Assembly: GCA_028711065.1 (NCBI GenBank) | Contig: JAQTSY010000002.1 | Coordinates: forward strand, 73,779 to 137,778 | From: Minisyncoccota bacterium | Lineage (GTDB): Bacteria; Patescibacteriota; Minisyncoccia; Phycocordibacterales; JAQTLZ01 | Direction: 5' to 3' | Length of the DNA stretch: 64,000 bases | In this document: positions 1 through 64,000 of the stretch, in pieces | How the letters are laid out: the number at the start of each line of letters is the position of its first letter | How positions within the stretch are numbered: position 1 is the stretch's first letter | Translations under genes and position numbers: made by a program | Notes under the pieces: generated by a model | Seen by the model: only the letters and a program-made list of their open reading frames with translations | Told to the model about the DNA's origin: nothing | Database searches by the model: none

Positions 1-1122
1 GGAACACATGGAACATCGAATACAGCTTCGCAAACTGTGACGGTGTCTGGAGCGCCAACTCCTTCCGTCACTCTGAACGTCGGTGCCAATTCAGTAGCAT
101 ATGGAGGTTCAACATATCTCACCTGGTCATCTTCCAACGTCACCTCCTGTACTGGAACTGGAAATGGATTTAATGCATTAGGGGGAGCGACCGCGTACAG
201 TGCAACGAATGCTTCTACCGGCGCTCTCACAGCGACAACAGTATTCACCATCACTTGTACCGGATCATATGGAACAGCTACAGCTTCGAAGACGGTAACG
301 GTCACCGGTGCACCAACTCCTAGTGTGACCCTAAATGTCGGATCCAATTCAGTAGCTTACGGTGGCGCCACAACTTTGACTTGGAGTTCCTCAAATGTAA
401 CATCGTGTACCGGAACTGGATTTAACACTGGACTAGCAATTGCAAACTCAAATGTTTCTACTGGTGCGCTTACGGCAACCAAAACTTTTTCGATTGTTTG
501 TACAGGAACATACGGATCATCAAACACAGCTTCGCAGACGGTGACGGTGGCTGGTGCCCCGACCCCTAGTGTTACTCTAACCGTCGGATCAAATTCAGTA
601 GCGTACGGAGGTGCCACGACTCTCACGTGGACCTCTTCAAATGTTACGTCATGTACAGGCACCAACTTCAACACCGGATTGGCAATTGCAAACTCAAATG
701 TTTCTACCGGCGCTCTAACTGCAACCAAGACATACTCTATTGTCTGTACGGGATCGTATGGATCATCAAACACCGCTTCGCAGACGGTGACAGTGGCTGG
801 TCCTCCTCTTGCCTGCACCCTCACGTCAAGTATTTCGACTGGGCATATTACTGATACAGTCACCTTCACAATAAATCCGACAAACGGAACTGCACCATTC
901 ACTTACGCATGGAACATTAATGGTACTAATAGAAACGAGACAACTCAACAAATTGGAGTTGGTAATTGGGGGAGTGCGGGGACAAAAACTGTTACCGGGA
1001 CTGTCACTTCTGGCGGTCAAAGTGCATCGTGTTCTGAGTCGTATACAGTTCTTGCACTCGCTGATACCCAAAGCAGTGTTGCTTCAGTCCTTGAATCTTT
1101 CGGGCACTTCTTAGGATTCTAA
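1..1122 (+). CDS. Thr/Ser/Gly-rich repeat surface or secreted protein, 5'-truncated at window start; three tandem ~81-aa (243-nt) repeats (TPSVTLNVGxNSVAYGG...TWxSSNVTSCTGTG) plus a distinct C-terminal domain
   Basis: The frame is open from nt 1 and the listed ORF (37..1122) lies in the same frame. Internal 243-nt tandem repeats are visible at ~58-300, 301-543 and 544-786. A hairpin terminator follows at 1148-1180. Confidence 0.6.
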   Translation, partial: GTHGTSNTASQTVTVSGAPTPSVTLNVGANSVAYGGSTYLTWSSSNVTSCTGTGNGFNALGGATAYSATNASTGALTATTVFTITCTGSYGTATASKTVTVTGAPTPSVTLNVGSNSVAYGGATTLTWSSSNVTSCTGTGFNTGLAIANSNVSTGALTATKTFSIVCTGTYGSSNTASQTVTVAGAPTPSVTLTVGSNSVAYGGATTLTWTSSNVTSCTGTNFNTGLAIANSNVSTGALTATKTYSIVCTGSYGSSNTASQTVTVAGPPLACTLTSSISTGHITDTVTFTINPTNGTAPFTYAWNINGTNRNETTQQIGVGNWGSAGTKTVTGTVTSGGQSASCSESYTVLALADTQSSVASVLESFGHFLGF

Positions 1123-1185
1123 ACCTCTCTTCGAAGAGGATAGGGAAGCCCCCACTAAAGCTTTAGTGGGGGCTTTTACCTTGAA

Positions 1186-1213
1186 TTGACTTCTTTTCGG
1201 CATTTGTTATGAT
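1186..1213 (+). promoter_or_regulatory. sigma70-like promoter upstream of tuf (TTGACT-N16-TATGAT)
   Basis: Hexamers and spacing were read directly from the sequence, ~120 nt upstream of the tuf start. Confidence 0.4.
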
Positions 1214-1331
1214 GAGTGCCATCGCATTTTTCGTTTATTTTCCTGCACGATCTTTGATTTTGGGCAGAAAAAATAGGCGTGGCGTTTTGTTTCGTTGTTA
1301 AAAATTATTATTAATTTATTTAATAAAAACT

Positions 1332-2522
1332 ATGGCAGAATTTAATCGCTCGAAGCCTCACGTAAACGTCGGTACCATCGGTCACGTCGACCACGGGAAG
1401 ACAACTCTTACCGCGGCAATTCTTAACTCACTCCACCTCTCTGGTCAGACAGTGAAGTTGAAGAAAGTTGACGAAATTGACTCAGCGCCTGAAGAAAAGG
1501 CCCGAGGTATTACGATCGCCCTCTCTCACAACGAATACGAAACAGCAACTCGACACTACGCTCACATCGACGCTCCTGGACACGCCGACTATATTAAGAA
1601 CATGATCACCGGTGCCGCTCAAATGGACGGTGCTATTCTCGTTATCGCAGCTACTGACGGAGTTATGCCACAGACTCGCGAACACGTTCTCCTCGCAAAG
1701 CAGGTTGGAGTACCAAAGATCATCGTCTTCCTAAACAAAGTAGACATGGTTGATGACAAAGATCTCGTCGACCTCGTTGAAGAAGAGGTTCGAGAACTTC
1801 TCACAAAGCAAGGTTTCGATGGAAAAGGTGCTCCAGTTATTCGAGGTTCAGCTTTGAAAGCTCTTGAAGCAACTTCAAAGGATGATGAATGGGTAAAGAA
1901 AATTCTTGAACTCACAAACGCTCTCGATACCTACATCCCAGTTCCAAAGCGAGAAACAGACAAGCCATTTCTTATGCCTATTGAAGACATCTTCTCTATT
2001 GAAGGACGAGGTACTGTAGTGACCGGAAGAATTGAAAGAGGAATGGTAAAAGTTGGAGAAGAAGTTGAAATTGTCGGTATCAAGCCTACAGCAAAGACTG
2101 CTGTGACTGGAATTGAAATGTTCAACAAGCAACTCCAAGAAGGTATGGCTGGAGACAACGCTGGAATATTGCTCCGAGGTACTCGAAAGGAAGACGTGCA
2201 CCGAGGTCAGGTTATCGCAAAGCCAGGTTCAGTTACTCCTCACACAGAATTTACTTCAGAAGTGTACATCTTGAAGAAAGAGGAAGGAGGACGACATACT
2301 CCATTCTTCACTGGATATAAGCCACAATTCTACTTCCGAACAACAGACGTGACTGGAGAAGTAACTCTTCCAGAGAAAACAGAAATGGTTATGCCAGGAG
2401 ATACGATTACTTTCAAAGTGAAATTGGTTGCTCCGATTGCACTTGAAGATCAACAGCGATTTGCTATCCGAGAAGGAGGCAAGACTGTGGGTGCCGGAGT
2501 TGTAACGAAAGTTATCGCTTAA
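1332..2522 (+). CDS. tuf: elongation factor Tu
   Basis: 396 aa. [10 protein letters not shown] and DAPGHADY GTPase motifs are present, with full-length collinearity to EF-Tu. Confidence 0.97.
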
Positions 2523-2543
2523 CTTTTCCTCAATACTATTACT

Positions 2544-2945
2544 ATGGCTGTGAAAGAAACAACTGAAAAGAAGGCCCCTGCAAAGAGAGCGTCTGCGAAG
2601 AAAGCAGTCAAAGTATCTCCCGCTCCAAAAGATGGCGCAATCTCAAAATTGCGCATTCGAGTTCGAGCATACGAATATAAAATTCTTGATCTTTCGGTAA
2701 AGCAGATCATCGACACCGCTCTTCGCTACGATGCGAAAGTTGTCGGCCCTGTTCCGCTTCCAACAGAAATAAATAAATACACAGTCAATCGCTCTGCTTT
2801 CGTCTACAAAAATGCGCGAGAACAGTTCGAAATGCGAGTGCACAAGAGACTTATTGATATCTTGAATCCGTCAGGGAAAATCATCGAGGCTTTGACCAAC
2901 ATGAATCTCCCAAGTGGTGTAGATATCGACGTCAAAATCCTCTAA
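2544..2945 (+). CDS. rpsJ: 30S ribosomal protein S10 with a K/A-rich N-terminal extension
   Basis: The core RIRVRAYEYKILD...NLPSGVDIDVKIL matches S10. It is the first gene of an S10-operon order. Confidence 0.93.
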   Translation: MAVKETTEKKAPAKRASAKKAVKVSPAPKDGAISKLRIRVRAYEYKILDLSVKQIIDTALRYDAKVVGPVPLPTEINKYTVNRSAFVYKNAREQFEMRVHKRLIDILNPSGKIIEALTNMNLPSGVDIDVKIL

Positions 2946-3039
2946 ACAAAAAGAGGGAAGTAGAATAGCTTAAAATGGCTTTAAGCTTTACTTTTTGGTC
3001 TGTTTCTGTTAAGTTGAGTGAGATTTTTTTGCAAAAAAC

Positions 3040-3642
3040 ATGAAATTCGTCCTAGGACAAAAGGTAAATATGACGCAAGTCTTCGATGAAAACGGGGCTC
3101 TTCACCCTGGCACGATTATTTCCTGTGGTGCAAACGTCGTTACTCAAGTAAAGACAGACGAAAAAGATGGCTACAAAGCTGTGCAAATCGGCTACGGAAC
3201 TCGAAATCCAAAGAACGTAAATAAGGCTCAAAAAGGCCACACAAAAGAGCTTGGAAATTTCTCTAATTTCCGAGAATTTACAGGCGTTTCAGATCTTAAA
3301 GTCGGCGACACACTTAGCCCAGCACTTTTCAAAGTGGGGGAGAAGGTTGTTATCACTTCCGTTTCAAAAGGAAAAGGATTCCAGGGTGTTATCAAGCGAC
3401 ACGGTTTCGGCGGAGGACGACGAACACACGGACAGAAACACTCTGAACGAGAACCAGGTTCTATTGGAGGAGGACTTCGAACACGCGTTCCAAAAGGAAT
3501 GAGAATGGGAGGCAGAATGGGACAAGACACGATTACCTCAAAAGGTATGACTGTGCTTATGGTTGACGAAGCAAAACGAGAAATTATTATCGGCGGAGCG
3601 GTTCCAGGACGAAGAGGAACACTTGTCGAAATCAAAGGCTAA
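3040..3642 (+). CDS. rplC: 50S ribosomal protein L3
   Basis: The 200-aa product matches L3 and sits in operon position. Confidence 0.93.
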   Translation: MKFVLGQKVNMTQVFDENGALHPGTIISCGANVVTQVKTDEKDGYKAVQIGYGTRNPKNVNKAQKGHTKELGNFSNFREFTGVSDLKVGDTLSPALFKVGEKVVITSVSKGKGFQGVIKRHGFGGGRRTHGQKHSEREPGSIGGGLRTRVPKGMRMGGRMGQDTITSKGMTVLMVDEAKREIIIGGAVPGRRGTLVEIKG

Positions 3643-3643
3643 T

Positions 3644-4315
3644 ATGGAAGCAACAGTCTACAACCAAAGAGGTATGGAAACAGGGAAAGTAAAACTTCCC
3701 GAGGCAGTATTCGGCGTTCACTGGAATTCTGACTTGGTTCACCAAGTGACAACTTCGATGAAGACCAATGCTCGAAAGCCTGTTGCTCACACAAAGACTC
3801 GAGGAGAAGTGCGAGGAGGAGGCAAGAAGCCTTGGAGACAGAAAGGTACTGGCCGAGCTCGTCACGGTTCTACTCGTTCTCCAATCTGGGTTGGCGGAGG
3901 TGTTGCTCACGGTCCTCGAAATGATCAGAATTTCACTCGAAAAATCAATCGTTCAATGAAGGCGAAAGCTCTCTACACGATCCTTTCCCGAAAATTGAAA
4001 GACAAAGAAATCATCTTTGTTGATACTTTGAATATGGACAGCGGAAAAACAAAAGATGCAAAGGAGATCGTTATGAATCTCGGCAAGATCGCAGGCTTTG
4101 AAAAGCTTTCAACAAAACGAAAGAATGCCGCTTATATCACTCTTGGACATAAGGATGTTGCGGTAGAGCGAGGTTTCGGAAACTTTGGAAATGTCACTGT
4201 GGATGAACTTCGAAATATGAATCCAATGGACTTGATGCAGAATGCATATCTCATCATCACAGAACCAGAAAAGTCGTTCGAGTTTTTGGCTTCTAAGCTA
4301 CCAGCTAAAAGCTAA
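3644..4315 (+). CDS. rplD: 50S ribosomal protein L4
   Basis: The listed ORF 3563..4315 overlaps rplC. An ATG at 3644 lies immediately after the rplC stop and gives a typical ~224-aa L4 (MEATVYNQRG...). Confidence 0.88.
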   Translation: MEATVYNQRGMETGKVKLPEAVFGVHWNSDLVHQVTTSMKTNARKPVAHTKTRGEVRGGGKKPWRQKGTGRARHGSTRSPIWVGGGVAHGPRNDQNFTRKINRSMKAKALYTILSRKLKDKEIIFVDTLNMDSGKTKDAKEIVMNLGKIAGFEKLSTKRKNAAYITLGHKDVAVERGFGNFGNVTVDELRNMNPMDLMQNAYLIITEPEKSFEFLASKLPAKS

Positions 4316-4330
4316 CAGCTACAACCTACC
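4296..4330 (+). repeat. 5 x 7-nt tandem heptamer repeat AGCTAnn (copy 1 of 3), overlapping the rplD stop codon
   Basis: AGCTACC AGCTAAA AGCTAAC AGCTACA ACCTACC. Related copies are at 6326-6360 and 16335-16369. Confidence 0.7.
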
Positions 4331-4333
4331 CAA

Positions 4334-4705
4334 ATGGCTATTTTCGCTAAAAAAGAAGAGACAAAGAAGAAAGCAAAGGCTGTGAAAACAGAAGTTGCTG
4401 TTGTAAAAGCGCCTTCGACGAAGCCTCATGCTGACCTTTCTCATATCGTTCTCCATCCTCGAGTGACTGAAAAATCATCTCAAGAAGCAGAAAAGAATAT
4501 CTATGTGTTTTCCATTGCTCACTCTGCAACAAAGGCCACTGTCGCATCTTCGATAAAAGAAATGTACAAGGTTACACCTACGAAAGTAAACATTGTTTTC
4601 ACCCCTGCAAAAAAGGTGTTTGTCCGAGGGAAAGTGGGAATGAAAACACGAGTGAAGAAAGCGTATGTTTTCCTCAAAAAAGGCGACAAAATTGAATTTG
4701 TATAA
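4334..4705 (+). CDS. rplW: 50S ribosomal protein L23 (N-terminal K-rich extension)
   Basis: L23 core with operon position. Confidence 0.9.
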   Translation: MAIFAKKEETKKKAKAVKTEVAVVKAPSTKPHADLSHIVLHPRVTEKSSQEAEKNIYVFSIAHSATKATVASSIKEMYKVTPTKVNIVFTPAKKVFVRGKVGMKTRVKKAYVFLKKGDKIEFV

Positions 4706-4710
4706 AAATT

Positions 4711-5562
4711 ATGAAGACCTATAAACCAACAACAGCATCACGACGTGGAATGACCGGTATCAACTACCGAGAGTTCCTTACCGCGTCAGAGCCTTTGAAA
4801 TCGCTTACCTCGGGTTTTAAACGAGATGTTGGACGAAACAGCTTTGGCCGTTTGACTGTGCGCCACAAAGGAGGCGGACACAAGCGACTTTTCCGAGATG
4901 TTGATTTCCGATACAACAAAAAAGATGTTCCCGCGAAAGTGTTGACCATTGAATACGATCCAAACCGAACTGGTTTCATCGCTCTCGTGCAATATCAGGA
5001 TGGAGAGAAGCGCTATGTCCTCGCTCCAAAGAGTATGAAAGTTGGCGATTCATTTGTCGTCTCTGAAAAAGCTCCTGTAAAAATGGGGAATCGAATGCCT
5101 CTCAAGAAAATTCCAGTTGGTACTTTTGTATACAATGTTGAGCTCAAACCTGGAAACGGAGGCAAGCTTGGCCGTTCAGCAGGGAACTACATCGAAGTAG
5201 TAGCACAGGATGCCAACTATACTCATCTCAAAATGCCTTCGACAGAAATCCGAAGAGTGCACGAAGAGTGCTACGCATGCGTTGGTGAAGTTTCAAATGA
5301 TGAAAATCGTCTTGTGAATATCGGAAAAGCAGGACGTTCTCGATGGCTTGGTATCCGACCGACAGTGCGAGGTACGGCAATGAACCCAGTAGACCACCCA
5401 CACGGAGGAGGTGAAGGACGACAGGGACGAGGAAGCCGACGACAAAAGACTTCGTACGGAAAGCCGACAGGAAAAGGACAGAAATCCCGCCGAGCAAAAA
5501 AATATTCAAACATTTTCATCGTCTCTCGACGAAAGGTGGGGAAGGGGAAGAATAAGAAGTAA
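4711..5562 (+). CDS. rplB: 50S ribosomal protein L2
   Basis: 283 aa with the L2 signature GRNxxGxITxRHKGGGHKR and a C-terminal basic tail. Confidence 0.96.
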   Translation: MKTYKPTTASRRGMTGINYREFLTASEPLKSLTSGFKRDVGRNSFGRLTVRHKGGGHKRLFRDVDFRYNKKDVPAKVLTIEYDPNRTGFIALVQYQDGEKRYVLAPKSMKVGDSFVVSEKAPVKMGNRMPLKKIPVGTFVYNVELKPGNGGKLGRSAGNYIEVVAQDANYTHLKMPSTEIRRVHEECYACVGEVSNDENRLVNIGKAGRSRWLGIRPTVRGTAMNPVDHPHGGGEGRQGRGSRRQKTSYGKPTGKGQKSRRAKKYSNIFIVSRRKVGKGKNKK

Positions 5563-5813
5563 AAACCACTCGAAACAGTTTTTGAGAAACCCAGAAAACT
5601 GCCCCAGCGGGCAGTTTTCCTTGTGCTGGGCGCCGGCTGCTTTGTGGTATAGTTTTTGCCCGAAGCAAAAATTACACCACAAAGACCATGCCAGCCTGGC
5701 GTGCGCGGGTTTCTAAAAACTATTCCTCGCTTTCGTAGGAATTCTGATTAGTTGACAGAAGTATTTTCATATTATATAAGTATTAATAGTACCTGTGTGT
5801 CAAATCGTGCGAT

Positions 5814-6272
5814 TTGGCTTTAAAGTTTCGTTTCGGGAATTTCTGGGAGGACTTAGTCATGCCAATCGGTGCTTTGTTTTTGAGTTTCTGTGCGCTTGTG
5901 ATGCTTGTCATTGCTCCGTTTGGTTTCTATGCAGGATTTAAGAGACCAAAAGAGTGTACATTGCCACGTACCACTCTCGCATTGTCCCTCATTTGTCTGC
6001 CGTCGCTTTTGTGTGTTGGCTTCTATCTTGGAAGTTGGTATTATCCATCGCCACTAAGACCTGACCGAATCGAGTTTGGTTTAATCTATAAAATAGATGC
6101 GAGAGTGCCCGATGGTGACGGTACTCTCTATATTTTGTCTCAATCATCGGATCAGATGAAATTGTTGGTCCGTGATTCAGGCTCATTACCAGCAGGTTTG
6201 GCAGAGTGTTCCGTTGTTCGAGACTGGGAACATCAAGAGACCCATCTTAGTCTCGTCCCTTCGCCTCGATAA
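5814..6272 (+). CDS. hypothetical small membrane protein inserted between rplB and rpsS (alternative start at 5859)
   Basis: ORF with two predicted TM segments. It is followed by a strong terminator and a promoter. It is unusual for this conserved operon. Confidence 0.45.
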   Translation: MALKFRFGNFWEDLVMPIGALFLSFCALVMLVIAPFGFYAGFKRPKECTLPRTTLALSLICLPSLLCVGFYLGSWYYPSPLRPDRIEFGLIYKIDARVPDGDGTLYILSQSSDQMKLLVRDSGSLPAGLAECSVVRDWEHQETHLSLVPSPR

Positions 6273-6282
6273 GCAAAGCTAT

Positions 6283-6318
6283 ACCGCCCAGTGCTTGCGC
6301 ACTGGGCGGGTTTTTCTT
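6283..6318 (+). terminator. rho-independent terminator (CCGCCCAGTG...CACTGGGCGG + T-tract)
   Basis: Perfect 10-bp stem followed by TTTTTCTTTT. Confidence 0.7.
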
Positions 6319-6325
6319 TTGTTTA

Positions 6326-6360
6326 AGCTATAATCTAACAGCTACAAGCTACAAGCTGTC
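6326..6360 (+). repeat. 5 x 7-nt heptamer repeat AGCTAnn (copy 2), between a terminator and the rpsS promoter
   Basis: AGCTATA ATCTAAC AGCTACA AGCTACA AGCTGTC. Confidence 0.7.
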
Positions 6361-6365
6361 TCGCG

Positions 6366-6394
6366 TTGACACTTATAGGCCATTTTGCTAGTAT
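6366..6394 (+). promoter_or_regulatory. sigma70-like promoter TTGACA-N17-TAGTAT driving rpsS and the downstream r-protein genes
   Basis: Consensus -35, a 17-nt spacer and a -10 hexamer. A near-identical promoter and leader sits at 10631-10659. Confidence 0.6.
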
Positions 6395-6463
6395 CTTGCC
6401 AAGTTCTCTTGAGGGCTTTTTATTTTTCTGCTCACGGAAAAGCTCAAGTTTGCTTATTAAATC

Positions 6464-6805
6464 ATGACACGATCGCTCAAAAAAGGCCCTTATATTGACC
6501 CGAAACTCTTGAAAAAGATTGAAGGCAAAACTCCCCAGACAACTGGGCTTATTAAGACTTGGTCACGACGCTCACAGATCGCTCCCGAGATGGTAGGTTT
6601 CAAATTTGGCGTTCACAACGGCCGAGAGCATCTTGAAGTCTTGGTCTCTGAAGAAATGGTGGGACATCGACTCGGAGAGTTTTCACATACACGCAAATTC
6701 ATCCGACACGGAGGTAAGATGCAGAAAGAACTTGAAATGAAGAAGAAAGAGGCAGAAGTCGCTGCTGCTCAAGCTGCAAAGGGCTCTGCTGATACCAAGA
6801 AATAA
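6464..6805 (+). CDS. rpsS: 30S ribosomal protein S19 (C-terminal K/E/A-rich extension)
   Basis: [12 protein letters not shown]...HNGREH matches S19. Confidence 0.94.
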
Positions 6806-6810
6806 TTTCC

Positions 6811-7197
6811 ATGAAAGCTTACCTATCAGATTACAGACAATCACCTCGAAAAGTTCGCCTTGTTGCGGATCTTATTAAAGGCAAGAGTGTTGTTGAGGCA
6901 CAGAGCCAGCTTTCATTTCTCCCAAAGAAGGCGAGTGAAGTGTTCGCAAAGCTTCTCGCATCTGCAGTTGCAAATGCAAAAAATACAAACGGATTCAAAG
7001 CTGAAGACCTTTTGGTAAAAGAAGTTCGAGTAGATACTGCACGAGTCTTGAAGCGTTCAATGCCTCGAGCTCGCGGTTCTGCTTTTCAGATTTTGAAACG
7101 AAATAGTCACGTATCCATCGCCCTTGCTGAAAGAGGAGCGGATATTGCAAAGGTAACAGCAAAAATCAAAAAAGAAAAAACGGCAGTTAAGAAATAA
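6811..7197 (+). CDS. rplV: 50S ribosomal protein L22
   Basis: Matches L22 and sits in operon order. Confidence 0.92.
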   Translation: MKAYLSDYRQSPRKVRLVADLIKGKSVVEAQSQLSFLPKKASEVFAKLLASAVANAKNTNGFKAEDLLVKEVRVDTARVLKRSMPRARGSAFQILKRNSHVSIALAERGADIAKVTAKIKKEKTAVKK

Positions 7198-7206
7198 TTT
7201 TCTATC

Positions 7207-7881
7207 ATGACCCACATTGTCCACCCATATTCACATAGACTTGGCATCATCAGAGACTGGAAGAGTCGATGGTTTAGCGATGGCAAAGGATACCGCGCTT
7301 CGCTCAAAGTGGATGTACTTTTGCGAGAATACTTGGCGGTCAAATTCCGAGGAATGTTCGTGAGCGGTGTTGATATCGAACGAAATCAAAAGACGATGCG
7401 AGTGATTATCAAGACTTCACGCCCTGGAGTACTCATTGGACGAAATGGCGAGGGGCAGGTAAAACTTCGAAATGATATTTTGAAACAATTCGCTCGATGG
7501 GGAGTGAAGACAAAGGAGGAATTGAAAATTGATGTTGTGGAGATCCGTTCTCCAGAATCAAATGCTGCTATTGTTGCGCAAATGGTTGCCGACTCTCTTG
7601 AAAAAAGAATGCCTTTCCGACGTGTTGCAAAACAGATCGTTGAGAAAGTTATGGCAAATCGAGATGTGCTCGGAGTAAAAGTGGGCCTTTCAGGACGACT
7701 TGGAGGAGCTGATATGGCACGACGAGAAAAGATAAAGAAAGGACGAATTCCGCTTCAGACATTCCGCGCTGATATTGATTTTGCACGAGAGAAAGCTCAC
7801 ATGAGTTACGGAGATATTGGAATCAAAGTTTGGATATACAAAGGAGAAGTTTTTTCCGATAAAAAGCCAGCTGCTAAATAA
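7207..7881 (+). CDS. rpsC: 30S ribosomal protein S3
   Basis: 224 aa with KH-domain S3 homology. Confidence 0.95.
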   Translation: MTHIVHPYSHRLGIIRDWKSRWFSDGKGYRASLKVDVLLREYLAVKFRGMFVSGVDIERNQKTMRVIIKTSRPGVLIGRNGEGQVKLRNDILKQFARWGVKTKEELKIDVVEIRSPESNAAIVAQMVADSLEKRMPFRRVAKQIVEKVMANRDVLGVKVGLSGRLGGADMARREKIKKGRIPLQTFRADIDFAREKAHMSYGDIGIKVWIYKGEVFSDKKPAAK

Positions 7882-7890
7882 TTTACTACC

Positions 7891-8307
7891 ATGCTTCTCC
7901 CTAAAAAAGTAAAACATCGAAAGTGGCAGACTATGCGCCGAAATATGAAGAAGGATCGCGTGGAGACACGAGGTACTACGATTGCTTTCGGTTCATACGG
8001 CATCAAATCTTTGAGCGCGATGCGAGTGCGTTCAAACCAGCTTGAAGCTGCTCGAAAGGTGATGTCACGACTTGTCGGTAAGACTGGAAAGATCTGGATT
8101 CGCGTTTTCCCTGATATGCCCTATACTGCCAAAGCTGCAGAAGTAGGTATGGGAGGCGGAAAAGGAGATCCACAGGGATACTGCGTACAGGTATATCCAG
8201 GACGAATCATTTTTGAAATTGACGGAGTTGACGATGCGACAGCGCGAGAGGCGCTCCGAAAGGCAGGTACAAAGCTTCCTTTGAAGACCGTAATCCTCAA
8301 ACGATAA
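7891..8307 (+). CDS. rplP: 50S ribosomal protein L16
   Basis: 138 aa matching L16. Confidence 0.95.
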   Translation: MLLPKKVKHRKWQTMRRNMKKDRVETRGTTIAFGSYGIKSLSAMRVRSNQLEAARKVMSRLVGKTGKIWIRVFPDMPYTAKAAEVGMGGGKGDPQGYCVQVYPGRIIFEIDGVDDATAREALRKAGTKLPLKTVILKR

Positions 8308-8312
8308 TTTTT

Positions 8313-8495
8313 ATGGCTGAAATCAAAGATACAAACGAAAAAGAATTGAACCGAATGCTCACTGAAAAACGAGCAGGTCTTCAGAAATTCCGATTTGGAG
8401 TTTCAGGAAGCAAGACAAAGAATGTTCGAGAGGGAAGAGTTTTGCGAAAAGATATCGCTCGAATTTTGACTCAACTCAACACAAAGACTAAATAA
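8313..8495 (+). CDS. rpmC: 50S ribosomal protein L29
   Basis: 60 aa matching L29. Confidence 0.88.
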   Translation: MAEIKDTNEKELNRMLTEKRAGLQKFRFGVSGSKTKNVREGRVLRKDIARILTQLNTKTK

Positions 8496-8500
8496 TTATC

Positions 8501-8773
8501 ATGGCCGAACAAGTAACCAAAACAGAAAAGAAAGCAGAAGGCCTGACCGGCCAGGGGAAACTCTTTACCGGCAAAGTGGCATCCAACAAGATGGCGAAGA
8601 CTGTCGTCGTCGAAGTGATGCGATATGTAAAGCACCCAAAGTATCAGAAATTCTTGAAAAAGATCAAACGATACAAGGCGCATGCAGAAGGAACTTACGA
8701 AGTTGGCCAGACAGTTACCATCCAGGAATGCCGACCAATGTCCAAAGACAAGTCATTCATCGTCATAAAATAA
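8501..8773 (+). CDS. rpsQ: 30S ribosomal protein S17
   Basis: 90 aa matching S17. Confidence 0.9.
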   Translation: MAEQVTKTEKKAEGLTGQGKLFTGKVASNKMAKTVVVEVMRYVKHPKYQKFLKKIKRYKAHAEGTYEVGQTVTIQECRPMSKDKSFIVIK

Positions 8774-8777
8774 TTGT

Positions 8778-9149
8778 ATGATTCAACCACGATCCATCGT
8801 CAAAATAACGGATAACTGCGGAGGAAAAATCGGCCGTATTTTCAAAGTGCTTGGTTCAAGCAAGAAGCGATACGCCCGCATCGGAGACATCGTGGTGCTT
8901 TCTGTGCAGACTGCAGAGCCTCGAAAGGGAGTGAAGAAGAAAGATGTGCTTCAGGCGGTAGTTGTGCGACAAGTACAGCCATTCCGACGAAAAGACGGTT
9001 CTTACATTCGATTTGATGAGAACGCAGTGGTCATAATCGAAAAGGGAAAGCAGGAGCCTATCGCAGGACGCGTCTTCGGCCCAATCCCTCGAGAAATTTC
9101 TGAAATGGGTTTTCAGACTATTGCATCACTCGCACCGGAAATCGTGTAA
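8778..9149 (+). CDS. rplN: 50S ribosomal protein L14
   Basis: 123 aa matching L14. Confidence 0.95.
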   Translation: MIQPRSIVKITDNCGGKIGRIFKVLGSSKKRYARIGDIVVLSVQTAEPRKGVKKKDVLQAVVVRQVQPFRRKDGSYIRFDENAVVIIEKGKQEPIAGRVFGPIPREISEMGFQTIASLAPEIV

Positions 9150-9160
9150 ATTTTAATACC

Positions 9161-9466
9161 ATGAATATCAAAAAAGGAGACAACGTAATAGTGATGACAG
9201 GAAAGGATAAAGGCAAGACCGGTACGGTTGTTCGCGCTTTTCCTAAACTTTCTACTTTGATCGTTGAAGGAATCAACAAGCACAAGAAACATCAGCGACC
9301 TCGAAAAGAAGGCGAGAAAGGACAGACTGTTGAAAAAAGTTTTCCAATGCATGCTTCAAACGTCATGATTGTTGACAAGAAGAGCGGAAAGGGAACACGA
9401 GTTGGTTCAAAAATGGTTGGTGAGAAAAAAGTACGAATCGCTCGAAAAAGCGGACAGGAAATTTAA
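9161..9466 (+). CDS. rplX: 50S ribosomal protein L24
   Basis: KOW-domain L24. Confidence 0.9.
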   Translation: MNIKKGDNVIVMTGKDKGKTGTVVRAFPKLSTLIVEGINKHKKHQRPRKEGEKGQTVEKSFPMHASNVMIVDKKSGKGTRVGSKMVGEKKVRIARKSGQEI

Positions 9467-9475
9467 ATCAAACAC

Positions 9476-10024
9476 ATGGATTCAGTAAAAGAAAAACAGA
9501 ATAAAGCTTTTGAGCATCTCAAAACAAAGATGCATTATAAGAACGCAATGCAAGCGCCAAAGATGGTGAAGGTTGTGGTGAGCGCTGGCGTTGGTTCAAT
9601 GAAAGACAAGAAGAAAATTGAGCTTGTTGCAAACCGACTGGCGAAAATCACCGGCCAGAAGCCGGCAGTTCGAGGCGCAAAGAAATCAATCGCATCTTTC
9701 AAAGTTAGACAGAATGATCCAGTTGGGTATCAGGTAACTATCCGAGGAACACGAATGTATGGATTTCTCGATAAGCTTTTGAATGTCGCCCTCCCTCGAA
9801 CTCGAGACTTCCGAGGACTTTCTAGGAAAGCAGTGGATGCGATGGGGAACTACACAATCGGAATCAAGGAGCACACCATTTTCCCAGAAACTCCGGATGA
9901 AGAAATCAAAGATGTGTTCGGTCTTGCAGTAACGCTCGTAACAAATGCAAAGAATCCAAAAGAAGCCGAAGCTTTTCTCGAATATATCGGATTGCCGTTG
10001 AAGAAAGAGGAAGTGAAGAAATAA
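9476..10024 (+). CDS. rplE: 50S ribosomal protein L5
   Basis: 182 aa matching L5. Confidence 0.94.
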   Translation: MDSVKEKQNKAFEHLKTKMHYKNAMQAPKMVKVVVSAGVGSMKDKKKIELVANRLAKITGQKPAVRGAKKSIASFKVRQNDPVGYQVTIRGTRMYGFLDKLLNVALPRTRDFRGLSRKAVDAMGNYTIGIKEHTIFPETPDEEIKDVFGLAVTLVTNAKNPKEAEAFLEYIGLPLKKEEVKK

Positions 10025-10026
10025 AC

Positions 10027-10056
10027 AAAAAAACCGCTTTCGCGGTTTTTTTGTTT
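10027..10056 (+). terminator. rho-independent terminator (AAAAAACCGCTTTCGCGGTTTTTTTG)
   Basis: GC stem with a T-tract directly after the rplE stop. Confidence 0.7.
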
Positions 10057-10111
10057 ATTTCTGTGGGAATCTTTTCTGGACATATAATACGTAAAGACAT
10101 AGCATATACCT

Positions 10112-10600
10112 ATGCTGAAAAAGATTTACATTTTTTGTATTGTAATTGGTATCATCTTGAACTTTATCCCTGGTGCGAGATTGTTTGGAGTTATACTAAT
10201 CGCTCTCGGGGTTATTCTTGGTTTGTTCTCCCTACCCAAAGCAGGAACTTCGTTCGCGCAGTCTACACCATCTTTACTTAACGTATGGTCTAGATACTAC
10301 GTTCCCTATGTAGGAATTCTTGTTCTCCTATTGGTACTTTACTTCTTTCTGGGGTCCTCATTGCCATTCTTGAGATTAGTCGTTGTGCTATATGCTGTTG
10401 TGGGTGGTCTTGGTTATAGATACTTAGCGCTTAGAACATCTGTCGGTCAAGCCAAAGATCGAATAAATGATTATCGATCTTCAGGCACATCCAGTGATGC
10501 CAAAGTTTACTACGCTCTTATTGCCATTAGTTTTATAGCAGTTATTATTTCCTCTTTTGTGGTCCCTTTGGTTTCGGTACTAATAAATAATCCTCACTAG
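10112..10600 (+). CDS. hypothetical integral membrane protein (about 4 TM) inserted between rplE and rpsZ
   Basis: Hydrophobic 162-aa ORF bounded by a terminator upstream and a promoter downstream. Confidence 0.5.
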   Translation: MLKKIYIFCIVIGIILNFIPGARLFGVILIALGVILGLFSLPKAGTSFAQSTPSLLNVWSRYYVPYVGILVLLLVLYFFLGSSLPFLRLVVVLYAVVGGLGYRYLALRTSVGQAKDRINDYRSSGTSSDAKVYYALIAISFIAVIISSFVVPLVSVLINNPH

Positions 10601-10630
10601 GGCTTTGAATTCAGGCTATTTTCTCTTTGT

Positions 10631-10659
10631 TTGACAGGGCTAACGCCCTTTGCTAGTAT
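10631..10659 (+). promoter_or_regulatory. sigma70-like promoter TTGACA-N17-TAGTAT, a paralogue of the 6366 promoter with a similar leader
   Basis: Identical hexamers and spacing. The downstream leader (TAGTATgttcgcaagctcttttggg) resembles the 6395-6420 leader (TAGTATcttgccaagttctcttgaggg). A ~250-nt structured leader precedes rpsZ. Confidence 0.6.
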
Positions 10660-10906
10660 GTTCGCAAGCTCTTTTGGGTGAGAAATGAGGTAAAACCCTC
10701 ATTTCGCAAGACCTTTTCAGGATTTTTTAAGTGTATTCACGAGGAAAAAGCCGAAAAGGTGTACAGTCCCTGTAAGGGATTTTTGTTTGCAGGGTGGGGC
10801 CTTTCTTACATACGCCAATCTACTGTATGTAAAAGTGGTACTGCCTATAATGCAAACATTAGACCAAAAAAGACGATTAACGTAAGTAATATAAGGGTAT
10901 TTTATT

Positions 10907-11092
10907 ATGGCAAAAACATCAGTTGTTGCGCGTTCAAAAAAGAAGCCAAAATTTGCATCTCGAGTTGTTCGACGATGTTTTCGATGCGGACGAAAGAACG
11001 GCTATATGCGCGATTTCGATATGTGCCGAATTTGTTTCCGAGAATTCGCGAATGAGGGAATGATCCCAGGTATCAAGAAGTCCAGTTGGTAA
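10907..11092 (+). CDS. rpsZ: 30S ribosomal protein S14, zinc-binding type Z (61 aa)
   Basis: CxxC...CxxC spacing (RCFRCGR...CRICFRE) in a short S14. Confidence 0.92.
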   Translation: MAKTSVVARSKKKPKFASRVVRRCFRCGRKNGYMRDFDMCRICFREFANEGMIPGIKKSSW

Positions 11093-11107
11093 TTTTCTAA
11101 AATCATC

Positions 11108-11500
11108 ATGTCAACCGATTTAATTTCAGATCTCATAATTCAACTCAAAAACGCAGGAGACGCCGGCAAGGAAACTCTTTCTGTTTCTCATTCTGATTTG
11201 AAAGCTTCAATTTTGGAACTTCTCGCAAAGAGCGGTTACATCGCTTCTTTCACCAAGCGAGGAAAGAAAGTAAATAAATTTTTGGATGTTGTTCTTGCAA
11301 AGAAGGAAGGGATGCCACGAATCAGCGGAGTAAAAAGACTTTCTCATGTTTCTTCGCGACAATACAAAGGCGTAGCTGATATTCGACGAGTGAAGCAGGG
11401 ACACGGAATGATGGTGCTCACGACTCCAAAAGGAATTCTTTCTGATGTTGAAGCACGAAAGGAGAAAGTTGGAGGTGAAGCACTTTTCGAAATATGGTAA
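11108..11500 (+). CDS. rpsH: 30S ribosomal protein S8
   Basis: 130 aa matching S8. Confidence 0.93.
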   Translation: MSTDLISDLIIQLKNAGDAGKETLSVSHSDLKASILELLAKSGYIASFTKRGKKVNKFLDVVLAKKEGMPRISGVKRLSHVSSRQYKGVADIRRVKQGHGMMVLTTPKGILSDVEARKEKVGGEALFEIW

Positions 11501-11545
11501 AAAATTCGTAAAATCGGAGCACTTCTTCGTTGGTTCGGGTCGAAG

Positions 11546-11610
11546 GCTTCCTCGCAGTAGGTCATCTACAGCTCGGTCGCACTTCTCCCTCCCGCCTCGA
11601 ATTGCTCACA
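11546..11610 (+). repeat. conserved ~65-nt intergenic motif (copy 1) between rpsH and rplF: GCTTCCtCGCAGTAGGTcaTCTACAGCtcGGTCGC...GCCTCGAAtTGCTCA
   Basis: About 75% identity with 15133-15199, including a 30-nt near-identical core with a small GTAG/CTAC hairpin. Confidence 0.6.
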
Positions 11611-11632
11611 ATTTAACAAATTTTAAAAAAAT

Positions 11633-12163
11633 ATGTCACGTATAGGTAAAAAAGTAATATCAGTTCCAGAAAAGACCGAAGTGAAGATCGGTACTGGTGT
11701 TATGTCCGTCAAAGGCCCTCTTGGAGAACTTTCACGTCCTTTCAAACACAGTGATGTAAAGATTGCTTTGGCTGATGGCAAAATCACTTTGACTCCAGTC
11801 GGCGAAGATTCAGGAGCTCTTTGGGGTACTTACTCTGCGCACCTCACCAACATGATCAAAGGTGTTCATACACCTTTCCAGAAGAAGCTCATCATCGAAG
11901 GAGTGGGATACAAGTGGGATGTGAAGGGAGAGGAACTCAATTTGGCTCTCGGATTTTCTCATCCAGTGAAACTCAAAATTCCAAAAGGATTGAAAGTGGT
12001 TGCTGAAAAAGGAAATCTCACTATTTCTGGCAATGATGTCGAAATGGTAGGACACTTTACTGCGAAAGTGCGAGATTTGAAAAAGCCTGAACCATACAAA
12101 GGAAAAGGAATCCGATACAGCGATGAAGTTATCCGACGCAAGGCTGGTAAGAAGACAACATAA
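11633..12163 (+). CDS. rplF: 50S ribosomal protein L6
   Basis: 176 aa matching L6. Confidence 0.94.
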   Translation: MSRIGKKVISVPEKTEVKIGTGVMSVKGPLGELSRPFKHSDVKIALADGKITLTPVGEDSGALWGTYSAHLTNMIKGVHTPFQKKLIIEGVGYKWDVKGEELNLALGFSHPVKLKIPKGLKVVAEKGNLTISGNDVEMVGHFTAKVRDLKKPEPYKGKGIRYSDEVIRRKAGKKTT

Positions 12164-12168
12164 TTTCC

Positions 12169-12525
12169 ATGAAATCTGCTAACACAAAATCAGAAAAGAG
12201 AATTCGACGACACAAGAAGATCCGCAGCTCCGTCTCCGGAAGCGCAGAGAAGCCTCGTCTTTCGGTTTTCAAATCAAACAAGCATCTCTATGCACAGCTT
12301 ATTGATGATGACTCACAGAAAACGCTCGCTGTCTTTTCGTCTCTCAATTTGAAAGATTCAAAGAAGAAAATTTCTGAACAGGCAATTGAAATTGGAAAAG
12401 AATTGGCAAAGATCGCAAAAGCAAAGGGAGTGACGAAAGTCGTTTTTGACCGAGGAGGTTTCGTTTATCAAGGCAAAATTAAAGCTCTTGCAGACGGAGC
12501 TCGTGAAGGGGGATTGATATTTTAA
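12169..12525 (+). CDS. rplR: 50S ribosomal protein L18
   Basis: 118 aa matching L18. Confidence 0.92.
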   Translation: MKSANTKSEKRIRRHKKIRSSVSGSAEKPRLSVFKSNKHLYAQLIDDDSQKTLAVFSSLNLKDSKKKISEQAIEIGKELAKIAKAKGVTKVVFDRGGFVYQGKIKALADGAREGGLIF

Positions 12526-12533
12526 TTAAACAT

Positions 12534-13208
12534 ATGTCAGACGAAAATACACAACCAAATACAGCTCCAGTAGCACCTACAGCTCCACAAGCTCCTGTAG
12601 CAGGTGCTCCAATGAGCGGCGCTCCAATGCCACGAGGCGGTGCACGACCTCAAGGCGGTCAGAGAACTTTTGAAAAGAATCCTCGACGAAATACCCGAAA
12701 GCCGGGAGGACGAGATGGCGGACGCACAAAGCCAGAATTTGATCAGAAAATCATTTCTATTCGACGTGTGACTCGAGTTGCTTCCGGAGGACGACGATTC
12801 AGCTTCTCTGTGGCGCTTGTTGCAGGAAACCGAAAAGGCTCTGTGGGAGTAGGAATTGGAAAAGGAGCAGATACATCGCTTGCAATCGACAAAGCTGTCC
12901 GAAATGCAAAGAAGCATATGATCAAGCTCGCGCTCACAAAGACTATGTCTATTCCGCACGAAGTTGATGCAAAGTTCAATGCTTCACGAGTTGTTTTGAA
13001 GCCAGCACGAGGACGAGGAGTTTCAGCAGGAAGCTCTGTACGAAACGTTATCGAGCTTGCAGGTATCACCGACATCAGCGCGAAAATTCTTTCCCGAAGT
13101 AAGAATCATTTGAATAATGCGCAGGTTGCGATCATGGCATTGTCAGAGTTTAGAGATAAGACAAAGAAAGTTCTTGCTGCACCGACACTTCAGAAAGAAC
13201 AGCGATAA
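12534..13208 (+). CDS. rpsE: 30S ribosomal protein S5 with a ~60-aa P/A/G-rich N-terminal extension
   Basis: S5 core (IRRVTRVASGGRRFSFSVALVAGN...). Confidence 0.93.
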   Translation: MSDENTQPNTAPVAPTAPQAPVAGAPMSGAPMPRGGARPQGGQRTFEKNPRRNTRKPGGRDGGRTKPEFDQKIISIRRVTRVASGGRRFSFSVALVAGNRKGSVGVGIGKGADTSLAIDKAVRNAKKHMIKLALTKTMSIPHEVDAKFNASRVVLKPARGRGVSAGSSVRNVIELAGITDISAKILSRSKNHLNNAQVAIMALSEFRDKTKKVLAAPTLQKEQR

Positions 13209-13222
13209 TTTCAAAAAATAGC

Positions 13223-13807
13223 ATGCAAACCCATAATCTAAAAAGAGTTCATGAGCTTATCACGCACTATCAAGTAGGGCGAGGGGGGAAGCGCGGAAAA
13301 ACATCTGGCCGAGGAGGCAAGGGACAGACTGCTCGAGCGGGAAACAAGAGACGACCAGAGCTTCGAGACCTCATCAAAAAGCTTCCAAAGATGCGAGGAA
13401 GAGGGAAGAACAGCAACAAAACGATCGATTTCCGAAAAGTATACCCAATCAACCTCGATCTTATCGAAGTAGGCTACAATGCTGGAGAAGTAGTTTCTCC
13501 AAAGACGCTTCTTGAAAAAGGTGTAGTTCCTCTTGTAAAAGGAAATCTTCCTCTCGTAAAAATTCTTTCTATGGGGGAAATCACAAAGCGTGTTACAGTA
13601 GAAGGATGCGAGATTTCAGCCGGAGCGAAGGCAAAAATTGAAAAGGCTGGAGGGACAGCACCCGCACTTCTCGTTCAGCTTCCAAAGCGTGCTCCTATTA
13701 AAGTAGTTGTAAAAGAAGCTCCAAAAGCGAAGGCTCCCGCAAAGGCAAAACCAGCTCCCGCAAAAGAAAAGGCTCCAGCGAAGGAAAAAGTTGCCGTTAA
13801 AAAATAA
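13223..13807 (+). CDS. rplO: 50S ribosomal protein L15 with a C-terminal KAPAKAK repeat tail; it directly follows rpsE with no rpmD (L30) between
   Basis: L15 core. Only 14 nt separate rpsE from rplO. Confidence 0.92.
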   Translation: MQTHNLKRVHELITHYQVGRGGKRGKTSGRGGKGQTARAGNKRRPELRDLIKKLPKMRGRGKNSNKTIDFRKVYPINLDLIEVGYNAGEVVSPKTLLEKGVVPLVKGNLPLVKILSMGEITKRVTVEGCEISAGAKAKIEKAGGTAPALLVQLPKRAPIKVVVKEAPKAKAPAKAKPAPAKEKAPAKEKVAVKK

Positions 13808-13819
13808 GTTTTTCACACA

Positions 13820-15091
13820 ATGGATAATTTCTTCTCCAAATTAAAGCTCATTATCGCGGATAAGAGCATTAGAAATCGAGTACTCTTTACACTCGGTGCT
13901 TTGATTATCTTTCGACTGCTCGCAAACATCCCAATTCCTGGAATTGACGTCGCGCGACTGCAAGCTTTCTTCGCAAACAGCCAGTTTTTGGGACTTTTGA
14001 ATGTATTTTCTGGAGGTGGGCTTTCAAACCTTTCTCTCATTATGCTCGGAGTCGGTCCGTACATCACTGCATCTATCATCATGCAGCTTTTGACCATGAT
14101 GGTGCCGAAGCTCAAGGCGATGTATCAGGAAGAGGGTGAAGCAGGACGCGCAAAATTTGCACAGTACTCCCGTCTTGTCGGCGTACCGCTCGCATTTCTC
14201 CAGGCGTTCGGCTTTCTCCTCCTTCTTCAGAAGCAGGGAATTGTGCCGTCTCTCGGAGGTTTTGCTCTGGCCGTAAATGTTATCGTCATTGCCGGAGGCT
14301 CTGTCCTTCTCATGTGGATCGGAGAACTTATCACTGAATTTGGAATTGGAAACGGAGTTTCGCTCATCATCTTTGCCGGAATCGTGGCAAGAATCCCAAC
14401 AGCAATGAGCCAAGCGCTTGTTTCTTTCGATGCTTCACAAATTCCTGTCTATATCGGTTTCTTGGCTGCCGCCGTAGCGATTATCTTTGGTGTCGTCATC
14501 ATTACTGAAGGCGAACGGCCAATTCCAGTCACGTATGCAAAGCGAGTCCGTGGAATGAAAGTGTATGGAGGAACTTCGACATATCTTCCTCTTCGATTGA
14601 ATCAAGCTGGAGTTATTCCAATTATTTTCGCACTTTCAATTTTGCTCTTCCCACAGATGATTTTCAATTTCCTTTCTTCGACAGGGAACGCGACGATAAG
14701 CGCTATTGGTACATTCGTCCTTGCTGTTATCGCAAACAAGTGGATTTATGCGCTTGCGTATTTCATCCTCGTATTTCTCTTTACTTATTTCTACACAGCA
14801 GTTACTTTCGATCCAGATTCTATTTCAGAAAATCTCCAGAAGAACGGCGCGTTCATTCCAGGAGTTCGCCCAGGACAATCCACTTCAGCGCATATTTATA
14901 AAATCTTGAATCGTCTCACGCTTTTCGGCGCACTTTTCCTCGGTATTATTGCTGTGCTTCCGCTCGCAATGCAGGCCCTCACAGGAATTCAATCTCTTGC
15001 TATTGGAGGTACTGCGCTTCTCATTGTTGTTTCTGTAGTTCTCGACTTGATGAAAAAAGTAGACGCTCAAATCAGTATGCGCGAATATTAA
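13820..15091 (+). CDS. secY: preprotein translocase subunit SecY
   Basis: 423 aa, 10 TM, SecY homology. Confidence 0.96.
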   Translation: MDNFFSKLKLIIADKSIRNRVLFTLGALIIFRLLANIPIPGIDVARLQAFFANSQFLGLLNVFSGGGLSNLSLIMLGVGPYITASIIMQLLTMMVPKLKAMYQEEGEAGRAKFAQYSRLVGVPLAFLQAFGFLLLLQKQGIVPSLGGFALAVNVIVIAGGSVLLMWIGELITEFGIGNGVSLIIFAGIVARIPTAMSQALVSFDASQIPVYIGFLAAAVAIIFGVVIITEGERPIPVTYAKRVRGMKVYGGTSTYLPLRLNQAGVIPIIFALSILLFPQMIFNFLSSTGNATISAIGTFVLAVIANKWIYALAYFILVFLFTYFYTAVTFDPDSISENLQKNGAFIPGVRPGQSTSAHIYKILNRLTLFGALFLGIIAVLPLAMQALTGIQSLAIGGTALLIVVSVVLDLMKKVDAQISMREY

Positions 15092-15741
15092 AAGCTCGAA
15101 TCTGGCGAATTTCATCGTTACCAAAAAATTTCGCTTCCGTGCAGTAGGTTCACTACAGCGTGGTCGCGAAATTTTTTGTTGCCTCGAACTTCGCTCATAT
15201 TCGGGCTTTTAGTGGCCACTTCATTCTTGTGGGTTTTTTTAAATTTATTTAAATCGACGCGAACCGGGAACCCCCGTTACGTTTTTTTGTTGCCTCTTTC
15301 GTCGTTAGTGGTAGGATGAAATCTGGCCGCAAAGAAAGGAGGTGCATCACGATTACGAGAATCGCCTGAAAATCCGGCTTTCAGCGAGCTCCCAGTGGGT
15401 CTCTCCAGGCGAAAATCTGAGGGATTCAAAAGCCTTGTCAAATGGGGGCAACGTTCTCCGGTAAAGAAAAATTAGTGTCGCGCGCGGAGGTCACCAAACC
15501 GGTTGGCATAGAAGCGCGTGTAAGTGGAAGCGGGAATTGCTGTTGTCTCCCCCGGGAACGTCTAAAGGCATCTCCCTGGATTTTGTTTTCCAGGAAAACG
15601 ACAGGTGGAGAATTTTCTCCAAGGGCACGCCAGGTGCCCCAGAAGAACGAACCTATGGTTTCGACTTGGCGAGTGAGGGCGGTGGTGAGAAATCCACCGC
15701 TCTTTTTAATTAGGCTGTTTTTTGCTACTATAAGCCGTATT
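15092..15741. other. about 650-nt noncoding GC-enriched region between secY and adk; candidate structured RNA(s); no credible ORF
   Basis: Six-frame ORFs here are low-complexity N-terminal extensions or antisense. A perfect 13-bp stem (CAAAAAATTTCGC/GCGAAATTTTTTG) lies at 15121-15178. A second copy of the conserved motif shared with 11546-11610 is present. Confidence 0.5.
15133..15199 (+). repeat. conserved ~65-nt intergenic motif (copy 2) downstream of secY, embedded in the loop of a 13-bp perfect stem
   Basis: See copy 1. Confidence 0.6.
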
Positions 15742-16329
15742 ATGGCACCCAAGACATTCATTATGATTGGCCGATCTGGCTGTGGAAAGGGCACTCAAGC
15801 TGACCTTCTTTTGGCGCACCTCAAAGAAAAAACTGGTCTCAATGGCTATCATCTCGAGACTGGCAAGAAATTCCGCGAATTCATTCAGTCAAAAGGCTAC
15901 ACTAGCGGGCTTTCTCGACAGATCATTGAGGAAGGGGGGCTTCAGCCTGAATTTCTTGCTATTTGGAATTGGGCGAGTTCTCTTATCGAAAATCTGACTC
16001 CTGATGTGCACCTTGTTCTCGATGGTGCTCCACGAAAGCTGTTTGAAGCGGAAGTTTTGAATCTTGCGCTTGAATTTTATAAACGAGAAAATCCTGCAGT
16101 TATATTTTTGAATGTCAGCGAAAATTGGGCACGCGAGCGACTCATGGAGAGAGCGCGAGGAGATGATAAGAAAGATAGCATTAACAAAAGGCTTGCATGG
16201 TATGAAACTGAAGTGCTTCCTGTTGTCGAGTTTTTCAAAAAGAAAAAGAATTACCATTTTCTTGAAATAAATGGCGAACAGCCGATCGAAAAAGTGCAGG
16301 CAGATATTCTCAAAGGTCTCCGTATTTGA
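15742..16329 (+). CDS. adk: adenylate kinase (Zn-lid-less short form)
   Basis: GRSGCGKGTQA P-loop. The start was reassigned from the listed 15442 to the ATG at 15742. Confidence 0.9.
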   Translation: MAPKTFIMIGRSGCGKGTQADLLLAHLKEKTGLNGYHLETGKKFREFIQSKGYTSGLSRQIIEEGGLQPEFLAIWNWASSLIENLTPDVHLVLDGAPRKLFEAEVLNLALEFYKRENPAVIFLNVSENWARERLMERARGDDKKDSINKRLAWYETEVLPVVEFFKKKKNYHFLEINGEQPIEKVQADILKGLRI

Positions 16330-16334
16330 TTTTA

Positions 16335-16369
16335 AGCTAATAGCTACCAGCTAAAAGCTACAAGCTACC
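16335..16369 (+). repeat. 5 x 7-nt heptamer repeat AGCTAnn (copy 3), between adk and map
   Basis: AGCTAAT AGCTACC AGCTAAA AGCTACA AGCTACC. Confidence 0.7.
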
Positions 16370-16372
16370 CTG

Positions 16373-17140
16373 ATGGTTACAAAAAAGACAGAAAAAGATA
16401 TCGAATACCTGCGCGAAGGTGGAAAGCGTCTTGCTTTCATTTTAAAAGAACTTCAGAAGAAAGTTGCTCCGGGAGTAACCGGGCAGGAGCTTGAAGATTT
16501 TGCCCGAAAGCTCACCGAAGAAGGGGGAGACAAACCCGCATTTCTCGGTCACATGTCCAAACACGATAAAGTTCCATATCCAGCAGGACTCTGTCTTTCT
16601 ATTAACGACGAAGTGGTGCATAGCCCTGCGACTGGCGAAGGTAAGGTTATTAAAGAAGGAGATGTCGTAAGTCTCGATTATGGAATTATTCACAAAGGAC
16701 TTTACACTGATTCTGCTGTCACGGTGGCTGTCGGAAAAGTTGATGCTGTTGCGAAAAAACTTTTGAGCGTTACCAAAAAAGCTCTGGAGATCGGTATCAA
16801 AGAATGTAAAAACGGAAACACAACGGGAGATATTGGTTTTGCAATTGAGGAATACGTGAAGCCTTACAAATTTGGCATTATCCGAGAGCTTGCGGGACAT
16901 GGAGTTGGTTATAAAGTGCACGAGGACCCCTACATCCCCAATTACGGCAAAAAGGGCACAGGAGAGAAGCTTTTCCCTGGCATGGTGATTGCCATAGAAC
17001 CGATGCTTAATGAAGGAACAGCCGATATTAAGCTTGCAGAAGATGGATTTACCTATAAAACGCGGGACGGCAAGCGCGGAGCTCACTTTGAACACACCAT
17101 TCTTATCACAGAGGGAAAGCCTGAAATACTCACCAAATAG
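16373..17140 (+). CDS. map: methionine aminopeptidase type I
   Basis: 255 aa with MetAP metal-ligand pattern (D...D...H...E...E). Confidence 0.93.
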   Translation: MVTKKTEKDIEYLREGGKRLAFILKELQKKVAPGVTGQELEDFARKLTEEGGDKPAFLGHMSKHDKVPYPAGLCLSINDEVVHSPATGEGKVIKEGDVVSLDYGIIHKGLYTDSAVTVAVGKVDAVAKKLLSVTKKALEIGIKECKNGNTTGDIGFAIEEYVKPYKFGIIRELAGHGVGYKVHEDPYIPNYGKKGTGEKLFPGMVIAIEPMLNEGTADIKLAEDGFTYKTRDGKRGAHFEHTILITEGKPEILTK

Positions 17141-17209
17141 GCTCTAGGAGCGCTATCTTTTTTGAATATCTGCCGATATAATACTTGTAAACAAGTAACC
17201 TTTATTTAT

Positions 17210-17512
17210 ATGGAAAATTTTCAAAATGAAGATGAACTTTTGAAGGCAAATCCGCTTTTACAGCCATCTGGACATGTTCACTCGGAGCCAACAGATGAAG
17301 ATTTAGAGAGACATACCAAGGAAGTGGAAAGAGAAAATGCAACAAAGGAAACTGTTGTTATTCCAAAACAACGAACTGCTTCAGGGCGTGCCACGATGGA
17401 AACAGCTGTTATAGAAAAGCCCGAGCCGGGCAATGCTATTGTTGATCTGCCTCCGGATGATGCGTATGACTGGAAAGTTTACAAGAAGATGACAGGAAAA
17501 GGTAAAAAGTAG
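17210..17512 (+). CDS. hypothetical acidic small protein
   Basis: ORF immediately upstream of, and probably co-transcribed with, the large ATPase. Confidence 0.35.
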   Translation: MENFQNEDELLKANPLLQPSGHVHSEPTDEDLERHTKEVERENATKETVVIPKQRTASGRATMETAVIEKPEPGNAIVDLPPDDAYDWKVYKKMTGKGKK

Positions 17513-17520
17513 AGTTCATT

Positions 17521-20283
17521 ATGGAATTAGGTTCTCACCAAACATTTGAAAATCCGCAGGAGGAAATAAAATTCCTTCGGCAAGAGATTGCCAAAAAAGA
17601 AGAGGAGGTCCTGGAGCGCGGTGAGAAGCCGAATCACGAGAAAATCGCTCACGAAAAAATAGATGAGCTTCAGAACGCTGTCGTCAATCATCCTGGAATT
17701 CCAGCGAAACTTGTTCAGAAGGAGGTAGAAGCCATCGTTTTGAACCTCTCTCCAGAAACCCACGATGACAAGATGGCGGAACTTCTCGGTATCCTCCAAG
17801 AGCAAGGGATATTTCATGCACTTAAAGTGCTTGATGGAATTCATAATCCTCATCTGGAAGATGATTTTCATCGTCTGCTCGTCCAGTATTTAAGACAAGG
17901 TTTTCCTGCAAAAGGACTTAAAAATAAAAGTCCGCTTGAAAAATCTTTAAAAACCACTCTCTACGAAGTTTCGCTTCCTGAAGAGGAGGAAGAGGAGGGG
18001 AAGAATCCGAAAGAACTCAAAAATCTCATTTCAAAAATGGAGCAATTTTACGCCGGGATGCTTTCCATATCTGCGCAAGATTTTTCCGATGAGAATTGTT
18101 TCTCAATTGAAATTGCAAATGCCAGCGGTTCCCCAGAAACGATTTTTTATGTTTCAGTTCCGACCAGCAAATCTTCTCTTTTTGAAAAGCAGATGCTTTC
18201 CGTTTTTCCGGAAGCGAAGATAAAAGAGGTGAGCGATGATTTCAATATTTTTAATGAAACTGGTGTTTCGCTCGGTTCATATGCCACATCAGCAAGTAAG
18301 CCGATCTTTCCTCTGAAAACCTACGAAGAATTTGATTACGATCCTCTGAATGTTGTTCTCAATGCTTTCTCAAAGATAAAGCGAGATGGGGAAGGCGCGG
18401 CGCTCCAGCTTATTTTCAAACCCGCAGGACACGGCTATGCACAGCGCTACAAAATGGCGCTGGAAGAGATTAATAACGGTGTGCCGGTAAAGCGCGCTAC
18501 TGCCCTTCCCGAGACAATTCTGGGACATGTCTATGATGTAGGGAAAGATATTTTCTATTCGGATAAAAAACGCAAACAGGACAAAGAAAAAGCTCGGGAC
18601 GATATTGCCATTGAGCAGATCAAGAAAAAACTCGAAAGTCCGATTGTTGAAATAAATATACGAGTTATGGCTTCCGGGGTGAATCATTCCGATGCACAAG
18701 GGATTCTTTCTGAAATTGAGTCTGCATTTAACCAATTCAATAATGCGCAAGGAAATCATCTGGTGTGGAAACATCTTGAAGGCTCAAAACTTTTTGAACT
18801 TGAAAAAGATTTTTCATTTCGAATTTTTTCTCACGACCTCAAAATTCCTCTCAATCTGAAAGAGTTGACGAGCATTCTGCATTTCCCTCAGAAAGTAGAT
18901 ACTGCTCCGGAACTTCGCCAAGCAAAAGCAGGAACTGCTCCGGCACCAGTTGGGCTTCCAGAGAAGGGTACACTTCTCGGTATCAACAAGAATCGAAATA
19001 CCGATACCAAGATTTTCATGACTCCTGAAGATCGCCTTCGCCATATGTATGTTATCGGACAGACTGGTACCGGAAAGACGACCCTTCTCAAAAACATGAT
19101 TGCTCAAGATATTCTCGCGGGTGAGGGCGTATGTTTTATTGATCCGCACGGTTCTGATATTCAAGACATTCTCTCTATTGTTCCGAAAGAGCGCTATGAA
19201 GATGTGATTTATTTTGATCCCGCAAGTATCGAGAGGCCGATGGCTTTGAACATGCTCGAATATGATAGAAATTATCCAGAGCAGAAAACATTTGTGGTCA
19301 ACGAGCTTTTCAGCATTTTCCAAAAACTCTACGGTGCAAATCCAGAAAGTATGGGGCCGATGTTCGAGCAGTATTTTCGAAATGCGACGATGCTTGTGAT
19401 TGAAGATCCGGAAAGCGGTTCGACGCTTCTTGAAGTATCGCGGGTGATGGCGAATAAAGCATTTCGAGATCTCAAAATTTCAAGATGCAAAAATCCTGTG
19501 GTAGTACAGTTCTGGAAAGAAGTGGCGGAGAAAGCTGGTGGGGAAGCATCGCTCGCAAACATTGTACCTTACATCACGAGCAAATTTGATGTCTTTCTCG
19601 CGAACGAAATTATGCGTCCAATTATCGCGCAGGAAAAATCGTCTTTCAATTTCCGCGATGTGATGGATAACAAGAAAATCCTTCTGGTAAATCTCTCGAA
19701 AGGACGCTTGGGAGACATCAACGCTAACCTCATTGGCCTCATTCTCGTCGGCAAAATCCTTATGGCGGCTCTGTCTCGTGTAGATTCATTTGGAAAAGAT
19801 TTGCCGAACTTCTACCTCTATATTGATGAATTCCAAAATGTAACGACGAATTCCATTGCCCAAATTCTTTCAGAAGCTCGAAAATACAAGCTCTCACTCT
19901 CTGTGGCTCACCAATTCATCGCCCAGCTTGAAGAAGATATTAAAGACGCAGTATTTGGAAACGTTGGCTCCATCGCGACATTCCGAGTGGGGGCGGAAGA
20001 CGCTGAATATTTGGCAAAACAATTTGAACCGGTCTTTACCCAAAAAGATATTATGAATTTGGACAATCGAAATGCATATTTGAAACTGCTCTCCGGCGGA
20101 AAACCGCTCAAACCATTTAATATCGAAACCCTCGCTCCTCCAAAAGGAAATCTCGACATCGTCGGGAAACTCAAAGAACTCTCGTATCTCAAATTCGGCC
20201 GTCCAAGAGAGGAGGTAGAAGAAGAAGTGATGAAAAAATACGCCAAGGCCCCCGTTCCTGCTCCAGCACCAGTAGGCTTGTAA
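17521..20283 (+). CDS. 920-aa protein: ~450-aa N-terminal region of unknown function plus a C-terminal VirD4/TraD/TraG-like (DUF87/HerA-FtsK superfamily) P-loop ATPase
   Basis: Walker A GQTGTGKTT followed by FIDPHGSD. Walker B-like LYIDEFQN. An LVNLSKGRLG motif typical of type IV coupling-protein-like ATPases. No N-terminal TM was detected. Confidence 0.7.
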   Translation: MELGSHQTFENPQEEIKFLRQEIAKKEEEVLERGEKPNHEKIAHEKIDELQNAVVNHPGIPAKLVQKEVEAIVLNLSPETHDDKMAELLGILQEQGIFHALKVLDGIHNPHLEDDFHRLLVQYLRQGFPAKGLKNKSPLEKSLKTTLYEVSLPEEEEEEGKNPKELKNLISKMEQFYAGMLSISAQDFSDENCFSIEIANASGSPETIFYVSVPTSKSSLFEKQMLSVFPEAKIKEVSDDFNIFNETGVSLGSYATSASKPIFPLKTYEEFDYDPLNVVLNAFSKIKRDGEGAALQLIFKPAGHGYAQRYKMALEEINNGVPVKRATALPETILGHVYDVGKDIFYSDKKRKQDKEKARDDIAIEQIKKKLESPIVEINIRVMASGVNHSDAQGILSEIESAFNQFNNAQGNHLVWKHLEGSKLFELEKDFSFRIFSHDLKIPLNLKELTSILHFPQKVDTAPELRQAKAGTAPAPVGLPEKGTLLGINKNRNTDTKIFMTPEDRLRHMYVIGQTGTGKTTLLKNMIAQDILAGEGVCFIDPHGSDIQDILSIVPKERYEDVIYFDPASIERPMALNMLEYDRNYPEQKTFVVNELFSIFQKLYGANPESMGPMFEQYFRNATMLVIEDPESGSTLLEVSRVMANKAFRDLKISRCKNPVVVQFWKEVAEKAGGEASLANIVPYITSKFDVFLANEIMRPIIAQEKSSFNFRDVMDNKKILLVNLSKGRLGDINANLIGLILVGKILMAALSRVDSFGKDLPNFYLYIDEFQNVTTNSIAQILSEARKYKLSLSVAHQFIAQLEEDIKDAVFGNVGSIATFRVGAEDAEYLAKQFEPVFTQKDIMNLDNRNAYLKLLSGGKPLKPFNIETLAPPKGNLDIVGKLKELSYLKFGRPREEVEEEVMKKYAKAPVPAPAPVGL

Positions 20284-20340
20284 CTTTCCTCAAGAGACGC
20301 TACAATTCCGCAACGTAATCATTAGTAATTTTATATTTCT

Positions 20341-20931
20341 ATGCCACACCACAAAGAAGAGAGAACACTTGTTATTATTAAGCCAGATGGACTCCAGAGA
20401 ACACTCATTGGGGAAATTATTGGGCGCTACGAGAGAATTGGTCTTAAGCTTGTCGCGATGAAAATGGTGAAAGCTTCAAGCGAGCACATCGACCAGCATT
20501 ATAATCTCGACCCAATGTGGAGGAAGAATGTAGGAGAGAAATCGATCAAAGGATACATGGAGAAAGGTCTCACTCCTCCTTCAAATGATCCACTGGTGAT
20601 CGCACAGCAGGTTGTTGATGCTTTAAAAAAATATATGAGCGCTGGCCCAGTTATTGCAATGGTGTGGCAGGGGGGGAATGCGGTAAAGATCGTCCGAAAA
20701 GTAACTGGAGGGACAGAACCACTTACATCTGACGTCGGGACCATCCGAGGAGATTTCGTGCTTGATTCATACGCAATGGCAGATAAGGATAGCCGAGCTA
20801 TTCGAAATCTGATTCACGCATCTGGCTCGGTCAAAGAAGCAGAAGATGAAATTAAGCACTGGTTTAAAAAAGAGGAACTTTACGATTATGAACTTATTCA
20901 GGAGGCAATCCTGTACGGAGTAAATTTGTAG
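20341..20931 (+). CDS. ndk: nucleoside diphosphate kinase
   Basis: LVIIKPDG...NLIHASGS active-site His motif. Confidence 0.9.
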   Translation: MPHHKEERTLVIIKPDGLQRTLIGEIIGRYERIGLKLVAMKMVKASSEHIDQHYNLDPMWRKNVGEKSIKGYMEKGLTPPSNDPLVIAQQVVDALKKYMSAGPVIAMVWQGGNAVKIVRKVTGGTEPLTSDVGTIRGDFVLDSYAMADKDSRAIRNLIHASGSVKEAEDEIKHWFKKEELYDYELIQEAILYGVNL

Positions 20932-20934
20932 CTC

Positions 20935-21099
20935 AAAGTGTGAATAACCTTTTATTAAAACAGAATAGCCGTCCCAGCGGGACGGCTTTCTTCATGCTCG
21001 GGCAAATTTCGTCAATGAGCCCGCCTCTTGCAGGGCGGGACGTTGACGAACCATGCAATTTGCCCTGCGCAATGTTTAATAAAAGGTTATTCACACTTT
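20935..21099. repeat. 165-bp complex palindrome between convergent ndk and yibE/F-like genes: perfect 25-bp AT-rich outer arms enclosing nested GC hairpins
   Basis: AAAGTGTGAATAACCTTTTATTAAA at 20935-20959 is the reverse complement of 21075-21099. Inner hairpins include GCCGTCCCAGCGGGACGGC and CCCGCCTCTTGCAGGGCGGG. Confidence 0.75.
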
Positions 21100-21113
21100 T
21101 CGCTCAACATGCT

Positions 21114-22271
21114 TTAGTGATGATGTACTTTCTTTTCAGCCGCTTTTTCTTCCAGCGCTAAGAGAGCGGAGTCTTTTGTCGGTGTCTCTTTTACTAGCAT
21201 CCATGTGGATATGAGCGTGGTGATCGGCACCGCAAGTACAAGTCCGATGCTTCCGATGATCGCGCGAATAATTTCGGTAGAAAAAATCTCTTTATTGATC
21301 GTCTGGGTATAATCGCCAGTCCCGAATGAATAGAAAAGAAGGAGAAGGGGAAGGGATGCTCCGACATATGCTATTGCCAGCGTATTTACCAGAGCGCCGA
21401 TATGTTCTCGTCCGATTCGTATCGCTCGTTTGTAGATGGTCGATTTGGGAAGGTGTGGTCCCACTTCATGAAGTTCTTCAACTGCTATCGCTTGTCCGAT
21501 CGCCGCATCATAGAGCACTCCGAGAAGACCAATGAGAATTCCTCCGAGAAGAAGTCCTGCGAGGTCAATTTGTCCTCTTGAGTTTTGATTGAGGTAAACT
21601 GATTCATCAGTGGTAAATCCGGAAAGTCTTGCATATTTAATCGCGAGAAATGCTAAAATTCCCGTCACTATGATCGTGATAATCATTCCTATTACTGCAG
21701 AGCTCGTCGTCTTATTGAATCCGTGAGTGATGTACGAGCCTAAGATAATGATGAGTGAAGAAACTCCGATACTGACTAAAACCGGCGAGTAGCCGTGAAG
21801 AATTCCAGGAAGAAGCAAAAACCCGATAAAGAAAAAACTCAAAGCTAAAGCTATGATCCCGCGCACGCCTTGTTTTCCGCCGAAGAGGACGACGCAAACC
21901 ACAAAAAGTCCTATGAAAAAATATAAAGCGGGAATGCGATACGGTTCTGAAACCGAGTAGACGTCAATGTTATTGTATTTATCTATCGTGTGTATGAGAT
22001 AAAACACATCTCCTTTTTGCAGATTGAGATAATCATTTTCCACAGTCACTTCAGCGCCTTTCTCATTGCCGTCAAGAATTTTGACTTTGAGGGTTTGATA
22101 ATCGCTTAAAGTATCTGTGCCGGGGATGTCTTTTCTTTCTTGTGAAAGAATTTCTAAGACTTGCGCTTTCGCTGTTGTCCTACTTTCAGGAACCAGGTCT
22201 GCCGCTTTTACACCTTGTATCCCTCCAAGGAATGCGAGAGCTACTAGAATAAAAGAAAAAAAGTATTTCAT
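21114..22271 (-). CDS. YibE/F-family integral membrane protein (signal peptide, periplasmic domain, then multi-TM)
   Basis: 385 aa with topology and sequence typical of the YibE/F family. Confidence 0.7.
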   Translation of the reverse strand: MKYFFSFILVALAFLGGIQGVKAADLVPESRTTAKAQVLEILSQERKDIPGTDTLSDYQTLKVKILDGNEKGAEVTVENDYLNLQKGDVFYLIHTIDKYNNIDVYSVSEPYRIPALYFFIGLFVVCVVLFGGKQGVRGIIALALSFFFIGFLLLPGILHGYSPVLVSIGVSSLIIILGSYITHGFNKTTSSAVIGMIITIIVTGILAFLAIKYARLSGFTTDESVYLNQNSRGQIDLAGLLLGGILIGLLGVLYDAAIGQAIAVEELHEVGPHLPKSTIYKRAIRIGREHIGALVNTLAIAYVGASLPLLLLFYSFGTGDYTQTINKEIFSTEIIRAIIGSIGLVLAVPITTLISTWMLVKETPTKDSALLALEEKAAEKKVHHH

Positions 22272-22301
22272 ATCGCTATTCTATCGCACTTCTTCCACTC
22301 C

Positions 22302-23030
22302 TTAAATACTTGCGAAATGGATAGCGATAAAGAGGACTAGAACGCCGAGAAGCGTCATTCCCGTTGTCAAAAACTTTGGATGCGCATGATGGCTCTCTGG
22401 TATAAGATCGCTTGCGCCGATATAGAGAAAAAATCCTGCAAAGAGTGCGAGCACTATGCTCAAAGCCTGTTCGGGAAGAGTAAAAAAGAGGGTAGAGGTT
22501 GCCCCAAGAACCGGAGCGACCGCATCGAGGAGGAGCCATTGAAAAGCATTTTTCTTTTCTCCGCTGTTCTTTAAAATGAGGCTCACTGTGTTTATGCCAT
22601 CAGAAAAATCGTGGACAAGGACTGCTATTGTTACCACAGCACCGATAGCGACAGAGACTTGGAATGCGAGACCGATCGCTACACCGTCGAGAAAGCTGTG
22701 AATGGAAAGACTGCCGGCTCCGAGAATGCCTCGATGTGTCGTTTTGTGTTCATGTTCTTCGTGATCGTCTTTATGAGTATGAAGGAATATTGTTCTATCG
22801 AGTACCAAATAAATGATAAATCCGAGTGCGACGCAAGAAGTGATTGTGGAGAGAGAGTGAAATTTTTCGCCAAGCTCAATTGCTTCAGGCATAAGATCAA
22901 AGAAAGCGACGCCGATGACAGCTCCGGCGCTGAATCCAAGTACAAGATGGAGCTTGTCTTTAAAGCGGATAGCGAATAAGCCTCCGATAAGAGTGGCGAT
23001 AAAAGCTGCGAAACTAATGAGTATGATCAT
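22302..23030 (-). CDS. zupT: ZIP-family divalent metal (zinc) transporter
   Basis: His-rich loop (HKDDHEEHEHKTTH) and conserved HSxxDGxAxG motif. It lies downstream of the Fur-family regulator. Confidence 0.8.
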   Translation of the reverse strand: MIILISFAAFIATLIGGLFAIRFKDKLHLVLGFSAGAVIGVAFFDLMPEAIELGEKFHSLSTITSCVALGFIIYLVLDRTIFLHTHKDDHEEHEHKTTHRGILGAGSLSIHSFLDGVAIGLAFQVSVAIGAVVTIAVLVHDFSDGINTVSLILKNSGEKKNAFQWLLLDAVAPVLGATSTLFFTLPEQALSIVLALFAGFFLYIGASDLIPESHHAHPKFLTTGMTLLGVLVLFIAIHFASI

Positions 23031-23041
23031 TTTGTTATTGA

Positions 23042-23476
23042 TTATTTATTAACGCACTGATTACAAATTCCAAAAAACTCAAGCGAATGGTTCATGATGG
23101 AAGAAAAATTTCTCGTCTGTCCTAAAACGCTTTTTTCGACTCCTTCAAATTCACATACGTCTACATCCTCCACTTTTTCGCATTTCTTGCAGATGATATG
23201 GTGATGATGTTTTCTTCCGGCCACAATCTCGTAATGTGCATGGGAATGTTCAAAATCGACTCTCCGGACGATTCCCACATCGGCGAAATCTTCAAGCGCT
23301 CTGTAGAGAGTAACTGTATCGATTTTTCCCCCCGCTTTCTTTTTGATCGCTTCGACAGTGAGGGGTTTTCTTTCTTTGGAAAGCAACTTCAAGAGAGAAA
23401 CCCGGCCAGGGGTAGCTTTCAGTCCGGTATTTCGAAGCAGGGCGGGGAAGTTGATTTTATGCGCCTTTTCTTTCAT
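23042..23476 (-). CDS. zur: Fur-family metalloregulator (probably Zur)
   Basis: Winged-helix N-terminus, HHHxxC...C metal sites. It is paired with the ZIP transporter. Confidence 0.8.
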   Translation of the reverse strand: MKEKAHKINFPALLRNTGLKATPGRVSLLKLLSKERKPLTVEAIKKKAGGKIDTVTLYRALEDFADVGIVRRVDFEHSHAHYEIVAGRKHHHHIICKKCEKVEDVDVCEFEGVEKSVLGQTRNFSSIMNHSLEFFGICNQCVNK

Positions 23477-23496
23477 TCGTAGAGTATATTACAAAC

Positions 23497-23509
23497 GCAA
23501 ATAATTTGC
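23497..23509. promoter_or_regulatory. candidate Fur/Zur box: perfect 6-1-6 palindrome GCAAATAATTTGC upstream of zur
   Basis: AT-rich palindrome ~20 nt upstream of the zur start codon. Confidence 0.4.
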
Positions 23510-23889
23510 AATTAGTGAATAGGTTGACTAAGTGGCGAAAAATTATGCTAATTTTTCAGCGCTTGACTCTCGTTTTTTCGAGCGTATTATAAAAATATGA
23601 ACGACACAGGATTTAAAGGACTTGTCCTCGGCCTTCTCCTCCTTACAAAGGGTGGAGGCTTTCTTCGTGTCTAACTTCTCGAACTAACTAAGATAGATAC
23701 AAAGAAGCCCTCCACCCGAGGGCTGATTTTTGTCACGCAAAAATCATGTCGAAAGATTTTTAGCTAGTGCGTAAAAATTTTCGACATAAATTTAATAGTT
23801 CTTTTGTGTTTAGTTCTTTCACATTGTCATTGTGCAGTTTGAGATTTTGGGGGATTTGCGGCCTACGGGTCCAGAAAGGGGAAAAGATC

Positions 23890-24180
23890 ATGGCGTGGAA
23901 ACTTGTAACGTTCTCGACCGATCTCAAGGATAAACCCGGCTTCACTTCTACCGGTATTCTCGTCACTGTCACTGTGCAGAAAGGCAAGAGGGAGCTAGTC
24001 AAGGGAGCTGGCGCAGATCCTGATCCATTCCGTGCGGGCTGGCTAGCGGTTGAGAATGCTACCGGTGTCACTCCAAATGGACATGTCCCGACGGCAGGAC
24101 TGGAAGAGTATCTTGCGGTCTGCGTGAAGGAAGTGAATGGCATCGAGCGCACGAGGCAGAAAAGGAGGGAGAGGAAGTGA
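23890..24180 (+). CDS. hypothetical protein
   Basis: ORF with an AAAGGGG RBS-like sequence upstream. The terminator hairpin CCAGCGCGTCAGCGCTGG plus a T-tract at 24199-24224 follows. Confidence 0.4.
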   Translation: MAWKLVTFSTDLKDKPGFTSTGILVTVTVQKGKRELVKGAGADPDPFRAGWLAVENATGVTPNGHVPTAGLEEYLAVCVKEVNGIERTRQKRRERK

Positions 24181-24488
24181 TGAAACCATGAAGTCATACC
24201 AGCGCGTCAGCGCTGGTTTTTTGTTTGCCCGTATTCTTTTTTCTTTCTTTGTGTGTTCTCTTGTTGTTTTGAATTTGCATTTTATATAAGAAGAATATAA
24301 TGAGGGTAGGGTTATTTGAGGTATTTTCTAGATTAAATTTATATTCAGGGAGCCATTTCTTTGTGTACGCTTTGGCGCACACTCGGCGGCACCCACCTAG
24401 TTCACACTAGGGGAATACCCGAATAATCCTATAAAGAACACCGCGTTTACGGCGTTTTTTGTTGCCTTTTTTCTGATACAATGAGAGG

Positions 24489-24893
24489 ATGAAAAGAAAT
24501 TCACTGCTCTATACTTCCCTCGGTCTTTTTTTGCTTACGGCGCTTCTTCATATTTTCGCCATCGCTTTCTCTGTCTACTGGACTCTTGTCTGGTTTGATT
24601 CTGTTGTCCACGGATTCGGAGGAATGGCTCTTGGTTTTTTCGCACTCTGGCTCGGTACTCCCTCGAGAGAAACGTATGTCTCTCCATTTTCTTTCCAAAT
24701 GTTTTTTCTTGTTCTCGGCGGGACCCTCTGCGTCGGACTTCTTTGGGAATTTTTTGAATACAGTGCTGGTATTACCTCTCTCTTGTCTCGAAATTACGTA
24801 CCCGATACGCTCGGAGATTTAGCGATGGATGTTGTAGGAGGCCTGGCAGCCCTTGTGTACACAAGCATTACTCGCAAAGCAATTTTCTCATGA
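24489..24893 (+). CDS. hypothetical integral membrane protein (4 TM)
   Basis: Hydrophobic ORF overlapping the downstream gene by 4 nt. Confidence 0.5.
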   Translation: MKRNSLLYTSLGLFLLTALLHIFAIAFSVYWTLVWFDSVVHGFGGMALGFFALWLGTPSRETYVSPFSFQMFFLVLGGTLCVGLLWEFFEYSAGITSLLSRNYVPDTLGDLAMDVVGGLAALVYTSITRKAIFS

Positions 24894-26281
24894 CGAGCGG
24901 AAATCATTCGAAACTTACATTTTGGGGAGGAACAGGGCTTGTGACTGGAGCGAATTTTCTTCTCGAGATCGAGAACACAAATGCGAAACCTCTTCGTATT
25001 CTTGTTGATTGCGGATTCGTGCAGGGAGGAAGCGATTCACACGAACTGAACGCAAAGAATTTTTCTTACGATCCGCGCTCTATCGATATTCTTTTTATAA
25101 CTCACGCCCATCTTGATCATGTAGGGAAAATTCCGAAATTGGTGAAAGATGGTTTCAAGGGAGTTATTTATTCTACTTCCATGACTCGCGAGCTTGCGCA
25201 GGTGATTCTCGAAGATGCTGCGAAGCTCCTTATGCGGGAAGCGGGGAATAATCCGAAAAACGTTATTTACAATGAAGAGGATATTCTCTCGGCGATGCGC
25301 CTGTGGAAAGATATGCCATATCATACGAAAACGGAGATAGGCTCCGGCGTGAGCGTATATTTGAAAGATGCTGGGCATATTCTTGGTTCTACTATGTACG
25401 AATTCTCTCGAAATGGACGAAATATTGTCTTTACGGGAGATTTGGGTAACTCGCCTGATCTTTTGCTTCCGGATACTGAAAAGATTACCGATGCGAATTA
25501 TCTTGTCATGGAAAGCGTCTATGGCGACCGCAATCATGAATCAAAAGAAGATAGAAGAGCGAAATTTATCAGAATTGTGAAAGAGAATATCGCTCGGAAA
25601 GGCGTTCTTGTAATTCCAGCTTTTTCTCTCGAAAGAACACAAATTGTGCTCTATGAACTCGATGAAATGATCGAGAGGAAAGATATTCCTGCTGTGCCGG
25701 TATATCTTGATTCTCCGATGGCAATTCGGGTTACGGAGATCTACCGAAGAGCGATGCCGGAAGGTTTTAATGAGGGAGTGAAAAAAGATTTTGCTTCCGG
25801 TGATGATATTTTTAAGTTTCCGGATTTAAGGTTTACATTGACCACTGATGAATCGAAAGCGATTTTGCATGCGCCGAATCCAAAAATTATTATCGCTGGC
25901 TCGGGAATGAGTAATGGCGGACGGGTGATTCATCACGAAAAGAATTATCTTCCTGATCCCAACAATACTCTCCTTATGATGGGATATGAAGCTGTGGGGA
26001 CGCTCGGAAGGGAACTCATGGACGGAGCAAAGAATGTAAATATCATGGGAGAAAATGTTGAGGTGAGAGCACGAGTGGAAAATATTCAGGGATATTCGGG
26101 GCATAAAGATTCTGATCACTTGATCGCATTTGTTGAGGATACTCACGAAACAGTCGAGAAAGTATTCTGTGTTATGGGCGAGCCGAAATCATCGCTTTTC
26201 CTTGTGCAAAGGCTTCGGGATTATGTTGGGGTGAATGCTATGATGCCCAAACTCGGGGATAGTTTTGATCTTAATTTTTAG
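24890..26281 (+). CDS. beta-CASP family metallo-beta-lactamase-fold ribonuclease (RNase J/CPSF-like)
   Basis: HxHxDH motif (THAHLDHVG), D..H of motifs 3-4, and beta-CASP motifs A-C. Confidence 0.8.
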   Translation: MTSGNHSKLTFWGGTGLVTGANFLLEIENTNAKPLRILVDCGFVQGGSDSHELNAKNFSYDPRSIDILFITHAHLDHVGKIPKLVKDGFKGVIYSTSMTRELAQVILEDAAKLLMREAGNNPKNVIYNEEDILSAMRLWKDMPYHTKTEIGSGVSVYLKDAGHILGSTMYEFSRNGRNIVFTGDLGNSPDLLLPDTEKITDANYLVMESVYGDRNHESKEDRRAKFIRIVKENIARKGVLVIPAFSLERTQIVLYELDEMIERKDIPAVPVYLDSPMAIRVTEIYRRAMPEGFNEGVKKDFASGDDIFKFPDLRFTLTTDESKAILHAPNPKIIIAGSGMSNGGRVIHHEKNYLPDPNNTLLMMGYEAVGTLGRELMDGAKNVNIMGENVEVRARVENIQGYSGHKDSDHLIAFVEDTHETVEKVFCVMGEPKSSLFLVQRLRDYVGVNAMMPKLGDSFDLNF

Positions 26282-26284
26282 AAG

Positions 26285-26322
26285 AAAAAACCGCCGGCCC
26301 TTCTGGGCCGGCGGTTTTTTGA
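26285..26322. terminator. bidirectional rho-independent terminator (AAAACCGCCGGCCC...GGGCCGGCGGTTTT)
   Basis: 12-bp GC stem flanked by A and T tracts, between convergent genes. Confidence 0.8.
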
Positions 26323-26329
26323 ATTTTAT

Positions 26330-26674
26330 TTAAATTGCTTTCGCAACAAGTTTCTTCATTGTTTCAGGATGAAACTCGATAAGGTCTGCCATAATCTTTC
26401 GGTCAACCATAATGTTTTTCTTTTTCAAAGCACCAATGAATTTGCTGTATGAAGAACCGTTTGCTTTGAGGTATGCGCCGATCTTTACGTTCCAGAGCAT
26501 TCGGTAATCATTCTTCTTATCTTTTCGGTGAGCGAATGAGTATTTTCCAGCGTGATAGAGAGCTTCATACGCTGCTCGCTCATTTTTTGAACGTCGAAAA
26601 CGATATCCTTTTACTTGTTTGAGGACATTTCGTCGTGTCTTCAGTGCATTTACTCCTTTCTTTACTCTGGTCAT
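26330..26674 (-). CDS. rplT: 50S ribosomal protein L20
   Basis: 114 aa matching L20. Confidence 0.93.
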   Translation of the reverse strand: MTRVKKGVNALKTRRNVLKQVKGYRFRRSKNERAAYEALYHAGKYSFAHRKDKKNDYRMLWNVKIGAYLKANGSSYSKFIGALKKKNIMVDRKIMADLIEFHPETMKKLVAKAI

Positions 26675-26686
26675 TTCAGTATCGAA

Positions 26687-26875
26687 TTATCCGATAATAA
26701 ATCTAGCCCTGTCTTTGTTGCTAATAGGGAATGGGAAATCAGCTCCTCGGCGCTTTGCCATTTGAGCTCGTCGTGATTCTTTCGCGTTAAAGTGGTTTTG
26801 GCCCGCTTTTCGAGCAGTAATTTTGCCGTTTTTGCTCACTTTTAAGCGCTTCATGTATGACTTGTTTGTCTTCAT
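26687..26875 (-). CDS. rpmI: 50S ribosomal protein L35
   Basis: 62 aa basic protein upstream of rplT. Confidence 0.85.
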   Translation of the reverse strand: MKTNKSYMKRLKVSKNGKITARKAGQNHFNAKESRRAQMAKRRGADFPFPISNKDRARFIIG

Positions 26876-26937
26876 GTATAGGGCAGTATCCTACAGGAAT
26901 AAGGCGAATTTGTCCACTTTTGAGCCATGAAACAGCA

Positions 26938-26967
26938 CTTGACTTTTTGGCTATATATGTGATATAA
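26938..26967 (+). promoter_or_regulatory. sigma70-like promoter TTGACT-N18-TATAAT upstream of the DGR target gene
   Basis: Consensus hexamers. Downstream is a 12-bp stem hairpin (TCGCCATAGCCA...TGGCTATGGCGA) at ~27040-27092. Confidence 0.5.
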
Positions 26968-27094
26968 TAGCGATAGTTTAGAACCTTAAAAAAGCAAAGG
27001 AAATCAAGTCGCCATAGCCACAAGTGCCCGCAAGCCGGACGTTTCTGGCTATGGCGAAAATGATCGCCCACTAGCAAATTCAAAAGGCGCAACA

Positions 27095-27742
27095 TTGTTC
27101 GTAAGAACTGTTGCATACAAGGAGGATGACGCCGTGGATAAAACCATGACCCCGTCCGAGAGCATCAGCACCGGAAAGATCGGCAAGATTCAGGAACTTC
27201 TGGGAGCAGGGCTTCGCAAGTCGGGATTGCCCGACGGTCCGGTTCAGAAAGTGCTTGAGCATCAGGGCGACGCGCTCACCACAGAACTCGTCGCGGTGAT
27301 CCGAAAGTTTGTCGAAGCGATCGGCGAGATGTTCTCGCGCATCGTCAAGGTGAACCGCAAGCGCACCCCGAAAGAGGCGCTCAAGGCCACCGGCCGTAAA
27401 CTCTACGTCAACGACGACGTGGTGGAAGCTATGCCGCGCGGCGAAGGTACCGAAACGGAGGTTCACTTCTTCAAGGTCGGTAAGTATTTGACTGACGAAG
27501 AACTCGACAAGGAATACGAACTCCGCGGGCTCAAACCCGCCGATCCGTACTCCGTCGCCGCGGTGAACGAAGCTGATCCTGCCTTTGCCGATGAGAAGCC
27601 CAACGGCACTCACTGGAAAGACAAAGACGGTAAGTGGTGTTTCGCGGCGTTCAATCGCTGGCGCGGCGAGCGCAGGGTGGGCGTGGACCGCGACGACGAC
27701 GGCTGGAGTGGCCACTGGTGGTTCGCCGGCGTCCGCAAGTAG
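27095..27742 (+). CDS. DGR target (variable) protein; GC-rich (~58%) relative to the genome; VR at the C-terminus; probable start GTG 27134 after AAGGAGGA
   Basis: The C-terminal 97 nt match the downstream template repeat except at template adenines. Confidence 0.8.
   Translation: MFVRTVAYKEDDAVDKTMTPSESISTGKIGKIQELLGAGLRKSGLPDGPVQKVLEHQGDALTTELVAVIRKFVEAIGEMFSRIVKVNRKRTPKEALKATGRKLYVNDDVVEAMPRGEGTETEVHFFKVGKYLTDEELDKEYELRGLKPADPYSVAAVNEADPAFADEKPNGTHWKDKDGKWCFAAFNRWRGERRVGVDRDDDGWSGHWWFAGVRK
27640..27736 (+). repeat. DGR variable repeat (VR)
   Basis: 97/97 alignable with TR 28093-28189. There are 14 mismatches, every one at a TR adenine (VR has G or C). A GC-rich IMH-like 3' end (GGTTCGCCGGCGTCCGC) is followed by hairpin CAAGTAgcacttcgTACTTG. 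Confidence 0.85.
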
Positions 27743-28092
27743 CACTTCGTACTTGCGACACTTCGCACTTTTGGATCCTTTGTCCTTTGTTCGCAAAACG
27801 CTTTTGGAAGATACGCGTCAAACTTCCAGCCCGGTACATCTGTATCGGGTTTTTTCGTGCTAAAATAAAGACGGCTGTAGGTGAATATGCAGAAGATTAC
27901 GATTTTCTGCTGCCGAAACCAGTATCCGCAAGTTGAGAGCGTCTGCGATCACGGTTTCAGACGGAGGACTTGCGAAGACACTTCACAAAAAATGAAGCTA
28001 CTTGGTATAAAGTGTTAGGGCATTTCGATGCCGGATACGATACAACCTTGAGAGTATTCAAGAGGTGGTGACAAAGAAGGCATTTTATACAA

Positions 28093-28189
28093 TTTCGCGA
28101 CGTTCAATCGCTGGAACGACGAGCGCAAGGTGAACGTGAACCGCAACGACAACAGCTGGAATGACAACTGGTGGTTCGCCGGCGTCCGC
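28093..28189 (+). repeat. DGR template repeat (TR), rich in AAC codons
   Basis: See VR. A hairpin CTCTCCTACttttGTAGGAGAG lies downstream. Confidence 0.85.
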
Positions 28190-28607
28190 TACTCGCTTCG
28201 TTTCTCTCCTACTTTTGTAGGAGAGTTTCGTTTATCCCGAGCATTGTCGAGGGATTTGGAGAGTTGTCCGCTCCAACCACCGAGCATTTTGCCGATCTCT
28301 TCGATTTTTAGGGAAAGAGCGATGTATTTTTTGTTGTCGATCGACTTTGTTTCCCAGAGAACCATCACTAATATTTTCAGAGTGTCTATTTTTCGCACAG
28401 CCAGACGCACGTAGGGAATTTTTTCTTCACGAGAAAGAAACGTCGCAATACTGATCGCTTCTATGCTTTCGACAAACAGTGAATCAACCCTTTGTCCGAG
28501 GGAATGCCGATGGGCTTTCGGCAGGATTTGATAGTAGCTATACCAAAGGATATAAACATCTTTTATTTTCTGGAGAAGTGGAAGAAGCTTTGCGGGGGGG
28601 GGGGCAT
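28189..28607 (-). CDS. avd: DGR accessory variability determinant (Avd; four-helix-bundle / 23S rRNA IVS-protein family). The reading frame is interrupted by a G11 (C11 on the coding strand) homopolymer at 28594-28604
   Basis: The C-terminal 73 aa (listed ORF 28189..28410) and upstream in-frame residues (...LGQRVDSLFVESIEAISIA...KIEEIGKMLGGW) match the four-helix-bundle IVS/Avd family. The ATG at 28605-28607 is in frame only if the tract were 12 nt. The 419-nt span is not a multiple of 3. Confidence 0.6.
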
Positions 28608-28638
28608 AGAGGCTTGAGAATTCATGGTGTAATATGTT

Positions 28639-29652
28639 TTGATGCTGAAAAAACTTGATAATGCATACGACAATATCATATCTTTGGAAAATTTACTTTT
28701 AGCATGGCAGGAGTTTTTGAGCGGGAAGAAGAAGCGAGAAGATGTGCAAGAATTCGAGCGAAATTTGATGCAAAATCTTATTTCACTTCATTCCGATCTT
28801 TCCGCGAAAACATATCGTCACGGAGCATACCATTATTTCGTCGTCTCTGATCCGAAACGGCGCGATATTCATAAAGCGACTGTCCGCGACAGGATAGTGC
28901 ATCGAGCAGTCTATCGAATTTTGTATCCGTATTTTGATCGGAAATTTATTCCTGATTCGTATTCTTGCCGGAATTTCAAAGGAACGCATCGAGCACTCGA
29001 TCGCTTTCGGGATTTCGGGAGAAAAGTTTCCCGAAATCACACTTGCACCTGTTGGGTCTTGAAGTGCGATATCCGCAAGTTTTTCGCTTCGATTGATCAC
29101 AAAACGCTTTTTACAATTTTGGGAAAGCACATTTCGGATGCAGATACGCTTTGGCTTTTGCGAGGAATTGTCGGCAGTTTTCATTCAAAAAGAGAAGGTG
29201 TCGGATTGCCACTTGGAAATTTAACTTCGCAACTTCTGGTGAACATTTACATGAACGAATTTGATCAATTCGTAAAGCATCGACTGAAAGTAAAATATTA
29301 CATTCGCTACGCTGATGATTTTGTTTTTCTCCACGAGGACAAAGCTGTGCTTGAAGAGCTTTTGCCGAAGATTGGAGATTTTTTGGAAGAGAAATTAGAA
29401 CTTTCTTTGCATCCCGACAAAGTGTTTATTAAAACATTTTCCTCTGGTGTGGATTTTCTCGGATGGATGCACTTTCCGAATCATCGAGTATTGAGAGCAG
29501 CGACGAAGCGAAGAATGATGAGGACTATAGAAGCGAAAAAAGGAAAAACAGAGACCCTTCAGTCTTATCTTGGGCTTTTATCTCACGGGAATACAAAAAA
29601 ACTGCAGAGAAAAATACGAACCATCAACTTGGAAGCTTGGCTTCCAAGTTGA
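28639..29652 (+). CDS. DGR reverse transcriptase
   Basis: RT motifs with the DGR-diagnostic LPLGNLTSQLLVNIYM in motif 4 (group II introns have QGxxxSP). YADDFVF in motif 5. No maturase or endonuclease domain. Confidence 0.85.
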   Translation: MMLKKLDNAYDNIISLENLLLAWQEFLSGKKKREDVQEFERNLMQNLISLHSDLSAKTYRHGAYHYFVVSDPKRRDIHKATVRDRIVHRAVYRILYPYFDRKFIPDSYSCRNFKGTHRALDRFRDFGRKVSRNHTCTCWVLKCDIRKFFASIDHKTLFTILGKHISDADTLWLLRGIVGSFHSKREGVGLPLGNLTSQLLVNIYMNEFDQFVKHRLKVKYYIRYADDFVFLHEDKAVLEELLPKIGDFLEEKLELSLHPDKVFIKTFSSGVDFLGWMHFPNHRVLRAATKRRMMRTIEAKKGKTETLQSYLGLLSHGNTKKLQRKIRTINLEAWLPS

Positions 29653-29655
29653 TGG

Positions 29656-30246
29656 TCAAACCTTTGGTGCGGGGTTTTCCGGTTTTGGCACGATCGGAGC
29701 TGCTGCAGGAGCTTTTTTAGCTAAAAGAGTCTGCACCCCGCCTGTTCCTTTTTCGACAATGATGGTGATACCTTTGGGACTCTTTGTTGGGCCGTCGGCG
29801 ATTCTAAATTCTTCGGTGATGAGCATGAGGATGCGGTTCAAGCGTTCTTTGAGGAAATTAAAATCCATGTATTTTGCCCGGCCGGAAAGGAAGAGGTCGA
29901 TTTTTATTCTATGACCTTCTTTGAGCCACTTACTCGCATTTTTCGCTTTCAAATTGAGGTCGTGGTCTCCAGTGCCTATTTTCACTTGGAGTGTTTTCAT
30001 CTCGATGATATGCATTTTCGACTTCGCGACTTTCGCTTTTTTATTTTCGTCGTATTGATATTTTCCGAAGTCAGTAATTTTGGCTACAGGAGGTACTGCG
30101 GTAGGGGAGATTTCTATAAGATCGAGTCCGAGCGCCGCTGCTTTATCCATCGCGTCTTTAAAAGAGATAACGCCAAAATTCTCGCCTTCGGGACCGATGA
30201 CGCGTAGTTCTGCCGATCGTATTTGATGATTAATTCTAGCTTTCAA
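29656..30246 (-). CDS. infC: translation initiation factor IF-3 (C-terminal A/P-rich tail)
   Basis: IF-3 N- and C-domains. It lies upstream of rpmI-rplT on the same strand, separated from them by the DGR. Confidence 0.9.
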   Translation of the reverse strand: MKARINHQIRSAELRVIGPEGENFGVISFKDAMDKAAALGLDLIEISPTAVPPVAKITDFGKYQYDENKKAKVAKSKMHIIEMKTLQVKIGTGDHDLNLKAKNASKWLKEGHRIKIDLFLSGRAKYMDFNFLKERLNRILMLITEEFRIADGPTKSPKGITIIVEKGTGGVQTLLAKKAPAAAPIVPKPENPAPKV

Positions 30247-30278
30247 TTGTGATGTGTTTAATGAGGTTTCTGATACTT

Positions 30279-30388
30279 GGTCGCGAAATGTAGTATTTTA
30301 AAAACGCGACATAAAACTTTGCTAAGTTTTTGCTATGCTCGGCCCAGCCGGCCTGCGCAATGTTTTTAAAATACTACATTTCGCGACC
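30279..30388. repeat. 110-bp palindromic element between cls and infC: perfect 27-bp arms (GGTCGCGAAATGTAGTATTTTAAAAAC) around a GC-rich inner hairpin
   Basis: Arms at 30279-30305 and 30362-30388 are exact reverse complements. Confidence 0.75.
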
Positions 30389-30394
30389 TGCGTT

Positions 30395-31525
30395 CTACAG
30401 GAATCTATGTAACGGATAACTTAGGTACTGAAGCATCTTATCAAAGAATGGCCGATTTTTCCATTCCGAATAAATTACTTCTCGCGAAGTCTTCAAATCT
30501 GTTTCAAAATGTCCGGCGAGCTCGTCCACAAATTTTTTGTCCGTACTCTCGATATTCGCTTCGTAATTCCAAAGCAAACTCAAAGTATCGAGGTTCAAAC
30601 TGCCCACCGTTGCCCATTTTCCATCAATGACAGCTGTCTTCGCGTGGAGAATTCCATTTTGAAACAGAAATACTCGGATGCCCGCTTTCAGTGCTGGTTC
30701 AATGTATGAATATGCTGCGATATTGAAAAACATTACGTCTGATTTTTCCGGAATGATAAGTTTTACCTCAACCCCTCTCTTCGCAGCAAGACGAAGCGCT
30801 CGGAAAAGTCGGCCATCAGGGATGAAGTAGGGAGTAGTGAGAAGGATGGAATGTCTAGCGCTTCGAATATTATCCACGAGTACGTGATAGATGTGTCTTT
30901 GGAAAAAGTGGGGGACATTCGTAAGCAAATTAAATTTGCGCATTTTTCGGAACCACTTTCGAAGCAGAAATATGTTTCGGCGTTTTGATTTATTCCAAAT
31001 GTCGTCAAAATTTGTCTTCATTGCGTCCACGATATCTCCGGTGATAGAAAGATGCGTGTCTCTCCACTTTCTGATATCTTTTCGTATCCCGACTCCTCCG
31101 ATGAAAGCAACTTTGTTATCGATGACCATAGTTTTTCTATGATTTCGGAAATACCATGCAGTGAAATTTGCTACTCGCCACGGACTTATGATGTTGAAAA
31201 ATCGGACTTTCGCTCCCGCATCGCGTAATTTTCCTGGCCACTCTGAACTAAAAAAATCAAAACTCCCCACGTGGTCACAAAGAAGCCGGATCGCCACTCC
31301 CGCTTTGGCTTTAGAGATAAGTTCTTGGAAAAATTGAATGCCAATTTCGTCATTGCTCCAGATATACTGCTCGATCTCGATGCTTTTTGTCGCGCCCTTA
31401 ATTGCCTCGAGCATCGCGTCTTGAGCAGTAGCTCCGAAAAGAAAAAAACGCCAAGATGTCCCATTTTCAAAGGTTTTCTCTATTGTGCCGGCTTTTAGCA
31501 TCCAAGTAGTATACCCCCGCCCCAA
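30395..31525 (-). CDS. cls: cardiolipin synthase / phospholipase D-family enzyme (two HKD motifs)
   Basis: HRKTMVIDNKVAFIGGVGI and HAKTAVIDGKWATVGSLNLD. Confidence 0.85.
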   Translation of the reverse strand: MGRGYTTWMLKAGTIEKTFENGTSWRFFLFGATAQDAMLEAIKGATKSIEIEQYIWSNDEIGIQFFQELISKAKAGVAIRLLCDHVGSFDFFSSEWPGKLRDAGAKVRFFNIISPWRVANFTAWYFRNHRKTMVIDNKVAFIGGVGIRKDIRKWRDTHLSITGDIVDAMKTNFDDIWNKSKRRNIFLLRKWFRKMRKFNLLTNVPHFFQRHIYHVLVDNIRSARHSILLTTPYFIPDGRLFRALRLAAKRGVEVKLIIPEKSDVMFFNIAAYSYIEPALKAGIRVFLFQNGILHAKTAVIDGKWATVGSLNLDTLSLLWNYEANIESTDKKFVDELAGHFETDLKTSREVIYSEWKNRPFFDKMLQYLSYPLHRFL

Positions 31526-31570
31526 CTTTTAAAAAAGTTGGGGCGGGGGTGTTAGAAAAAGGGGACAAAA

Positions 31571-33184
31571 GTGGAAAACCTTCCCCGCGATTCTGCTATT
31601 ATAGAGAGTATGGACTCCCTACTTCTTCATTTAGGAGATCAGTCGATTTTAATTTTTTTCGCGTATCTTCTCTCTGCCGTCTCGCTTTTTCTCTTGGCTT
31701 TTTTTGTTTTCTCTAAAGGGTTATCAAAATCCCCGAACATCCTTTTTTTCATTTCTTCTCTTTTGCTGACATTTTTTCTTTTCGCGAGAGCTTTCGGACC
31801 AGGTCTCAACATGGCGCTCGGGGTTAATTGGCTCTTTATCGGCCAACTTCTTATTTTAGCTTCGCTTCCTTTTGTTCTCCATACGCTATTCTGTTTTTTC
31901 AATAGAACGCGTTTTCAAAAAGTTATCATCTCTATCGCGTATGCGTGGAGCGCTATTCTTATTTCTGGATTTCTCTTTTTGCCCCGAGAGATGGGAGAGC
32001 AGATTTATTATTCTTTATTTTTCAATCCTTTTCCTAAAAATATCGATATTATATCGACACTTCTTTTTTTCTCTGCCCTTGTCTTTCTCGTCTCTCCCTT
32101 TCTCTTTGCGCTTGTCAGGAGAACCTATGTTGACAGGCCTTCAAAGAGACAATTTTGGTGCCTGTGGTTTTTCTTCGCGATCTTTTATGCGGTGATCTTT
32201 TTTCTTATTCTGCCTTTTTGGAACAAGGGGGCGTCTTTCGCGGCTCCGGCGCTTCTCACTATCTTTGTTTTATCACTTCTGCTCGCGCTTTTTCGGTACG
32301 AACTTTTTGGAGTGCGTATTCCCACGAGCCATTCTCCCGTTTCGGCTCTTTCGATTTTTATCGTTACTTTGATTATTGCTCTCTCGAATTTTTACGCCAA
32401 TCTGCTTGTAAATTATTTTCCGTCTCTCCCTTTCTTCACCTTTCCCCTGATTTCAGTTGCGGCCGCTCTCTTTTTGGGTTGGTTTGTGTGGTGGAGGGAA
32501 AAGCGCACTGATGAGCTTAAAGCGGAATTTACCAATGTAGTGACGCACCAATTCCGTACCCCTCTTACGTATATCAAATGGTCTATTGGAGATTTGAGGA
32601 AAGATCAGACGGAAGCGGAACGAAAAGCGTCTGTTGACCAGATAGAAGCAGGAAATGAAAGATTGGTTGAGCTTGTGAATATTTTGGTTGGAATTTCAAA
32701 AACCGATGAGCTTTTCTCGTATGCTTGGACAGCCGTTTCCCCACGCGAGCTTGTTGAGGAATCTTTATCGCACTATGGCACGAACCTTCGTCAAAAACAG
32801 ATCACTCTGACTCTTAACCTTGCAAACGACCTGCCTCTTCTTGCTGTTGATGCAAATCGCTTGAAATTGGTTGTAAGCATTCTCCTCGAAAATGCTATTT
32901 CCTATACTCCAGAGCACGGTTCGATATTTGTTTCTGCGATTAAGAAAGAACATTCTGTACTCTTTTCATTTAAAGATACCGGTATTGGAATTTCAAAAGA
33001 TGACATGCCGCATATTTTCAAAAATTTCTATAGAAGCAAAGATGCGCAGGCGGCAGATACGACTGGGATGGGACTCGGGCTTTACATCGCAAAAAGTATT
33101 ATTGAAAGGCATGGGGGGAAGCTTTGGGTTGAATCGCCCGGGAGAGGAAAGGGCGCCACATTTTCTTTCGAGTTGAAGTTTTAA
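31571..33184 (+). CDS. sensor histidine kinase with a large polytopic membrane N-terminal domain
   Basis: HisKA H-box (THQFRTPLT) and HATPase_c N/G1/G2 boxes (GMGLGLYIAKSIIERHGG). Confidence 0.85.
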   Translation: MENLPRDSAIIESMDSLLLHLGDQSILIFFAYLLSAVSLFLLAFFVFSKGLSKSPNILFFISSLLLTFFLFARAFGPGLNMALGVNWLFIGQLLILASLPFVLHTLFCFFNRTRFQKVIISIAYAWSAILISGFLFLPREMGEQIYYSLFFNPFPKNIDIISTLLFFSALVFLVSPFLFALVRRTYVDRPSKRQFWCLWFFFAIFYAVIFFLILPFWNKGASFAAPALLTIFVLSLLLALFRYELFGVRIPTSHSPVSALSIFIVTLIIALSNFYANLLVNYFPSLPFFTFPLISVAAALFLGWFVWWREKRTDELKAEFTNVVTHQFRTPLTYIKWSIGDLRKDQTEAERKASVDQIEAGNERLVELVNILVGISKTDELFSYAWTAVSPRELVEESLSHYGTNLRQKQITLTLNLANDLPLLAVDANRLKLVVSILLENAISYTPEHGSIFVSAIKKEHSVLFSFKDTGIGISKDDMPHIFKNFYRSKDAQAADTTGMGLGLYIAKSIIERHGGKLWVESPGRGKGATFSFELKF

Positions 33185-33321
33185 AGAGGAAACAATTCAG
33201 GCCGCATATCTGCACCTGGGGCAGATATGCGGCCTGTCACGTATTTACTTCTGGAACGTCATAATAAGCAAGGAAATAAAGACTTAGGTCGATTTTCATT
33301 ATCAATTATTTCATTAAAATT

Positions 33322-34158
33322 ATGAACAAAAAAACAACTATAGGGACTATCATTGTTATAGTCGTTATTGTTATTATTGGGCTCTTCATCTGGGGCGGAT
33401 CCACTCCGGCAAAAGCAGCTGGCCATGTTGTGTTTGCCATTACTGATGCAGCAGCCGACATGGGGAATGTGAGCGAGATAACAGTTACGGTAAGCGAAGT
33501 CGATCTGCATTCAACGACGCAGGGTTGGGTGACAGCTTCTACGGATACAAAGACTTTTAATTTGCTTGCGCTCAAAGCTGCAGGACAATCGGCTCTGGTA
33601 ACTGCTACCGATCTTTCAGCCGATACGTATGATCAAGTTCGCGTTACTATTACAGATGTGAAAGTGACCACGAAAGATGGCGTGACTACCGAAGCCAAGC
33701 TTCCTTCGGGCGAATTCAAAATGGACGGACAGGTTCTTGTCGAAGCAGGGAAGACATCTACGGTGACGCTTGATTTTCTCGCCGACGCTTCGCTTCATCT
33801 GACTGGCACAGGAGCATTTATTTTCGCTCCGGTTATCAATATGCGTTCGACAAGCGAGGCTGATGTTACAGTTTCCTCTGATGAGAAGGTGAAGGTAAAT
33901 AATGGCAAGAGTACCGATAACCGCAAAGCCGGAATGGATATTGACGGTTCTGTGAAAGCTGATTTCCAAGTTCCACAGGATGAACAACTTGATGTCGATG
34001 CCACAGGAGTTATTCAAGTCGGGAACGCAACCTCGAGTCTTCATACGGGCGGCATGATGACTGGCAACTCTACTTCTACAAGTCATGCGAATGTCAACGG
34101 GAATGTGAATGTCAAAGTCCCGCCGGTGAAAGTGAAAGTTCCGTTAGTGACGTATTAA
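33322..34158 (+). CDS. secreted or membrane-anchored hypothetical protein (N-terminal TM, T/S/V-rich beta-rich domain; possibly DUF4382-like)
   Basis: Signal-anchor MNKKTTIGTIIVIVVIVIIGLFIW. A terminator at 34183-34222 follows. Confidence 0.5.
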   Translation: MNKKTTIGTIIVIVVIVIIGLFIWGGSTPAKAAGHVVFAITDAAADMGNVSEITVTVSEVDLHSTTQGWVTASTDTKTFNLLALKAAGQSALVTATDLSADTYDQVRVTITDVKVTTKDGVTTEAKLPSGEFKMDGQVLVEAGKTSTVTLDFLADASLHLTGTGAFIFAPVINMRSTSEADVTVSSDEKVKVNNGKSTDNRKAGMDIDGSVKADFQVPQDEQLDVDATGVIQVGNATSSLHTGGMMTGNSTSTSHANVNGNVNVKVPPVKVKVPLVTY

Positions 34159-34380
34159 GTTTCTCTTTCATTCAGAAAAAGAAAATCAGCCCGCTTATCG
34201 CGGGCTGATTTTTGAATTGTGGAGATGCCGGGAATCGTTCCTTACAGGAACAGTACCCCCGATGGAGATTTTTTACGTTCGATTACGAACTTAAAAATCT
34301 GCTCATCGGGGCTTCGATTCCCGCACAAAAGCGCCCCGCGCTTTCTCGTCCCACAAATTAAAAACCACCCGAAGGTGGTT

Positions 34381-34533
34381 CTTAATTTGTGGTGACATCC
34401 TAACCTTTGCGCGAACTTTTTTTGAACAACATTCCTAACGAATTCCGCCACGCGCGAGTACGCGCGTCCGCCCTCGACCCCGCCCACTCTCCATGCAAAT
34501 TTTGTTTCGCGCGGATTTCTTTTTTCGGAATGG
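34381..34533. repeat. IR-A left copy (~155 bp; ~96% identical to the reverse complement of 36958-37122), distal boundary of island 1 cargo
   Basis: Direct comparison of the two segments. It contains the internal palindrome ACCCCGCCCAC...GTGGGCGGGGT, the GC palindrome CACGCGCGAGTACGCGCGTC, and the terminal core CTTAATTTGTGG. Confidence 0.85.
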
Positions 34534-34804
34534 GTGGGCGGGGTTTTCGGGACGGACTTTTTCTTTAAGGAAAAAGTAGGCGGAATTCGAATACAATTCG
34601 GTGCCTCGTGCATCATTTTAGCATAGAAACGTCTGTTGTCTTCGGGTGTCCCTTCCGCTTCGCTCCAGAGGCCCCCTCAGACCAACAGACGTTTCTTATT
34701 TGGAGCACGAGGACTCTTGTGATATGTGCTTGCCCACCCAACCCACCGCGCACAAATTCTCGTCGTCTCCAAGAAAAATAGAGACGACTACTCCCTTGCG
34801 AACC

Positions 34805-34836
34805 TGAACGGCTCAAATGGTGGAATTGAGCTGTTA
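34805..34836. repeat. conserved hairpin motif TGAACGGCTCAaATGGTGGAATTGAGCtGTTa (second copy at 53903-53938)
   Basis: About 30/32 identity between the copies. Both sit ~200-270 bp inside the distal cargo IR of the two islands. Confidence 0.7.
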
Positions 34837-34854
34837 GGTTCGTTAGAACAATTT

Positions 34855-35352
34855 CTATTTAACAACTTTGTACACACGCCACTTTCGTCCGCCTCCCATC
34901 TCCTTTTCTGATACAAGAGAAAGATTCGGTTCACTTTTAAATACTTTGATACCTCCTCCGATTTTTTCAGGAAGTACATTTAACACAACCCTATCTATCA
35001 GATCATCTTCTAACGCAGATGTATTCAATGTGGGACCACTAGATACTAAAACGTTCGCCCCTAAAGTAAAAGCCTCTGTGGGAGAATGAGCAATGGTGTA
35101 CATTGGTTTCGATACAAAATGGACATCATCTGTAACTACAACTTTTTTAACATCTAAGTCTTCGAATTCTTTTATCATCTGTCGCGGATATTTCTGAATT
35201 GCCTCGTATGTTTTTCTTCCCGTTACAAATAAATCATGCTCTCTGCATATATCAAGAAAATCATTCCAGACAGTGTCAGGAATAAAATCCTCGTCTCCGT
35301 TTTCTCGAGCGATATACCCATCGGCAGAAACTACATTGTAGAGAGTAACCAT
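34855..35352 (-). CDS. dihydrofolate reductase-like / RibD C-terminal domain family protein
   Basis: 165 aa with the YwjB/RibD_C pattern (VSADGYIA...GRKTYE...VVLNVLP). Confidence 0.6.
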   Translation of the reverse strand: MVTLYNVVSADGYIARENGDEDFIPDTVWNDFLDICREHDLFVTGRKTYEAIQKYPRQMIKEFEDLDVKKVVVTDDVHFVSKPMYTIAHSPTEAFTLGANVLVSSGPTLNTSALEDDLIDRVVLNVLPEKIGGGIKVFKSEPNLSLVSEKEMGGGRKWRVYKVVK

Positions 35353-35364
35353 AATCTTTTGTTT

Positions 35365-35679
35365 CTATTTTAGCCTAACCAAACCAAATTTCTTCCCGTA
35401 TTTTTGTTTCATCCAAAGTCGAGCGTCTTCAATAATTTTGTCTCCATGTTTATTGTCTGGAGCGAGAACAAAGTCCACAGACCAATCTTTCTTTTTTTGT
35501 TTCGGTGTCTTAAGGATAACCAAAAAATCAACGTCCGCAGGACGTTTCTTTTTTGTTGAAAAACTACCCATAACAAACATCTCTGACACCGGCAGATGAA
35601 CATTTTTGAGAACTTTTTGAGTTTCCTTCCAAAGTTCTCTTCTGTATTTTGAATTAAGCAGTTCTTTAGGAATTTTCAT
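35365..35679 (-). CDS. minimal nucleotidyltransferase (Pol-beta superfamily; MNT-like)
   Basis: GSFSTKKKRPADVDFLV matches the GS...DxD NTase motif. 104 aa. Confidence 0.6.
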   Translation of the reverse strand: MKIPKELLNSKYRRELWKETQKVLKNVHLPVSEMFVMGSFSTKKKRPADVDFLVILKTPKQKKKDWSVDFVLAPDNKHGDKIIEDARLWMKQKYGKKFGLVRLK

Positions 35680-35708
35680 ATCAAAACTCTATAGTGTTTT
35701 TTGGTTTT

Positions 35709-36671
35709 TTAGTCAAAGAGATATTCTTTTCTTGCAGGAGCAATCAAGTACGTTTCTATTTCTTCAGGGGTCATAGATACCTTTAGTTTTTGAGACATGT
35801 CGCAGAACTTTCTTTTAAAGTCTTCTAACTTTTGACTTCTCTCCTCTTTGGACAACTTACTTGATACATCCCCCTCCCAAAAGAAAGTTGTTACTTCTCC
35901 TTGGCAGTATTTAAAAAACATAGTATTTAATCTACCTTGGTAATCTGCAGGGAAGAGTTCTGTACTTTCTGGATTCTGTAATAAAAATATAATAAGACTG
36001 TCGCGAGTTTTCGAATGTCCGCTTCCTCCCCGCGAAAAACATTCTCTAATGGCATGCAGAAAAAGTTCTCTCGCCAGATCCGGTCTTTCTATGAGAAGTT
36101 CCTTTGCTTTCTTGCGATCCCAAAGTGCGTGTTGTACGACAAAGACCTTATCTCGTAACTCTTTATTAGATTCGGGCACAGAATTCAGAGCATCTTCAGA
36201 AAAGCTTACTCTTGTTGAGTAAAGGGCCACATTTATTGCGTCTTCCAATGATTTCCCTGTATACCCGTGCAATGAACGATCCATCATTGGAAATCTAAGT
36301 CGAGAAAAGTGTTTAGATTTTTCATCTTCCTTTTTCCGCTCTATTCTTCCAGTAACATAATGGTTCGAAGTTTCTTGGGGAGAACCAATTTCGATAGAAG
36401 ACTCAAGGCCAAATCCACTATATCGCGTAGTTCCATCATCTAAAATTTCTACCGTACCTCCTTGATAAGGGATTGCTTCACCATCTGGTCTATCTGGTAA
36501 CGCTCCACCAATGATTGTTATTTGATTTGGGAATCGAACTTGCTCAATAGTTTCTTTTTTTAGTATTTGTTCTGCCTCTATATAATTTAAAGCCAGACCA
36601 GACTCCATTTTTTGCTGTAGCTTTTCCGCTTCTTCTCGAGCTTTTTCTTCAGTATATTTTTCCATAGTCAT
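35709..36671 (-). CDS. hypothetical 320-aa protein, possibly a HEPN-like partner of the adjacent NTase
   Basis: No recognisable family. It contains an R-x4-H (RELFLH) candidate HEPN motif. It is adjacent and co-directional with the MNT-like gene. Confidence 0.4.
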   Translation of the reverse strand: MTMEKYTEEKAREEAEKLQQKMESGLALNYIEAEQILKKETIEQVRFPNQITIIGGALPDRPDGEAIPYQGGTVEILDDGTTRYSGFGLESSIEIGSPQETSNHYVTGRIERKKEDEKSKHFSRLRFPMMDRSLHGYTGKSLEDAINVALYSTRVSFSEDALNSVPESNKELRDKVFVVQHALWDRKKAKELLIERPDLARELFLHAIRECFSRGGSGHSKTRDSLIIFLLQNPESTELFPADYQGRLNTMFFKYCQGEVTTFFWEGDVSSKLSKEERSQKLEDFKRKFCDMSQKLKVSMTPEEIETYLIAPARKEYLFD

Positions 36672-36677
36672 TTAATT

Positions 36678-36884
36678 TTATCTCACCAACCTGCTTTTGG
36701 AAACCCCGAGCGCATCTGCCAACTTCACAATCGTAGAAAGTGTCGTGTTAATCTTTCCATGCTCAATATTGCTTATATACCCTCGGCTCACGCCGATAAG
36801 CTCCCCAAGCTTTGCTTGGGGCATTTTCTTGGACATTCTTAGCTTTTTTAGGTTTTTGCCAAACTCCAACGCTTCCTTTTTCAT
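36678..36884 (-). CDS. XRE-family helix-turn-helix transcriptional regulator (68 aa)
   Basis: HTH_3 pattern (KLGELIGVSRGYISNIEHG). The listed ORF 36678..37010 extends artifactually into IR-A. The start was reassigned to the internal ATG. Confidence 0.75.
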   Translation of the reverse strand: MKKEALEFGKNLKKLRMSKKMPQAKLGELIGVSRGYISNIEHGKINTTLSTIVKLADALGVSKSRLVR

Positions 36885-36957
36885 TATCAACAGTATAGCA
36901 ATTGTTCTGTTTTGCAAGAATGTTATGATATATAGTAACATTCTATATCGAGCCCTC

Positions 36958-37122
36958 GACCCCGCCCACCCATTCCGAAAAAAGAAACCCGCGCGAAACA
37001 AAACCTGCATGGAGAGTGGGCGGGGTCGAGGGCGGACGCGCGTACTCGCGCGTGGCGGAATTCGTTAGGAATGTTGTTCAAAAAAAGTTCGCGCAAAGGT
37101 TAGGATGTCACCACATATTAAG
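36958..37122. repeat. IR-A right copy (inverted partner of 34381-34533)
   Basis: See IR-A left. Its terminal 12 nt CCACATATTAAG overlap the start of IR-B. Confidence 0.85.
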
Positions 37123-37225
37123 ACTTCCGATTCAGGGAGCAAAAAATTTGAGCGCGCCGAAGGCGCGCGATCTCCGGTGAACCCGCATTCCGCCCTGCGC
37201 CCGCAAGCGAATTCGGAGGGTGGGC
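37111..37225. repeat. IR-B left copy (115 bp, 100% identical to the reverse complement of 38691-38805), immediately upstream of the recombinase start
   Basis: Direct comparison. It contains the GC hairpin GAGCGCGCCGAAGGCGCGCGATC and a GAATTCGG motif. Confidence 0.9.
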
Positions 37226-37276
37226 ATGGGTGCAGAAATGAGACACATACGGATTCTCCTTTTTTCGTAATCTAAA

Positions 37277-38908
37277 ATGAACAAACCAAAATTTTTCTTA
37301 TACGCGCGAAAATCAACGGAGGACGACGATCATCAGATCATGAGTATTGAAGCGCAACTTTTTGAGCTTCGAGAATTCGCGCGTAAAGAAAATCTTGAAA
37401 TTCTGGCTGAATTTCAAGAGTCGAAAAGCGCAAAGAAACCGGGTCGTGAACTTTTTAACGAAATGATGGCCCGCATTGAAACTATGGATGGTGTCGGTAT
37501 TCTCGCATGGCATCCTGACCGACTTGCTCGCAATAGTGTGGACGGCGGACGCATCATTTACGCTGTAGACACGACCAGAATCGTTTCTTTGCGATTTCCG
37601 ACATTTTGGTTTGAACCCACTCCGCAAGGGAAATTTATGTTGCAAGTGGCGTTCGGCCAGTCCAAATATTATTCAGACAATCTCGTTGAGAATATTAACC
37701 GAGGTATCCGCCAAAAAGTGAGAAGAGGCGAATGGCTGGTGAAAGCTCCGTTTGGCTATGTGAATAATCCGAGAACGAGGAATATCGAACCTGACGCGGT
37801 GAAATCACGCATTGTGGTCGGAGCTTTCAAAGAGTACGCCACTGGCAAGCATTGTTTCGGATCACTTTCGGCATTTTTGGCGGATAGAGGTGCTGTGACG
37901 AGATACGGAACGCCACTTGCCAAAGCTTCCGTCTCGATTATGTTGTCGAACAAAGCATATCTCGGTCTGGTCAAACATCGCGGTGAATTTTTCGCCGGAA
38001 GCTTTGCGCCAATTCTTTCTCTCGACTTGTTTGAAGCCGTACAGAAGATTTTGCGAGAACGAGCAAAGCCCCGCAAAACAAAAACCGGTCACAATTTTCC
38101 TTTCACCGGACTTTTTCGTTGCGGAGAATGTGGAAGCATGATTACCGCTCAATGGTGCACCGGAGAACATGGCGGACGCTATCGCTACTATCGCTGTACG
38201 AAAAAGAAAGGAAAATGTGAACAGAAGTATTTGCGGGAGGATGCGCTCGCCTCGCAGGTGAAAGCACGGCTCAAACAAGTCGGACTTCCCGACGACTGGA
38301 CCGACTTTATGCTAAACAAAGTGCAAGATTGGGAGAAAGTGGAAAAAGTGTCGTCGGGAAGCCTTGTCGAGCGGATTAAGGAGAATGAGCGAGAGACGGA
38401 ACAAAAGCTCGGGAAGCTCGTCACTTTGTTTCTGGACGGCGATATTCCCAAAGAAAATTATCTCGCCAAGAAAAACGAGCTTTTGAAAGAAAAGGTGTCT
38501 CTCGCTCAAAAAATGGATTCCGCCCGACAAGAGAGAAAGAATTGGGTCGAACCCTTGCGAGAGTGGATTTTAGATACGAAAAAAGCCACGCAATTGGCTT
38601 CGTCCGATAATTTTGAAGAAATGCGGACATTTCTTCGCCGAGTCGGAACGAACCCAAAATTGCGGGACAAATCCGTCTCTGTCTCATTTTGCCCACCCTC
38701 CGAATTCGCTTGCGGGCGCAGGGCGGAATGCGGGTTCACCGGAGATCGCGCGCCTTCGGCGCGCTCAAATTTTTTGCTCCCTGAATCGGAAGTCTTAATA
38801 TGTGGAGACGGCGGGAATCGAACCCGCGTGCAAGAGGTTTCCTTGAATGGTTCTACAAAGGGTAGTTTATTTTTTCCGCTTTCGCGGATTTCGAACTCGT
38901 CCGTCTAG
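37277..38908 (+). CDS. large serine recombinase (resolvase/invertase catalytic domain + recombinase domain + Zn-ribbon + coiled coil). The ORF has no stop before IR-B and reads through it into the tmRNA gene; the functional C-terminus is probably near 38690
   Basis: N-terminal YARKSTEDDDHQIMSIEAQ (catalytic Ser) and C-terminal CGECG...C zinc ribbon. ~50% identity to the second recombinase at 46645-48201. Confidence 0.85.
   Translation: MNKPKFFLYARKSTEDDDHQIMSIEAQLFELREFARKENLEILAEFQESKSAKKPGRELFNEMMARIETMDGVGILAWHPDRLARNSVDGGRIIYAVDTTRIVSLRFPTFWFEPTPQGKFMLQVAFGQSKYYSDNLVENINRGIRQKVRRGEWLVKAPFGYVNNPRTRNIEPDAVKSRIVVGAFKEYATGKHCFGSLSAFLADRGAVTRYGTPLAKASVSIMLSNKAYLGLVKHRGEFFAGSFAPILSLDLFEAVQKILRERAKPRKTKTGHNFPFTGLFRCGECGSMITAQWCTGEHGGRYRYYRCTKKKGKCEQKYLREDALASQVKARLKQVGLPDDWTDFMLNKVQDWEKVEKVSSGSLVERIKENERETEQKLGKLVTLFLDGDIPKENYLAKKNELLKEKVSLAQKMDSARQERKNWVEPLREWILDTKKATQLASSDNFEEMRTFLRRVGTNPKLRDKSVSVSFCPPSEFACGRRAECGFTGDRAPSARSNFLLPESEVLICGDGGNRTRVQEVSLNGSTKGSLFFPLSRISNSSV
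38691..38805. repeat. IR-B right copy, abutting and overlapping by 5 nt the 3' end of the tmRNA gene
   Basis: See IR-B left. The terminal core CTTAATATGTGG includes tmRNA 3'-terminal nucleotides. Confidence 0.9.
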
Positions 38909-39197
38909 AATAAACAAAACCGAACGTGTTCTAGTCTCATTGGCTTTTGGCCTTCAAGTACGGCTCGAGACTGTCCATACTTTATCCCGAAAAATGACAC
39001 TTCACATTCCTCTATCGGGAAGTCGAAGAGGGAAGCGTCGCTTAGGCTATCGCGTAAGCGAAATCGTTTGCTCCAAAATATGGAGAAGCGATCTTTTGTG
39101 CAACTTTTGCAGTTGACTTTTGAAGCGGATTTAAGAGTCACTTCAGCTCTCCTTTGCACATACGAAGGGGAATCTCCTGTCTATGCCGATCATCCCC
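38803..39197 (-). ncRNA. ssrA: tmRNA (ssrA), predicted tag peptide ANDFAYAIA
   Basis: 5' end GGGGAUGAUCGGCAUAGACAGG resembles the tmRNA 5' consensus. The tRNA-like 3' end is GGUUCGAUUCCCGCCGUCUCCACA. The 5' GGGGAUG pairs with 3' CGUCUCC (two G-U pairs). The internal ORF GCA AAC GAT TTC GCT TAC GCG ATA GCC TAA begins with the characteristic AND. smpB lies immediately upstream on the same strand. Confidence 0.75.
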
Positions 39198-39295
39198 GTT
39201 TTTTTTGCACATGGATTCTGCAAAAAAAACGAGGCCGAATTTTGCCACACAAAATTCGTGCCGGAAACTTCCCGTTAGGGAATTTCCGGCCAATT

Positions 39296-39778
39296 TTATT
39301 CTCCTTTCAAAGTTCTCTGCACCTCGCGATCGGTATCGCGCTTTTTGATAGACTCTCGTTTATCAAATTTCTTTTTTCCTCTTACAACGGCGATTTCTAC
39401 CTTTATTGTACGCCTTTTATTATACATCGAAAGTGGCACTATTGTCAACCCTTTTTGTTCGGCTGTTTTAGTGAGTTCCAAAATCTCCTTCTTTGTCAGG
39501 AGTAATCGGCGGTTTCTTCGCTCTTCGTATTCAGCAGGAGTGTTTTTCGGCTGTAACGGCGTCACTCCTGCTCCTATAAGAAACGCTTCACCTCCACGGA
39601 GCGTTACATGCGAGCCATCAAGCGTTGCTCGTCCAGCACGGATGGATTTCACCTCAAAACCCAAAAGCTCAATCCCTGCTTCGAATCGCTCGAGGATCTC
39701 ATAGTTGAAATGGGCTTTTTTGTTTGTGACGAATGTGGGCATACGCTCAATAGTAGCAATCGAGAAGTGTTTTGACAA
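39296..39778 (-). CDS. smpB: SsrA-binding protein SmpB
   Basis: 160 aa with KKAHFNYEILERFEAGIELLGFEVKSIR. Confidence 0.92.
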   Translation of the reverse strand: MSKHFSIATIERMPTFVTNKKAHFNYEILERFEAGIELLGFEVKSIRAGRATLDGSHVTLRGGEAFLIGAGVTPLQPKNTPAEYEERRNRRLLLTKKEILELTKTAEQKGLTIVPLSMYNKRRTIKVEIAVVRGKKKFDKRESIKKRDTDREVQRTLKGE

Positions 39779-39831
39779 AATATATTTGGAGGCATACTCT
39801 AGGGTCTGGTTAGTCTTTTTGGGAGGTTCAC

Positions 39832-40200
39832 ATGTTCGAAAAATGCGGTTTTTGGTTCATCATGGCCAGTACATACTTTTTTCTTGCCCTCGTAATCTGT
39901 TTCTTTTTCGTCTGGCCATCGGAGAAAAAAAAGAAGAAACAGAAGCGAGAGGATGCAAGGAAAAGGGAAAATGCTCGCCGGCGTCTCCGGGAATATCGCA
40001 TGTCTTGCGATCAGTGCCCGGACTGCGGAGGGGGAACGGTTTTGCTTGAGTACGATGGAGGAGCGTACTGTCGTTCCTTGGAAGACGAGATGTTTCATCT
40101 TGGATGCAAGAAATGCGAGAAAGATTTTCTCCTCATCGTCATAAGGACTTCTTCCGTCTCGATTGATGCTTCCGAAGAGGGAGATATATTCGCAGCGTAA
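39832..40200 (+). CDS. hypothetical protein with an N-terminal TM, a poly-K/R stretch and a C-x2-C...C-x2-C zinc-ribbon-like region
   Basis: ORF only. Confidence is low. Confidence 0.3.
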   Translation: MFEKCGFWFIMASTYFFLALVICFFFVWPSEKKKKKQKREDARKRENARRRLREYRMSCDQCPDCGGGTVLLEYDGGAYCRSLEDEMFHLGCKKCEKDFLLIVIRTSSVSIDASEEGDIFAA

Positions 40201-40268
40201 GCTTTTCGTTGGTACGAAAAGCTTATTTTTTTTGAATTAATCTCCAAAATAGATTATACTGGGCTTTC

Positions 40269-42209
40269 ATGGATCCATACGATAAAAAGCCTAATAATAA
40301 GGGAAATCGAAAGAATTCGAGACGCGCTCCCGAGGGTGGGAAGTTTTGGCGTAATATCATTACAGTGCTATTGGTGTTTCTTCTTCTCGCTAGTCTTTAT
40401 TCTGTAATCGTTGAAAATCAGAGCACTACTCCGACGATCGCTATTTCGGAGCTTGTGCAGGATATCAACGCCGGCAAAGTGTCTTCAGTCACGGTGGAAG
40501 GCGATACTTTAAATATAGAATATAAAAAAGTTGGAGATGCCGCACCGGAAACGAAAACTGCGCAGAAAGAAAATGGCACAGCTCTGACCGACACCCTCGC
40601 TCATTACGGAGTTGATCTCAATAAAGCGAAAGATGTGAAGATTGAGGTGAAAGATGCGGGCGGATTTCTTGTGTGGGTCGGCATACTTTTGCCGTTTTTC
40701 GGCCCGATCATTCTTATCGTAGTATTTTTGTGGTTTATGACTCGGCAAGTGAAAGGTTCTGGCATGCAGGCGTTTACTTTTGGACAGTCGAAAGCTCGGC
40801 TCATTTCTCCACACGATAAAAAACAGCGAGTTACTTTTAAAGATGTTGCGGGAAATAAAGAAGCGAAACAGGAACTTTTTGAAATCGTGGATTTTCTGAA
40901 ATATCCAAAGAAATTTCTTGATATCGGCGCGAGAATTCCGAAAGGAATTTTGCTTATGGGTGCTCCGGGAACGGGAAAAACTTTGCTTGCGCGTGCGGTT
41001 GCAGGAGAAGCTGGTGTTTCTTTTTTCTCAATTTCTGGATCAGAATTTGTCGAAATGTTCGTAGGTGTCGGAGCATCGCGAGTACGAGACCTTTTCAAAA
41101 TGGCAAAGACCGCCGCTCCAGCAATTATTTTCATAGACGAGATTGATGCTGTTGGGCGTTCCCGAGGGGGCGGAGTCGGAGGAGGAAATGATGAGCGAGA
41201 ACAGACCTTGAACCAGATTCTCGTCGAGATGGATGGATTCGAACCGAATGAAAAGGTGATTGTAATGGCGGCAACAAACAGGCCGGATGTTTTGGATCCT
41301 GCGCTTTTGCGACCCGGACGATTTGATAGGCGAGTGGTCCTTGATCTGCCAGACCGCGCTGATCGAGAAGAAATTTTGCAAATACATTCAAAAGAAAAAC
41401 CTTTTGCGGAAGATGTTGATTTGAAAGTGATTGCGGAAAGAACCCCCGGATTTTCCGGTGCCGATCTTTATTCTCTTATGAACGAAGGAGCAATTCTTGC
41501 AGCTCGGGAAAATAGAACAAAAATTGCTCAATATGATCTCATTCGCTCGATTGAAAAAGTGATGCTTGGTCCCGAAAGAAAGAGCCACATTCTCTCTGCT
41601 CGAGAAAAAGAGATCACAGCGTATCACGAAGCAGGCCACGCAATTATTGCTTCAGTTCTCGAATACGCCGATCCGGTACACAAAGTTTCGATCATTTCAC
41701 GCGGACGTGCGGCTGGGTACACTCTGAAACTTCCAATTGAGGAGAGGAGACTTCAGTCGAAGAAAGAATTTTTGGATGATATTGCTGTGTCGCTTGGCGG
41801 ATATGTAGTAGAGAAAACTATTTTCGGCGATCTTACGACCGGTTCTTCAAATGATCTGCAAGTTTCTACTTCGCTTGCTCGAGACATGATCACGAAATAT
41901 GGAATGTCTGAAGTGATTGGTCCTGTTGCTCTTGAATCAACTCCAGGACTTTCTCCGACCGGCAAGATCTCTGTTGAGCGCGACTATTCTGAAAAGACAG
42001 GAAGCGAAATTGATAAAGAAGTGCTTGAACTTATGAACCGAGAATACGTTCGGGCCCTTGATGTTATTACCAAATACCGTACAGCACTCAATGCAATCGC
42101 AAAAGAACTTATCGTTGTTGAGACTATCGAGCGAGCAGAATTCGAGAAAATTCTCATCGCAAACGGCATTATGCCGAAGAAGAAAAAGATTCTTGAACCG
42201 GAGGTATAA
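40269..42209 (+). CDS. ftsH: ATP-dependent zinc metalloprotease FtsH
   Basis: AAA Walker [12 protein letters not shown], and HEAGH zinc motif. 646 aa. The terminator at 42213-42241 follows. Confidence 0.96.
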
Positions 42210-42376
42210 ACAAAAAGCACCGCTTACGCGGTGCTTTTTTAGTCACGTCATCACAAATAATTTCTCGCCGTCGCTCGAAATTTTCGCGATCCCGACTCGT
42301 GGTTTTGCTTGGTAGCAAAACATCACTCCGTCTTGGACCACTAGCAAAAAACTCCCGCAGGGGAGTTTTTTGCTAG

Positions 42377-42453
42377 TGGTCCACCCTCCACGATTCGAAC
42401 GTGGGACCCCCGAGGTATAAGCTCGGTGCTCTAACCAGCTGAGCTAAGGGTGG
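42377..42453 (-). tRNA. tRNA-Ile with anticodon UAU (encoded CCA; discriminator A)
   Basis: Manual cloverleaf fold: acceptor CCACCCU/AGGGUGG, anticodon stem CCGAG/CUCGG with loop CUUAUAC, T-loop UUCGAAU. Confidence 0.7.
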
Positions 42454-42572
42454 ATGATTGCTATGGTATAGAAAAAAGGACGCTTTCGCAATCACTTCCA
42501 TCATTGACTCTCTTTTCTTTTTGAGTACTCTTACTCTAGGAACTCGCTCTCGAAGAGCAGAAAGGAGGTATC

Positions 42573-43073
42573 GTGCTCGTCGTAATCCATTGTCCGGATG
42601 TAAAGCAAAGTGCTACTGCCGCGCGGGGCATCGAAGAAGCCATGATCCTCTCTCTTCAGCTCGAAAGAGCTTTCTCTTCCAGGGGGTACTACGAGACTCT
42701 CCGCTTGAAGAGGAAGGGGAGGAAGCATTTATTGCGCGGGTGTCTGCTCTTTCCCTGGAATCTTGGGGTTGGAGTAAGGACTTTAGGCATGTTTCTGGCA
42801 CAGAGCATAAAGATAAAGTATCTTCCCTTTATGCTCCCTCCGACTTCTTTGTGTGAAATTGGGGGTGAACGGGTGCTTCGGCGCATTGCCGCAATGCCTT
42901 TTGACCGGTATGACCCGCTTGTCCTTATTGTAGATAAAGAATACGCAAATTCTTTTCCTTCCGATCTCATTGCTTCCCACGGCATGCCAGTGCCAACAAG
43001 GAAATTAATGTCAGGAGAAGGAATTATTATCAATACAGATCTCTGGGACTGGGAACCTCTTGGTCCATACTAA
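42573..43073 (+). CDS. hypothetical protein (GTG start preceded by AAAGGAGG); coding status uncertain
   Basis: Strong SD-GTG arrangement. The region is compositionally GC-richer than its surroundings and has competing ORFs on both strands. Confidence 0.3.
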   Translation: MLVVIHCPDVKQSATAARGIEEAMILSLQLERAFSSRGYYETLRLKRKGRKHLLRGCLLFPWNLGVGVRTLGMFLAQSIKIKYLPFMLPPTSLCEIGGERVLRRIAAMPFDRYDPLVLIVDKEYANSFPSDLIASHGMPVPTRKLMSGEGIIINTDLWDWEPLGPY

Positions 43074-43113
43074 TCATGACAGCGCTTTCTTGCAGGCTGT
43101 TGTGATTTTTTTA

Positions 43114-45357
43114 TCACTCAAAATGAATTTTTTGTTTTTGTGATTCCATCCTCGCTTTGAGGAGAGGGAAGTTTTTGAGTTCCGGATCGTTCGCGATAAT
43201 ATTTTTCGCTTCAAGGCGCGCAGCTTCCACCATTTTAATATTTTTTATCGCTTCCATTGCAAGGTCGCTCACGCCCCACTGTTTTCCTCCCGAGAGTGAG
43301 CCTGCTCCGCGGAGTTTCAAATCTTCTTCGGCAAGCTCAAAGCCGTTTTTTGCGGTTTTGAATGCTTTCAATCTATCGATGGTTTTTTGCCCGTTACTTT
43401 CTGTAAAAATGTAGCAATATGCTTGATGATTGCTTCGGATGACTCGGCCTCGAAGCTGGTGGAGCTGGGCAAGGCCGAAACGCTCCGCCCCTTCGATGAC
43501 AATGACGGTTGCATTCGGGACATTTACTCCCACCTCCACTACAGAAGTGGCGACAAGGATGTGAATATTGTGCGCAGTAAACTCGGCCATAATGTCATCT
43601 TTCTCTTTCGGCTTCATCTTGCTGTGGAGAATTTCTATTTCATATTCCGGAAATATTTTTTCTTTGAGCCTTTTCGCTTCTTCTTTGACTGACTTTGCTT
43701 GGATTGCAAGTTCTTTGTCCGGATCCGGCTCATCAATCCGTGGACAGATGATGTAAACTTGCCGACCGGCTTTTAGTTCAGTGCGAATTTTCTCGTACGT
43801 TTTTTCTCGTTCATTGGGAAGTACTACTTCTGTAATGATTGGTTTTCGTCCGGCAGGCATTTCATCGAGAAGAGTGAGGTCGAGATCTCCGAAAATAGTG
43901 AGAGCGAGGGTGCGGGGAATCGGTGTTGCTGTCATTGAAAGAAGGTGGGGGAGTACGTCGTCTTTTCTTCGTAATTTTTGTCTCTGTGCCACTCCGAAGC
44001 GGTGCTGTTCGTCGATAATGATGTAGGCAAGATTTTTGAATTTTACGGCCTTTTGAATAAGTGCATGCGTGCCGATGAGGATTGGAATCTCTCCAGCCTC
44101 AACCCATTTCAAAAGCTGATTTCTCGAAATGTCCGTATATCCGGATGAGTCTACTTTAGAAGGAAATTTTTTGCATCCAGATGAGGTAATGAGTGCGATG
44201 TTTATCGGTAAATGTCTGAAATACTGAATGAAAGATTCGAAATGCTGTTTCGCCAGAATCTCGGTAGGAGCCATGTATGCCACCTGAAGTCTTCCAAAAT
44301 CTTGCCCTTTCGGTCTGGTGGTGATTGCTGTGTATACAGTCGTCGCGGCAACAGCAGTTTTCCCGGAACCCACATCTCCTTCGAGAAGCCGTGACATTGG
44401 ATGTCCGCTTTTAAAATCATCGAGGATATGCAAGATGGCTTTTCTCTGCGCTCCCGTCGGCTCGAAGGGGAAGCGTTTGATGAATGTTTCAATTTCTTTC
44501 GGGTCTCTGTCGATTATGAAAGAATCTTTATTCTGATATTCAATTCGTTCACGTTCATTTTCAAGCTGAATGAAAAAAACTTCTTCAAATGCAAAACGCT
44601 TTCGCGCCGCGTCGGCATGGGCTTGTTCCTTTGGTGCGTGCATCCAGACGATCGCACTCTGAAGCGTCGGGAGATTATATTTTCTAAGAATCTCTTCCGG
44701 AATTGGGTCGGCGAGCTTTTCTAAAATTCCGCTTTTTAAAATTTTCTGAATTGCATGATAAATCCAGTTTGAAGTAATGCCTCTGCTCTCTGGATAGACG
44801 GGGTAGAGTGTGTGTTCTTCTCCGGCATCTCCAAAAAGATTTTCTCCGACGCCGATCGGCAATTTCCCCACAGGCTCGATCTTTGGATTGCTGAAATAGA
44901 GTTCATTTGTTTTTCTCCTCGCTGAAACTTTCCCTTCCACGCGGACGAGTGAGTCTTCCGCAACCATCTTTGCGATGTAAGGCTGGTTGAACCATACAGC
45001 TTGAATTTTCCCGGTCTCGTCGCTTACTGTCGCCTTTGCCATCGTCATTCGCGTCTTAAATCCTTTGCTGGCTTTGAGCCCATTGATTTTTCCAAAGATG
45101 ACAGCATTCTCACCGGCGACAAGAGAGCCGATCGATTTCATCTCGGATGTATTTCCATAGCGAGCAGGGAAGTGATAAAGGAGATCGCGAACCGTTTTTA
45201 TTTTGAGTTTCGAAAACGCCGCTTTCTGCGACGGCACAAGACGAAAATGTTTTTCGAGCAAATCTTCTGGCTGCATGGCAATTATCATAGCCCATAACGT
45301 AACCAGAGTCTCTTTATGTATTCTTGCTTTTTTATGAAAAAGTTGTATCGTATGCAT
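43114..45357 (-). CDS. recG: ATP-dependent DNA helicase RecG
   Basis: 747 aa with an N-terminal wedge/OB domain, helicase motifs I (GDVGSGKT), II (DEQH) and VI (QLRGRV). Confidence 0.93.
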   Translation of the reverse strand: MHTIQLFHKKARIHKETLVTLWAMIIAMQPEDLLEKHFRLVPSQKAAFSKLKIKTVRDLLYHFPARYGNTSEMKSIGSLVAGENAVIFGKINGLKASKGFKTRMTMAKATVSDETGKIQAVWFNQPYIAKMVAEDSLVRVEGKVSARRKTNELYFSNPKIEPVGKLPIGVGENLFGDAGEEHTLYPVYPESRGITSNWIYHAIQKILKSGILEKLADPIPEEILRKYNLPTLQSAIVWMHAPKEQAHADAARKRFAFEEVFFIQLENERERIEYQNKDSFIIDRDPKEIETFIKRFPFEPTGAQRKAILHILDDFKSGHPMSRLLEGDVGSGKTAVAATTVYTAITTRPKGQDFGRLQVAYMAPTEILAKQHFESFIQYFRHLPINIALITSSGCKKFPSKVDSSGYTDISRNQLLKWVEAGEIPILIGTHALIQKAVKFKNLAYIIIDEQHRFGVAQRQKLRRKDDVLPHLLSMTATPIPRTLALTIFGDLDLTLLDEMPAGRKPIITEVVLPNEREKTYEKIRTELKAGRQVYIICPRIDEPDPDKELAIQAKSVKEEAKRLKEKIFPEYEIEILHSKMKPKEKDDIMAEFTAHNIHILVATSVVEVGVNVPNATVIVIEGAERFGLAQLHQLRGRVIRSNHQAYCYIFTESNGQKTIDRLKAFKTAKNGFELAEEDLKLRGAGSLSGGKQWGVSDLAMEAIKNIKMVEAARLEAKNIIANDPELKNFPLLKARMESQKQKIHFE

Positions 45358-45473
45358 CGGTTGCTCTCAAGGGAAATGTGTACTCGATACGGCCTGAAGC
45401 TGTGTTGGGTGAATCTCGATGGGGCCTGAAGCCTCAGGATTCCATTTTCAAAAAGAGCCGGGAGATCTTTACC

Positions 45474-46166
45474 ATGGTGAGCCACGACAAAGCAAAAGTT
45501 CTAATCGGAGTATGTAAAGATATGAGGCGGTGCCGCGCGGCAGAGCGATGGTGCTTGGCATTTTCGCTCGTAGCCTTCGTGTCGTCTTCTTTCTTGCTTC
45601 TCTATCAGGCACTTGGGACGAAAGAAGCGATGGAGGGTTTCGGCCTCGTCGTTCCTTGGTGGGCCTGGGTATACGCGATTGCCGACCTTTACTTTTGTTG
45701 GGTAATGGGGAGAAGGAGCGGGTCGTACCGGATGGAAGAGCGCATCCTATCCGAAGGGAACCAGATTCCCGTACTCTGTGATGTGCTTCGTGCGGCTGAC
45801 GAGGAGATATCTCCAAAGAAGATTGCCAGGATGGTTCCAGAAGACTTTCTGTCACTTGCCAAGAATGCTTTGGCAGGGTTCGCCTATAAGAGAGTCGTGC
45901 TAGAACATACGCCGCTTCGCAACCGTACACAAAGCTTTGCCAAGGATATGGAAATCACAGCGACTTTGTTTAAAGGCGCGCATGAGTTTCTCCGTGATCT
46001 TTATTTAGTCGAGGATGGCTATGATCCTTATTTTGAAATAGCCAAACGAAGACTGTCGGCAAAGCAGATGGGGGCTCTGCAGAAACGATTGGATGAAGAG
46101 ACGGAAGCGGGAAATGTTTCAAGGACTCGCCGAAGTCCGCAGATCGACGCTACACATTTAGAATAA
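45474..46166 (+). CDS. hypothetical protein; the start is uncertain (listed ORF begins at 45324 and overlaps recG)
   Basis: ORF only. GC is moderately elevated. The terminator CCCGAGTGGAGAAATCTGCTCGGG plus T8 at 46178-46212 follows. Confidence 0.35.
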   Translation: MVSHDKAKVLIGVCKDMRRCRAAERWCLAFSLVAFVSSSFLLLYQALGTKEAMEGFGLVVPWWAWVYAIADLYFCWVMGRRSGSYRMEERILSEGNQIPVLCDVLRAADEEISPKKIARMVPEDFLSLAKNALAGFAYKRVVLEHTPLRNRTQSFAKDMEITATLFKGAHEFLRDLYLVEDGYDPYFEIAKRRLSAKQMGALQKRLDEETEAGNVSRTRRSPQIDATHLE

Positions 46167-46389
46167 TACCGATGCCCGAGTGGAGAAATCTGCTCGGGTG
46201 TTTTTTTTGCGGAGGAAGTGAAAATTTCGGTCGTTACACGACCAGTAAAGGCGAGATTCGGTCACAAGTATTTTTCTGCTGAAAAATCTCGCGACCCCGA
46301 CTCAGCACCCATGCGCTTCCGTCTTTCGAATCTCACTTCCTCTCGCAACGTCAAACGAAAAAAGATTTTCAATCTTTTGTCGGTCATTG

Positions 46390-46476
46390 CGGAGGAAGTG
46401 AGATTCGAACTCACGGAGCCAATTAAGGCTCGGCGGTTTAGTAAACCGCTGGTTTAAACCACTCACCCATTCCTCC
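46390..46476 (-). tRNA. class-II (long variable arm) tRNA-like gene with a non-canonical anticodon loop (UUACUAA, apparent anticodon ACU); possibly tRNA-Ser-derived or a pseudo-tRNA
   Basis: Manual fold: acceptor GGAGGAA/UUCCUCC, 3-bp D stem, D-loop GAGUGGUUUAA, variable arm GAGCC..GGCUC, T-loop UUCGAAU, discriminator G. No standard Ser or Leu anticodon was found. Confidence 0.5.
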
Positions 46477-46609
46477 AGGTTTTCTAGTCTAGCATAAAGC
46501 TAAAGACGGAGGGAGTTTCTAAATGGCTCAACAGTTTTTCTCTTCGATTTATACTCTGCTCCGTACTTATGGAGAAAAGCGAAAAAATATGTTACTCTGT
46601 TTGAATTCT

Positions 46610-46698
46610 GGAGACGTGTCAGAGTGGTCTAACGTACCTCTTTGCTAAAGAGGCAGGGGCTTTAAACCCCCTCGAGGGTTCGAATCCCTCCGTCTCCG
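46610..46698 (+). tRNA. tRNA-Ser (anticodon GCU), class II
   Basis: Acceptor GGAGACG/CGUCUCC, anticodon stem-loop CCUCU-UUGCUAA-AGAGG, long variable arm, T-loop UUCGAAU, discriminator G. Confidence 0.8.
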
Positions 46699-48201
46699 CA
46701 TTTGAGAGAATTCGGGTTCCGCGAAAAAAATCGGGTCGGCGCGAAGCGCCGATGTGTGGAGTGAACCCCCGCCAAAACAAAACCCGCCAAGGATTTTCCA
46801 CGCTCCGCGGGGCTCAAAAAGTACGGTTCGATCTTTGATTTCAAAGTTCGAACCGACTTTTTTCAACAAATGAAGTTTTTCTTCATTTGTTGCATCGTTT
46901 GCCAATTCCATATTGGATTTGAGCCACTGGTCCGTAAGTTCGAACCGATTATTCGCTTTTTGCTGAAATGCCGATAATTTCTCTTTGAGAAGCTGTTTAG
47001 CGTTAACCAGTGCGTTCTTGGCATCGCGATATTCTTCGAGCGACAACGCACTCTCAAGATACGCGCTCATCAGCTTCTCAATCTTGGAATCCACAAGAGA
47101 AATTTCGGCTTTCACGCTATCCGCAAAAAGCACACTCGATTGATTTTCTGATTGCCGATCTTTTTCATTCTCGGCAATCATCCACTCTAGCCAATCGAGT
47201 GGCAGAGAAACTTTTTTGATCTTCTCCTGAATTTGGGAAGTGATGAACTCCTCGCGGACATATTTTTGCAAACAAGGATTTTTCCGTTTGGTACAGCGGA
47301 GATAGTTATGACCTTTCTGGGTTTCGGTTGTGATGAAGCAACCGCATTCTCCGCAACGGAAAAATCCTCGGTATAAATATTCCTTTAGACCGCGAGCTTT
47401 CGGCTTGCTCTTTCTTTTCATCACTTCCTGGCAAGTATCAAAAAGTTTCTTTGAAATAATCGGTTCGTGCTTACCCTCGTATATTTCACCACCGAAGCGA
47501 ATCAGTCCGCAGAAAATCGGATTTTTCAGCATATTGTGAATGTCCGAAATGGAAAGTTCATGCTCCTTTCTCGTTTTCAGTCCAAGTAGAGCTGTGATGT
47601 CCCTAACTTGTCGGAGCGTATATTTGCCACTGGAGTAGGCCTCGAACGCTTTTGCAATACACGGCGCACGCTCGGCATCGGGGAAGATAGTTTTTGTCTC
47701 GGTGTCGTTCACAAATCCGAGCGGCGCATTTCGAGGCCAAATACCTTCCTTCAATTTCTGACGATGGCCGCGTTTAATATTCTCCGACAAGTTATCTACA
47801 TAGTACTTGGACTGACTAAAAGCGATTGAGAGCATGAATTTTCCTTGCGGTGTCGGATCAAACCAAAAAGTACTAAATTTCAAATCTAGAATCACTTTGG
47901 TATCAACGAGGTAGATGATTTTTCCTCCATCTACCGAGTTTCTCGCAAGTCGATCAGGATGCCATGCCAAAATACCGGACGCTTCTCCGTGTTCCATTCG
48001 TCCTATCATTTCGTTGAACACGGGACGGCCCGGTATTTTGGCTGTCTGCTTTTCGACAAAGACATCGACAATTTCAATCCGCTCTTTCAACGCTAATTCT
48101 TTCAATTCCGAAAGCTGGTCGGCAATACTGCGGACTTGTCTGTCTTTGTCGTCTGTCGACTTGCGAGTATAGATGAAGAACTTTTTGGTTTGAGAATTCA
48201 T
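46645..48201 (-). CDS. large serine recombinase (paralogue of 37277-38908). The ORF reads through IRrec into tRNA-Ser; the functional C-terminus is probably near 46816
   Basis: N-terminal YTRKSTDDKDRQVRSIADQ and C-terminal CGECG zinc ribbon. It is transcribed toward the tRNA 3' end, exactly as in island 1. Confidence 0.85.
   Translation of the reverse strand: MNSQTKKFFIYTRKSTDDKDRQVRSIADQLSELKELALKERIEIVDVFVEKQTAKIPGRPVFNEMIGRMEHGEASGILAWHPDRLARNSVDGGKIIYLVDTKVILDLKFSTFWFDPTPQGKFMLSIAFSQSKYYVDNLSENIKRGHRQKLKEGIWPRNAPLGFVNDTETKTIFPDAERAPCIAKAFEAYSSGKYTLRQVRDITALLGLKTRKEHELSISDIHNMLKNPIFCGLIRFGGEIYEGKHEPIISKKLFDTCQEVMKRKSKPKARGLKEYLYRGFFRCGECGCFITTETQKGHNYLRCTKRKNPCLQKYVREEFITSQIQEKIKKVSLPLDWLEWMIAENEKDRQSENQSSVLFADSVKAEISLVDSKIEKLMSAYLESALSLEEYRDAKNALVNAKQLLKEKLSAFQQKANNRFELTDQWLKSNMELANDATNEEKLHLLKKVGSNFEIKDRTVLFEPRGAWKILGGFCFGGGSLHTSALRADPIFFAEPEFSQMRRRRDSNPRGGLKPLPL
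46696..46815. repeat. IRrec copy a (120 bp; 119/120 identical to the reverse complement of 48220-48339), starting at the last 3 nt of tRNA-Ser
   Basis: Direct comparison. It contains GC hairpin GGCGCGAAGCGCC and GAATTCGGG. It is homologous in layout and ~60% in sequence to IR-B of island 1. Confidence 0.9.
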
Positions 48202-48219
48202 ATTTGTATTGGCAACGAC

Positions 48220-48339
48220 GAGCCCCGCGGAGCGTGGAAAATCCTTGGCGGGTTTTGTTTTGGCGGGGGTTCACTCCACATATCGGCGCTTCGCGCCGAC
48301 CCGATTTTTTTCGCGGAACCCGAATTCTCTCAAATGCGG
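48220..48339. repeat. IRrec copy b (inverted), directly upstream of the recombinase start
   Basis: See copy a. Confidence 0.9.
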
Positions 48340-48565
48340 TGTTTATTGAACGAAGTTCGAAACTATTTCGCAGAAAACCCCGATGACTGCATCTAATCGC
48401 ACGCGCCGCGTGCGTGGTGACTTGAAACTCCAAACTACGCTCCACCAATGAATTCCGCCCCAACGCCGAGGAGTACCTCGGCGTTGCCCCCACCGGAGAA
48501 ATCTCTCTTTGCTGGATTGAGTCGCGCAGGATTTTTTCAAATGGAAAAGGGATTTTCCGGTGGGG
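48337..48565. repeat. IR2 copy a (229 bp; 100% identical to the reverse complement of 54100-54328), proximal boundary of island 2 cargo
   Basis: Direct comparison. It has the internal palindrome CCCACCGGAGAAATCTC...GAGATTTCTCCGGTGGG, the GC palindrome CACGCACGCGGCGCGTGCG and GAATTCATTGG. Spurious identical ORFs are listed in both copies. Confidence 0.9.
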
Positions 48566-48629
48566 GGGTCAAACATGTTAATTATATTACACTATTGTAA
48601 AACAATGCAATGACACTTATCATCAAAAG

Positions 48630-48848
48630 ATGTCTAAACTCCCCGTTTCGAAGCAATTTGGGCAAAATCTAAAAAGACTACGCCTCAAAAAGAGCTTATC
48701 GCAGGGCGATATTTCTAGGAGACTGGACGTAGACCGCTCCTATGTAAGTAATTTGGAAAATGGTAGAATGAATCCGACACTTTCGACGATTAAAAAATTG
48801 GCGAAGGCTTTAAATACTTCAGCAGATAAGTTGCTGAAACGAGTATAA
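48630..48848 (+). CDS. XRE-family HTH transcriptional regulator (72 aa)
   Basis: HTH_3 pattern (SQGDISRRLDVDRSYVSNLENG). Its position is the same as the XRE gene of island 1, the first gene inside the cargo IR. Confidence 0.75.
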   Translation: MSKLPVSKQFGQNLKRLRLKKSLSQGDISRRLDVDRSYVSNLENGRMNPTLSTIKKLAKALNTSADKLLKRV

Positions 48849-48855
48849 ATTTATT

Positions 48856-49497
48856 ATGAAAAATTTTCTAAAAATAACTGCACCTATTCTTGTGGTTGCC
48901 CTTTGTATAATCGCATACTTCGTCTACACGATTTATTATTTGCCACAAAAACGAGCAACTGAGACTGTCCAAAAAGCAATAGATTTTGAATGTGATTTTA
49001 ATTCTGTTGCCAAAAACACAGTTCAGGAGTCATTGGGTGCTTACCACACTATTTCTTTTTCTTATCCTTCCTGTTTTAAACCAAGTACAATGCCTAACGA
49101 ACCGTACGGTTACAGACACACTTTTGACAGAGCAGATTCAACTCGAAGCTATCAACCTCCTTATCTCACTGTTGAAATAGGATTTGTCGTGCCAGATATT
49201 AGGACAGGCGGGAACAATTATGCAGTTTTCCCAAAGACTGTTCTGAAGAAAACGACTTACATGGGTATTCCTGCTGAATATGTCACATATAAAAACCCGG
49301 AGTGTTTAAGTAATTCTGCAAACTGCTCGGCGTACTCCACAGATATAATAGCTTTTCGATTAGAAAAGGATTTTGACGTTGAAAGAGCTGTAAATTCAGA
49401 CCCTGATTTTGTAATTGCTATTCATACTTCCCCAAAAGACACAAAAGATTATCTTCCTTTATTGGAAAGTGTAGTTTCGACATTAGTCATCAAATAA
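48856..49497 (+). CDS. hypothetical membrane-anchored or secreted protein
   Basis: N-terminal TM segment. No family was recognised. Confidence 0.4.
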   Translation: MKNFLKITAPILVVALCIIAYFVYTIYYLPQKRATETVQKAIDFECDFNSVAKNTVQESLGAYHTISFSYPSCFKPSTMPNEPYGYRHTFDRADSTRSYQPPYLTVEIGFVVPDIRTGGNNYAVFPKTVLKKTTYMGIPAEYVTYKNPECLSNSANCSAYSTDIIAFRLEKDFDVERAVNSDPDFVIAIHTSPKDTKDYLPLLESVVSTLVIK

Positions 49498-49498
49498 A

Positions 49499-50464
49499 AT
49501 GAAATATTTTCTTCCCATTTTAGTTGTTATCTTAATTATTGTTGGTCTTTATTATTACTACTTCAATGCTGGCCATATTGTAAGTTCATTAAAAAAAGTT
49601 GACACAGTGTCAATTCCGGCTGAGTTCATTCCAAAACAAGCGAACTGGGATGAATACCCGGGTGCAGTCAGAGGAATTTCTCCAAGTGGGAAATATGATC
49701 TTTCAATTCTGCCTCCTTCAGAGCAAAAAGATTCTCAAAATGTTTCATTTCGACTCATTGATCTAAAAAATCAATCAAAAGAAAAACAAATTGCTGTGGC
49801 TGGACTTGGACCAATACCAACCAATACAGGTTTCGACGTGGAGGTGTCTTTCCAATGGATAAATGATTCTACTGTGCTTATCTACAAACGCATGCCTTTC
49901 GCGGCTTGGTATCTGAATGTTGAAACTGGAAAGTCTCATATAATTTTCTCGGCAGAAGATGGAAGGCAGGGACTTTACAATTACAGTCAAACCGGTCAAG
50001 CTCTTTGGTATACATTGAGTGGCAAACTTCACAGATTCGACTTTCTATCTGATTCCGACACTATAATATCTGGTTATTCTGAAGCAAGTGGTACACCAAA
50101 TCAGTTGATTTTATCCAATCGAGGCGATAAATTCCTAAAAGTTGTAACTAATAGCGCATTTGTGGTTGATGCAAGTAGTGGTCAGGAAGAATTTATCTTT
50201 TCAGATCCACGTTTTCATGGAATTGAGAAACATCTATTCCAAGCATGGTCAGAAAACGACAAACGAATTAACCTGCAGTATCCTTTCGTGTACGATCTTG
50301 AACATCACAAATCCATTGATTTGAAGGATTCATATGCTGAGCTCTCAATAAATTTAGGACAGAAATGGTATGGAGATGATGCTCTCGTCGTTCACAACTC
50401 TCGAGATGGGAGTTGGTACTTATTGAATATCTTTGATAAGACATACAAAAGGATCGTGCAATAA
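49499..50464 (+). CDS. hypothetical membrane-anchored protein (possibly beta-propeller-like)
   Basis: N-terminal TM. 1-nt gap from the previous gene. Confidence 0.4.
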   Translation: MKYFLPILVVILIIVGLYYYYFNAGHIVSSLKKVDTVSIPAEFIPKQANWDEYPGAVRGISPSGKYDLSILPPSEQKDSQNVSFRLIDLKNQSKEKQIAVAGLGPIPTNTGFDVEVSFQWINDSTVLIYKRMPFAAWYLNVETGKSHIIFSAEDGRQGLYNYSQTGQALWYTLSGKLHRFDFLSDSDTIISGYSEASGTPNQLILSNRGDKFLKVVTNSAFVVDASSGQEEFIFSDPRFHGIEKHLFQAWSENDKRINLQYPFVYDLEHHKSIDLKDSYAELSINLGQKWYGDDALVVHNSRDGSWYLLNIFDKTYKRIVQ

Positions 50465-50488
50465 GTCCCAATGTGTTAATATAAAATC

Positions 50489-50713
50489 ATGTTTAGTCTT
50501 ATATTCCTAATAATTCCGATTCTATTCTCGTTTCTGCACATATATTATGCAGAAAAGGGTAGAAAAAATCCTCTAGAAGGGCAGAATAAAGCGTTTCAAG
50601 CCGCGACTGCTTTTGTTGATGTCGTACTTGCACTCTCTGTAGGGTTAATCACGTTTAGCGGCATGTTTTTTTATCACCTTATTCTTTATCCGATTCATTG
50701 TAATATGGAATAA
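50489..50713 (+). CDS. small hypothetical membrane protein (2 TM)
   Basis: ORF only. Confidence 0.3.
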   Translation: MFSLIFLIIPILFSFLHIYYAEKGRKNPLEGQNKAFQAATAFVDVVLALSVGLITFSGMFFYHLILYPIHCNME

Positions 50714-50715
50714 TC

Positions 50716-50907
50716 ATGAATTCGTCCGCAAAATTTTTTAGTGCGCTTTTAAAAGGAGTAATAATCCCCCTTGCTCTTTTTTGCGGAATTTATTGGCTTG
50801 ATAAATACACTCTTGGTATCGGCCAAATTTCTATATATGGATTCGTAGGCATTCCCGCAATTACAGTAATGATTCTTTTCTATTATTTTTTGAGGAAATC
50901 CTATTAG
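50716..50907 (+). CDS. small hypothetical membrane protein (2 TM)
   Basis: ORF only. Confidence 0.3.
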   Translation: MNSSAKFFSALLKGVIIPLALFCGIYWLDKYTLGIGQISIYGFVGIPAITVMILFYYFLRKSY

Positions 50908-50909
50908 GG

Positions 50910-51776
50910 TTAGGCTGCCAAAAGTAAGGCAAAAAGAAGAATTAAAAACACTCTAGGAATTTGTTTCCAAAGTGTTTTTTGTTTTGACAATAAAACTGGG
51001 TACAAAAAACTGATGCAATAAAGTGTCCCCGCAAGAATAATCAGGAAATTGAATGGGGTACGAATATACAATTTGGCCAGAAAGCTTAGACTTAAAAGAC
51101 CAATGATCGCAAGCGAGCTAGAGATAATAAGTATTTTCTTACTCCCAAGCAGGGACAATGGCGTTATCTTTTTATATTGAGTATCGCCTCGTACGTCTTT
51201 AAAGTCTTTCAGAAGTACTTTCGATATTCCAAGACTCAACAAAGCACCGAATAAGAGTATTGCATCCAACCTTGGTTTTGATCCTGTAGTAAGAAAAAAG
51301 CCACTCCAAAATGGAATAAAGTAATATGCAAGAATCAGCAGAAAAGTCGAAAACCAACCTTTTCTGGACAGTTGTACCTTAGGATGTGAATAAAAAATAC
51401 CAAGAAGAATAATCAGTGAAGTTCCAATTATCGATATTATCCCACTACTTATACTAGCTAGAATCGCGCAAACTGCTGAGCTGATGGCAAATACAAGAGC
51501 ATCCTTTTGAGATAATTTACCTGAAACCAGAGGTCGATTTGGCTCATTGATTCGATCAATATCTTGGTCGTAAATATCATTCATTACATTTCCAAAACTG
51601 AATGCCAAGAGAAGGCCAATACTTGCCGGAAGCCAAAGATTAAGGGAAGAATGAGATTTATTCGCCCAATAATTTCCCATATAGAAAGTCAGAAGAATAC
51701 CAGTCAATAATGCTGGCCTCATGAGCTCTATGTATGATTGCGTAATCTCACTTATTTTTCTCGATCTTAACAGCAT
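50910..51776 (-). CDS. UbiA-family aromatic/isoprenoid prenyltransferase
   Basis: NDIYDQDIDRINEPNRPL (NDxxDxxxD motif) in a 288-aa polytopic protein. Confidence 0.75.
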   Translation of the reverse strand: MLLRSRKISEITQSYIELMRPALLTGILLTFYMGNYWANKSHSSLNLWLPASIGLLLAFSFGNVMNDIYDQDIDRINEPNRPLVSGKLSQKDALVFAISSAVCAILASISSGIISIIGTSLIILLGIFYSHPKVQLSRKGWFSTFLLILAYYFIPFWSGFFLTTGSKPRLDAILLFGALLSLGISKVLLKDFKDVRGDTQYKKITPLSLLGSKKILIISSSLAIIGLLSLSFLAKLYIRTPFNFLIILAGTLYCISFLYPVLLSKQKTLWKQIPRVFLILLFALLLAA

Positions 51777-51894
51777 AAATTAGTTCTAAGTTCCATCTAA
51801 TTGCTTCTAAAACTAGAGTTATTTTCTTAGGCTATTATGACCTTTAGATTTAAGCTATAAACAAGTTGCTCCTAATTTCTTCTAATGTATTACA

Positions 51895-53319
51895 CTAAAA
51901 GTTTGCTTCATAGTAGCTATTTCGTGATTCACCTACCAAATGCAGAAGTTTCATCTCCTGCATTTTTTTAAGATCATAATTGATTGTTTGTCGAGGTACA
52001 TCCTCCATAATCTTCTCACACTCCTTTGCTGTTATTTTTTTGTTCTCGACAAGGTGATTCCAGATCATTACTTGTCTTTCGTTCAATCCACTAAGCTCAT
52101 TACCCATCAAAATGACCTTAAAACTGTTAGTCGTATTCTTGAAAATTGGTGGCAATAGTTTCCACTCTTTCATATTATTGAAAACAATATCAATTCCTCG
52201 TCCATATTCCTCAAGATAGTCTAATTCTTTTAATCTTGCTGCAATAATCTCGTTACGACTCATTTGAGCATCTTTTATATTTTCAACAGTAACCCCCGGC
52301 GGGAGACAACCCGGATTGAATATCTCAATTCGATCTTCAAAGAGATTCACTTGAGTATAGGTTTCCGTAATTTTGTAATCTCGGTGTATAACAGCATTCG
52401 CCACTATCTCTCGAATAGCTTTCTCGGGATATTCATATCTTTCAACTCTTTTTGTTCCAACTATCTTGGCACTTTTACGTATATTTCGGAGAATAAATTT
52501 CTGTATTGTCTCAATTTGAGTATCTAACGTTCCATCTACATCTACTGAATCAATAATATCTGTGGCTACGTTTGATCCTTCGTATTTAACACATCGAACA
52601 ATATATCTACTGAAATTTTGTTTATCTTGTGGTCTGTTTTTAGCAAAGATAAGAAACCCTGCCACAGTAGGAGATTTGTTGCCATCAAAATCGTCAGCTA
52701 TGCCAAGATTTTTCAGAAGCTCGAAGTTAATCTCATCTATTGACGCTTCTCTTTTTGTTCGTTTGCCGCTTTGAATTAGTAAATCAAGAACTTTTTCTTT
52801 AGATAGTTCCTCGATTGAAGTACCTTCTGCGCGCAAAGTGTCGAATTTTAGTTTTTTTGAATTTTCGATCAAACTCCGCATTTCTTCGTCTGTCATTTTT
52901 CGATCTGTATTACCATCTCGAATGCGGGCACCGTTTGGCATTCCTGCTGGTTTGTAGTAGCAAGGTTTAAACTGTTCAGGACACTCCGGAACGTATATTG
53001 CCAGAATATTTTTACCCTTTATCTCTAAAATATGGTATTCCGGTCTGATAGTTACACTCATTTCATTACTGACAACATTGCTAAAGTTTTCTTGTAGTGC
53101 AGCTATATTTTCAACCCCAATAATTTCGAATTTTTTGTTTCCGTTTTCGATAACCCCAAATGCGATAATTCCACCACCGGGCGCGTGTGAAAATGACGAG
53201 ATGCTTTCCCATGCTTTTCGTGGTACTCCGCTCCGCCCATCTTTGAATTCAACTTTTGGAGTTTCAGAGTTATGTTTTATGGCCTCCTCAATAAATTTCA
53301 TTACTTCCTTTTTTTCCAT
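51895..53319 (-). CDS. AlbA_2 (Schlafen-like) + HATPase_c_4 + C-terminal winged-helix protein (often annotated as a RecG-like putative transcriptional regulator)
   Basis: The N-terminal AlbA_2-like region and a C-terminal HTH (QTINYDLKKMQEMKLL) are typical of this architecture. Confidence 0.6.
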   Translation of the reverse strand: MEKKEVMKFIEEAIKHNSETPKVEFKDGRSGVPRKAWESISSFSHAPGGGIIAFGVIENGNKKFEIIGVENIAALQENFSNVVSNEMSVTIRPEYHILEIKGKNILAIYVPECPEQFKPCYYKPAGMPNGARIRDGNTDRKMTDEEMRSLIENSKKLKFDTLRAEGTSIEELSKEKVLDLLIQSGKRTKREASIDEINFELLKNLGIADDFDGNKSPTVAGFLIFAKNRPQDKQNFSRYIVRCVKYEGSNVATDIIDSVDVDGTLDTQIETIQKFILRNIRKSAKIVGTKRVERYEYPEKAIREIVANAVIHRDYKITETYTQVNLFEDRIEIFNPGCLPPGVTVENIKDAQMSRNEIIAARLKELDYLEEYGRGIDIVFNNMKEWKLLPPIFKNTTNSFKVILMGNELSGLNERQVMIWNHLVENKKITAKECEKIMEDVPRQTINYDLKKMQEMKLLHLVGESRNSYYEANF

Positions 53320-53412
53320 TTCTCAATTTTAGCACTTTGTTGAAACTTAAAATAGATGGAGGCAGAGTTTTAATTAAAGAAACACTTTTTCAACTCGTAC
53401 TAAAATAACCCC

Positions 53413-53808
53413 ATGCCCCCAGACGAAACCACGACTCCAGAACCTGTTGCCCCCGGCCCCGAAACGCCAGTTTCGGGCGATTCCCCAGAACCCCCAGAAA
53501 CCACCCCTCCCGAAGAATCAAGCCCCCAAGCACCCCCTGAGGCCCCAGAAGCCCCTAGAAGCGACGGTAATTTAGGAGCGGTCATGGACACAGCTCCTAA
53601 AACCGAGCCCTTTCTTTCAAGGGAGCCCGCCACGCTTCCCGAATTCGCGTGGCGGGAAATCGTGCGCGCACGGTGGGTGGGGCAAGCACATACAAAATTG
53701 AGTCTCGGGCTCCTCGGGCATTTTCCGCGACGGGCTTTTTACAATAATGAGCGCCGACCCGAACGAAGAGAAGAAACTTTGGTAGCGAAAGCGACACCAC
53801 GAACATGA
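53413..53808 (+). CDS. Pro/Glu/Thr-rich hypothetical ORF inside a ~60% GC patch (53400-54060); coding status doubtful
   Basis: ORF with a compositional anomaly. Both strands have overlapping ORFs. Confidence 0.2.
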   Translation: MPPDETTTPEPVAPGPETPVSGDSPEPPETTPPEESSPQAPPEAPEAPRSDGNLGAVMDTAPKTEPFLSREPATLPEFAWREIVRARWVGQAHTKLSLGLLGHFPRRAFYNNERRPERREETLVAKATPRT

Positions 53809-53902
53809 AGATGAAAACGAGCAAGGGGGTTGTGCGAGGGTGTGAAAACAACCCGACGCTGGGGGGAGGATTCCTTCCTCCCCCCAAAGGGAGCGTGCAT
53901 GG

Positions 53903-53938
53903 CTGAACGGCTCATATGGTGGAATTGAGCCGTTCAGC
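53903..53938. repeat. conserved hairpin motif CTGAACGGCTCATATGGTGGAATTGAGCCGTTCAGC (perfect 11-bp stem), second copy of 34805-34836
   Basis: See the first copy. Confidence 0.7.
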
Positions 53939-54099
53939 TTCTGCACGCACCAACACATCTAGGCGCGAGTAGCCCTAGCGGAAATGCCCGAGGCGGATGC
54001 CGAGTGGTGAACCCGACGGACAAGTACCACAGAAGGTCAGATATGATAAAATAAGCCCGAGATTCCGAATTGAATTCCGCCTTCCAGTTTTTACTGGAA

Positions 54100-54328
54100 C
54101 CCCACCGGAAAATCCCTTTTCCATTTGAAAAAATCCTGCGCGACTCAATCCAGCAAAGAGAGATTTCTCCGGTGGGGGCAACGCCGAGGTACTCCTCGGC
54201 GTTGGGGCGGAATTCATTGGTGGAGCGTAGTTTGGAGTTTCAAGTCACCACGCACGCGGCGCGTGCGATTAGATGCAGTCATCGGGGTTTTCTGCGAAAT
54301 AGTTTCGAACTTCGTTCAATAAACACCG
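54100..54328. repeat. IR2 copy b (inverted partner of 48337-48565), distal boundary of island 2; flanked by a 14-bp direct repeat ATATGATAAAATAA (54041-54054 and 54338-54351)
   Basis: Direct comparison. Confidence 0.9.
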
Positions 54329-54355
54329 CCGCTGTAAATATGATAAAATAATCTC

Positions 54356-54772
54356 ATGTCCATCCTCAAAGAATTCAAACAATTTTTGCTTCGCGGGAAT
54401 GTTGTTGACCTTGCAGTTGGAGTTGTTGTCGGTGCAGCTTTCGGAACCGTTGTCTCTGCACTGGTGAAAGATATTCTCACTCCGTTCATCTCTGCGATCG
54501 CTAAAGTGCCAGATTTTGCCGGGCTTGCTTTCACGCTGAACGGCAGCAAGTTTCTGTACGGCGATTTCCTGAACGCCCTCATTTCATTTATCCTTGTCGC
54601 CGCTGCAATTTTCTTTTTCATTATCAAACCGATGAACCTACTCATTGCTCGAAGTAAAAAGGGTCCGCCGGCTGACCCGACAACAAAAAAATGCCCGGAA
54701 TGTTTGAGCGAAATTCCACTCGAAGCAAAACGATGTTCGCATTGCACCCAGACGATCGTGCCCGGGCTCTAA
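54356..54772 (+). CDS. mscL: large-conductance mechanosensitive channel MscL (with a C-terminal CxxC...CxxC zinc-ribbon tail)
   Basis: N-terminal MSILKEFKQFLLRGNVVDLAVGVVVGAAF is a classic MscL TM1 match. Confidence 0.85.
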   Translation: MSILKEFKQFLLRGNVVDLAVGVVVGAAFGTVVSALVKDILTPFISAIAKVPDFAGLAFTLNGSKFLYGDFLNALISFILVAAAIFFFIIKPMNLLIARSKKGPPADPTTKKCPECLSEIPLEAKRCSHCTQTIVPGL

Positions 54773-54775
54773 CTC

Positions 54776-55450
54776 TTAATGAGCTAAAGTAAAAGCCAAT
54801 ACTTTTTTTGCTCCTGCTTTCAAAAGAGTTTCTCTCGCTTCAAAGAGCGTCGCGCCCGTGGTTGTGACATCGTCAATCAGAAAACATGTTGCCCCTCGTA
54901 TGTTCTCGCTTTCATCGATGCCAAACGCACCCTTGAGATTTTCTAGACGTTTCTGTCTATTTCGAATCGACACTTGAGTTTTCGTTTCCTTTCTTTTTTG
55001 AAGCAACGATGTGTTTATCGAGAATATTTTTTCTTGGTCGAGTTTTTTTACAGCATCTGCCAAAAGATATGTCTGATTGAACCCTTTTTCTCTGAAGCGT
55101 TTCCGAGAAGAGGGGATGGGGATAATCACAATGGACATTTGCCCGCTCTCACTTTCGCCCACTCTTTTTTTGAGCATTTCTTTATACAGACACGTACCTA
55201 AAACAGACGCGATTCTTTTATTTCCTCGATATTTAAGCTCCCAGATTGCTCTACGGACCATAGGATCTCTATATGAAAAAAGAGTATTGATAAAGGCAGG
55301 CTGATTTTCAGGATGAGAAGATTTTGTAGCTCGCGAGGCGAATACTTCAGGCTCCATAGTCTCAATATCTCCTGCAGGAAGGACAAAATCAATGCAACGA
55401 AAGAAGATTTGTTTCCAAAAGTCCACAACGTTATTCATGATTTCGTGCAT
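54776..55450 (-). CDS. comF: ComF-family phosphoribosyltransferase-domain protein
   Basis: C-terminal PRTase motif FLIDDVTTTGATL. It is adjacent to the type IV pilus genes. Confidence 0.75.
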   Translation of the reverse strand: MHEIMNNVVDFWKQIFFRCIDFVLPAGDIETMEPEVFASRATKSSHPENQPAFINTLFSYRDPMVRRAIWELKYRGNKRIASVLGTCLYKEMLKKRVGESESGQMSIVIIPIPSSRKRFREKGFNQTYLLADAVKKLDQEKIFSINTSLLQKRKETKTQVSIRNRQKRLENLKGAFGIDESENIRGATCFLIDDVTTTGATLFEARETLLKAGAKKVLAFTLAH

Positions 55451-55537
55451 ATGGGTAAGGGCTTTTCTGTGAAAAGGGTATGATATACTAATTGTAACCT
55501 TTTTCGCTAAAAATGTTTTTTCGATAGTACAGAGCGT

Positions 55538-56671
55538 ATGGACAATCCTTTTAAAAAAATCTTTCAGGGAATGTTAAAACCATCGAATCCAAGCGTTCTT
55601 GGTATTGATGTCGGTTCTTCTTCAATCAAAGTTGTACAACTTAAAAAGAAAGGAGGAAAAGCGATTCTGGAAACCTACGGAGAGCTGGCCCTCGGTCCGT
55701 ATTCTGGGCTCGAGATGGGAAGAGCCACCAATTTACCGACTGATAGGTTGAGCGAAGCTCTCAAGGATTTGCTGCGCGAGTCAAAAACAAGCACCAAGCA
55801 GTGCGGAGTCGCAATCCCTATCGGCTCAAGTATGGTGACGATGATCGAACTTCCGAAAGTTTCCGAGAAAGAGCTCGCACAAATGATCCCGCTTGAAGCT
55901 CGAAAATATATTCCCGTCCCAATTTCAGAAGTTTCTCTCGACTGGTGGGTGATTCCTGAAGAGCCGATGGAAACATCTGAACAAAGCGAAGCACAAACGC
56001 CCGAACCTGTTTTGGGAAGAGTAGAAAAAGTGCAGGTGCTTATCGTGGCAATTCATAATGAGGTCATCAGCCGTTACCAAGATATAATCGCCAAAAGCGG
56101 AATTGAAGCAAGCTTCATCGAGATAGAGATTTTTAGCACCATACGAGCATTAATTGATAAAAGTCCGGGAGCAGTTATGATCATCGATCTCGGTGCTGGT
56201 TCGACGAAGCTCTATATTGTTGATCGAGGAATTGTCCGTAATTCGCACACCATCAACCGTGGTTCGCAAGATATCACAATCGCGCTTTCATCTTCGCTTG
56301 GTGTAAGTATTCCAGAAGCGGAAAATATTAAACGAAGTTTTGGGGCGGTGCAGAGGACCGATGAGAAAGCGGTTGTCGACACTATTTCTCTCACCACAGA
56401 CTTTATTTTTTCGGAAGCAAATCGCGTGCTTCAAAATTATCAGAAAAAATATAACAAAAATATAAGCAAAATAGTGCTTGCAGGAGGGGGCCTGGGCTAC
56501 AAGGGTCTTTTGGAATTAGCGAAACACTCTTTTGAAGTCGAAGTAATACTCGGAGAACCTTTCTCGAAGGTGGAATTTCCCGCTTTTCTTGAACCAACGC
56601 TTCGTATGACCGGATCAGAGTTTTCAGTGGCTATCGGGGTGGCCCTTCGCCGTCTCCAAGAGCTCCCATAA
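55538..56671 (+). CDS. pilM: type IV pilus assembly protein PilM (actin-like ATPase fold)
   Basis: 377 aa with an N-terminal GIDVGSSSIKVVQL and gene context. Confidence 0.8.
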   Translation: MDNPFKKIFQGMLKPSNPSVLGIDVGSSSIKVVQLKKKGGKAILETYGELALGPYSGLEMGRATNLPTDRLSEALKDLLRESKTSTKQCGVAIPIGSSMVTMIELPKVSEKELAQMIPLEARKYIPVPISEVSLDWWVIPEEPMETSEQSEAQTPEPVLGRVEKVQVLIVAIHNEVISRYQDIIAKSGIEASFIEIEIFSTIRALIDKSPGAVMIIDLGAGSTKLYIVDRGIVRNSHTINRGSQDITIALSSSLGVSIPEAENIKRSFGAVQRTDEKAVVDTISLTTDFIFSEANRVLQNYQKKYNKNISKIVLAGGGLGYKGLLELAKHSFEVEVILGEPFSKVEFPAFLEPTLRMTGSEFSVAIGVALRRLQELP

Positions 56672-56750
56672 TCTCGCTTTCTTAAAGTTATTCACAGACC
56701 CCCTCTCTTTTCCGTAGTAAAAAGAGAGTACACATACTATAATAGAGAAG

Positions 56751-57419
56751 ATGGATCCCAAGCTCCAAACATCTTTCATACCAAAAAAAGCTCTCACTGA
56801 CGGTGATAAAGTATCCGGTGGCATCAATCTCGTATCTCTTATCACCGCTCTTATTTTTATTATCACTCTCGCTACAGCCGGAGGTCTTTATGTCTATTCT
56901 GGAGTTATTGATAAACAGGTTACGAAAGAAACGCAGACTCTCAAACAAAACGAAGACGCACTTGAATTGCCGACGCTCGAACAGTATATCCGCCTCGATG
57001 ATAGAATTGAGGCTGCAAAGCAAATTCTCCACAACCACATCGCAGTGACCCCGATCTTTGATACGCTGCAGAAAACAGTTTTGAAATCGATACAATTTTC
57101 CGATCTGACTCTTACTTTTGGCGGTCCTGATAAAATTAGTCTTGCTATGAAAGGACAGACATTGAACTATGGTTCCATTGCATATCAATCAGATATTATT
57201 TCAAAGGATGAGGGGGGACTTCTCAAGAATCCTATTTTTTCTGATTTGAATCTCGATGCGAGCGGAAATGTCACGTTCAGTTTCGCTGCCACACTTGATC
57301 CCTCACTCATTCTTTACGAAAGAAATCTCAATACCGGACTTCCAGATAGCACTTCGGATGCGACTGGCGATGCAACAGGAACTCCAGCAGAAGACGCAAG
57401 CAGTACTTCATCACAATAA
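56751..57419 (+). CDS. pilN: PilN-like bitopic pilus assembly protein
   Basis: Single N-terminal TM plus coiled coil, following pilM. Confidence 0.55.
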   Translation: MDPKLQTSFIPKKALTDGDKVSGGINLVSLITALIFIITLATAGGLYVYSGVIDKQVTKETQTLKQNEDALELPTLEQYIRLDDRIEAAKQILHNHIAVTPIFDTLQKTVLKSIQFSDLTLTFGGPDKISLAMKGQTLNYGSIAYQSDIISKDEGGLLKNPIFSDLNLDASGNVTFSFAATLDPSLILYERNLNTGLPDSTSDATGDATGTPAEDASSTSSQ

Positions 57420-57424
57420 TTATC

Positions 57425-57976
57425 ATGTTTAAGACTCTCACACCCATTATTCTCCTCATAGCTTCCATTGGACTCTTTTTTGGATTTATTGATCCGCAAT
57501 ATAAACAGATCCAAGCAAAGCGCGCTAAACTTGCGCAGTATGATGAGGCCCTCGGCAAATCGAAAGATCTTACTAACAGAAGAATTGAGCTCTCTGAAAA
57601 ATATAAGTCTATTACTGATGACGACAGAGTTCGCTTAAGTAAAATGTTGCCGAACGCTGTTGATAATGTTCGTCTTATTCTCGATATTGATTCGATCGCA
57701 AAACTTCATGGTATGAAAATTCGGAACACCAAGATCGACCAGGGACCCTCTCTTGATGAGAAAAATAATCCTCTTATCGTCGATGAGAGGAAATATGGTT
57801 CCATAGGACTCGGTTTTTCAGTGACGTCTTCCTATAGTAATTTCATTAATTTCTTGGACGATCTAGAACATAGTCTTCGTATTACCGATATTGTCAGCTT
57901 GAGCCTTCGGCCACAAAAAGTGGGGGTATATGATTTTGCCATTGACCTGAAAACCTATTGGTTAAAAGCAAAATAA
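57425..57976 (+). CDS. pilO: PilO-like bitopic pilus assembly protein
   Basis: Single N-terminal TM, with position in the cluster. Confidence 0.5.
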   Translation: MFKTLTPIILLIASIGLFFGFIDPQYKQIQAKRAKLAQYDEALGKSKDLTNRRIELSEKYKSITDDDRVRLSKMLPNAVDNVRLILDIDSIAKLHGMKIRNTKIDQGPSLDEKNNPLIVDERKYGSIGLGFSVTSSYSNFINFLDDLEHSLRITDIVSLSLRPQKVGVYDFAIDLKTYWLKAK

Positions 57977-58344
57977 TTCAGACACATTATTTTATGAAAA
58001 CTATCATTATTATCATCATACTCGCGGGGGTCCTCTTTCTTGGATATTGGTATTACAGAAGCCCTGGAACTCCTTCGGGTGCTCTTTTGGTCCAGACGAC
58101 TGGAACGGGCACAGATGATCAGGGTCTTGTAATTGGTCAGAAAACCATAGCTCTTCTCCAGGAGCTTCAGAAGGTGAATATAGACAATAGTATTTTTTCG
58201 ACAACAGCTTTCCAAAGTCTTCAGGATTTCGGTGTTGAAATACAGGCAGAGCCTGTAGGCAGACCCGATCCTTTTGCTCCCGTTGGATATGAGGGTGGAA
58301 CTGTTGTCACTTTTGGGACAACTACTTCCGATTTTGGAAGGTAA
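57958..58344 (+). CDS. small bitopic protein (PilP-like?) of the pilus cluster
   Basis: N-terminal TM, with position between pilO and pilB. Confidence 0.4.
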   Translation: MVKSKIIQTHYFMKTIIIIIILAGVLFLGYWYYRSPGTPSGALLVQTTGTGTDDQGLVIGQKTIALLQELQKVNIDNSIFSTTAFQSLQDFGVEIQAEPVGRPDPFAPVGYEGGTVVTFGTTTSDFGR

Positions 58345-58365
58345 TCCTTTTCGGGGGAACGCTGT

Positions 58366-60114
58366 TTGAACCATATTATGACTCTGCTCGAAGCGCTCGC
58401 GCGTAAAAATCTCATATTAGAAAGTGATATTCCCGGCATAGAAGCGGAGATGGCTTCTTCTGGCGAGTCACTTGCACAAGTTCTGGAAAAAAGAGGTATC
58501 AGTCCCGCGGAACTTATAAAAACCGGACGAGAAGCTGTTGATATTCCCGAAAGACATTTGGGAAGTACCAGGATTCCATACGATACTCTGAAATATATTC
58601 CGGAAGAGTCCGCAGTGCATTATAAATTTGCTCCGCTCGGGGTAACTGATGGCGTGCTCGAAGTTGGGCTTGTCGATCCAGAAGACATGGAGGCTCGGGA
58701 TGCGTTGAATTTCATCTCTTCGAAACTCGGGATGCCTTTCAAGATTTTTTCAATTTCAGAGGGTGATTTTAAAAAGATCGTTGATACCTATAAAGGCCTT
58801 TCGGGAGAGGTAACCAAGGCGCTGACCGATCTCCAATCTGATGTTGCGGGGGACATGGGAGATAATATCGAAATATCCCGCTACAACGAAGATGGGGAGG
58901 AAGATATTTCCAAAGGCAAAGACGCTAAAATTGTTGAAGATGCTCCTGTTACTAAAATTGTCGCGACTATTCTCCGCTATGCAATCGAAGGGAATGCCTC
59001 TGATGTCCACATTGAACCAATGCGCGATAATGTACGAGTACGATTTCGAGTAGACGGAGTCTTGAATACAAGTCTCATATTGCCGATTAATATCGAATCG
59101 TCTGTCGCGGCACGCATCAAAGTGCTTTCAAATATGAAGCTTGATGAGAGGCGCAAACCTCAAGACGGCCGCTTTTCCGCCAAAATTGACGGAAGAAAAA
59201 TCGATTTCCGTGTCTCGACATTTCCAACTTACTTCGGTGAGAAAGTGGTGATGCGAATTCTTGATCAGGAAAAAGGCGTCAAGAAGCTCGATGAGATGGG
59301 GCTTAGTCCTCGCAACCTCGCGCTTTTGAAAGATGCCATTACTCGGCCATACGGACTCATTCTCATTTCTGGTCCGACTGGTTCCGGAAAGACGACCACG
59401 CTTTACTCAATGCTTAATGAAATTGATCGTGAGGCGAACAACGTGCTTTCTCTTGAAGATCCAATTGAATACAATGTGCCAGGCATGAGTCAGTCTCAAG
59501 TCCGTCCGGAAATCGGATATACGTTCGCGAACGGACTGCGCACCACCCTTCGTCAGGACCCCGATGTTATCATGGTCGGTGAAATTCGAGATAAGGAAAC
59601 CGCAAAGCTTGCTGTGCAGGCGGCGCTTACCGGACACCTCGTGCTCTCGACCATTCACACCAACAATGCCGCGGGAGTGATTCCTCGACTTGTAGACATG
59701 GGTGTTGACCCATATCTTATTGCCCCAACTCTCATTCTTGCCGTCGCCCAAAGACTTGTTGTGAGAATATGCCCCGGTTCCGGGAAACCGATTCCGATCG
59801 AGGGAAGCTTGAAGGCTATGATCGACAGCGCATTTGCCGATCTCCCTGAAAAGTTTAGGAAGGAAATACCGATTCCGGATCATATACTTGGAATCGCTCC
59901 CACTCCTGAATGTCCAAGCGGTACTCGCGGAAGAGTCGCTGTCTTCGAAGTGCTTAAAATGGATAAGGATTTGGACAGCATCCTTCTGAAAGATCCGACA
60001 GAGACTGAAATTACAAAGGTGGCGCGGCAACAGGGAATGCTTACGATGAAAGAAGACGGGCTCGTAAAGGCATTTAATGGCGATATTCCATTCGAAGAGG
60101 TCAATAAGCTCTAG
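58366..60114 (+). CDS. pilB: type IV pilus assembly ATPase PilB (GspE family)
   Basis: Walker A GPTGSGKTTT, Asp box, Walker B, His box, and a tetra-Cys motif. Confidence 0.93.
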   Translation: MNHIMTLLEALARKNLILESDIPGIEAEMASSGESLAQVLEKRGISPAELIKTGREAVDIPERHLGSTRIPYDTLKYIPEESAVHYKFAPLGVTDGVLEVGLVDPEDMEARDALNFISSKLGMPFKIFSISEGDFKKIVDTYKGLSGEVTKALTDLQSDVAGDMGDNIEISRYNEDGEEDISKGKDAKIVEDAPVTKIVATILRYAIEGNASDVHIEPMRDNVRVRFRVDGVLNTSLILPINIESSVAARIKVLSNMKLDERRKPQDGRFSAKIDGRKIDFRVSTFPTYFGEKVVMRILDQEKGVKKLDEMGLSPRNLALLKDAITRPYGLILISGPTGSGKTTTLYSMLNEIDREANNVLSLEDPIEYNVPGMSQSQVRPEIGYTFANGLRTTLRQDPDVIMVGEIRDKETAKLAVQAALTGHLVLSTIHTNNAAGVIPRLVDMGVDPYLIAPTLILAVAQRLVVRICPGSGKPIPIEGSLKAMIDSAFADLPEKFRKEIPIPDHILGIAPTPECPSGTRGRVAVFEVLKMDKDLDSILLKDPTETEITKVARQQGMLTMKEDGLVKAFNGDIPFEEVNKL

Positions 60115-60195
60115 GAAGCTTAATTCACAGTGGATAAAGTTTCTTCCCGGGTCTTGTTTGGTATATAATAGAGGAGATTAGTTGCACGAACTTAT

Positions 60196-60591
60196 ATGGA
60201 TAAAGATAAAACATACAGATTACTTATAGTAGACGACGACAAATTTCTTCTGGATATGCATTGTATGAAATTCAAGAAGGGGAATTTCGATGTGCACGGA
60301 GCTTCGAGCGGCGCTGATGCTCTCACGACTCTTCGGGGGGGTTTTGTACCAGATATTCTTATTTTGGATCTTGTTATGCCGACAATGAGCGGGTTCCAGC
60401 TTCTCGAGACCATCAAGGCAGAGCATATCGCGGATAAAGCGGTTGTAGTTGTTCTTACCAATCAGGGCCAATCTCCAGATATCGAGAAAGCGAAAAAGAT
60501 GGGAGTAGACGGATACATTGTAAAAGCTTCGACAATTCCGTCGGAGGTGGTAGAGCAAGTGATAAAGATTTTTGGCGAAAAGAAAAAATAA
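60196..60591 (+). CDS. single-domain response regulator (CheY/PilH-like)
   Basis: DD...D phospho-acceptor pattern (LLIVDDDKF...ILDLVMP), T and K residues. Confidence 0.8.
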   Translation: MDKDKTYRLLIVDDDKFLLDMHCMKFKKGNFDVHGASSGADALTTLRGGFVPDILILDLVMPTMSGFQLLETIKAEHIADKAVVVVLTNQGQSPDIEKAKKMGVDGYIVKASTIPSEVVEQVIKIFGEKKK

Positions 60592-60593
60592 AA

Positions 60594-61655
60594 ATGGATT
60601 ATAAAAAAGAACTTGAAGAGCTGATTGAAATTGTTGTGCGCGAAGGCGGTTCGGACATTCACTTTTCAGAGGGGATGCATCCTACTATTCGAGTTTCTGG
60701 ATTTCTTGTCCCAATCAATAAAAAAGCCGTCCTCACAAAAGGCGATACACTCGGATTTATCACCGAACTTTTGAATCGCGAAAAAAAGGAGCTGTTTCTC
60801 AAAGAGCAGGAGACTGATTTCTCCTATGCATATGGAGACAAGGCGCGTTTTCGAGGCAACGCCTTTTTCCAAAAAGGTTCCATCGGTATCGCCCTTCGTC
60901 TCATTCCCACTGTCATAAAAACTATTCAGGATTTGCATCTTCCTCCTATTCTCGAAACTTTCACAAAAAAACAGCAAGGCTTTTTTCTTGTCGTAGGCCC
61001 TGTCGGTCAAGGAAAGACAACAACTCTTGCGAGTATGGTGGAGATGATCAATAACGACCGCCCCGAGCACATTATTACGATCGAAGATCCGATTGAGTTT
61101 ATCTATGAGCCGAAGAAATGTCTTATCGATCAGCGAGAAGTGCATATTGATACGAAAGATTTCCATATCGCTCTCCAGAGTATTTTCCGTCAGGATATTG
61201 ATGTGCTTATGGTGGGGGAGATGCGAGGGCTTGAAACCATCTCGACTGCAGTGACTGCTGCCGAGACAGGACATCTTGTGCTCTCCACGCTTCACACCAA
61301 TAACGCCGCGCAGACCATTGATCGTATTATTGACTCGTTTCCTCCCGATCAACAAGATCAAATTCGCACGCAACTTTCAGAAAGTATGAGCGGTATTTTC
61401 TCTCAGCGGCTCATCCCTCGCATTTCCGGAGGTCTGATTCCCGCCTACGAGCTACTCGTCAATACAAGCGCGGTTGCCAATCTTATCCGCGAGAAACGTA
61501 CGCACGAAATAAACACCGTCATCGAGACTGGTCTTGAAGAGGGAATGATCGACATGAACCGATGCCTCGCAGACTTGGTTCGTGCAGGAGAGATAAGTGT
61601 GGAGAATGCCTATCTTCGTTCGTTCAATCCTAAGACTCTTCAGAAACTTCTTTAA
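60594..61655 (+). CDS. pilT: twitching motility ATPase PilT
   Basis: Walker A GPVGQGKTTT, 353 aa, PilT-type C-terminus. Confidence 0.9.
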   Translation: MDYKKELEELIEIVVREGGSDIHFSEGMHPTIRVSGFLVPINKKAVLTKGDTLGFITELLNREKKELFLKEQETDFSYAYGDKARFRGNAFFQKGSIGIALRLIPTVIKTIQDLHLPPILETFTKKQQGFFLVVGPVGQGKTTTLASMVEMINNDRPEHIITIEDPIEFIYEPKKCLIDQREVHIDTKDFHIALQSIFRQDIDVLMVGEMRGLETISTAVTAAETGHLVLSTLHTNNAAQTIDRIIDSFPPDQQDQIRTQLSESMSGIFSQRLIPRISGGLIPAYELLVNTSAVANLIREKRTHEINTVIETGLEEGMIDMNRCLADLVRAGEISVENAYLRSFNPKTLQKLL

Positions 61656-61663
61656 TTTTTTCT

Positions 61664-62872
61664 ATGCTTTTTAATTACACCTCAGTAGATAGCAAAGGAC
61701 AATCTATTCCGGGCTCGATTGAGGCGATTAATGTCGACATCGCTGTTAATTCTCTCCAGAGACGCGGGCTTGTTGTCTCTTCAATTACTCCCGCAGACAA
61801 GCCGCAAGGATTTCTGAAGAAGAATATTTCTTTCTTTGATCGAGTCTCAAACGGAGAAGTCGTTATTCTGGCGCGCCAAATCTCGACTCTGTTTGAAGCT
61901 CAAGTTTCCGCTCTTCGAGTTTTTCAACTTCTCGGTGAACAGCAGGAGAATCCACTTCTGAAAAAAACGCTTTCAGAAATTTCAGCCGATCTGCAGGGGG
62001 GTTCCTCTATTTCGAAAGCCCTGGCAAAGTTTCCCAAGATCTTTTCAGACTTTTTCGTCAACATGGTGGTGTCGGGGGAAGAGTCGGGGAGACTCGATGA
62101 GACATTTAGATTTCTTGCCGATTATTTGGATCGCTCCTATGCGGTTACGATGAAAGTGCGAAATGCTCTTATCTATCCGGCCTTTATAATCATCACGTTC
62201 TTTGTGGTGATGATTCTTATGTTCACATTGGTTATTCCGCGTATTAGCGCCATTCTTATTGATTCTGGGCAAAGTATTCCTTTTATCACGCAGGTCATCA
62301 TCACCATTAGCGGTTTCTTTGTGAATTATGGAGTATTTCTTTTTATTCTTGTTGTTATCGGCGGTATTTTCCTTTTTCGATTTTTCCGGACAGATGCGGG
62401 GAGTGCCTCTCTCTCTCGTTTCAAGATTTCAATACCGTATATTGGCATGCTCTACAAGAAATTGTACCTCTCGAGAATTGCCGACAACTTAAATACCATG
62501 ATTCTCTCCGGTATCCCGATGCTTCGGGTTCTCGAGATCACAACGTCTGTTGTGGGCAATAAAATCTATGAAGATATTTTGAAGCGTTCAGCTGAAGCGG
62601 TGAAAGCTGGTAGTGCGCTCTCTGACGCATTGGGGCGCAATCCTGAAATTCCAGGGATTATGATGCAAATGATTAAAGTTGGAGAGGAAACTGGAGAGCT
62701 CGGGAACATTATGAAAACCCTCGCTAAGTTCTATCAAAGAGAGGTGGAGACTACCGTTGATACTCTGGTGAGTCTCATCGAACCAGCAATGATCGTGGTT
62801 TTGGGTACCGGTATCGGCTTTCTCCTTGTTGCGGTACTTCTTCCAATTTACAACCTTTCTTCAGCCTTTTAG
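61664..62872 (+). CDS. pilC: type IV pilus inner-membrane platform protein PilC (two T2SS-F domains)
   Basis: 402 aa matching GspF/PilC. Confidence 0.9.
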   Translation: MLFNYTSVDSKGQSIPGSIEAINVDIAVNSLQRRGLVVSSITPADKPQGFLKKNISFFDRVSNGEVVILARQISTLFEAQVSALRVFQLLGEQQENPLLKKTLSEISADLQGGSSISKALAKFPKIFSDFFVNMVVSGEESGRLDETFRFLADYLDRSYAVTMKVRNALIYPAFIIITFFVVMILMFTLVIPRISAILIDSGQSIPFITQVIITISGFFVNYGVFLFILVVIGGIFLFRFFRTDAGSASLSRFKISIPYIGMLYKKLYLSRIADNLNTMILSGIPMLRVLEITTSVVGNKIYEDILKRSAEAVKAGSALSDALGRNPEIPGIMMQMIKVGEETGELGNIMKTLAKFYQREVETTVDTLVSLIEPAMIVVLGTGIGFLLVAVLLPIYNLSSAF

Positions 62873-63086
62873 GCCCATTTCAGAGTGATCTTCCCGTTCC
62901 GTTGAGGTTATCCACACATCCTTTTTGTCCTTTGGGGGGTTGTTGTATAATAAGAGCACCGTTATACATGGTTTTCTTAGGGCGATACCTAAGGAATAAA
63001 TGAGGTCGTCCGAGTCGCATTTTGTGCGAACCCGGTAAAACCAATTAGAGTAAAATTATTAACCATTTATTAGTAACAATTAAAGT

Positions 63087-63593
63087 ATGAATAAGAAAAA
63101 AGGTTTTACGTTGATCGAACTTCTCGTGGTCATTGCTATCATCGGTATTCTTTCCGCGATAGTTTTGGCGTCTCTTGGTACTGCAAGAAGCAAAGCAAAA
63201 GATGCTTCGATCCAAGGTTCTCTTTCTAGTACTCGTGCTCAAGCTGAATTATATTACTCAACCTACGGCAACTATGGTACAGGATACGCTGCAGGTACTG
63301 GTCTGGTCGCAGCTGGCGTTGATATGACCCCAACAGCGTCCTGTGCTACGACAAATGCTGCTGCCACAAGTATGTTTGGTACTGCTGCTTCAAGTAATGG
63401 ATTGGATGGTTTGATAAAGGCAATGTGTACTGCGGGCGCAACAAACATCATGGGCTCGGTTGACGCTGCGACAGCAACGAAATGGGCTATGTCAGCTAAA
63501 GGCGCATCCGGCAGTAGCTGGTTCTGTGTTGATAGCGGTGGCGTTTCGAAATCCTATACAAGCGCTCCGACTTTGGCTACCGCTTGTCCGTAA
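63087..63593 (+). CDS. pilA: type IV pilin (major pilin candidate)
   Basis: Class III signal with the N-methylation motif [25 protein letters not shown]. The terminator at 63619-63648 follows. Confidence 0.9.
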
Positions 63594-63725
63594 TCTCAAA
63601 TCGTACAAGAAGTTTTTCAAAAACACCGCTTTGGCGGTGTTTTTGTTATCAACATCTCCGCTCTGGTCTGTTTTCATTTTGGATTCTATACTAACGGTAG
63701 TATTTTCTCCCAAACAATGTTTTAT

Positions 63726-64000
63726 ATGAAAAAGAAAGGTTTTACACTCATCGAACTCTTGGTCGTTATTGCAATCATTGGCATCTTATCTGCTATTGTT
63801 CTCGCATCTCTTTCATTGGCAAAGTCGAAGGCGAAGGATGCAACTATACAGGGGCAGATAAGCGATATGCGCGCTGCAGCAGAGATATATTTCGGATGGA
63901 ATGGAAATAGTTACAATACATCCGGTTTGGCCGTTGCCGATTGTGCGAGCGGTATGTTTGTGGATACGTCTGCGTCATCGAACATTGCCGGTCTTATCAC
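63726..64000 (+). CDS. second type IV pilin paralogue, 3'-truncated at window end
   Basis: [29 protein letters not shown]. There is no stop before the window edge. Confidence 0.85.
   Translation, partial: MKKKGFTLIELLVVIAIIGILSAIVLASLSLAKSKAKDATIQGQISDMRAAAEIYFGWNGNSYNTSGLAVADCASGMFVDTSASSNIAGLI

Follow-up and report, generated by a model that had tools for sequence, protein, structure and literature searches.

A C tract between avd and its start codons as a probable contingency locus in a Patescibacteria-type DGR

The accessory gene avd of a Patescibacteria-type DGR is cut off from both of its candidate start codons by an uninterrupted run of eleven C, and a simple-sequence repeat stands at the same site in most of the related loci compared. 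We consider it likely that this tract is a contingency locus, through which the translation of Avd, and hence DGR mutagenesis, would be phase-varied. The proposal is supported by strong comparative evidence and by no direct evidence; it rests on the anatomy of the site and on the pattern across the family, both of which are read from DNA sequence.

Position of the Tract and the avd Start Codons

The gene avd lies on the minus strand of the 64 kb stretch of DNA analysed here (the window). The tract (28594..28604) is G11 on the plus strand and C11 on the avd coding strand, and is situated between the avd start codons and the region encoding helix 1 of Avd. Reading along the minus strand, ATG (28607-28605) is followed by C11 and then by GCAAAGCTT. 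No other G/C homopolymer of at least 8 nt is found in the window, and the number of G11/C11 runs expected there from base composition is 0.006.

The proximal start codon (28605..28607, minus strand) abuts the tract, and with C9 or C12 would give a protein beginning MPPP(P)AKLLPLLQK. The preliminary description had taken it for the only ATG able to give a full-length Avd. The tract-adjacent ATG is real, but a second candidate lies upstream (28623..28625, minus strand), which would give MNSQASMPPPP... and is located 17 nt from the opposite-strand start codon of the reverse transcriptase (RT) gene. The two ATGs are 18 nt apart and share a common frame, and at C11 this frame meets a stop after 14 or 20 codons. 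The claim that the ATG is out of frame at 11 nt and that a tract of 9 or 12 nt would restore an Avd of about 139 aa was thus confirmed on the sequence, since rebuilding the tract in silico gave an Avd of 138 or 144 aa at C9 and of 139 or 145 aa at C12, while C8, C10, C11 and C13 gave short peptides only.

Past the tract, the avd frame contains no ATG, GTG or TTG for at least 40 codons, so that an Avd start downstream of the tract, the observation named beforehand as one that would refute a switch, is missing from the window over that distance. The first possible start in this frame is the GTG at 28410, which yields the 73-aa C-terminal fragment described earlier. The site therefore has the anatomy expected of a contingency locus, in that its repeat is uninterrupted, separates the ATGs from helix 1 and has a unit length not divisible by three.

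The Avd Body and Its Predicted Fold

The Avd body (28189..28602, minus strand) was identified from a Pfam match, an AlphaFold2 model and a fold match. Its frame opens inside the tract (PPPAKLLPLLQK...KRSE) and ends at a stop codon at 28191-28189; translated from within the tract it reads PPPAKLLPLLQKIKDVYILWY...KRSE, and the body is open across 137 codons. The repaired minus-strand protein matched the Pfam family bAvd (PF22296, E = 1.1e-11, 45.6 bits against a curated cut-off of 40), and the match begins directly past the tract. An AlphaFold2 model (mean pLDDT 87), built from the reading frame as it stands in the window, shows four helices (residues 8-24, 29-54, 58-84 and 90-125) forming a bundle, and the prolines encoded by the tract form an unstructured N-terminal tail ahead of helix 1, suggesting that variable length at this place should be tolerated. 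The 73-aa fragment from the GTG starts at residue 65 of the model and would be without the first two helices and some of the third.

The top match of a PDB fold search was the Bordetella phage Avd 4dwl (TM 0.87, rmsd 1.5 Å), followed by Avd chains of DGR ribonucleoprotein structures, while PDB sequence and profile searches with Avd returned nothing useful. 4dwl is the Avd of the BPP-1 DGR, and 8ub7 and 8ubb are RT-Avd-RNA complexes of the same element. The locus thus has the Avd accessory protein adjoining the RT that is expected of a DGR, and in the window a frame shift parts this protein from its start codon.

The DGR Cassette

Apart from the break in avd, the locus forms an intact DGR of the Patescibacteria type, laid out as TR-(avd)-RT. 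The RT gene (28642..29652, plus strand) is divergent from avd, and its ATG is 37 nt from the tract. The encoded protein carries the motifs LGNLTSQ and YADD and matched RVT_1 of Pfam (E = 6e-24), as expected of a DGR-type RT, and its N-terminus can be aligned with those of its homologues. The template repeat (TR; 28093..28189, plus strand) is 97 nt long, contains 24 adenines and ends at the opposite-strand avd stop codon. The variable repeat (VR; 27640..27736, plus strand) occupies the 3' end of the target gene, an ORF of 215 aa without any Pfam match (27095..27742, plus strand), so that it encodes the C-terminus of the target protein, and it ends 6 nt ahead of the stop codon. VR departs from TR at 14 of the 24 TR adenines and at no other position, which is the pattern of a DGR repeat pair. 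Because VR differs from TR at adenines only, the DGR is inferred to have been active in the past. The GC-rich 3' end of TR/VR has only two copies in the window.

As for the kind of substitution, 12 of the 14 changes in VR are A-to-G, and 10 of the 24 TR adenines are unaltered. Mutagenesis by DGRs is usually described as A-to-N, and by comparison 12 of 14 A-to-G is a strong bias.

The cassette resembles the DGR of Bordetella phage BPP-1 (mtd-avd-TR-brt) in the motifs of its RT, in the adenine-specific differences between TR and VR, and in a four-helix Avd that superposes on 4dwl. It differs in that avd lies on the opposite strand between TR and RT, with the 5' ends of avd and RT facing each other within 17-37 nt, and in the slippery repeat in the N-terminal tail of avd; to our knowledge, the avd of BPP-1 has no such repeat. 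CPR-type DGRs are reportedly also the subject of a paper by Paul et al. in 2017. The architecture B3, TR-(avd)-RT, was reported by Wu et al. (2018) for 90% of their CPR DGR set (PMC5758913), and the window shares the gene order and orientation of these B3 CPR-type DGRs. In the Bordetella system, Avd is required together with RT for cDNA synthesis (PMC8632793), a requirement that is known for BPP-1 only (PMC8632793, PMC5758913).

A Repeat at the Same Site across the Family

Two sets of relatives, obtained in independent scans, were compared. The genome set consists of 80 loci from species-representative genomes, found by a search with an Avd alignment (the best 80 of 513 confirmed matches), and the metagenome set consists of 80 loci found by a search with the window's RT (the best 80 of at least 582 confirmed matches). 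The 5' end of avd was readable in 149 of the 160 loci, on which the family counts rest. Most locus records belong to Patescibacteria/CPR, with a few labelled Methanosarcinales, Gammaproteobacteria, Bdellovibrionales or Bacteroidota, and the Avd homologues with a named source come from Patescibacteria/CPR metagenome-assembled genomes. Among the matches listed, the nearest relatives were 68% identical in RT and about 78% in Avd, and none was close. Exact-protein look-ups with the window's RT, L20 and target protein gave no match, and a search of the metagenome collection with a DNA pattern of exact flanks and a variable gap found no copy of the window's locus. Without a close relative, variation in tract length remains unobserved in the window's own lineage.

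The preliminary description had proposed looking for a homopolymer at the avd start of related DGRs. A simple-sequence repeat was found at this position, ending 2-9 nt short of the initial Leu of the conserved LLPLLQK, where helix 1 starts, in 136 of the 149 readable loci, and avd and RT are divergent in all of the repeat-bearing loci examined (136/136). Poly-C is present in 115 loci and is 6-12 nt long, with 6 nt in 1 locus, 7 nt in 9, 8 nt in 20, 9 nt in 23, 10 nt in 40, 11 nt in 18 and 12 nt in 4. Other loci carry (CT)n (11 loci, 19-31 nt), (CA)n (3 loci) or (GCCA)n (2 loci), and (CAAC)n (L040), (CAAT)n (L068) and (GA)n were each found once. Seven repeat units are therefore in use, and the units of the true repeats are 1, 2 or 4 nt long, never a multiple of three. 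Two calls of the script are marginal: L046 has a three-unit CCG run and was treated as repeat-less in the frame test given below, and L041 has a TTAA run 41 nt off the site.

The concentration of such runs at this place is high, as 105 of the 118 C/G runs of at least 8 nt in 766 kb of locus DNA are at the avd repeat site. It was considered whether a conserved PPP motif might bring along an incidental C run. At a conserved Pro of avd, CCC is the rarest Pro codon (14/115), indicating that the C homopolymer is not a by-product of PPP codon usage, and other clades use unrelated repeats; this explanation was rejected. Judging from these comparisons, what is conserved at the site is repetitiveness and not a particular sequence.

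In two loci, the assembly itself is interrupted at the repeat. A gap (run of N) near 3000 in L036 falls exactly within the poly-C tract, and a gap near 3000 in L075 lies beside a long (CAGC)n repeat. Both gaps fit with conflicting or failed reads at the repeat.

Frame State and the Start of Avd Translation

Of the 136 repeat-bearing loci, 41 (30%) have an upstream ATG, open as far as the repeat, that shares the avd frame; in 90 it is out of frame, and 5 have no ATG. The out-of-frame ATGs are in one alternative frame only in 40 loci, in the other only in 35, and in both in 15. The frame relative to the upstream ATG is thus close to random where a repeat is present. Of the nine loci where the repeat is absent or broken by mixed codons, eight keep the same conserved upstream ATG in frame (L037, L045, L046, L056, L066, L070, L076 and L128, with L032 as the exception). 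The in-frame fractions, 8/9 against 39/134 for repeat-bearing loci, differ by Fisher's test (p = 6e-4), although several of the repeat-less loci are related and not fully independent. An in-frame fraction near one third would also be expected if the frame were irrelevant; the retention of the upstream ATG in frame by the repeat-less loci suggests that the real Avd start is upstream of the repeat. In addition, the repeat is directly followed by a K or R codon (AAA, AAG, CGN or AGA), which indicates a coding constraint at the protein level upstream of any internal start candidate. In-frame Avd homologues in the database begin exactly as the window's Avd would be expected to, for example with MPPPAIKLLPLLQK (P0020) and MTTTPPPPAKLLPLLQK (P0014).

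These observations bear on a different reading of the site, in which Avd starts downstream, at TTG or a non-canonical codon, and the repeat belongs to the 5' leader of RT or TR-RT, to its ribosome-binding region or to a promoter spacer. Repeats in promoter spacers are known as switches in Bordetella fim and Neisseria opc, where the repeat lies between the -35 and -10 hexamers. In the related loci, the repeat is on the upstream side of RT at 4-40 nt (mode 13), or up to 60 nt at the widest, from its ATG, and most loci show it as a purine- or G-rich stretch, poly-G or (AG)n, when read on the RT strand, features that would suit a leader element, as would the near-random frame relative to the upstream avd ATG and the TTG present at core residue 2 in 51 loci. 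However, the frequency of this TTG matches ordinary Leu codon usage and is no higher in out-of-frame loci. An ATG, GTG or TTG occurs between the repeat and core residue 5 no more often in out-of-frame loci (60 of 95) than in in-frame loci (27 of 41), and no downstream start before core residue 5 exists in the remaining 35 of the 95 or in the window, where none occurs over 40 codons. Starting at a TTG or ATG among core residues 2-5, a near-full-length Avd could be made in about 63% of the out-of-frame loci, which is not the case in the window. The in-frame repeat-less loci and the constraint on the K/R codon also stand against a leader, and the spacing of the repeat is tight with respect to the avd core (a gap of 2-9 nt) but loose with respect to the RT start. 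A scan with the sigma-70 consensus detected no promoter-like site across 28594-28604, although CPR promoters may differ, and the unrelated sequences of the repeat units argue against a sequence-specific RNA signal. We therefore regard a downstream start with a leader function of the repeat as quite improbable, while a secondary effect of the repeat on RT remains possible.

Length Variation, Decay and Sequencing Error

The avd body is open over at least 100 aa in all of the out-of-frame loci (95/95), and its identity to the query is the same as in in-frame loci. Since every out-of-frame avd body is intact and the repeat is the sole lesion, the pattern indicates a switch and not decay. On the same ground, the possibility that the out-of-frame loci are decaying pseudogenes was rejected.

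Tract length differs between loci with near-identical flanks, as expected of a contingency locus; this was observed in the relatives. L035 (C12) and L106/L122 (C11) show no mismatch in 2562 bp of flank, L004 (C8) and L009 (C11) show 1 mismatch in 2004 bp, and L111 (C10) and L114 (C8) have essentially identical flanks. The (GCCA)n repeat is 37 nt long and in frame in L086 and 45 nt long and out of frame in L118, with identical proximal flanks. By contrast, contigs encoding an identical internal-start Avd have the same out-of-frame C10 throughout (L161-L164, from four independent assemblies, and L165-L167). An out-of-frame C10 common to independent assemblies of two populations suggests that the out-of-frame state can be stable and dominant.

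The preliminary description had left room for a homopolymer sequencing error, in which case the true tract would be G12 (or G9), avd would be intact and no switching would occur. Homopolymers of 11 nt are prone to error, no close relative is available as a check, the assemblies of L036 and L075 break exactly at the repeat, and some of the loci come from long-read assemblies, where homopolymer errors are possible. Nevertheless, about two thirds of the 136 related loci, from many projects and assemblers, are also out of frame. Among them are loci with di- and tetranucleotide repeats, where in our judgement homopolymer errors are not expected, while the repeat-less loci are in frame and four independent assemblies agree on an out-of-frame C10. 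A one-off sequencing error or homopolymer miscalls cannot explain this family-wide pattern, and an error in the window would alter its state only and not the switch across the family. The alternative thus falls as an explanation of the family and still stands for a single contig: an assembly error from G12 to G11 in the window cannot be excluded, although we think it unlikely that error accounts for the observation. The phase-variable avd switch proposed in the same description gained support from the repeats in 136 of 149 loci, the near-random frames, the intact bodies and the length differences, a support that is comparative and not direct.

Another reading accepts the tract length and lets expression bypass it. 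By programmed recoding, through slippage of RNA polymerase or ribosomal frameshifting on the C run, a constitutive low level of Avd would be made, and the length of the DNA tract would be of minor importance. RNA polymerase tends to slip on long homopolymers and ribosomes to shift on C-rich Pro codons, and from the window sequence it can be reasoned that a -1 shift within C11 would give MPPPPAKLL.... Programmed sites keep one fixed frame, though, whereas here the three are about equally common (in frame in 41 loci, in one or the other alternative frame only in 40 and 35, and in both in 15). Di- and tetranucleotide repeats at the same site, and differences in length at the DNA level between identical flanks, are likewise not what recoding would lead one to expect. 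In the absence of a fixed frame relationship among the homologues, a programmed frameshift of the dnaX or prfB type was rejected, with some leakiness at C11 remaining plausible, and we hold recoding as the main explanation to be very unlikely.

A Proposed Switch of Targeted Hypermutation

Under the contingency-locus model, translation of Avd would start at the ATG at 28607 or at 28625 and read through the repeat into helix 1. Slipped-strand mispairing at replication would add or remove repeat units, so that lineages would pass by heritable and probably reversible steps from tracts in frame (C9, C12) to tracts out of frame (C10, C11) or back. Only one length class in three would join the start codon to the four-helix bundle. 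With the consensus C11 of the window, a peptide of 14-20 aa and no full Avd would be made, leaving the RT without its partner; mutagenic retrohoming would be off and the current VR frozen until C12 or C9 arises, and diversification would be taken up again in a minority of cells, those with C12 or C9. A useful rate of slippage, its reversibility, the requirement of the CPR RT for Avd and the loss of DGR activity off-frame are all inferred. RNA polymerase or ribosome slippage on C11 could leak some in-frame product. As a further caveat, the repeat is also upstream of the divergent RT start and could act on RT too or instead.

Contingency loci are known from host-adapted bacteria, such as the CAAT repeat of Haemophilus influenzae lic1A, the poly-G of Neisseria pilC and the poly-G tracts of Campylobacter jejuni. 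The avd site is like them in having an uninterrupted homopolymer or 2- or 4-nt repeat just past the start codon, the length of which sets the frame, in the number of units varying between related strains, and in a gene body that is intact when off; even the unit types CAAT and CAAC recur in DGR loci (L068 and L040, respectively). Unlike the known cases, the gene encodes the accessory protein of a retroelement and not a surface antigen, an LPS enzyme or a restriction-modification gene, the retroelement so controlled mutates another gene, and the hosts are Patescibacteria (CPR). Phasevarions, in which phase-variable DNA methyltransferases alter methylation and gene expression, offer a second likeness, as a simple-sequence switch in one gene toggles a system with downstream, genome-encoded consequences. 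The effect here would differ in that targeted hypermutation of a ligand-binding protein would be turned on and off.

The concept of contingency loci is cited in PMC3521204, and simple-sequence phase variation and DGRs have been treated as alternative routes to diversity (e.g. PMC3521204). In the literature searched, nothing connects avd or a DGR with homopolymers, simple-sequence repeats, slipped-strand mispairing or phase variation of the retroelement; nor did a search confined to retroelement literature, which leaves out CPR phase variation in general, find DGR-linked phase variation reported from Patescibacteria. The text of PMC5758913 contains neither "homopolymer" nor "pseudogene", and its lone "frameshift" concerns indels in TR/VR and not avd, so the avd repeat appears to be unremarked in that survey. 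A classic contingency switch placed on a retroelement for targeted hypermutation, apparently across much of the CPR DGR family, has no counterpart in the literature searched. One review puts the share of DGRs among the reverse transcriptases of CPR bacteria at about 80%.

We lean, with less assurance than for the tract of the window itself, towards the view that most Patescibacteria DGRs carry a selected, hypermutable on/off repeat at the 5' end of avd, which in a (CT)n subgroup possibly also overlaps the RT ORF. If so, targeted hypermutation would itself be under stochastic, heritable phase variation, and a simple rule would apply at the population level, in which most cells keep a working variant of the target protein and few re-randomise VR. 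The regulation of cellular DGRs would thereby find a general explanation, as would the frequent annotation of avd in these genomes as truncated or with an internal TTG start. It may also be an early case of simple-sequence phase variation in Patescibacteria, the general literature on which was not covered. The model predicts that the frame state of the tract in reads tracks the heterogeneity of VR in the same sample.

The (CT)n Subgroup and the Surroundings of the Cassette

The (CT)n subgroup comprises L116, L137, L138, L142, L143, L145, L148, L155, L157, L158 and L160. Between the repeat and the conserved NIIS.ENLL of RT, an RT-frame ATG is lacking in ten of these 11 loci, among which L158 has a TTG, and occurs at +59 in L148. 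Three loci (L137, L148 and L160) have an ATG in the RT frame 66-67 nt past the repeat, inside the opposite-strand avd, and in these avd and RT are both in frame. The repeat of this subgroup may sit in both divergent ORFs, and as far as the reading frames allow a judgement, would then toggle RT as well as avd.

In the window, the start codons of avd and RT face each other over the short interval 28605-28641, so that the promoter of each must lie within the other gene. In many relatives, an N-terminal extension of avd overlaps the first RT codons in antisense. As avd lies on the opposite strand between TR and RT, a transcript from TR to RT would be antisense to the entire avd.

The cassette (27095-29652) splits the usual infC-rpmI-rplT cluster (window 26330-30246). 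It is flanked by infC (29656-30246, minus strand), whose stop codon is 4 nt from that of RT, and by rpmI (26687-26875, minus strand) and rplT (26330-26674, minus strand). IF3, L35 or L20 was found within 2.5-3 kb in none of the 160 related loci.

Just past TR, a terminator-like hairpin with a 9-bp stem and a T-rich tail (28204..28225, plus strand) is located inside the 3' end of the opposite-strand avd. It may be the hairpin, as RNA or DNA, and not the protein that accounts for the conserved NSPxKxGEK at the C-terminus of these Avd proteins. Finally, a TR-like stretch of 21-27 nt was identified inside the target gene at 27337-27363, 333 nt upstream of VR, with 83% identity over 24 nt, and could be due to chance or be the remnant of an older repeat.

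Follow-up and report, generated by a model that had tools for sequence, protein, structure and literature searches.

The window analysed here, a 64,000-nucleotide stretch of a contig from a Minisyncoccota bacterium, contains a tmRNA gene on the minus strand (38800/38802-39197, located with ARAGORN and scoring 108 bits in Rfam), whose 3' end adjoins a compact group of genes and repeats. Next to it and on the opposite strand resides the gene of a large serine recombinase (LSR; 37277..38908, plus strand), which carries all three diagnostic Pfam domains of this class (Resolvase, Recombinase and Zn_ribbon_recom). Divergent from the recombinase gene, an XRE/C-protein-type helix-turn-helix regulator (36678..36890, minus strand; HTH_3, E 9.8e-16; PADLOC 'control protein', E 2e-15) constitutes the first gene of a cargo operon, a position and orientation that is alike in related elements. 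The regulator probably starts with the methionine at 36890, defining a protein of 70 residues, rather than at 37010. It is followed on the same strand by an open reading frame for a 320-residue protein (35709..36671), which matches neither a Pfam nor a PADLOC entry, a 104-residue DUF6932/minimal nucleotidyltransferase-like protein (35365..35679; PF22014, E 1.6e-9) with additional weak PADLOC matches to PDC-M63A and a cyclase, and a 165-residue RibD_C domain protein (34855..35352; PF01872, E 9.8e-12). This inventory of recombinase, regulator and three cargo genes agrees in the Pfam assignment with an earlier note on this DNA, with the start of the XRE gene now corrected to 36890.

The region is organized by two pairs of long inverted repeats, which had been recognized before and whose coordinates we place within 11 nt of those initially proposed. 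The arms of IR-A (34380-34544 and 36959-37123, 165 nt) are 98% and those of IR-B (37107-37226 and 38690-38809, 120 nt) 99% identical, with sharp inner ends in both cases. In a base-by-base comparison, 37111-37226 and 38690-38805 are the same at all 116 positions, while the four mismatches in IR-A comprise one within the core and three internal ones. The previously reported core of 12 nt is indeed found three times, at 34381 with a single mismatch, at 37111 in inverted orientation and at 38794, compared to 0.16 matches expected by chance and with none of 100 shuffled sequences reaching three. Its length is peculiar to the tmRNA locus, as the core shared by the three sites of other family members usually encompasses 4 nt. 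The proposal that the core contains the crossover site is supported by the pattern of mismatches among its three copies, from which the exchange would be placed inside TGTGG (38801-38805).

The central block at 36959-37226 (minus strand) combines the right arm of IR-A with the left arm of IR-B, the inverted core occupying 37111-37122. In reverse complement, it matches exactly the right end of the element joined to its left end. Read on the other strand, it proceeds from the right end (b) through the core into the left end (a), a construction that is alike in every related locus examined. This relationship identifies the site at 34381..34396 (CTTAATtTGTGGtGAC, plus strand), with the order host flank, core and arm a, as attL, the site at 38794..38809 (CTTAATaTGTGGaGAC, plus strand), with the order arm b, core and tmRNA 3' end, as attR, and the block between them as an inverted attP, which at the same time serves as divergent control region separating the XRE and the recombinase genes. 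Arm a at the left terminus (34380..34544, plus strand) provides a P'-type half-site, in which CTTTGCGCGAAC lies some 20 nt away from the crossover, followed by a duplicate of the XRE promoter/operator-like region and a hairpin. Arm b at the right terminus (38690..38809, plus strand) provides a P-type half-site with TCGGAAG at a similar distance (~20 nt) and encloses a conserved GC hairpin (38748-38764) that precedes a T-run in the sense of the recombinase gene. On the host side of attL, the B half-site (34351..34392, minus strand) is an inverted repeat with a terminator-like match, consisting of a hairpin with a 19-bp stem and a subsequent T-run in tmRNA sense, whose last 12 nt overlap with the core. 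It is the terminator that followed the tmRNA gene before the insertion. Further outward, a remnant of the tmRNA 3' end (34218..34237, minus strand), located outside of the element, forms a 20-nt direct repeat with 38801-38820 (18/20 identical) and was probably displaced by an older island with a crossover in the T-loop. An analogous truncated tRNA remnant is present in the related locus L042.

Arms a and b are thus the two termini of the element, and the internal block preserves, inverted and intact, the attP that would arise if these termini were joined. Since the internal block equals the joined ends in inverted orientation, the repeats of 165 and 120 nt are halves of one duplicated attachment site. 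The earlier note had viewed recombinase and cargo as separately bracketed units, which does not hold as both repeat pairs belong to this single internal copy. It had further suggested either a recombinase-driven invertible module or a new class of tRNA-targeting element with long terminal inverted repeats. From the latter proposal, the unusual element, which recurs in hundreds of loci of the candidate phyla radiation (CPR), stands, whereas its terminal repeats do not, since neither a nor b is an inverted repeat of the other, each being repeated instead in the internal block. As halves of one attachment site, the repeats are neither transposon ends nor two inversion switches. We consider it likely that 34381-38805 is an integrative element of 4.4 kb that was inserted by its LSR at the extreme 3' end of the tmRNA gene. 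It belongs to a large family of small mobile elements that is widespread in Patescibacteria, inserts by an LSR at tRNA and tmRNA 3' ends and is apparently undescribed, as no description of such elements was found in a search of the literature.

The family was characterized in 162 related loci from independent assemblies of Patescibacteria, among them one complete chromosome and contigs of 0.6-0.8 Mb, the longest reaching 831 kb. An inverted repeat pair surrounds the LSR gene in about 130 of them, the remainder being mostly truncated contigs, and the targets comprise 14 tRNA species and tmRNA. The layout is fixed and reads host flank, core, arm a, cargo, rc(a) and inverted core, followed by rc(b), LSR gene, arm b, core and tRNA/tmRNA. 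In the window and 17 fully bracketed loci the three sites conform to this scheme to the nucleotide, where site 1 reads flank-core-a, site 3 reads b-core-tRNA and site 2, in reverse complement, reads b-core-a. In 43 loci the distal a arm could be located, and a motif of a adjoins the left IR-B arm even where the distal arm was not found. The repeat arms are 110-430 nt long and spaced 1.4-6 kb apart, and their identity ranges from 77 to 100%, with both pairs at 98-100% in most elements. The LSR gene faces the tRNA or tmRNA directly downstream with its 3' end in at least 109 of 128 informative loci, with the opposite arrangement (tRNA upstream) found in only five, all of which may be mis-assemblies, and the XRE end of the cargo always adjoins the middle block. 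A second element of the same architecture is found in mirror orientation within the window (46696..54329, minus strand) at a tRNA-Ser(gct) gene (46610-46699). Its recombinase (46822-48183, minus strand) is 42% identical to the first, the equivalents of IR-B are located at 46696-46815 and 48220-48339 and those of IR-A at 48336-48565 and 54100-54329, the latter enclosing about 5.5 kb of cargo.

Across the family, the cargo encodes mostly methylases, defence and toxin-antitoxin genes. The 25 cargo families found most often include none for replication, transfer or capsids, and viral contigs yielded no relatives. A recombination directionality factor is not evident in these elements, and minimal members such as L003 and L019 contain no cargo genes at all. 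LSR genes that are 94-100% identical reside beside host flanks that either share only 82-92% identity or are unrelated, and a single LSR module can be found with differing cargo modules, two observations that support mobility of the element. Tandem insertions at the attR of resident elements are found in three loci (L034, L125 and L134).

The geometry of the attachment sites is consistent with the action of an LSR. The T-arm of the tmRNA is the B'-type half-site, where CGAAC begins 14 nt from the usual divergence point of the family, which is located just after TGTGG. On the tRNA side, the motif begins at +14, in the T-loop, in 61 loci, and on the side of the element at +19/+20 in arm a in 60 loci. 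This offset matches the one described for large serine integrases, where the motif recognized by the second DNA-binding domain (DBD2) is shifted in attB by 4-5 bp inward relative to attP (PMC11722253). In the P arm, CGGAA about 20 nt out appears to provide attP with its expected dyad, as read by eye in two or three sequences. The recombinase gene itself extends into the site. The alignment of the proteins shows that conservation stops at SFCPPSEFA, which coincides with the start of IR-B, whereas the open reading frame continues through arm b and the crossover towards a stop codon inside the tmRNA antisense. This frame is open through b up to the crossover in 91 of 92 loci, while the two alternative frames are open in 57 and 36 of these loci.

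In the mechanism that we propose, the LSR would recombine attP (b-core-a) with an attB whose sole conserved half is the tRNA acceptor end with the T-arm, and would recognize CGAAC in the T-loop through its outer DNA-binding domain. Strands would be exchanged in the core of about 4 nt at the discriminator/trailer position, and integration would employ the attP copy that the LSR gene carries at its 3' end. The LSR frame, reading across the site, would afterwards end in tRNA antisense and converge with the tRNA gene. The internal attP copy would remain intact as divergent XRE/LSR control region and, since it must bind the LSR at this place, autoregulation would be implied. The excised form is predicted to be a circle in which two inverted copies of attP separate the cargo and the LSR segments. 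Against this mechanism, such a circle was not found, and its junction and the internal copy are indistinguishable by sequence. A pattern search for the empty tmRNA site, which the earlier note had proposed to look for in relatives, gave no match. The lack of an evident directionality factor is a further point against this model. With two identical attP copies, the circle should be able to use either one for integration and generate two arrangements, of which only one is seen, so that selection or a different intermediate would be required. Conservative site-specific recombination accounts neither for the 98-100% identity of both repeat pairs that most elements show nor for duplicated arms of 110-430 nt, when an LSR requires only about 25 bp per half-site.

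These properties would be accommodated if the transferred form were single-stranded DNA, entering for example via the competence machinery that is common in CPR, where the internal block pairs with both termini. The sole double-stranded part of the folded strand would be a complete attP, acting as splint for trimming, ligating or priming as well as substrate or landing site of the recombinase. The self-complementary part is, exact to the nucleotide, the attachment site with its 110-430 nt on each side, and arms that are far longer than needed by the LSR and mostly 98-100% identical would be expected if pairing or copying from arm to arm matters. The minimal elements L003 and L019 retain the a arms as a hairpin with a loop of 100-130 nt, from which the cargo looks like an expanded loop, and the described absence of replication, transfer and capsid genes and of viral relatives would fit as well. 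We nevertheless regard this scenario as unlikely. Serine recombinases cut both strands of two duplexes, a folded single strand recombining with attB would yield hairpin-capped chromosome ends, and expression of the recombinase requires the complementary strand. Moreover, the uptake of either strand again predicts both orientations, and some non-identical arms are mixtures of two lineage variants rather than products of decay (L043 and L134 compared to L041 and L049). Less likely still appear two nested modules, an IS-like rc(b)-LSR-b unit with P-type ends and a non-autonomous a-cargo-rc(a) cassette with P'-type ends, each moved or exchanged separately by the LSR, as in cassette exchange. In favour, L041 and L043 share the LSR module and only about 30 nt of a, with unrelated cargo and different inner a arms, L073 is a lone LSR module between two tRNA-Leu genes, and chains of modules are found in L034, L042 and L065. 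However, sequence of a lies beside the LSR module in essentially every locus, including those without cargo, and the cores at the module ends are inverted, whereas direct cores would be expected after integration of a circle whose junction is palindromic. L073, with arms that are only 94% identical, and other exceptions could be repeat-mediated assembly chimeras, and homologous recombination between tandem elements can also swap modules.

We attach even less weight to invertible switches, by which the LSR would flip its own gene between the arms of IR-B and the cargo between those of IR-A. The recombinase gene hin is located within its own invertible segment, and in the C segment of phage P1 the crossover sites lie at the outer edges of long repeats. 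Inverted cores are found at both ends of each segment and contigs often break at the repeats, but such breaks are expected anyway since repeats of 115-140 nt approach the k-mer length of assemblers. The essentially fixed orientation and the invariable position of the XRE gene described above argue against inversion, and the protein is a large integrase-type recombinase and not a small invertase. Finally, near-perfect repeats of a length close to this k-mer size might raise suspicion that a repeat was collapsed or wrongly joined, or that an inverted chimera was formed. Such an assembly artefact, which the earlier note had named as an explanation of the repeat identity that would undo its reading, has a negligible probability and is excluded by the recurrence of the layout in about 130 loci that stem from numerous projects and assemblers, inside of long contigs and the complete chromosome, by the variable repeat identity, by unique host flanks on both sides and by the two independent copies within the window.

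The proposed integrative element can be compared to several known systems. With the elements of phiC31, Bxb1, A118/LI and SPbeta it shares a three-domain recombinase, which is distantly related to SPbeta integrase structures, an attP exceeding attB in length, a displacement of the outer DNA-binding motif, here by 5-6 bp (PMC11722253), a short common core and hybrid attL and attR sites after integration. Unlike in these systems, the last nucleotides of tRNA/tmRNA genes are targeted, only one attB half-site is conserved, the recombinase frame spans the crossover, a gene for a directionality factor is not evident and the integrated element retains a second attP, inverted and intact, in which the identity extends over 110-430 nt to either side. 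The ssrA islands of Dehalococcoides are likewise carried by a serine recombinase, DsiB, to the tmRNA gene, with the attachment sequence inside the integrase gene and tandem accretion at the site (PMC3146451). They differ by a crossover in the T-loop that leaves direct repeats of 20 bp and by an integration module of six genes including a second small recombinase, and neither inverted repeats nor an internal attP are reported, the term 'inverted repeat' occurring 0 times in the text (PMC3146451). Islander-type islands also insert at tDNA 3' ends and leave the gene intact, with the crossover segment directly repeated at the distal end and accessory and defence cargo, but they employ tyrosine integrases almost exclusively and generate longer tDNA repeats, compared to a serine recombinase and a repeat of about 4 nt in our case (PMC4383910).

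With its two inverted sites in long repeats and two unique segments, one of which encodes the recombinase, the predicted excised circle resembles the yeast 2-micron plasmid with its FLP/FRT system. The latter is a replicon, where a tyrosine recombinase inverts segments to amplify the copy number, whereas we find a serine integrase and see neither replication genes nor inversion isomers, and serine integrases are not known to recombine attP with attP. As mere resemblance, two inverted copies on the same strand could pair into a double-stranded recombination site as in CTXphi attP and integron attC, which are substrates of tyrosine recombinases exchanging a single pair of strands and whose arms of tens of nucleotides are close together, unlike the arms of 110-430 nt separated by 1.4-6 kb and the serine recombinase described here. 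The placement of a recombinase gene (Hin) or a segment with long repeats (P1 C) between inverted crossover sites is finally reminiscent of the Hin/Gin/Cin systems, where small serine invertases act with an enhancer and both orientations coexist, whereas in the present family the orientation is fixed and the enzyme is of the integrase type.

The two pairs of long inverted repeats at the tmRNA described in the earlier note were recovered with re-measured coordinates in element 1 (34381-38805). IR-A (34380-34544 and 36959-37123) extends over 165 nt with 98% identity and IR-B (37107-37226 and 38690-38809) over 120 nt with 99% identity, both with sharp inner ends. In IR-B, the segments 37111-37226 and 38690-38805 are identical at 116 of 116 positions and the sole mismatch (37110/38806) is located just beyond the core. 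Mismatches in IR-A comprise one in the core (34387) and three internal ones. Three copies of the 12-nt core are present at a tolerance of one mismatch, compared to 0.16 expected, and those at 34381 and 38794 are direct repeats. If arm a (34393-34544) is defined as the sequence running rightward from the core at the left terminus and arm b (38690-38793) as the one running rightward toward the core at the right terminus, site 1 at 34381 has the order host flank, core, a, site 3 at 38794 the order b, core, tmRNA, and the reverse complement of the middle block J2 (36959-37226), termed J2rc, the order b, core, a. J2 thus carries the sequence that results from joining the two ends of the element, in inverted orientation, which defines it as an intact inverted attP, site 1 as attL and site 3 as attR. 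IR-A and IR-B are one feature. The terminus a has no relation to the terminus b, and both find their inverted partner in the internal block, at odds with the long terminal inverted repeats proposed as one option in the earlier note. An assembly artefact, considered in the earlier note as possible origin of the repeats, is excluded by independent assemblies, unique flanks, repeat identities ranging from 77% to 100% and the presence of two copies in the window.

The three cores read CTTAATxTGTGGyGAC, where the variable positions x and y are T and T in site 1, A and T in J2rc, and A and A in site 3. This two-position difference is the pattern that an exchange inside TGTGG would produce; the assignment of the core as crossover site therefore holds, with the mismatches bracketing the exchange to TGTGG, which encompasses the last two acceptor-stem bases of the tmRNA, its discriminator and two trailer bases. 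The longer core found in the window reflects the likeness of the end of arm b to the native tmRNA trailer. An interpretation of the 13-nt core as sign of an insertion into the arm of an older element was rejected because the left flank (34351-34392) is a terminator hairpin abutting the core, with a 19-bp stem followed by a T-run in the sense of the tmRNA. On the same side, outside the element, 20 nt of the tmRNA 3′ end are found a second time (34218-34237, 18/20 identical), 4.58 kb from the gene, followed after ~70 nt by a T-arm-like sequence in opposite orientation (34307-34324). Judged from their sequence, the two together suggest an older island with a crossover in the T-loop, of which only ~150 nt are left.

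The only recombinase of element 1 is of the serine type. The gene of this large serine recombinase (LSR, 37277-38908, + strand) encodes Resolvase, Recombinase and Zn_ribbon_recom domains, which correspond to a catalytic domain (PF00239, E 5.8e-22, residues 7-153) with a YARKST motif that is unvarying across 13 homologues, a DBD1 Recombinase domain (PF07508, E 2e-9) and a DBD2 zinc ribbon (PF13408, E 1.5e-12). A heptad-like, charged stretch at residues ~345-440 is conserved in our LSR protein alignment. The tmRNA (38800/38802-39197, - strand) is intact and scores 108 bits. The cargo genes, all on the - strand, code for an XRE/C-protein-type regulator (probably 36678-36890), a 320-aa protein matching no Pfam or PADLOC family, a DUF6932 nucleotidyltransferase-like protein and a RibD_C protein. 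The DUF6932 minimal nucleotidyltransferase and the adjacent 320-aa orphan (35365-36671), with the XRE regulator over both, look like a toxin-antitoxin or defence module. Arm a holds short GC-rich palindromes (CACCACGCG...CGCGTGGTG), which are often paired (34440-34475 and 37030-37060; also 48395-48420 of the window and the related loci L013, L029 and L052). In sequence, they resemble C-protein/XRE operators and, being part of arm a, they are therefore present a second time, inverted, where the cargo operon ends on its other side. Upstream of the LSR, a 56-codon ORF (37105-37275) starts at the inverted core, spans the whole left IR-B arm and stops one base short of the LSR ATG; the homologue P0012 has its recombinase fused to the corresponding frame. 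A simple promoter scan remained at background level (8 matches vs 6.9 expected) and exact-protein look-ups for the LSR, SmpB and FtsH gave no match. For a DUF4382 neighbour, the only matches were two short Logan contigs (SRR22315508, SRR22315509), which both end at the palindromic terminator at 34211-34213 and are thus uninformative on the island.

More than 7,000 database relatives of the LSR were detected at E 1e-20 or better, the nearest with 75% identity. Conservation of the protein ends at SFCPPxEFA, the exact start of IR-B, past which the tails of the LSRs read into tRNA T-arm sequence ('GNRT'). From 559 relatives in a scan of species-representative genomes, 80 loci were retrieved, all from Patescibacteria MAGs and including the complete chromosome CP060229.1 and contigs of 0.6-0.8 Mb; a metagenome scan contributed a further 80 loci. 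The layout of 162 loci was surveyed by self-BLAST and ARAGORN. An inverted repeat pair flanks the LSR gene in 130 of them, the remainder being mostly contigs truncated within the gene. The IR-B-type arms have a median length of 131 nt, the unique LSR segment spans 1.39-1.64 kb, and the right arm terminates 3-8 nt inside the 3′ end of an opposite-strand tRNA or tmRNA. A second repeat pair (arms of 41-368 nt), which abuts the first and encloses 0.1-6.4 kb, is found in 43 loci with enough upstream sequence, and the three-junction rule of the window is obeyed in all 18 fully bracketed loci that were inspected by eye. In loci where no distal arm was detected, the a sequence is still found beside the LSR module. 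The direct core and the regenerated 3′ end also recur at the tRNA and tmRNA loci of the relatives. The proposal of a tRNA-targeting element is thus borne out, with an intact tmRNA in the window and the same pattern at 14 tRNA species and tmRNA (named targets: Glu, Ala, Ser, Pro, Arg, Lys, Leu, Gly, Gln, Ile, Trp, Tyr, the 'tRNA-Stop' of ARAGORN and tmRNA). In the minimal elements L003 and L019, a hairpin of the a arms with a loop of 100-130 nt replaces the cargo and there is no cargo gene. In L138 (6330-6480), a rearranged variant, the outer part of the internal block appears inverted compared to the usual arrangement and forward core-a abuts the inner part of the reverse-complemented b. Three homologues on contigs of ~4.35 kb, considered as candidate circles, proved to be ordinary chromosomal fragments. 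A scan of viral contigs detected no relatives, and the element is thus not a recognisable phage. The reconstructed empty tmRNA site (...GAAGGTGGTTCTTAATTTGTGGAGACGGCGGG) had no match in the metagenome scan.

The geometry of the half-sites, with distances counted from the point of divergence between site 3 and J2rc, is serine-integrase-like. On the tRNA side, a CGAAC-type motif begins at +14 in 61 loci, where it constitutes the T-loop; in arm a it begins at +19/+20 in 60 loci, where it is part of the conserved CTTTGCGCGAAC. In serine integrases, the motif read by the outer DNA-binding domain is located 5 bp (4 bp in SPbeta) further inward in attB than in attP (PMC11722253), and the family displays this shift of the DBD2 motif with an offset of 5-6 bp. 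In arm b, a TCCGA (outward CGGAA) at ~20 nt from the divergence point, identified by eye in two or three sequences, would provide attP with its expected dyad. The sequence common to all three sites usually comprises 4 nt (GTGA, GTGG, GCGG, GTGC or GTCG; range 4-13 nt). The flank of attL on the host side is not conserved and in many cases is a terminator, hence recognition appears to be limited to the tRNA half of attB, which fits the insertion of other elements into the attR of residents (L034, L125, L134).

Of 92 loci, 91 have an LSR frame that stays open throughout b as far as the crossover, compared to 57 and 36 for the other two frames. The stop codon is thus always supplied by sequence beyond the site, namely by tRNA-antisense sequence in the integrated element; in the joined form, as predicted, the stop would be located ~40-46 nt into a. 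A hairpin of variable sequence is found in arm b, with typical stems of 7-10 bp (6-7 bp in shuffles) and a usual distance of 30-45 nt between its end and the outer end of b. Of 108 loci, 28 show a T-run behind this hairpin in the sense of the LSR and four in the sense of the tRNA. In the window, a terminator-like hairpin with T-run resides in the open LSR tail (38748-38764) and is mirrored at 37168-37152. LSR transcripts ending at 38748-38764 would lack a stop codon and thus be tmRNA substrates.

As in invertible DNA, inverted crossover sites do flank segments of the element. Nevertheless, the invertible module suggested as one reading in the earlier note conflicts with the fixed orientation, found in at least 109 canonical loci vs five alternative ones, and with the constant orientation of the cargo. 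An opposite-strand tRNA is located directly downstream of the LSR in at least 109 of the 128 loci with sequence in this region and T-arm-like sequence in four more, several of the remaining loci being tmRNAs missed by ARAGORN or tandem elements. Only in L031, L073, L082, L136 and L146 is a tRNA placed upstream of the LSR and in the same direction, and three of these loci are on contigs ending inside or just past the LSR gene. In L082 (1186-3300), a tRNA-Ile is located upstream and an intact b-core-a junction downstream, and the two arms are unlike (Ile-type and Glu-type). In L073 (9783-11607), the recombinase module is found in inverted orientation between two different tRNA-Leu genes, which are touched by its 94% identical arms. 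All five could be mis-traversals of repeats or chimeras of related elements; L073 and L082 are each either a chimera of the assembly or the product of a rare recombination via the internal copy of attP. The XRE gene is found at the J2 end of the cargo, divergent from the LSR, in every pair of elements sharing it. No cargo flips were detected between close relatives, and 'opposite' matches concern different internal genes of distant cargos. Contigs often end ~50 nt past the left IR-B arm. This is explained by the 115-140 nt inverted repeat breaking the de Bruijn graph and does not call for heterogeneity of the population.

The elements have spread horizontally, as LSR genes with 94-97% identity adjoin host flanks without detectable similarity; in L050 and L142 the LSRs are 100% and the host flanks 82-92% identical. 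L041 and L043 have the LSR module, the tRNA and ~30 nt of a in common, the latter presumably the P′ half-site, and their cargo and inner a arms are unrelated. The comparison defines a two-part arm a, with a recombinase-specific end and a cargo-specific regulatory part. A lower repeat identity may be read as an age clock, akin to LTRs. This reading is only partly valid, as some of the unequal arms combine variants from two lineages (L043 and L134 compared to L041 and L049), a pattern that homologous recombination between tandem elements would produce. In 121 cargo ORFs from 36 elements, the commonest Pfam families are XRE-type HTH proteins, N6/N4 and D12 DNA methylases, AAA_15/AAA_21 ATPases, LexA-like repressors, HNH nucleases and a SocA/Panacea antitoxin, whereas no replication, relaxase or capsid families are among the 25 most frequent of the 96 families matched. 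The elements are small, non-replicative and non-conjugative carriers of restriction-modification, defence and toxin-antitoxin genes. No candidate for a conserved directionality factor (RDF) was found, the sole conserved cargo gene being the XRE-type HTH.

A second element with the same double-inverted-repeat architecture occupies 46610-54329, including its target tRNA-Ser(gct), in mirror orientation. Its recombinase LSR2 (46822-48183, - strand) is 42% identical to the first LSR. The first repeat pair is located at 46696-46815 and 48220-48339 and the second at 48336-48565 and 54100-54329, the latter enclosing ~5.5 kb. The junction rule is the same, with ...CAAATGCGG continuing into TGTTTATTGAACGAAGTTCGAAAC as b2-core-a2. 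LSR2 belongs to a second subfamily (N-terminus MNNQTKKFFIYTRKST...), which is also found beside elements of the first family in L034, L042 and L065. ARAGORN places a tRNA-Ser(ACT) divergent from the tRNA-Ser(GCT) and a tRNA-Ile(TAT) in the window (46389-46476 and 42377-42453), and the GCT/ACT pair of tRNA-Ser genes recurs in L042.

We propose that the LSR would recombine b-core-a with the tRNA 3′ end, presumably using the attP copy at the 3′ end of its own gene. Insertion would leave the LSR convergent with the tRNA gene and thereby possibly silenced. J2 would stay behind as divergent control region of XRE and LSR and would have to bind the LSR. The excised circle, as predicted from the integrated sequence, would hold two inverted attP copies. 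Two equivalent copies should give two arrangements, of which one alone is seen, and conservative recombination does not explain the 98-100% identity of arms of 110-430 nt in most elements. Integration from circles with palindromic junctions (P joined to P, P′ joined to P′) was rejected because it would result in direct cores where inverted cores are observed. It is conceivable, though in our view improbable, that the internal inverted attP serves as built-in splint, with a single-stranded copy of the element, for example one imported by natural transformation, folding back so that its ends meet on a double-stranded attP. This fold-back would account for the long homogenised arms and the absence of replication, transfer and excision genes, and the complementarity of the arms is present within element 1, but the process is mechanistically awkward for a serine recombinase. 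We keep it open in view of the single arrangement, the identical long arms, the lack of an evident directionality factor and the cargo-less L003 and L019. If true, this would be the first case of a serine-recombinase element that requires a folded single-stranded intermediate in its life cycle.

CPR/Patescibacteria have tiny genomes with few recognised mobile elements. Since the family is found in hundreds of CPR genomes with frequent methylase, defence ATPase and toxin-antitoxin cargo, it probably serves as a principal carrier of the accessory genes of these bacteria. The family also offers a large natural set of serine integrases that, judged from their sites, would read the universal tRNA T-arm, with matched attP/attB pairs for 14 tRNA species and tmRNA readable from genomes and useful for integrase engineering. 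In the literature searched, we found no description of this CPR family or of an integrated element keeping an inverted intact attP, a design thus undescribed for any integrase system, which raises questions concerning directionality without RDF, autoregulation and a possible single-stranded stage. As the junction of the circle would be identical to the internal copy, the usual excision tests based on junction reads are blind to these elements, whose repeats also break short-read assemblies beside tRNA genes.

Among known systems, islands of the Islander type share the direct core and the regenerated gene end with the element but employ a tyrosine instead of a serine integrase. The nearest described serine recombinase at a tmRNA is DsiB of the Dehalococcoides ssrA islands, which contain a DsiA/ParB/Mom integration module and show a crossover in the T-loop, 20-bp direct repeats and no inverted repeats (PMC3146451). 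In contrast, the crossover described here is located at the discriminator and trailer with a 4-nt core, and the DsiA/ParB/Mom module is absent. Invertases such as Hin, Gin and Cin, with ~190 aa and a C-terminal HTH, are much unlike the LSR with its ~480 conserved residues and integrase-type domains. Transposons and IS elements have mutually inverted termini and a target-site duplication, whereas here only the direct core of 4-13 nt is common to the target. The predicted circle, with two inverted repeats containing the recombinase site and two unique segments, is 2-micron-like, but unlike in this replicon there are no replication genes among the 25 most frequent cargo families and no inversion isomers were seen. 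The folded single-stranded sites of CTXphi attP and integron attC can be likened to the element by the complementarity of its sequence alone. The resemblance to 2-micron, Hin, P1 Cin, CTXphi and attC is geometric only, and full membership applies to none of these groups. Its enzyme and site geometry place the element among the serine-integrase elements, where it represents an undescribed architecture, highly conserved and abundant within a radiation of bacteria that has received little study.

Follow-up and report, generated by a model that had tools for sequence, protein, structure and literature searches.

The window, a 64,000-nt stretch of the genome of a Minisyncoccota bacterium, contains two gene islands (Table 1). 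Island 2 begins at the 3' end of tRNA-Ser(GCU), where a 120-nt inverted repeat pair (IRrec) encloses the gene of a large serine recombinase (LSR) and a 230-nt pair (IR2) encloses 5.5 kb of cargo. The recombinase is read toward the tRNA and contains Resolvase, Recombinase and Zn_ribbon_recom domains (Pfam). The IRrec copies are 99% complementary, with 119 of 120 nt identical, and the IR2 copies are 100% complementary; repeats of such perfection, 120 and 230 nt long, cannot have arisen by chance. An earlier note, made from the sequence alone, had given this order with its coordinates, and all of it held in ARAGORN, Rfam, repeat and Pfam searches, as did the near-identity of the IRrec pair and the perfection of IR2, which is now 230 nt long.

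The GC content of the island 2 cargo is 0.36 to 0.38 and that of the flanks ~0.44. The XRE gene product resembles restriction-modification control proteins. The AlbA_2/HATPase_c_4 cargo protein may be defence-related, since it partially matches the PADLOC pAgo and Argonaute-associated models. The non-coding block near the outer end of the cargo was found by blastn at the equivalent place in five other elements. An Rfam scan of this block detected no family at or near the gathering score, and a permissive scan returned two weak hits only, far under threshold.

Table 1. Features of the two islands, in coordinates of the window.
Feature	Coordinates	Strand	Basis
Island 2 (tRNA-Ser element)
Integration target tRNA-Ser(GCU), anticodon gct	46610-46699	+	ARAGORN; Rfam tRNA
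Core CCGC at tRNA 3' end, J1, read as attL (tRNA/a)	46696-46699		Junction print-out
Arm a, outer IRrec copy	46696-46815	+	Inverted repeat; profile match E=8e-26
LSR gene, integrated-state reading, 518 aa	46645-48201	-	Pfam; homologues
Arm a', inner IRrec copy, upstream of LSR start	48220-48339	-	Repeat search; profile
Junction J2 (a'/b), core GCGG	48336-48339		Junction comparison across loci
Arm b, inner IR2 copy	48336-48565	+	Inverted repeat; 49-nt profile
Detached LSR 3' end CLLNEVRNYFAENPDDCI with stop TAA at 48394-48396	48340-48396	+	ORF 48136-48396; b-arm conservation
XRE/HTH_3 regulator, divergent from recombinase	48630-48848	+	Pfam; PADLOC Control_protein
Cargo: two membrane-anchored proteins (213 and 321 aa) with no assigned function; two small hydrophobic ORFs	48856-50907	+
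Cargo: UbiA-family prenyltransferase	50910-51776	-	Pfam PF01040, E=1.5e-34
Cargo: Schlafen AlbA_2 + HATPase_c_4 domain protein	51895-53319	-	Pfam; PADLOC
Conserved non-coding block with two strong hairpins, directly inside outer b' arm	53850-54015		blastn; alignment; consensus fold
Arm b', outer IR2 copy	54100-54329	-	Inverted repeat
J3, core CCGC plus flank, read as attR (b'/f)	54326-54329		Junction print-out
Chromosomal flank: MscL channel gene, start 26 nt past element	54356-54772	+	Pfam PF01741
Island 1 (tmRNA element)
Whole element	34380-38809		Repeat search, Pfam, junctions
Outer b arm	34380-34544
XRE gene, within cargo	36678-37010
Inner b arm	36959-37123
Detached LSR end ILTFARTFFEQHS with stop	37065-37106	-
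Arm a'	37107-37226
LSR gene	37277-38908
Arm a	38690-38809
Target tmRNA	38802-39197	-

Island 1 is a sister element at tmRNA with the mirror image of the island 2 layout, in agreement with the earlier view of one architecture at two loci. Its recombinase, taken to be a paralogue of the island 2 enzyme, is 42% identical to it. The proposed homology between IRrec and repeat IR-B of island 1 was borne out (79 matches in 135 aligned columns; score of 20 versus -5.5 ± 4.3 for shuffled sequences). The likeness of IR2 to IR-A of island 1 fared less well: both contain GC palindromes and GAATTC, but the similarity is weak, with a score of 2.5 that the best of 200 shuffles also reached.

Junctions and the divided recombinase gene

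The three junctions of island 2 share one 4-nt core, CCGC, of which the recurring trinucleotide CCG noticed earlier is a real but shorter rendering. On the opposite strand, J2 reads b'-CCGC-a, an attP-like site that is intact and has the opposite orientation to J1 and J3. Within each of 17 elements, one core was common to J1, J2 and J3, and J2 reversed was b'/a. All loci examined had the b' motif, TTTCGAACTTTGTCCAAnAnACA directly followed by CCGC, next to arm a, including those for which the search gave no distal partner. In island 1, J1 (GTCTCCACATATT), J2 (GTCACCACATATT) and J3 (GTCACCACAAATT) together show the chimeric pattern expected of attL and attR, from which CCACA is located as the place of the crossover.

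The two repeat pairs are best read as a single ~350-nt attP-bearing repeat present in two inverted copies, one of which was split by integration; such a split would explain why two pairs seem to abut and why three junctions have one core. Both pairs of the modular design proposed earlier are real, but they are not independent modules.

The first ~25 nt of arm b constitute a P-type half-site in which TTCGAA lies at a distance of 22 nt from the core, and palindromes are found at 48398-48414 and 48461-48486. TTCGAA is the T-loop motif of tRNA. Its start is 17 nt ahead of the core in tRNAs and 22 nt ahead in b'. For the A118 integrase, the zinc-ribbon motif was reported to be shifted by 5 bp between attB and attP (PMC3783163), and the 5-nt shift of TTCGAA therefore fits the geometry of attP (b') versus attB (tRNA) of known LSRs. 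Arm a contains an 8-bp GC hairpin (46736-46752) with compensatory changes in 6 of the 8 pairs (0 of 500 shuffles in the covariation analysis). In some members, a terminator-like scan detected the hairpin with a T-run after it, both upstream of the core, though the T-run lacks conservation. The two might terminate the mRNA ahead of the recombinase tail.

This tail is divided between the arms. The conserved portion of the LSR gene spans 46816-48201, and the final 57 codons of the gene run through arm a, whose minus strand encodes 40 residues of the tail (EPRGAW...), and then through the tRNA antisense strand to end in RRRRDSNPRGGLKPLPL and a stop. The detached end in arm b comes into frame with the recombinase, via an a arm, only if the segment is flipped or the element excised. 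All 40 unique b arms encode the conserved peptide R-C/Y-x-L-D/N-K/E-V/I-R-x-Y/F-F-E-x-N-P.., with a stop at codon 16-20. The ratio of synonymous to non-synonymous codon differences in b arms was 2160:4021 in the tail frame versus 886:5393 and 1076:5058 in the other two, a synonymous excess confined to the tail frame. The motif L-x-x-V-R-T/N-Y/F/H-F is kept in subfamilies just 45% identical and also in island 1. Its VRN or VRT is encoded by GTTCGAAC, and part of the conservation could reflect constraint on the DNA, since the peptide overlaps the half-site. In a structure model of the LSR that is poor overall (mean pLDDT of 63), the tail helix scored 53-68. Given that the crossover falls within the LSR frame and that the gene end and its stop lie in arm b, integration swaps the tail for tRNA-antisense read-through.

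Recurrence and orientation of the elements

More than 7,000 relatives of the LSR were detected at E≤1e-20, with 75-80% identity across several CPR phyla. The same order (tRNA, repeat, tRNA-directed recombinase, repeat, second repeat, cargo, second repeat) was present in 67 genome loci. The recombinase lay between repeats in 29 of 34 testable loci, and the second repeat pair adjoined the first in 16 of 20. Directly after the LSR, a tRNA or tmRNA 3' end followed on the opposite strand in 43 of 48 cases, typically sharing 3-8 nt with the arm. The targets comprised at least 10 different tRNAs and tmRNA. These data uphold the earlier proposal of a real mobile-element family. The XRE gene, put forward as part of the backbone, is frequent but not universal, and the cargo changes from element to element and includes EcoRI-type and type I restriction-modification systems.

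Repeats of 120-430 nt can break or confuse short-read assemblies, and many of the relatives were found on 1.7-2.5-kb contigs that end inside repeats, as would be the case if the inverted repeats had come from mis-joining or variant collapse. However, the recombinase-repeat arrangement, when sought in other genomes as the earlier note had suggested, was found in dozens of independent assemblies that different assemblers had produced, on contigs as long as 0.9 Mb, and in one complete chromosome, OY969557.1 (L028). Moreover, in decayed copies (L056, L005 and L032) the arms have diverged and the LSR genes carry frameshifts. An assembly artefact, which has a negligible probability, is effectively refuted.

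Both orientations of the recombinase segment (R) occur, at a ratio of ~9:1. Among 120 homologues, 11 had a b-type tail and at least 82 a tRNA-antisense tail, the latter state comprising ~90%. The evidence that R exists both ways comes from L114, L039 and L116. In L114, tRNA-Ser is joined to a, the LSR points away from the tRNA, and a'/b with a full-length tail follows; assembly ambiguity is excluded in this case because the arms are only 85% identical. Tandem arrays with b'/a junctions occur in L078, L011, L080 and L084; the LSR gene of the second element in L084 was uncalled on the record and proved intact by tblastn. L084 and L089 have an identical LSR but differ in the partner of arm a, which is b1' or tRNA-Ser, with the break at the core. 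Neither an excised circle nor an orthologous empty site was recovered, and the one metagenome scan gave tandem or flipped junctions and zero contigs with circular ends. No separate directionality factor was apparent, and no RDF was conserved among the elements.

Each segment is bounded by a perfect inverted repeat of its own, R and cargo (C) units alternate in arrays, and close relatives of one LSR carry different cargo. In L089, R is flanked on both sides by tRNA-type sequence with no b arm, at a junction that comes from a multi-k short-read assembly and is possibly chimeric. These features would suit two side-by-side transposon-like units, an autonomous recombinase mini-element with 120-nt TIRs and a non-autonomous cargo cassette with 230-nt TIRs mobilised in trans, each excising as a separate circle closed at a palindromic joint. 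We consider such an arrangement very unlikely. The cores at the ends of R (CCGC and GCGG) and at those of C are inverted, and thus a serine recombinase would invert the segments there rather than excise them. Furthermore, the tRNA is joined to a in all cases and never to b, the inner junction always connects arm a to b', and the LSR frame runs from a into b, which binds both would-be units into one gene.

Integration model and related systems

The anatomy and its recurrence, the junction logic, the coding of the tail, the two orientations and the tandem arrays, all of them observed, can be brought together in one model, which as a whole we hold to be somewhat probable: island 2 is an integrated site-specific CPR element whose LSR targets the extreme 3' ends of tRNA and tmRNA genes. 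The free form, presumably circular, would have two copies of the attachment region b'-CCGC-a, inverted with respect to each other and dividing R from C. Recombination of one copy with a tRNA end (t-CCGC-f) would give tRNA/a - R - a'/b - C - b'/flank, in which the junctions correspond, in this order, to attL, an inverted attP left intact, and attR. When the copy downstream of the LSR is used, the conserved C-terminal helix would be replaced by tRNA-antisense read-through, which is the common state, and the spare inverted copy would hold the missing gene end beside the LSR gene. This end could be re-joined by inversion of R across the identical a arms, by excision of the element or through a tandem neighbour, and R inversion would yield a complete enzyme and permit further movement.

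R could be inverted by host homologous recombination across the arms or by LSR action on the inverted cores. To our knowledge, recombination between attL and attP is not a reaction of canonical LSRs, and inversion by the LSR would therefore be unexpected from known enzymes; host recombination is our assumption. Since frequent neutral inversion predicts approximately equal orientations, the 9:1 bias would need selection or a ratchet, one of which we infer.

A resident programmed-inversion (phase-variation) system, Hin- or shufflon-like and not primarily mobile, in which the LSR flips its own gene and the cargo, would likewise have long perfect inverted repeats around both segments, cores inverted as inversion needs, and R in both orientations, and short-read contigs often break at the repeats. 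This explanation is quite unlikely. The backbone's presence at so many tRNA sites and tmRNA, with differing foreign low-GC cargo and chimeric attL/attR cores, shows integration events; the orientation is largely uniform, and the enzyme is a large serine recombinase rather than a small Hin-type invertase. Inversion and mobility are not mutually exclusive, and inversion is one step within the integration model.

The inner attP copy might not be a switch. J2 is situated precisely in the gap between the LSR gene and the divergent XRE/cargo genes, where the LSR could use it as a putative operator to repress both its own promoter and that of the cargo. Alternatively, it could be a landing pad for further elements and for tRNA sites recombining with the island, and both the tandem arrays and the exchange of tRNA for b' at J2 indicate that attP-type junctions recombine further. 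The detached gene end would then be restored by excision alone, as proposed for DsiB of Dehalococcoides, whose islands also have an ORF over attL and no reported inverted copy (PMC3146451). An operator, however, needs ~50 bp and not 350 bp of perfect identity, and the flipped full-length configuration adjoins the tRNA in L114. We regard either role as unlikely and favor the integration model with its spare copy.

The Dehalococcoides ssrA islands, which encode DsiB, a ~540-aa CcrB-like serine integrase (McMurdie et al. 2011, PMC3146451), are the closest precedent. The DsiB gene lies at the island edge beside the tmRNA gene, on the opposite strand, and its ORF always crosses attL to a stop found only outside the island; its authors proposed that only circularization or an adjacent island completes the gene, and the islands form tandem arrays with variable cargo (PMC3146451). 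The CPR elements similarly have an LSR at the edge, an ORF across attL, tandem arrays and variable cargo, and CcrB is also the best NCBIfam hit of the window LSR. In contrast, inverted repeats and an inner attP copy, both present in CPR elements, are not reported for DsiB islands (PMC3146451). The latter are ssrA-specific, insert in the T-loop with a 20-bp direct repeat and carry a six-gene integration module (dsiA, recF-like, parB, mom and others), whereas CPR elements use many tRNA targets plus tmRNA, have a core of 4-17 nt at the extreme 3' end, and have the LSR alone as backbone.

By profile, the closest named families of the window LSR are CcrB of SCCmec (1.5e-29, the best NCBIfam match) and XisF (3.7e-25), with scores far below the cut-offs (103 bits versus a 900-bit family cut-off); its similarity to solved LSR structures is only remote (E of 1e-7 to 1e-5). 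CcrAB and XisF insert and excise non-phage islands. Unlike the CPR element, they target rlmH and fdxN rather than tRNA and have no long inverted repeats around the recombinase gene. The integrases of A118/LI, phiC31, Bxb1 and SPbeta (SprA) have the same domain set as the window LSR, comprising resolvase, recombinase, zinc ribbon and coiled coil. Phage and ICE LSR systems share with CPR elements a short common core, hybrid attL and attR, and a recognition motif 5 bp nearer the center in attB than in attP. However, they retain no attP after integration, their int gene does not span attP, and a separate RDF protein sets directionality, none being conserved in CPR elements.

Like R, Hin and Gin segments consist of a serine recombinase gene between inverted repeats with inverted cores and occur in both orientations. 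Hin and Gin are small (~190 aa) non-integrative invertases that use 26-bp sites, an enhancer and Fis, whereas the CPR unit has an LSR, 100-190-nt arms, insertion at tRNA ends and foreign cargo. The yeast 2-micron plasmid is a circle with FLP/FRT in two inverted 599-bp repeats, two unique segments and two flip isomers. This is the layout we infer for the free CPR form, as an analogy of layout only; the 2-micron enzyme is a tyrosine recombinase of a eukaryotic plasmid, and inversion serves copy-number amplification, not integration. In mycobacteriophage integration-dependent immunity and in SSV1, attP lies inside a coding region, as in the CPR element, and integration alters the C-terminus or splits the protein, changing its activity or stability. 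Those enzymes are tyrosine integrases, the gene hit is a repressor or an int without a spare copy, and, unlike in the CPR element, no inverted attP duplicate is kept. Prochlorococcus tycheposons are small cargo islands at tRNA/tmRNA genes, often arrayed, 27 of 937 of which have an LSR (bioRxiv 10.1101/2020.12.28.424599). They resemble CPR islands in their sites, cargo, arrays and streamlined bacterial host but mostly use a tyrosine recombinase, many with replication genes, and nested inverted repeats are not described for them.

Island 2 is a real mobile gene island and a member of a very large CPR family that is apparently undescribed so far. The swap of its tail would down-regulate or alter the LSR after insertion, and inversion of R would offer a way back to a complete enzyme and mobility, with the spare copy acting as an unlocking switch.

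Island 2 and its relatives in CPR genomes

Island 2 lies at the 3' end of tRNA-Ser(GCU) and comprises a recombinase segment (R) between outer and inner repeat arms a and a', and a cargo segment (C) between inner and outer arms b and b'. All coordinates that the earlier note had assigned to it hold on recheck, an HTH_3/XRE gene follows the inner repeat as that note had described, and the motif it had seen recurring at the junctions corresponds to a core, CCGC, common to all three. The proposed homology of arm a to IR-B of island 1, the mirror-image sister element at the tmRNA, is borne out by 79 matches in 135 columns, about six standard deviations over shuffles. The likeness claimed between arm b and IR-A stands in part: GC palindromes occur in both, but sequence homology is only marginal. 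The large serine recombinases (LSRs) of the two islands are 42% identical. The GC content of the island-2 cargo is 0.36-0.38, as opposed to about 0.44 in the surroundings.

Features of island 2 and of other parts of the window (window positions unless a locus is named)
Feature	Position	Strand	Description
tRNA-Ser(GCU)	46610-46699		ARAGORN and Rfam
Arms a, a' (pair 1)	46696-46815, 48220-48339	inverted	120 nt, 99% identical; repeat finder
Arms b, b' (pair 2)	48336-48565, 54100-54329	inverted	230 nt, 100% identical; repeat finder
LSR ORF	46645..48201	minus	between pair-1 arms; Resolvase, Recombinase and Zn-ribbon domains
Cargo: XRE protein			resembles restriction-modification control proteins
Cargo: membrane proteins			two membrane-anchored proteins without known function; two small hydrophobic ORFs
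Cargo: UbiA			prenyltransferase
Cargo: Schlafen			Schlafen/AlbA_2-HATPase_c_4 protein; partial match to PADLOC pAgo and Argonaute-associated models
Non-coding block	53850-54015		about 170 nt, conserved, just inside outer b' arm
Same block in related loci	L005 1502-1670; L034 4668-4834; L035 2359-2479; L032 4037-4083; L053 189-236
Displaced tmRNA 3' end	34221-34240		20 nt
Terminator hairpin of displaced end	34195-34212	minus (reading)
tRNA-Ser, anticodon ACT	46389-46476	minus	ARAGORN
tRNA-Ile, anticodon TAT	42377-42453	minus	ARAGORN
Coding repeats	1-771		degenerate, tandem, about 246 nt
Direct repeat	27640-28196		104 nt, in a GC-rich kilobase (GC 0.55 at 27-28 kb)
Pilin-like repeats	63093-63812		type IV pilin-like N-terminus twice, copies 636 nt apart

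Among relatives of island 2, the cargo includes restriction-modification systems of EcoRI type and type I, NUDIX-like enzymes, transporters and surface proteins. Judging by these gene contents and those of island 2, the cargo is variable and often defence-related.

At E<=1e-20, more than 7,000 proteins are related to the island-2 LSR; the top 120 share 73-79% identity with it and bear the labels Paceibacteria, Minisyncoccia, Shapirobacteria and Liptonbacteria. Exact look-up of its sequence returned no identical entry on record. A scan of one genome per species yielded 67 loci, nearly all in metagenome-assembled genomes of CPR bacteria, and features of these loci were counted by scripted self-BLAST and ARAGORN. 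Of the 34 loci with both sides present, 29 have the LSR between inverted repeats of 60-190 nt (98-100% identity in most loci), and in 16 of the 20 with enough upstream sequence a second pair, 90-434 nt long, abuts the first. In 43 of 48 loci, the LSR gene is followed by a tRNA or tmRNA on the other strand, which in most cases shares 3-8 nt with the outer arm (overlaps of 3-9 nt occur across loci). The targets comprise Ser (four anticodons), Asp, Lys, Gln, Leu, Tyr, Arg, Phe and Val tRNAs and tmRNA.

One of these loci, L028, sits in a complete 876-kb chromosome, and three are decayed copies with frameshifted LSR genes and an arm identity of 91-95% (L056, L005 and L032). The earlier note had argued from two islands for a real family of mobile elements; given that the arrangement of recombinase and repeats recurs widely in other genomes, including a complete chromosome and decayed copies, it is neither chance nor artefact. 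Many relatives lie on contigs of 1.4-2.5 kb or about 350 nt or less from a contig end; it is the long perfect repeats that account for the frequent breaks in short-read CPR assemblies at these loci.

The virus collection gave no match to the single LSR protein and, with the LSR alignment as query, four family members, none of them informative. A distant member with 45% identity, on an IMG/VR contig of 4598 nt (L094), has the 62-nt partner of its arm 2.8 kb upstream of the gene; the segment bounded by a arms may in some lineages hold more than the recombinase. At locus L017 (10001-13375), two elements with LSRs of different subfamilies face each other across divergent tRNA-Ser(CGA) and tRNA-Glu(TTC), each inserted at the 3' end of its own tRNA.

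In the window, a second serine tRNA, with anticodon ACT, is divergent from tRNA-Ser(GCT) and 130 nt away from it, and this pair is conserved in five related loci (L001, L002, L005, L008 and L030). A serine tRNA with A34 is unusual and may need modification. The coding, direct and pilin-like repeats listed in the table are unrelated to one another.

Insertion at tRNA 3' ends with an inverted attP retained

The islands are LSR elements inserted by core exchange at the 3' ends of tRNA genes, and they retain an inverted attP. With the tRNA (t) placed on the left and the far flank denoted f, the junctions read t/a (J1), b'/a on the other strand (J2) and b'/f (J3). All three contain one core, direct at J1 and J3 and inverted at J2, in agreement with attL (B-P'), attP (P-P') and attR (P-B'), respectively. 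Given this agreement, the two repeat pairs are best read as a single repeat of about 350 nt (b' plus a) that is present twice in inverted orientation, one copy of which was cut at the core by integration. An intact inverted b'/a site lies between LSR and cargo in every locus. In every locus, including those for which BLAST found no distal partner, arm a adjoins the b' motif, ..TTTCGAACTTTGTCCAAnAnACA followed by CCGC.

The core shared by the ends of island 2 is 4 nt long. That of island 1 has 17 nt with two mismatches (J1 GTCTCCACATATT, J2 GTCACCACATATT, J3 GTCACCACAAATT), which is exactly the pattern that would be expected if an attP (GTCA..TATT) and a target (GTCT..AATT) had crossed within CCACA. 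The b' arm imitates the tRNA T-loop: in two subfamilies, with cores CCGC and GCAC, the distance from the start of TTCGAA to the core is 22 nt in b' and 17 nt in the tRNAs; in island 1, the attP/attB shift is 6 nt. This spacing fits attP versus attB, since the zinc-ribbon motif of the A118 integrase lies 5 bp nearer the center in attB than in attP (PMC3783163).

The far flank looks like the original sequence downstream of the tRNA or tmRNA, and in island 1 and the related locus L047 it opens with an intrinsic-terminator hairpin, such as is normally found after a tmRNA or tRNA. Locus L005 also contains a tmRNA without an element, but its flanks differ; for the empty tRNA-Ser/MscL site of island 2, the MscL-side flank had no counterpart among the retrieved loci. 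Past the outer end of island 1, at a distance of 140 nt, lies a displaced tmRNA 3' end, CGATTCCCGGCATCTCCACA, with a terminator hairpin of its own after it. Pairing with the tmRNA 5' end (GGGGATG) is better for this copy than for the 3' end now in place, and the sequence is similar to the end of the L005 tmRNA. It seems that, by the time island 1 came in, the tmRNA end had already been replaced through an older insertion whose crossover lay in the T-loop, as it does in the Dehalococcoides islands.

Transposons and insertion sequences with serine transposases (Tn4451/Tn5397, IS607) have ends that join into a circle, low target specificity and no mimicry of tRNA ends. The islands differ from elements of this kind in having inverted cores and a target that is always a tRNA or tmRNA 3' end, and the IS607 profile matched the LSR only at E=2.7e-4. 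Because their cores are in inverted orientation, the ends of R or of C cannot excise by simple recombination; the same polarity speaks against R and C as separately mobile units.

Arm a forms an 8-bp GC hairpin that is 95.6% paired, with compensatory changes in six of eight pairs among 20 variants, a level reached by none of 500 shuffles; the covariation would look alike for a symmetric protein-binding site. In the window, a T-run comes after this hairpin, which scores there as a terminator that points out of the gene; conservation does not extend to the T-run. Arm b has a GC palindrome right after the detached stop codon and a second palindrome of 11 bp. In the non-coding block inside the outer b' arm, the stretch GTAGCCCTAGCGGAAAT is invariant and two hairpins are strong (GGGGAGAGG..CCTCTCCCC and AACGGCTCA..TGAGCCGTT); the block may act as an RNA, an origin or a platform for binding. 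Rfam scans of the arms and this block returned nothing at or near the gathering score of any family.

The recombinase gene and its alternative tails

Both window LSRs score above cut-off for Pfam PF00239, PF07508 and PF13408, and the R-K-S motif is invariant in LSR alignments, in keeping with an N-terminal resolvase catalytic domain with its serine, a recombinase domain and a zinc ribbon. In the protein, 460+ residues are conserved, and the predicted model shows two long helices at 335-431, in keeping with a coiled coil; at a pLDDT of 63, the prediction was too poor to justify a fold search. The best named profiles, CcrB and XisF, matched far below family cut-offs, and solved structures matched at an E of 1e-7 or weaker. 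The enzyme is a distant LSR. Switches of the Hin/Gin type are resident and non-integrative, with a small serine invertase acting on short inverted sites of about 26 bp; such a switch does not match the LSR domains, the length of the conserved protein, the arms of 100-190 nt, the many tRNA sites and the foreign cargo.

In the window LSR and nearly all relatives, there is no stop codon where the conserved part ends. The ORF continues through arm a, for exactly 40 codons, and then along the antisense strand of the tRNA, giving tails of varying length (e.g., ..RRRRDSNPRG..). Read instead from a' through the core into b, the frame encodes R-C-L-L-N-E-V-R-N-Y-F-A-E-N-P-D-D-C-I-stop (48337-48396). 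Each of the 40 distinct b arms encodes such a peptide and reaches its first stop at codon 16-20; the island-1 b arm reads ..ILTFARTFFEQHS-stop. Synonymous changes make up 35% of codon differences in the peptide frame versus 14% and 18% in the other frames; entropies of 0.53, 0.39 and 0.75 at codon positions 1, 2 and 3 make the third position the most variable. The motif L-x-x-V-R-T/N-[YFH]-F is retained in subfamilies that are only 45-60% identical.

Given the conserved peptide and stop and the synonymous excess, the form of the gene under selection is LSR plus a plus the start of b, a form that exists only where the 3' end of the gene faces a b arm. For arm a, the codon-position test gave a weak coding signal (entropies 0.77, 0.75 and 0.86), and we make no claim for the 40 residues it encodes. 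AlphaFold modeled these residues of a full-length member as disordered and the b-encoded end as helical, at low confidence. Integration via the attP copy downstream of the LSR gene would replace the native gene end.

In the common state, the recombinase gene is split from its native end; both orientations of R, as well as arrays, exist. Tails of the tRNA-antisense kind occur in at least 82 of the best 120 homologues (from more than 7,000), and the native tail occurs in 11. Native tails were found in three kinds of context. The first is tandem arrays (L078, whose two LSRs are 80% identical, L011 and L080), in which an LSR gene runs on into the b' arm of the element next to it. In the second, R is flipped at the tRNA: locus L114 reads tRNA-Ser(UGA)/a-LSR, with the LSR pointing away from the tRNA, and then a'/b, and its assembly is unambiguous since the arms are only 85% identical. 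Locus L039 has the same left junction. The third comprises short contigs with the order LSR 3' end-a'/b-XRE (L116, L069, L076 and L082).

An identical 543-aa LSR occurs on nine contigs, eight of which have b1'/a at the inner junction. The ninth, L089, has tRNA-Ser and a host gene in place of b1', with the break at CCGCC, as would be expected of attP (J2) recombining with attB on another tRNA; we take this as suggestive only because the contig comes from a multi-k short-read assembly. Locus L084 also contains two elements in tandem, separated by a tRNA-like spacer. Repeated spacers of about 175 nt separate the elements in arrays L008 (1888-2080 and 5473-5660) and L084 (4157-4332). They start after a core and end in a pseudo tRNA-Ser 3' end (e.g., GACCGAATCCCACCGTCTCCGC) or a degenerate tRNA-like gene, and this end serves as the next insertion site.

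Related systems and a proposed mechanism

Ordinarily, an integrated LSR element lacks attP, and its excision is controlled by a separate directionality factor. The CPR islands resemble LSR elements in domain set, short shared core, hybrid attL and attR, and motif shift of about 5 bp, and differ from them in keeping attP inside the integrated element and in having no separate directionality factor that we could find: no conserved small gene accompanies the LSR in the loci compared. The XRE gene was rejected in the roles of directionality factor and of a backbone gene common to all, since arm b is followed first by an HTH gene in only part of the loci.

Among described systems, the nearest is the ssrA islands of Dehalococcoides, which likewise have an LSR at attL reading toward the tmRNA or tRNA, an ORF across attL and tandem arrays (PMC3146451). 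Those islands insert in the T-loop and produce a 20-bp direct repeat of the 3' end, whereas the boundaries of island 2 share only CCGC, and those of island 1 only 17 nt, at the extreme 3' end. No inverted attP has been reported for them, and they share a six-gene module (dsiB, dsiA, recF-like, parB, mom and an RNA-polymerase-domain protein; PMC3146451), of which Pfam and NCBIfam scans of all island ORFs found only the LSR. Their DsiB ORF runs over attL, and the authors guessed that only the circle or an adjacent island makes it complete (PMC3146451). In a different lineage, the peptide and stop conserved here give this idea direct sequence support. Tycheposons also occupy the tRNA/tmRNA niche but are mostly tyrosine-recombinase elements. 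A paper on horizontal gene transfer in CPR describes genomic islands but mentions no recombinases, tRNAs or repeats. In the openly accessible full-text literature, we found no description of the CPR family or of an integrated serine-recombinase element keeping an inverted attP. Chemistry and niche have precedents in that literature; for the nested-repeat architecture, for the spare gene end and for the scale in CPR we found none.

Taken as one, the structural reading (repeats as attL, attP and attR, an LSR gene across the crossover, and the states seen) is in our judgment likely correct. The free form would be a circle in which R and C are separated by two inverted attP-bearing repeats. A gapped pattern for the excised form (b' motif, core, arm a, LSR 3' end) had no match in the genome loci, and the same pattern in metagenomes found 16 contigs with tandem or flipped junctions, none with circular ends or terminal direct repeats; no free circular form was seen in either scan. 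Two other intermediates were rejected. A single-stranded dumbbell, in which the circle folds a on a' and b on b' into a duplex attP, would loop-cap the chromosome on double-strand exchange with attB, and the palindromic a'/a or b'/b joints of a linear or hairpin-telomere form are absent from all loci examined.

From the proposed circle, integration via the copy downstream of the LSR would give the common state with an altered enzyme. The rare state, in which the enzyme is complete, would arise by integration via the upstream copy or by R inverting across its a arms. Were the complete enzyme to go on recombining and the altered one not, elements would pile up in the locked state, which would account for the 9:1 orientation bias. 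The long, perfectly identical arms could be a substrate for occasional unlocking by homologous recombination, and ordinary gene conversion can maintain identity between repeats of this length. Inversion by the LSR would be chemically allowed by the inverted cores; to our knowledge, canonical LSRs do not pair attL with attP.

That the spare attP copy works as a switch is a possibility we hold tentatively. We regard as rather unlikely the more specific proposal of a self-locking recombinase with a built-in key, in which loss of the tail at insertion locks the element and the spare inverted attP unlocks it. With attP inside the LSR gene, insertion at a tRNA would remove the native C-terminal helix and stop or re-program recombination without a directionality factor. 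The spare attP, identical over 100-430 nt, would permit a low-frequency flip of the gene onto the spare 3' end, by host homologous recombination or by the LSR itself, and the restored full enzyme would re-open excision, array growth and recombination with other tRNA genes.

CPR bacteria (Patescibacteria) make up a large share of bacterial diversity, and their mobile elements have barely been described. With thousands of members, this LSR family is apparently a principal carrier of restriction-modification genes and of accessory genes of other kinds in their tiny genomes. Serine-integrase biology gains an integrated element in which attP stays complete, and a recombinase whose gene extends across its own crossover site. 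As these LSRs recognize the universally conserved tRNA T-arm and 3' end, they are candidate broad-host insertion tools. If the tail swap controls activity, it would be a natural state-dependent control without a directionality factor, of interest to builders of integrase switches. If, further, the spare attP acts as a key, the islands would represent a new directional control of serine integration and a source of tRNA-to-tRNA chromosome rearrangements in CPR bacteria.
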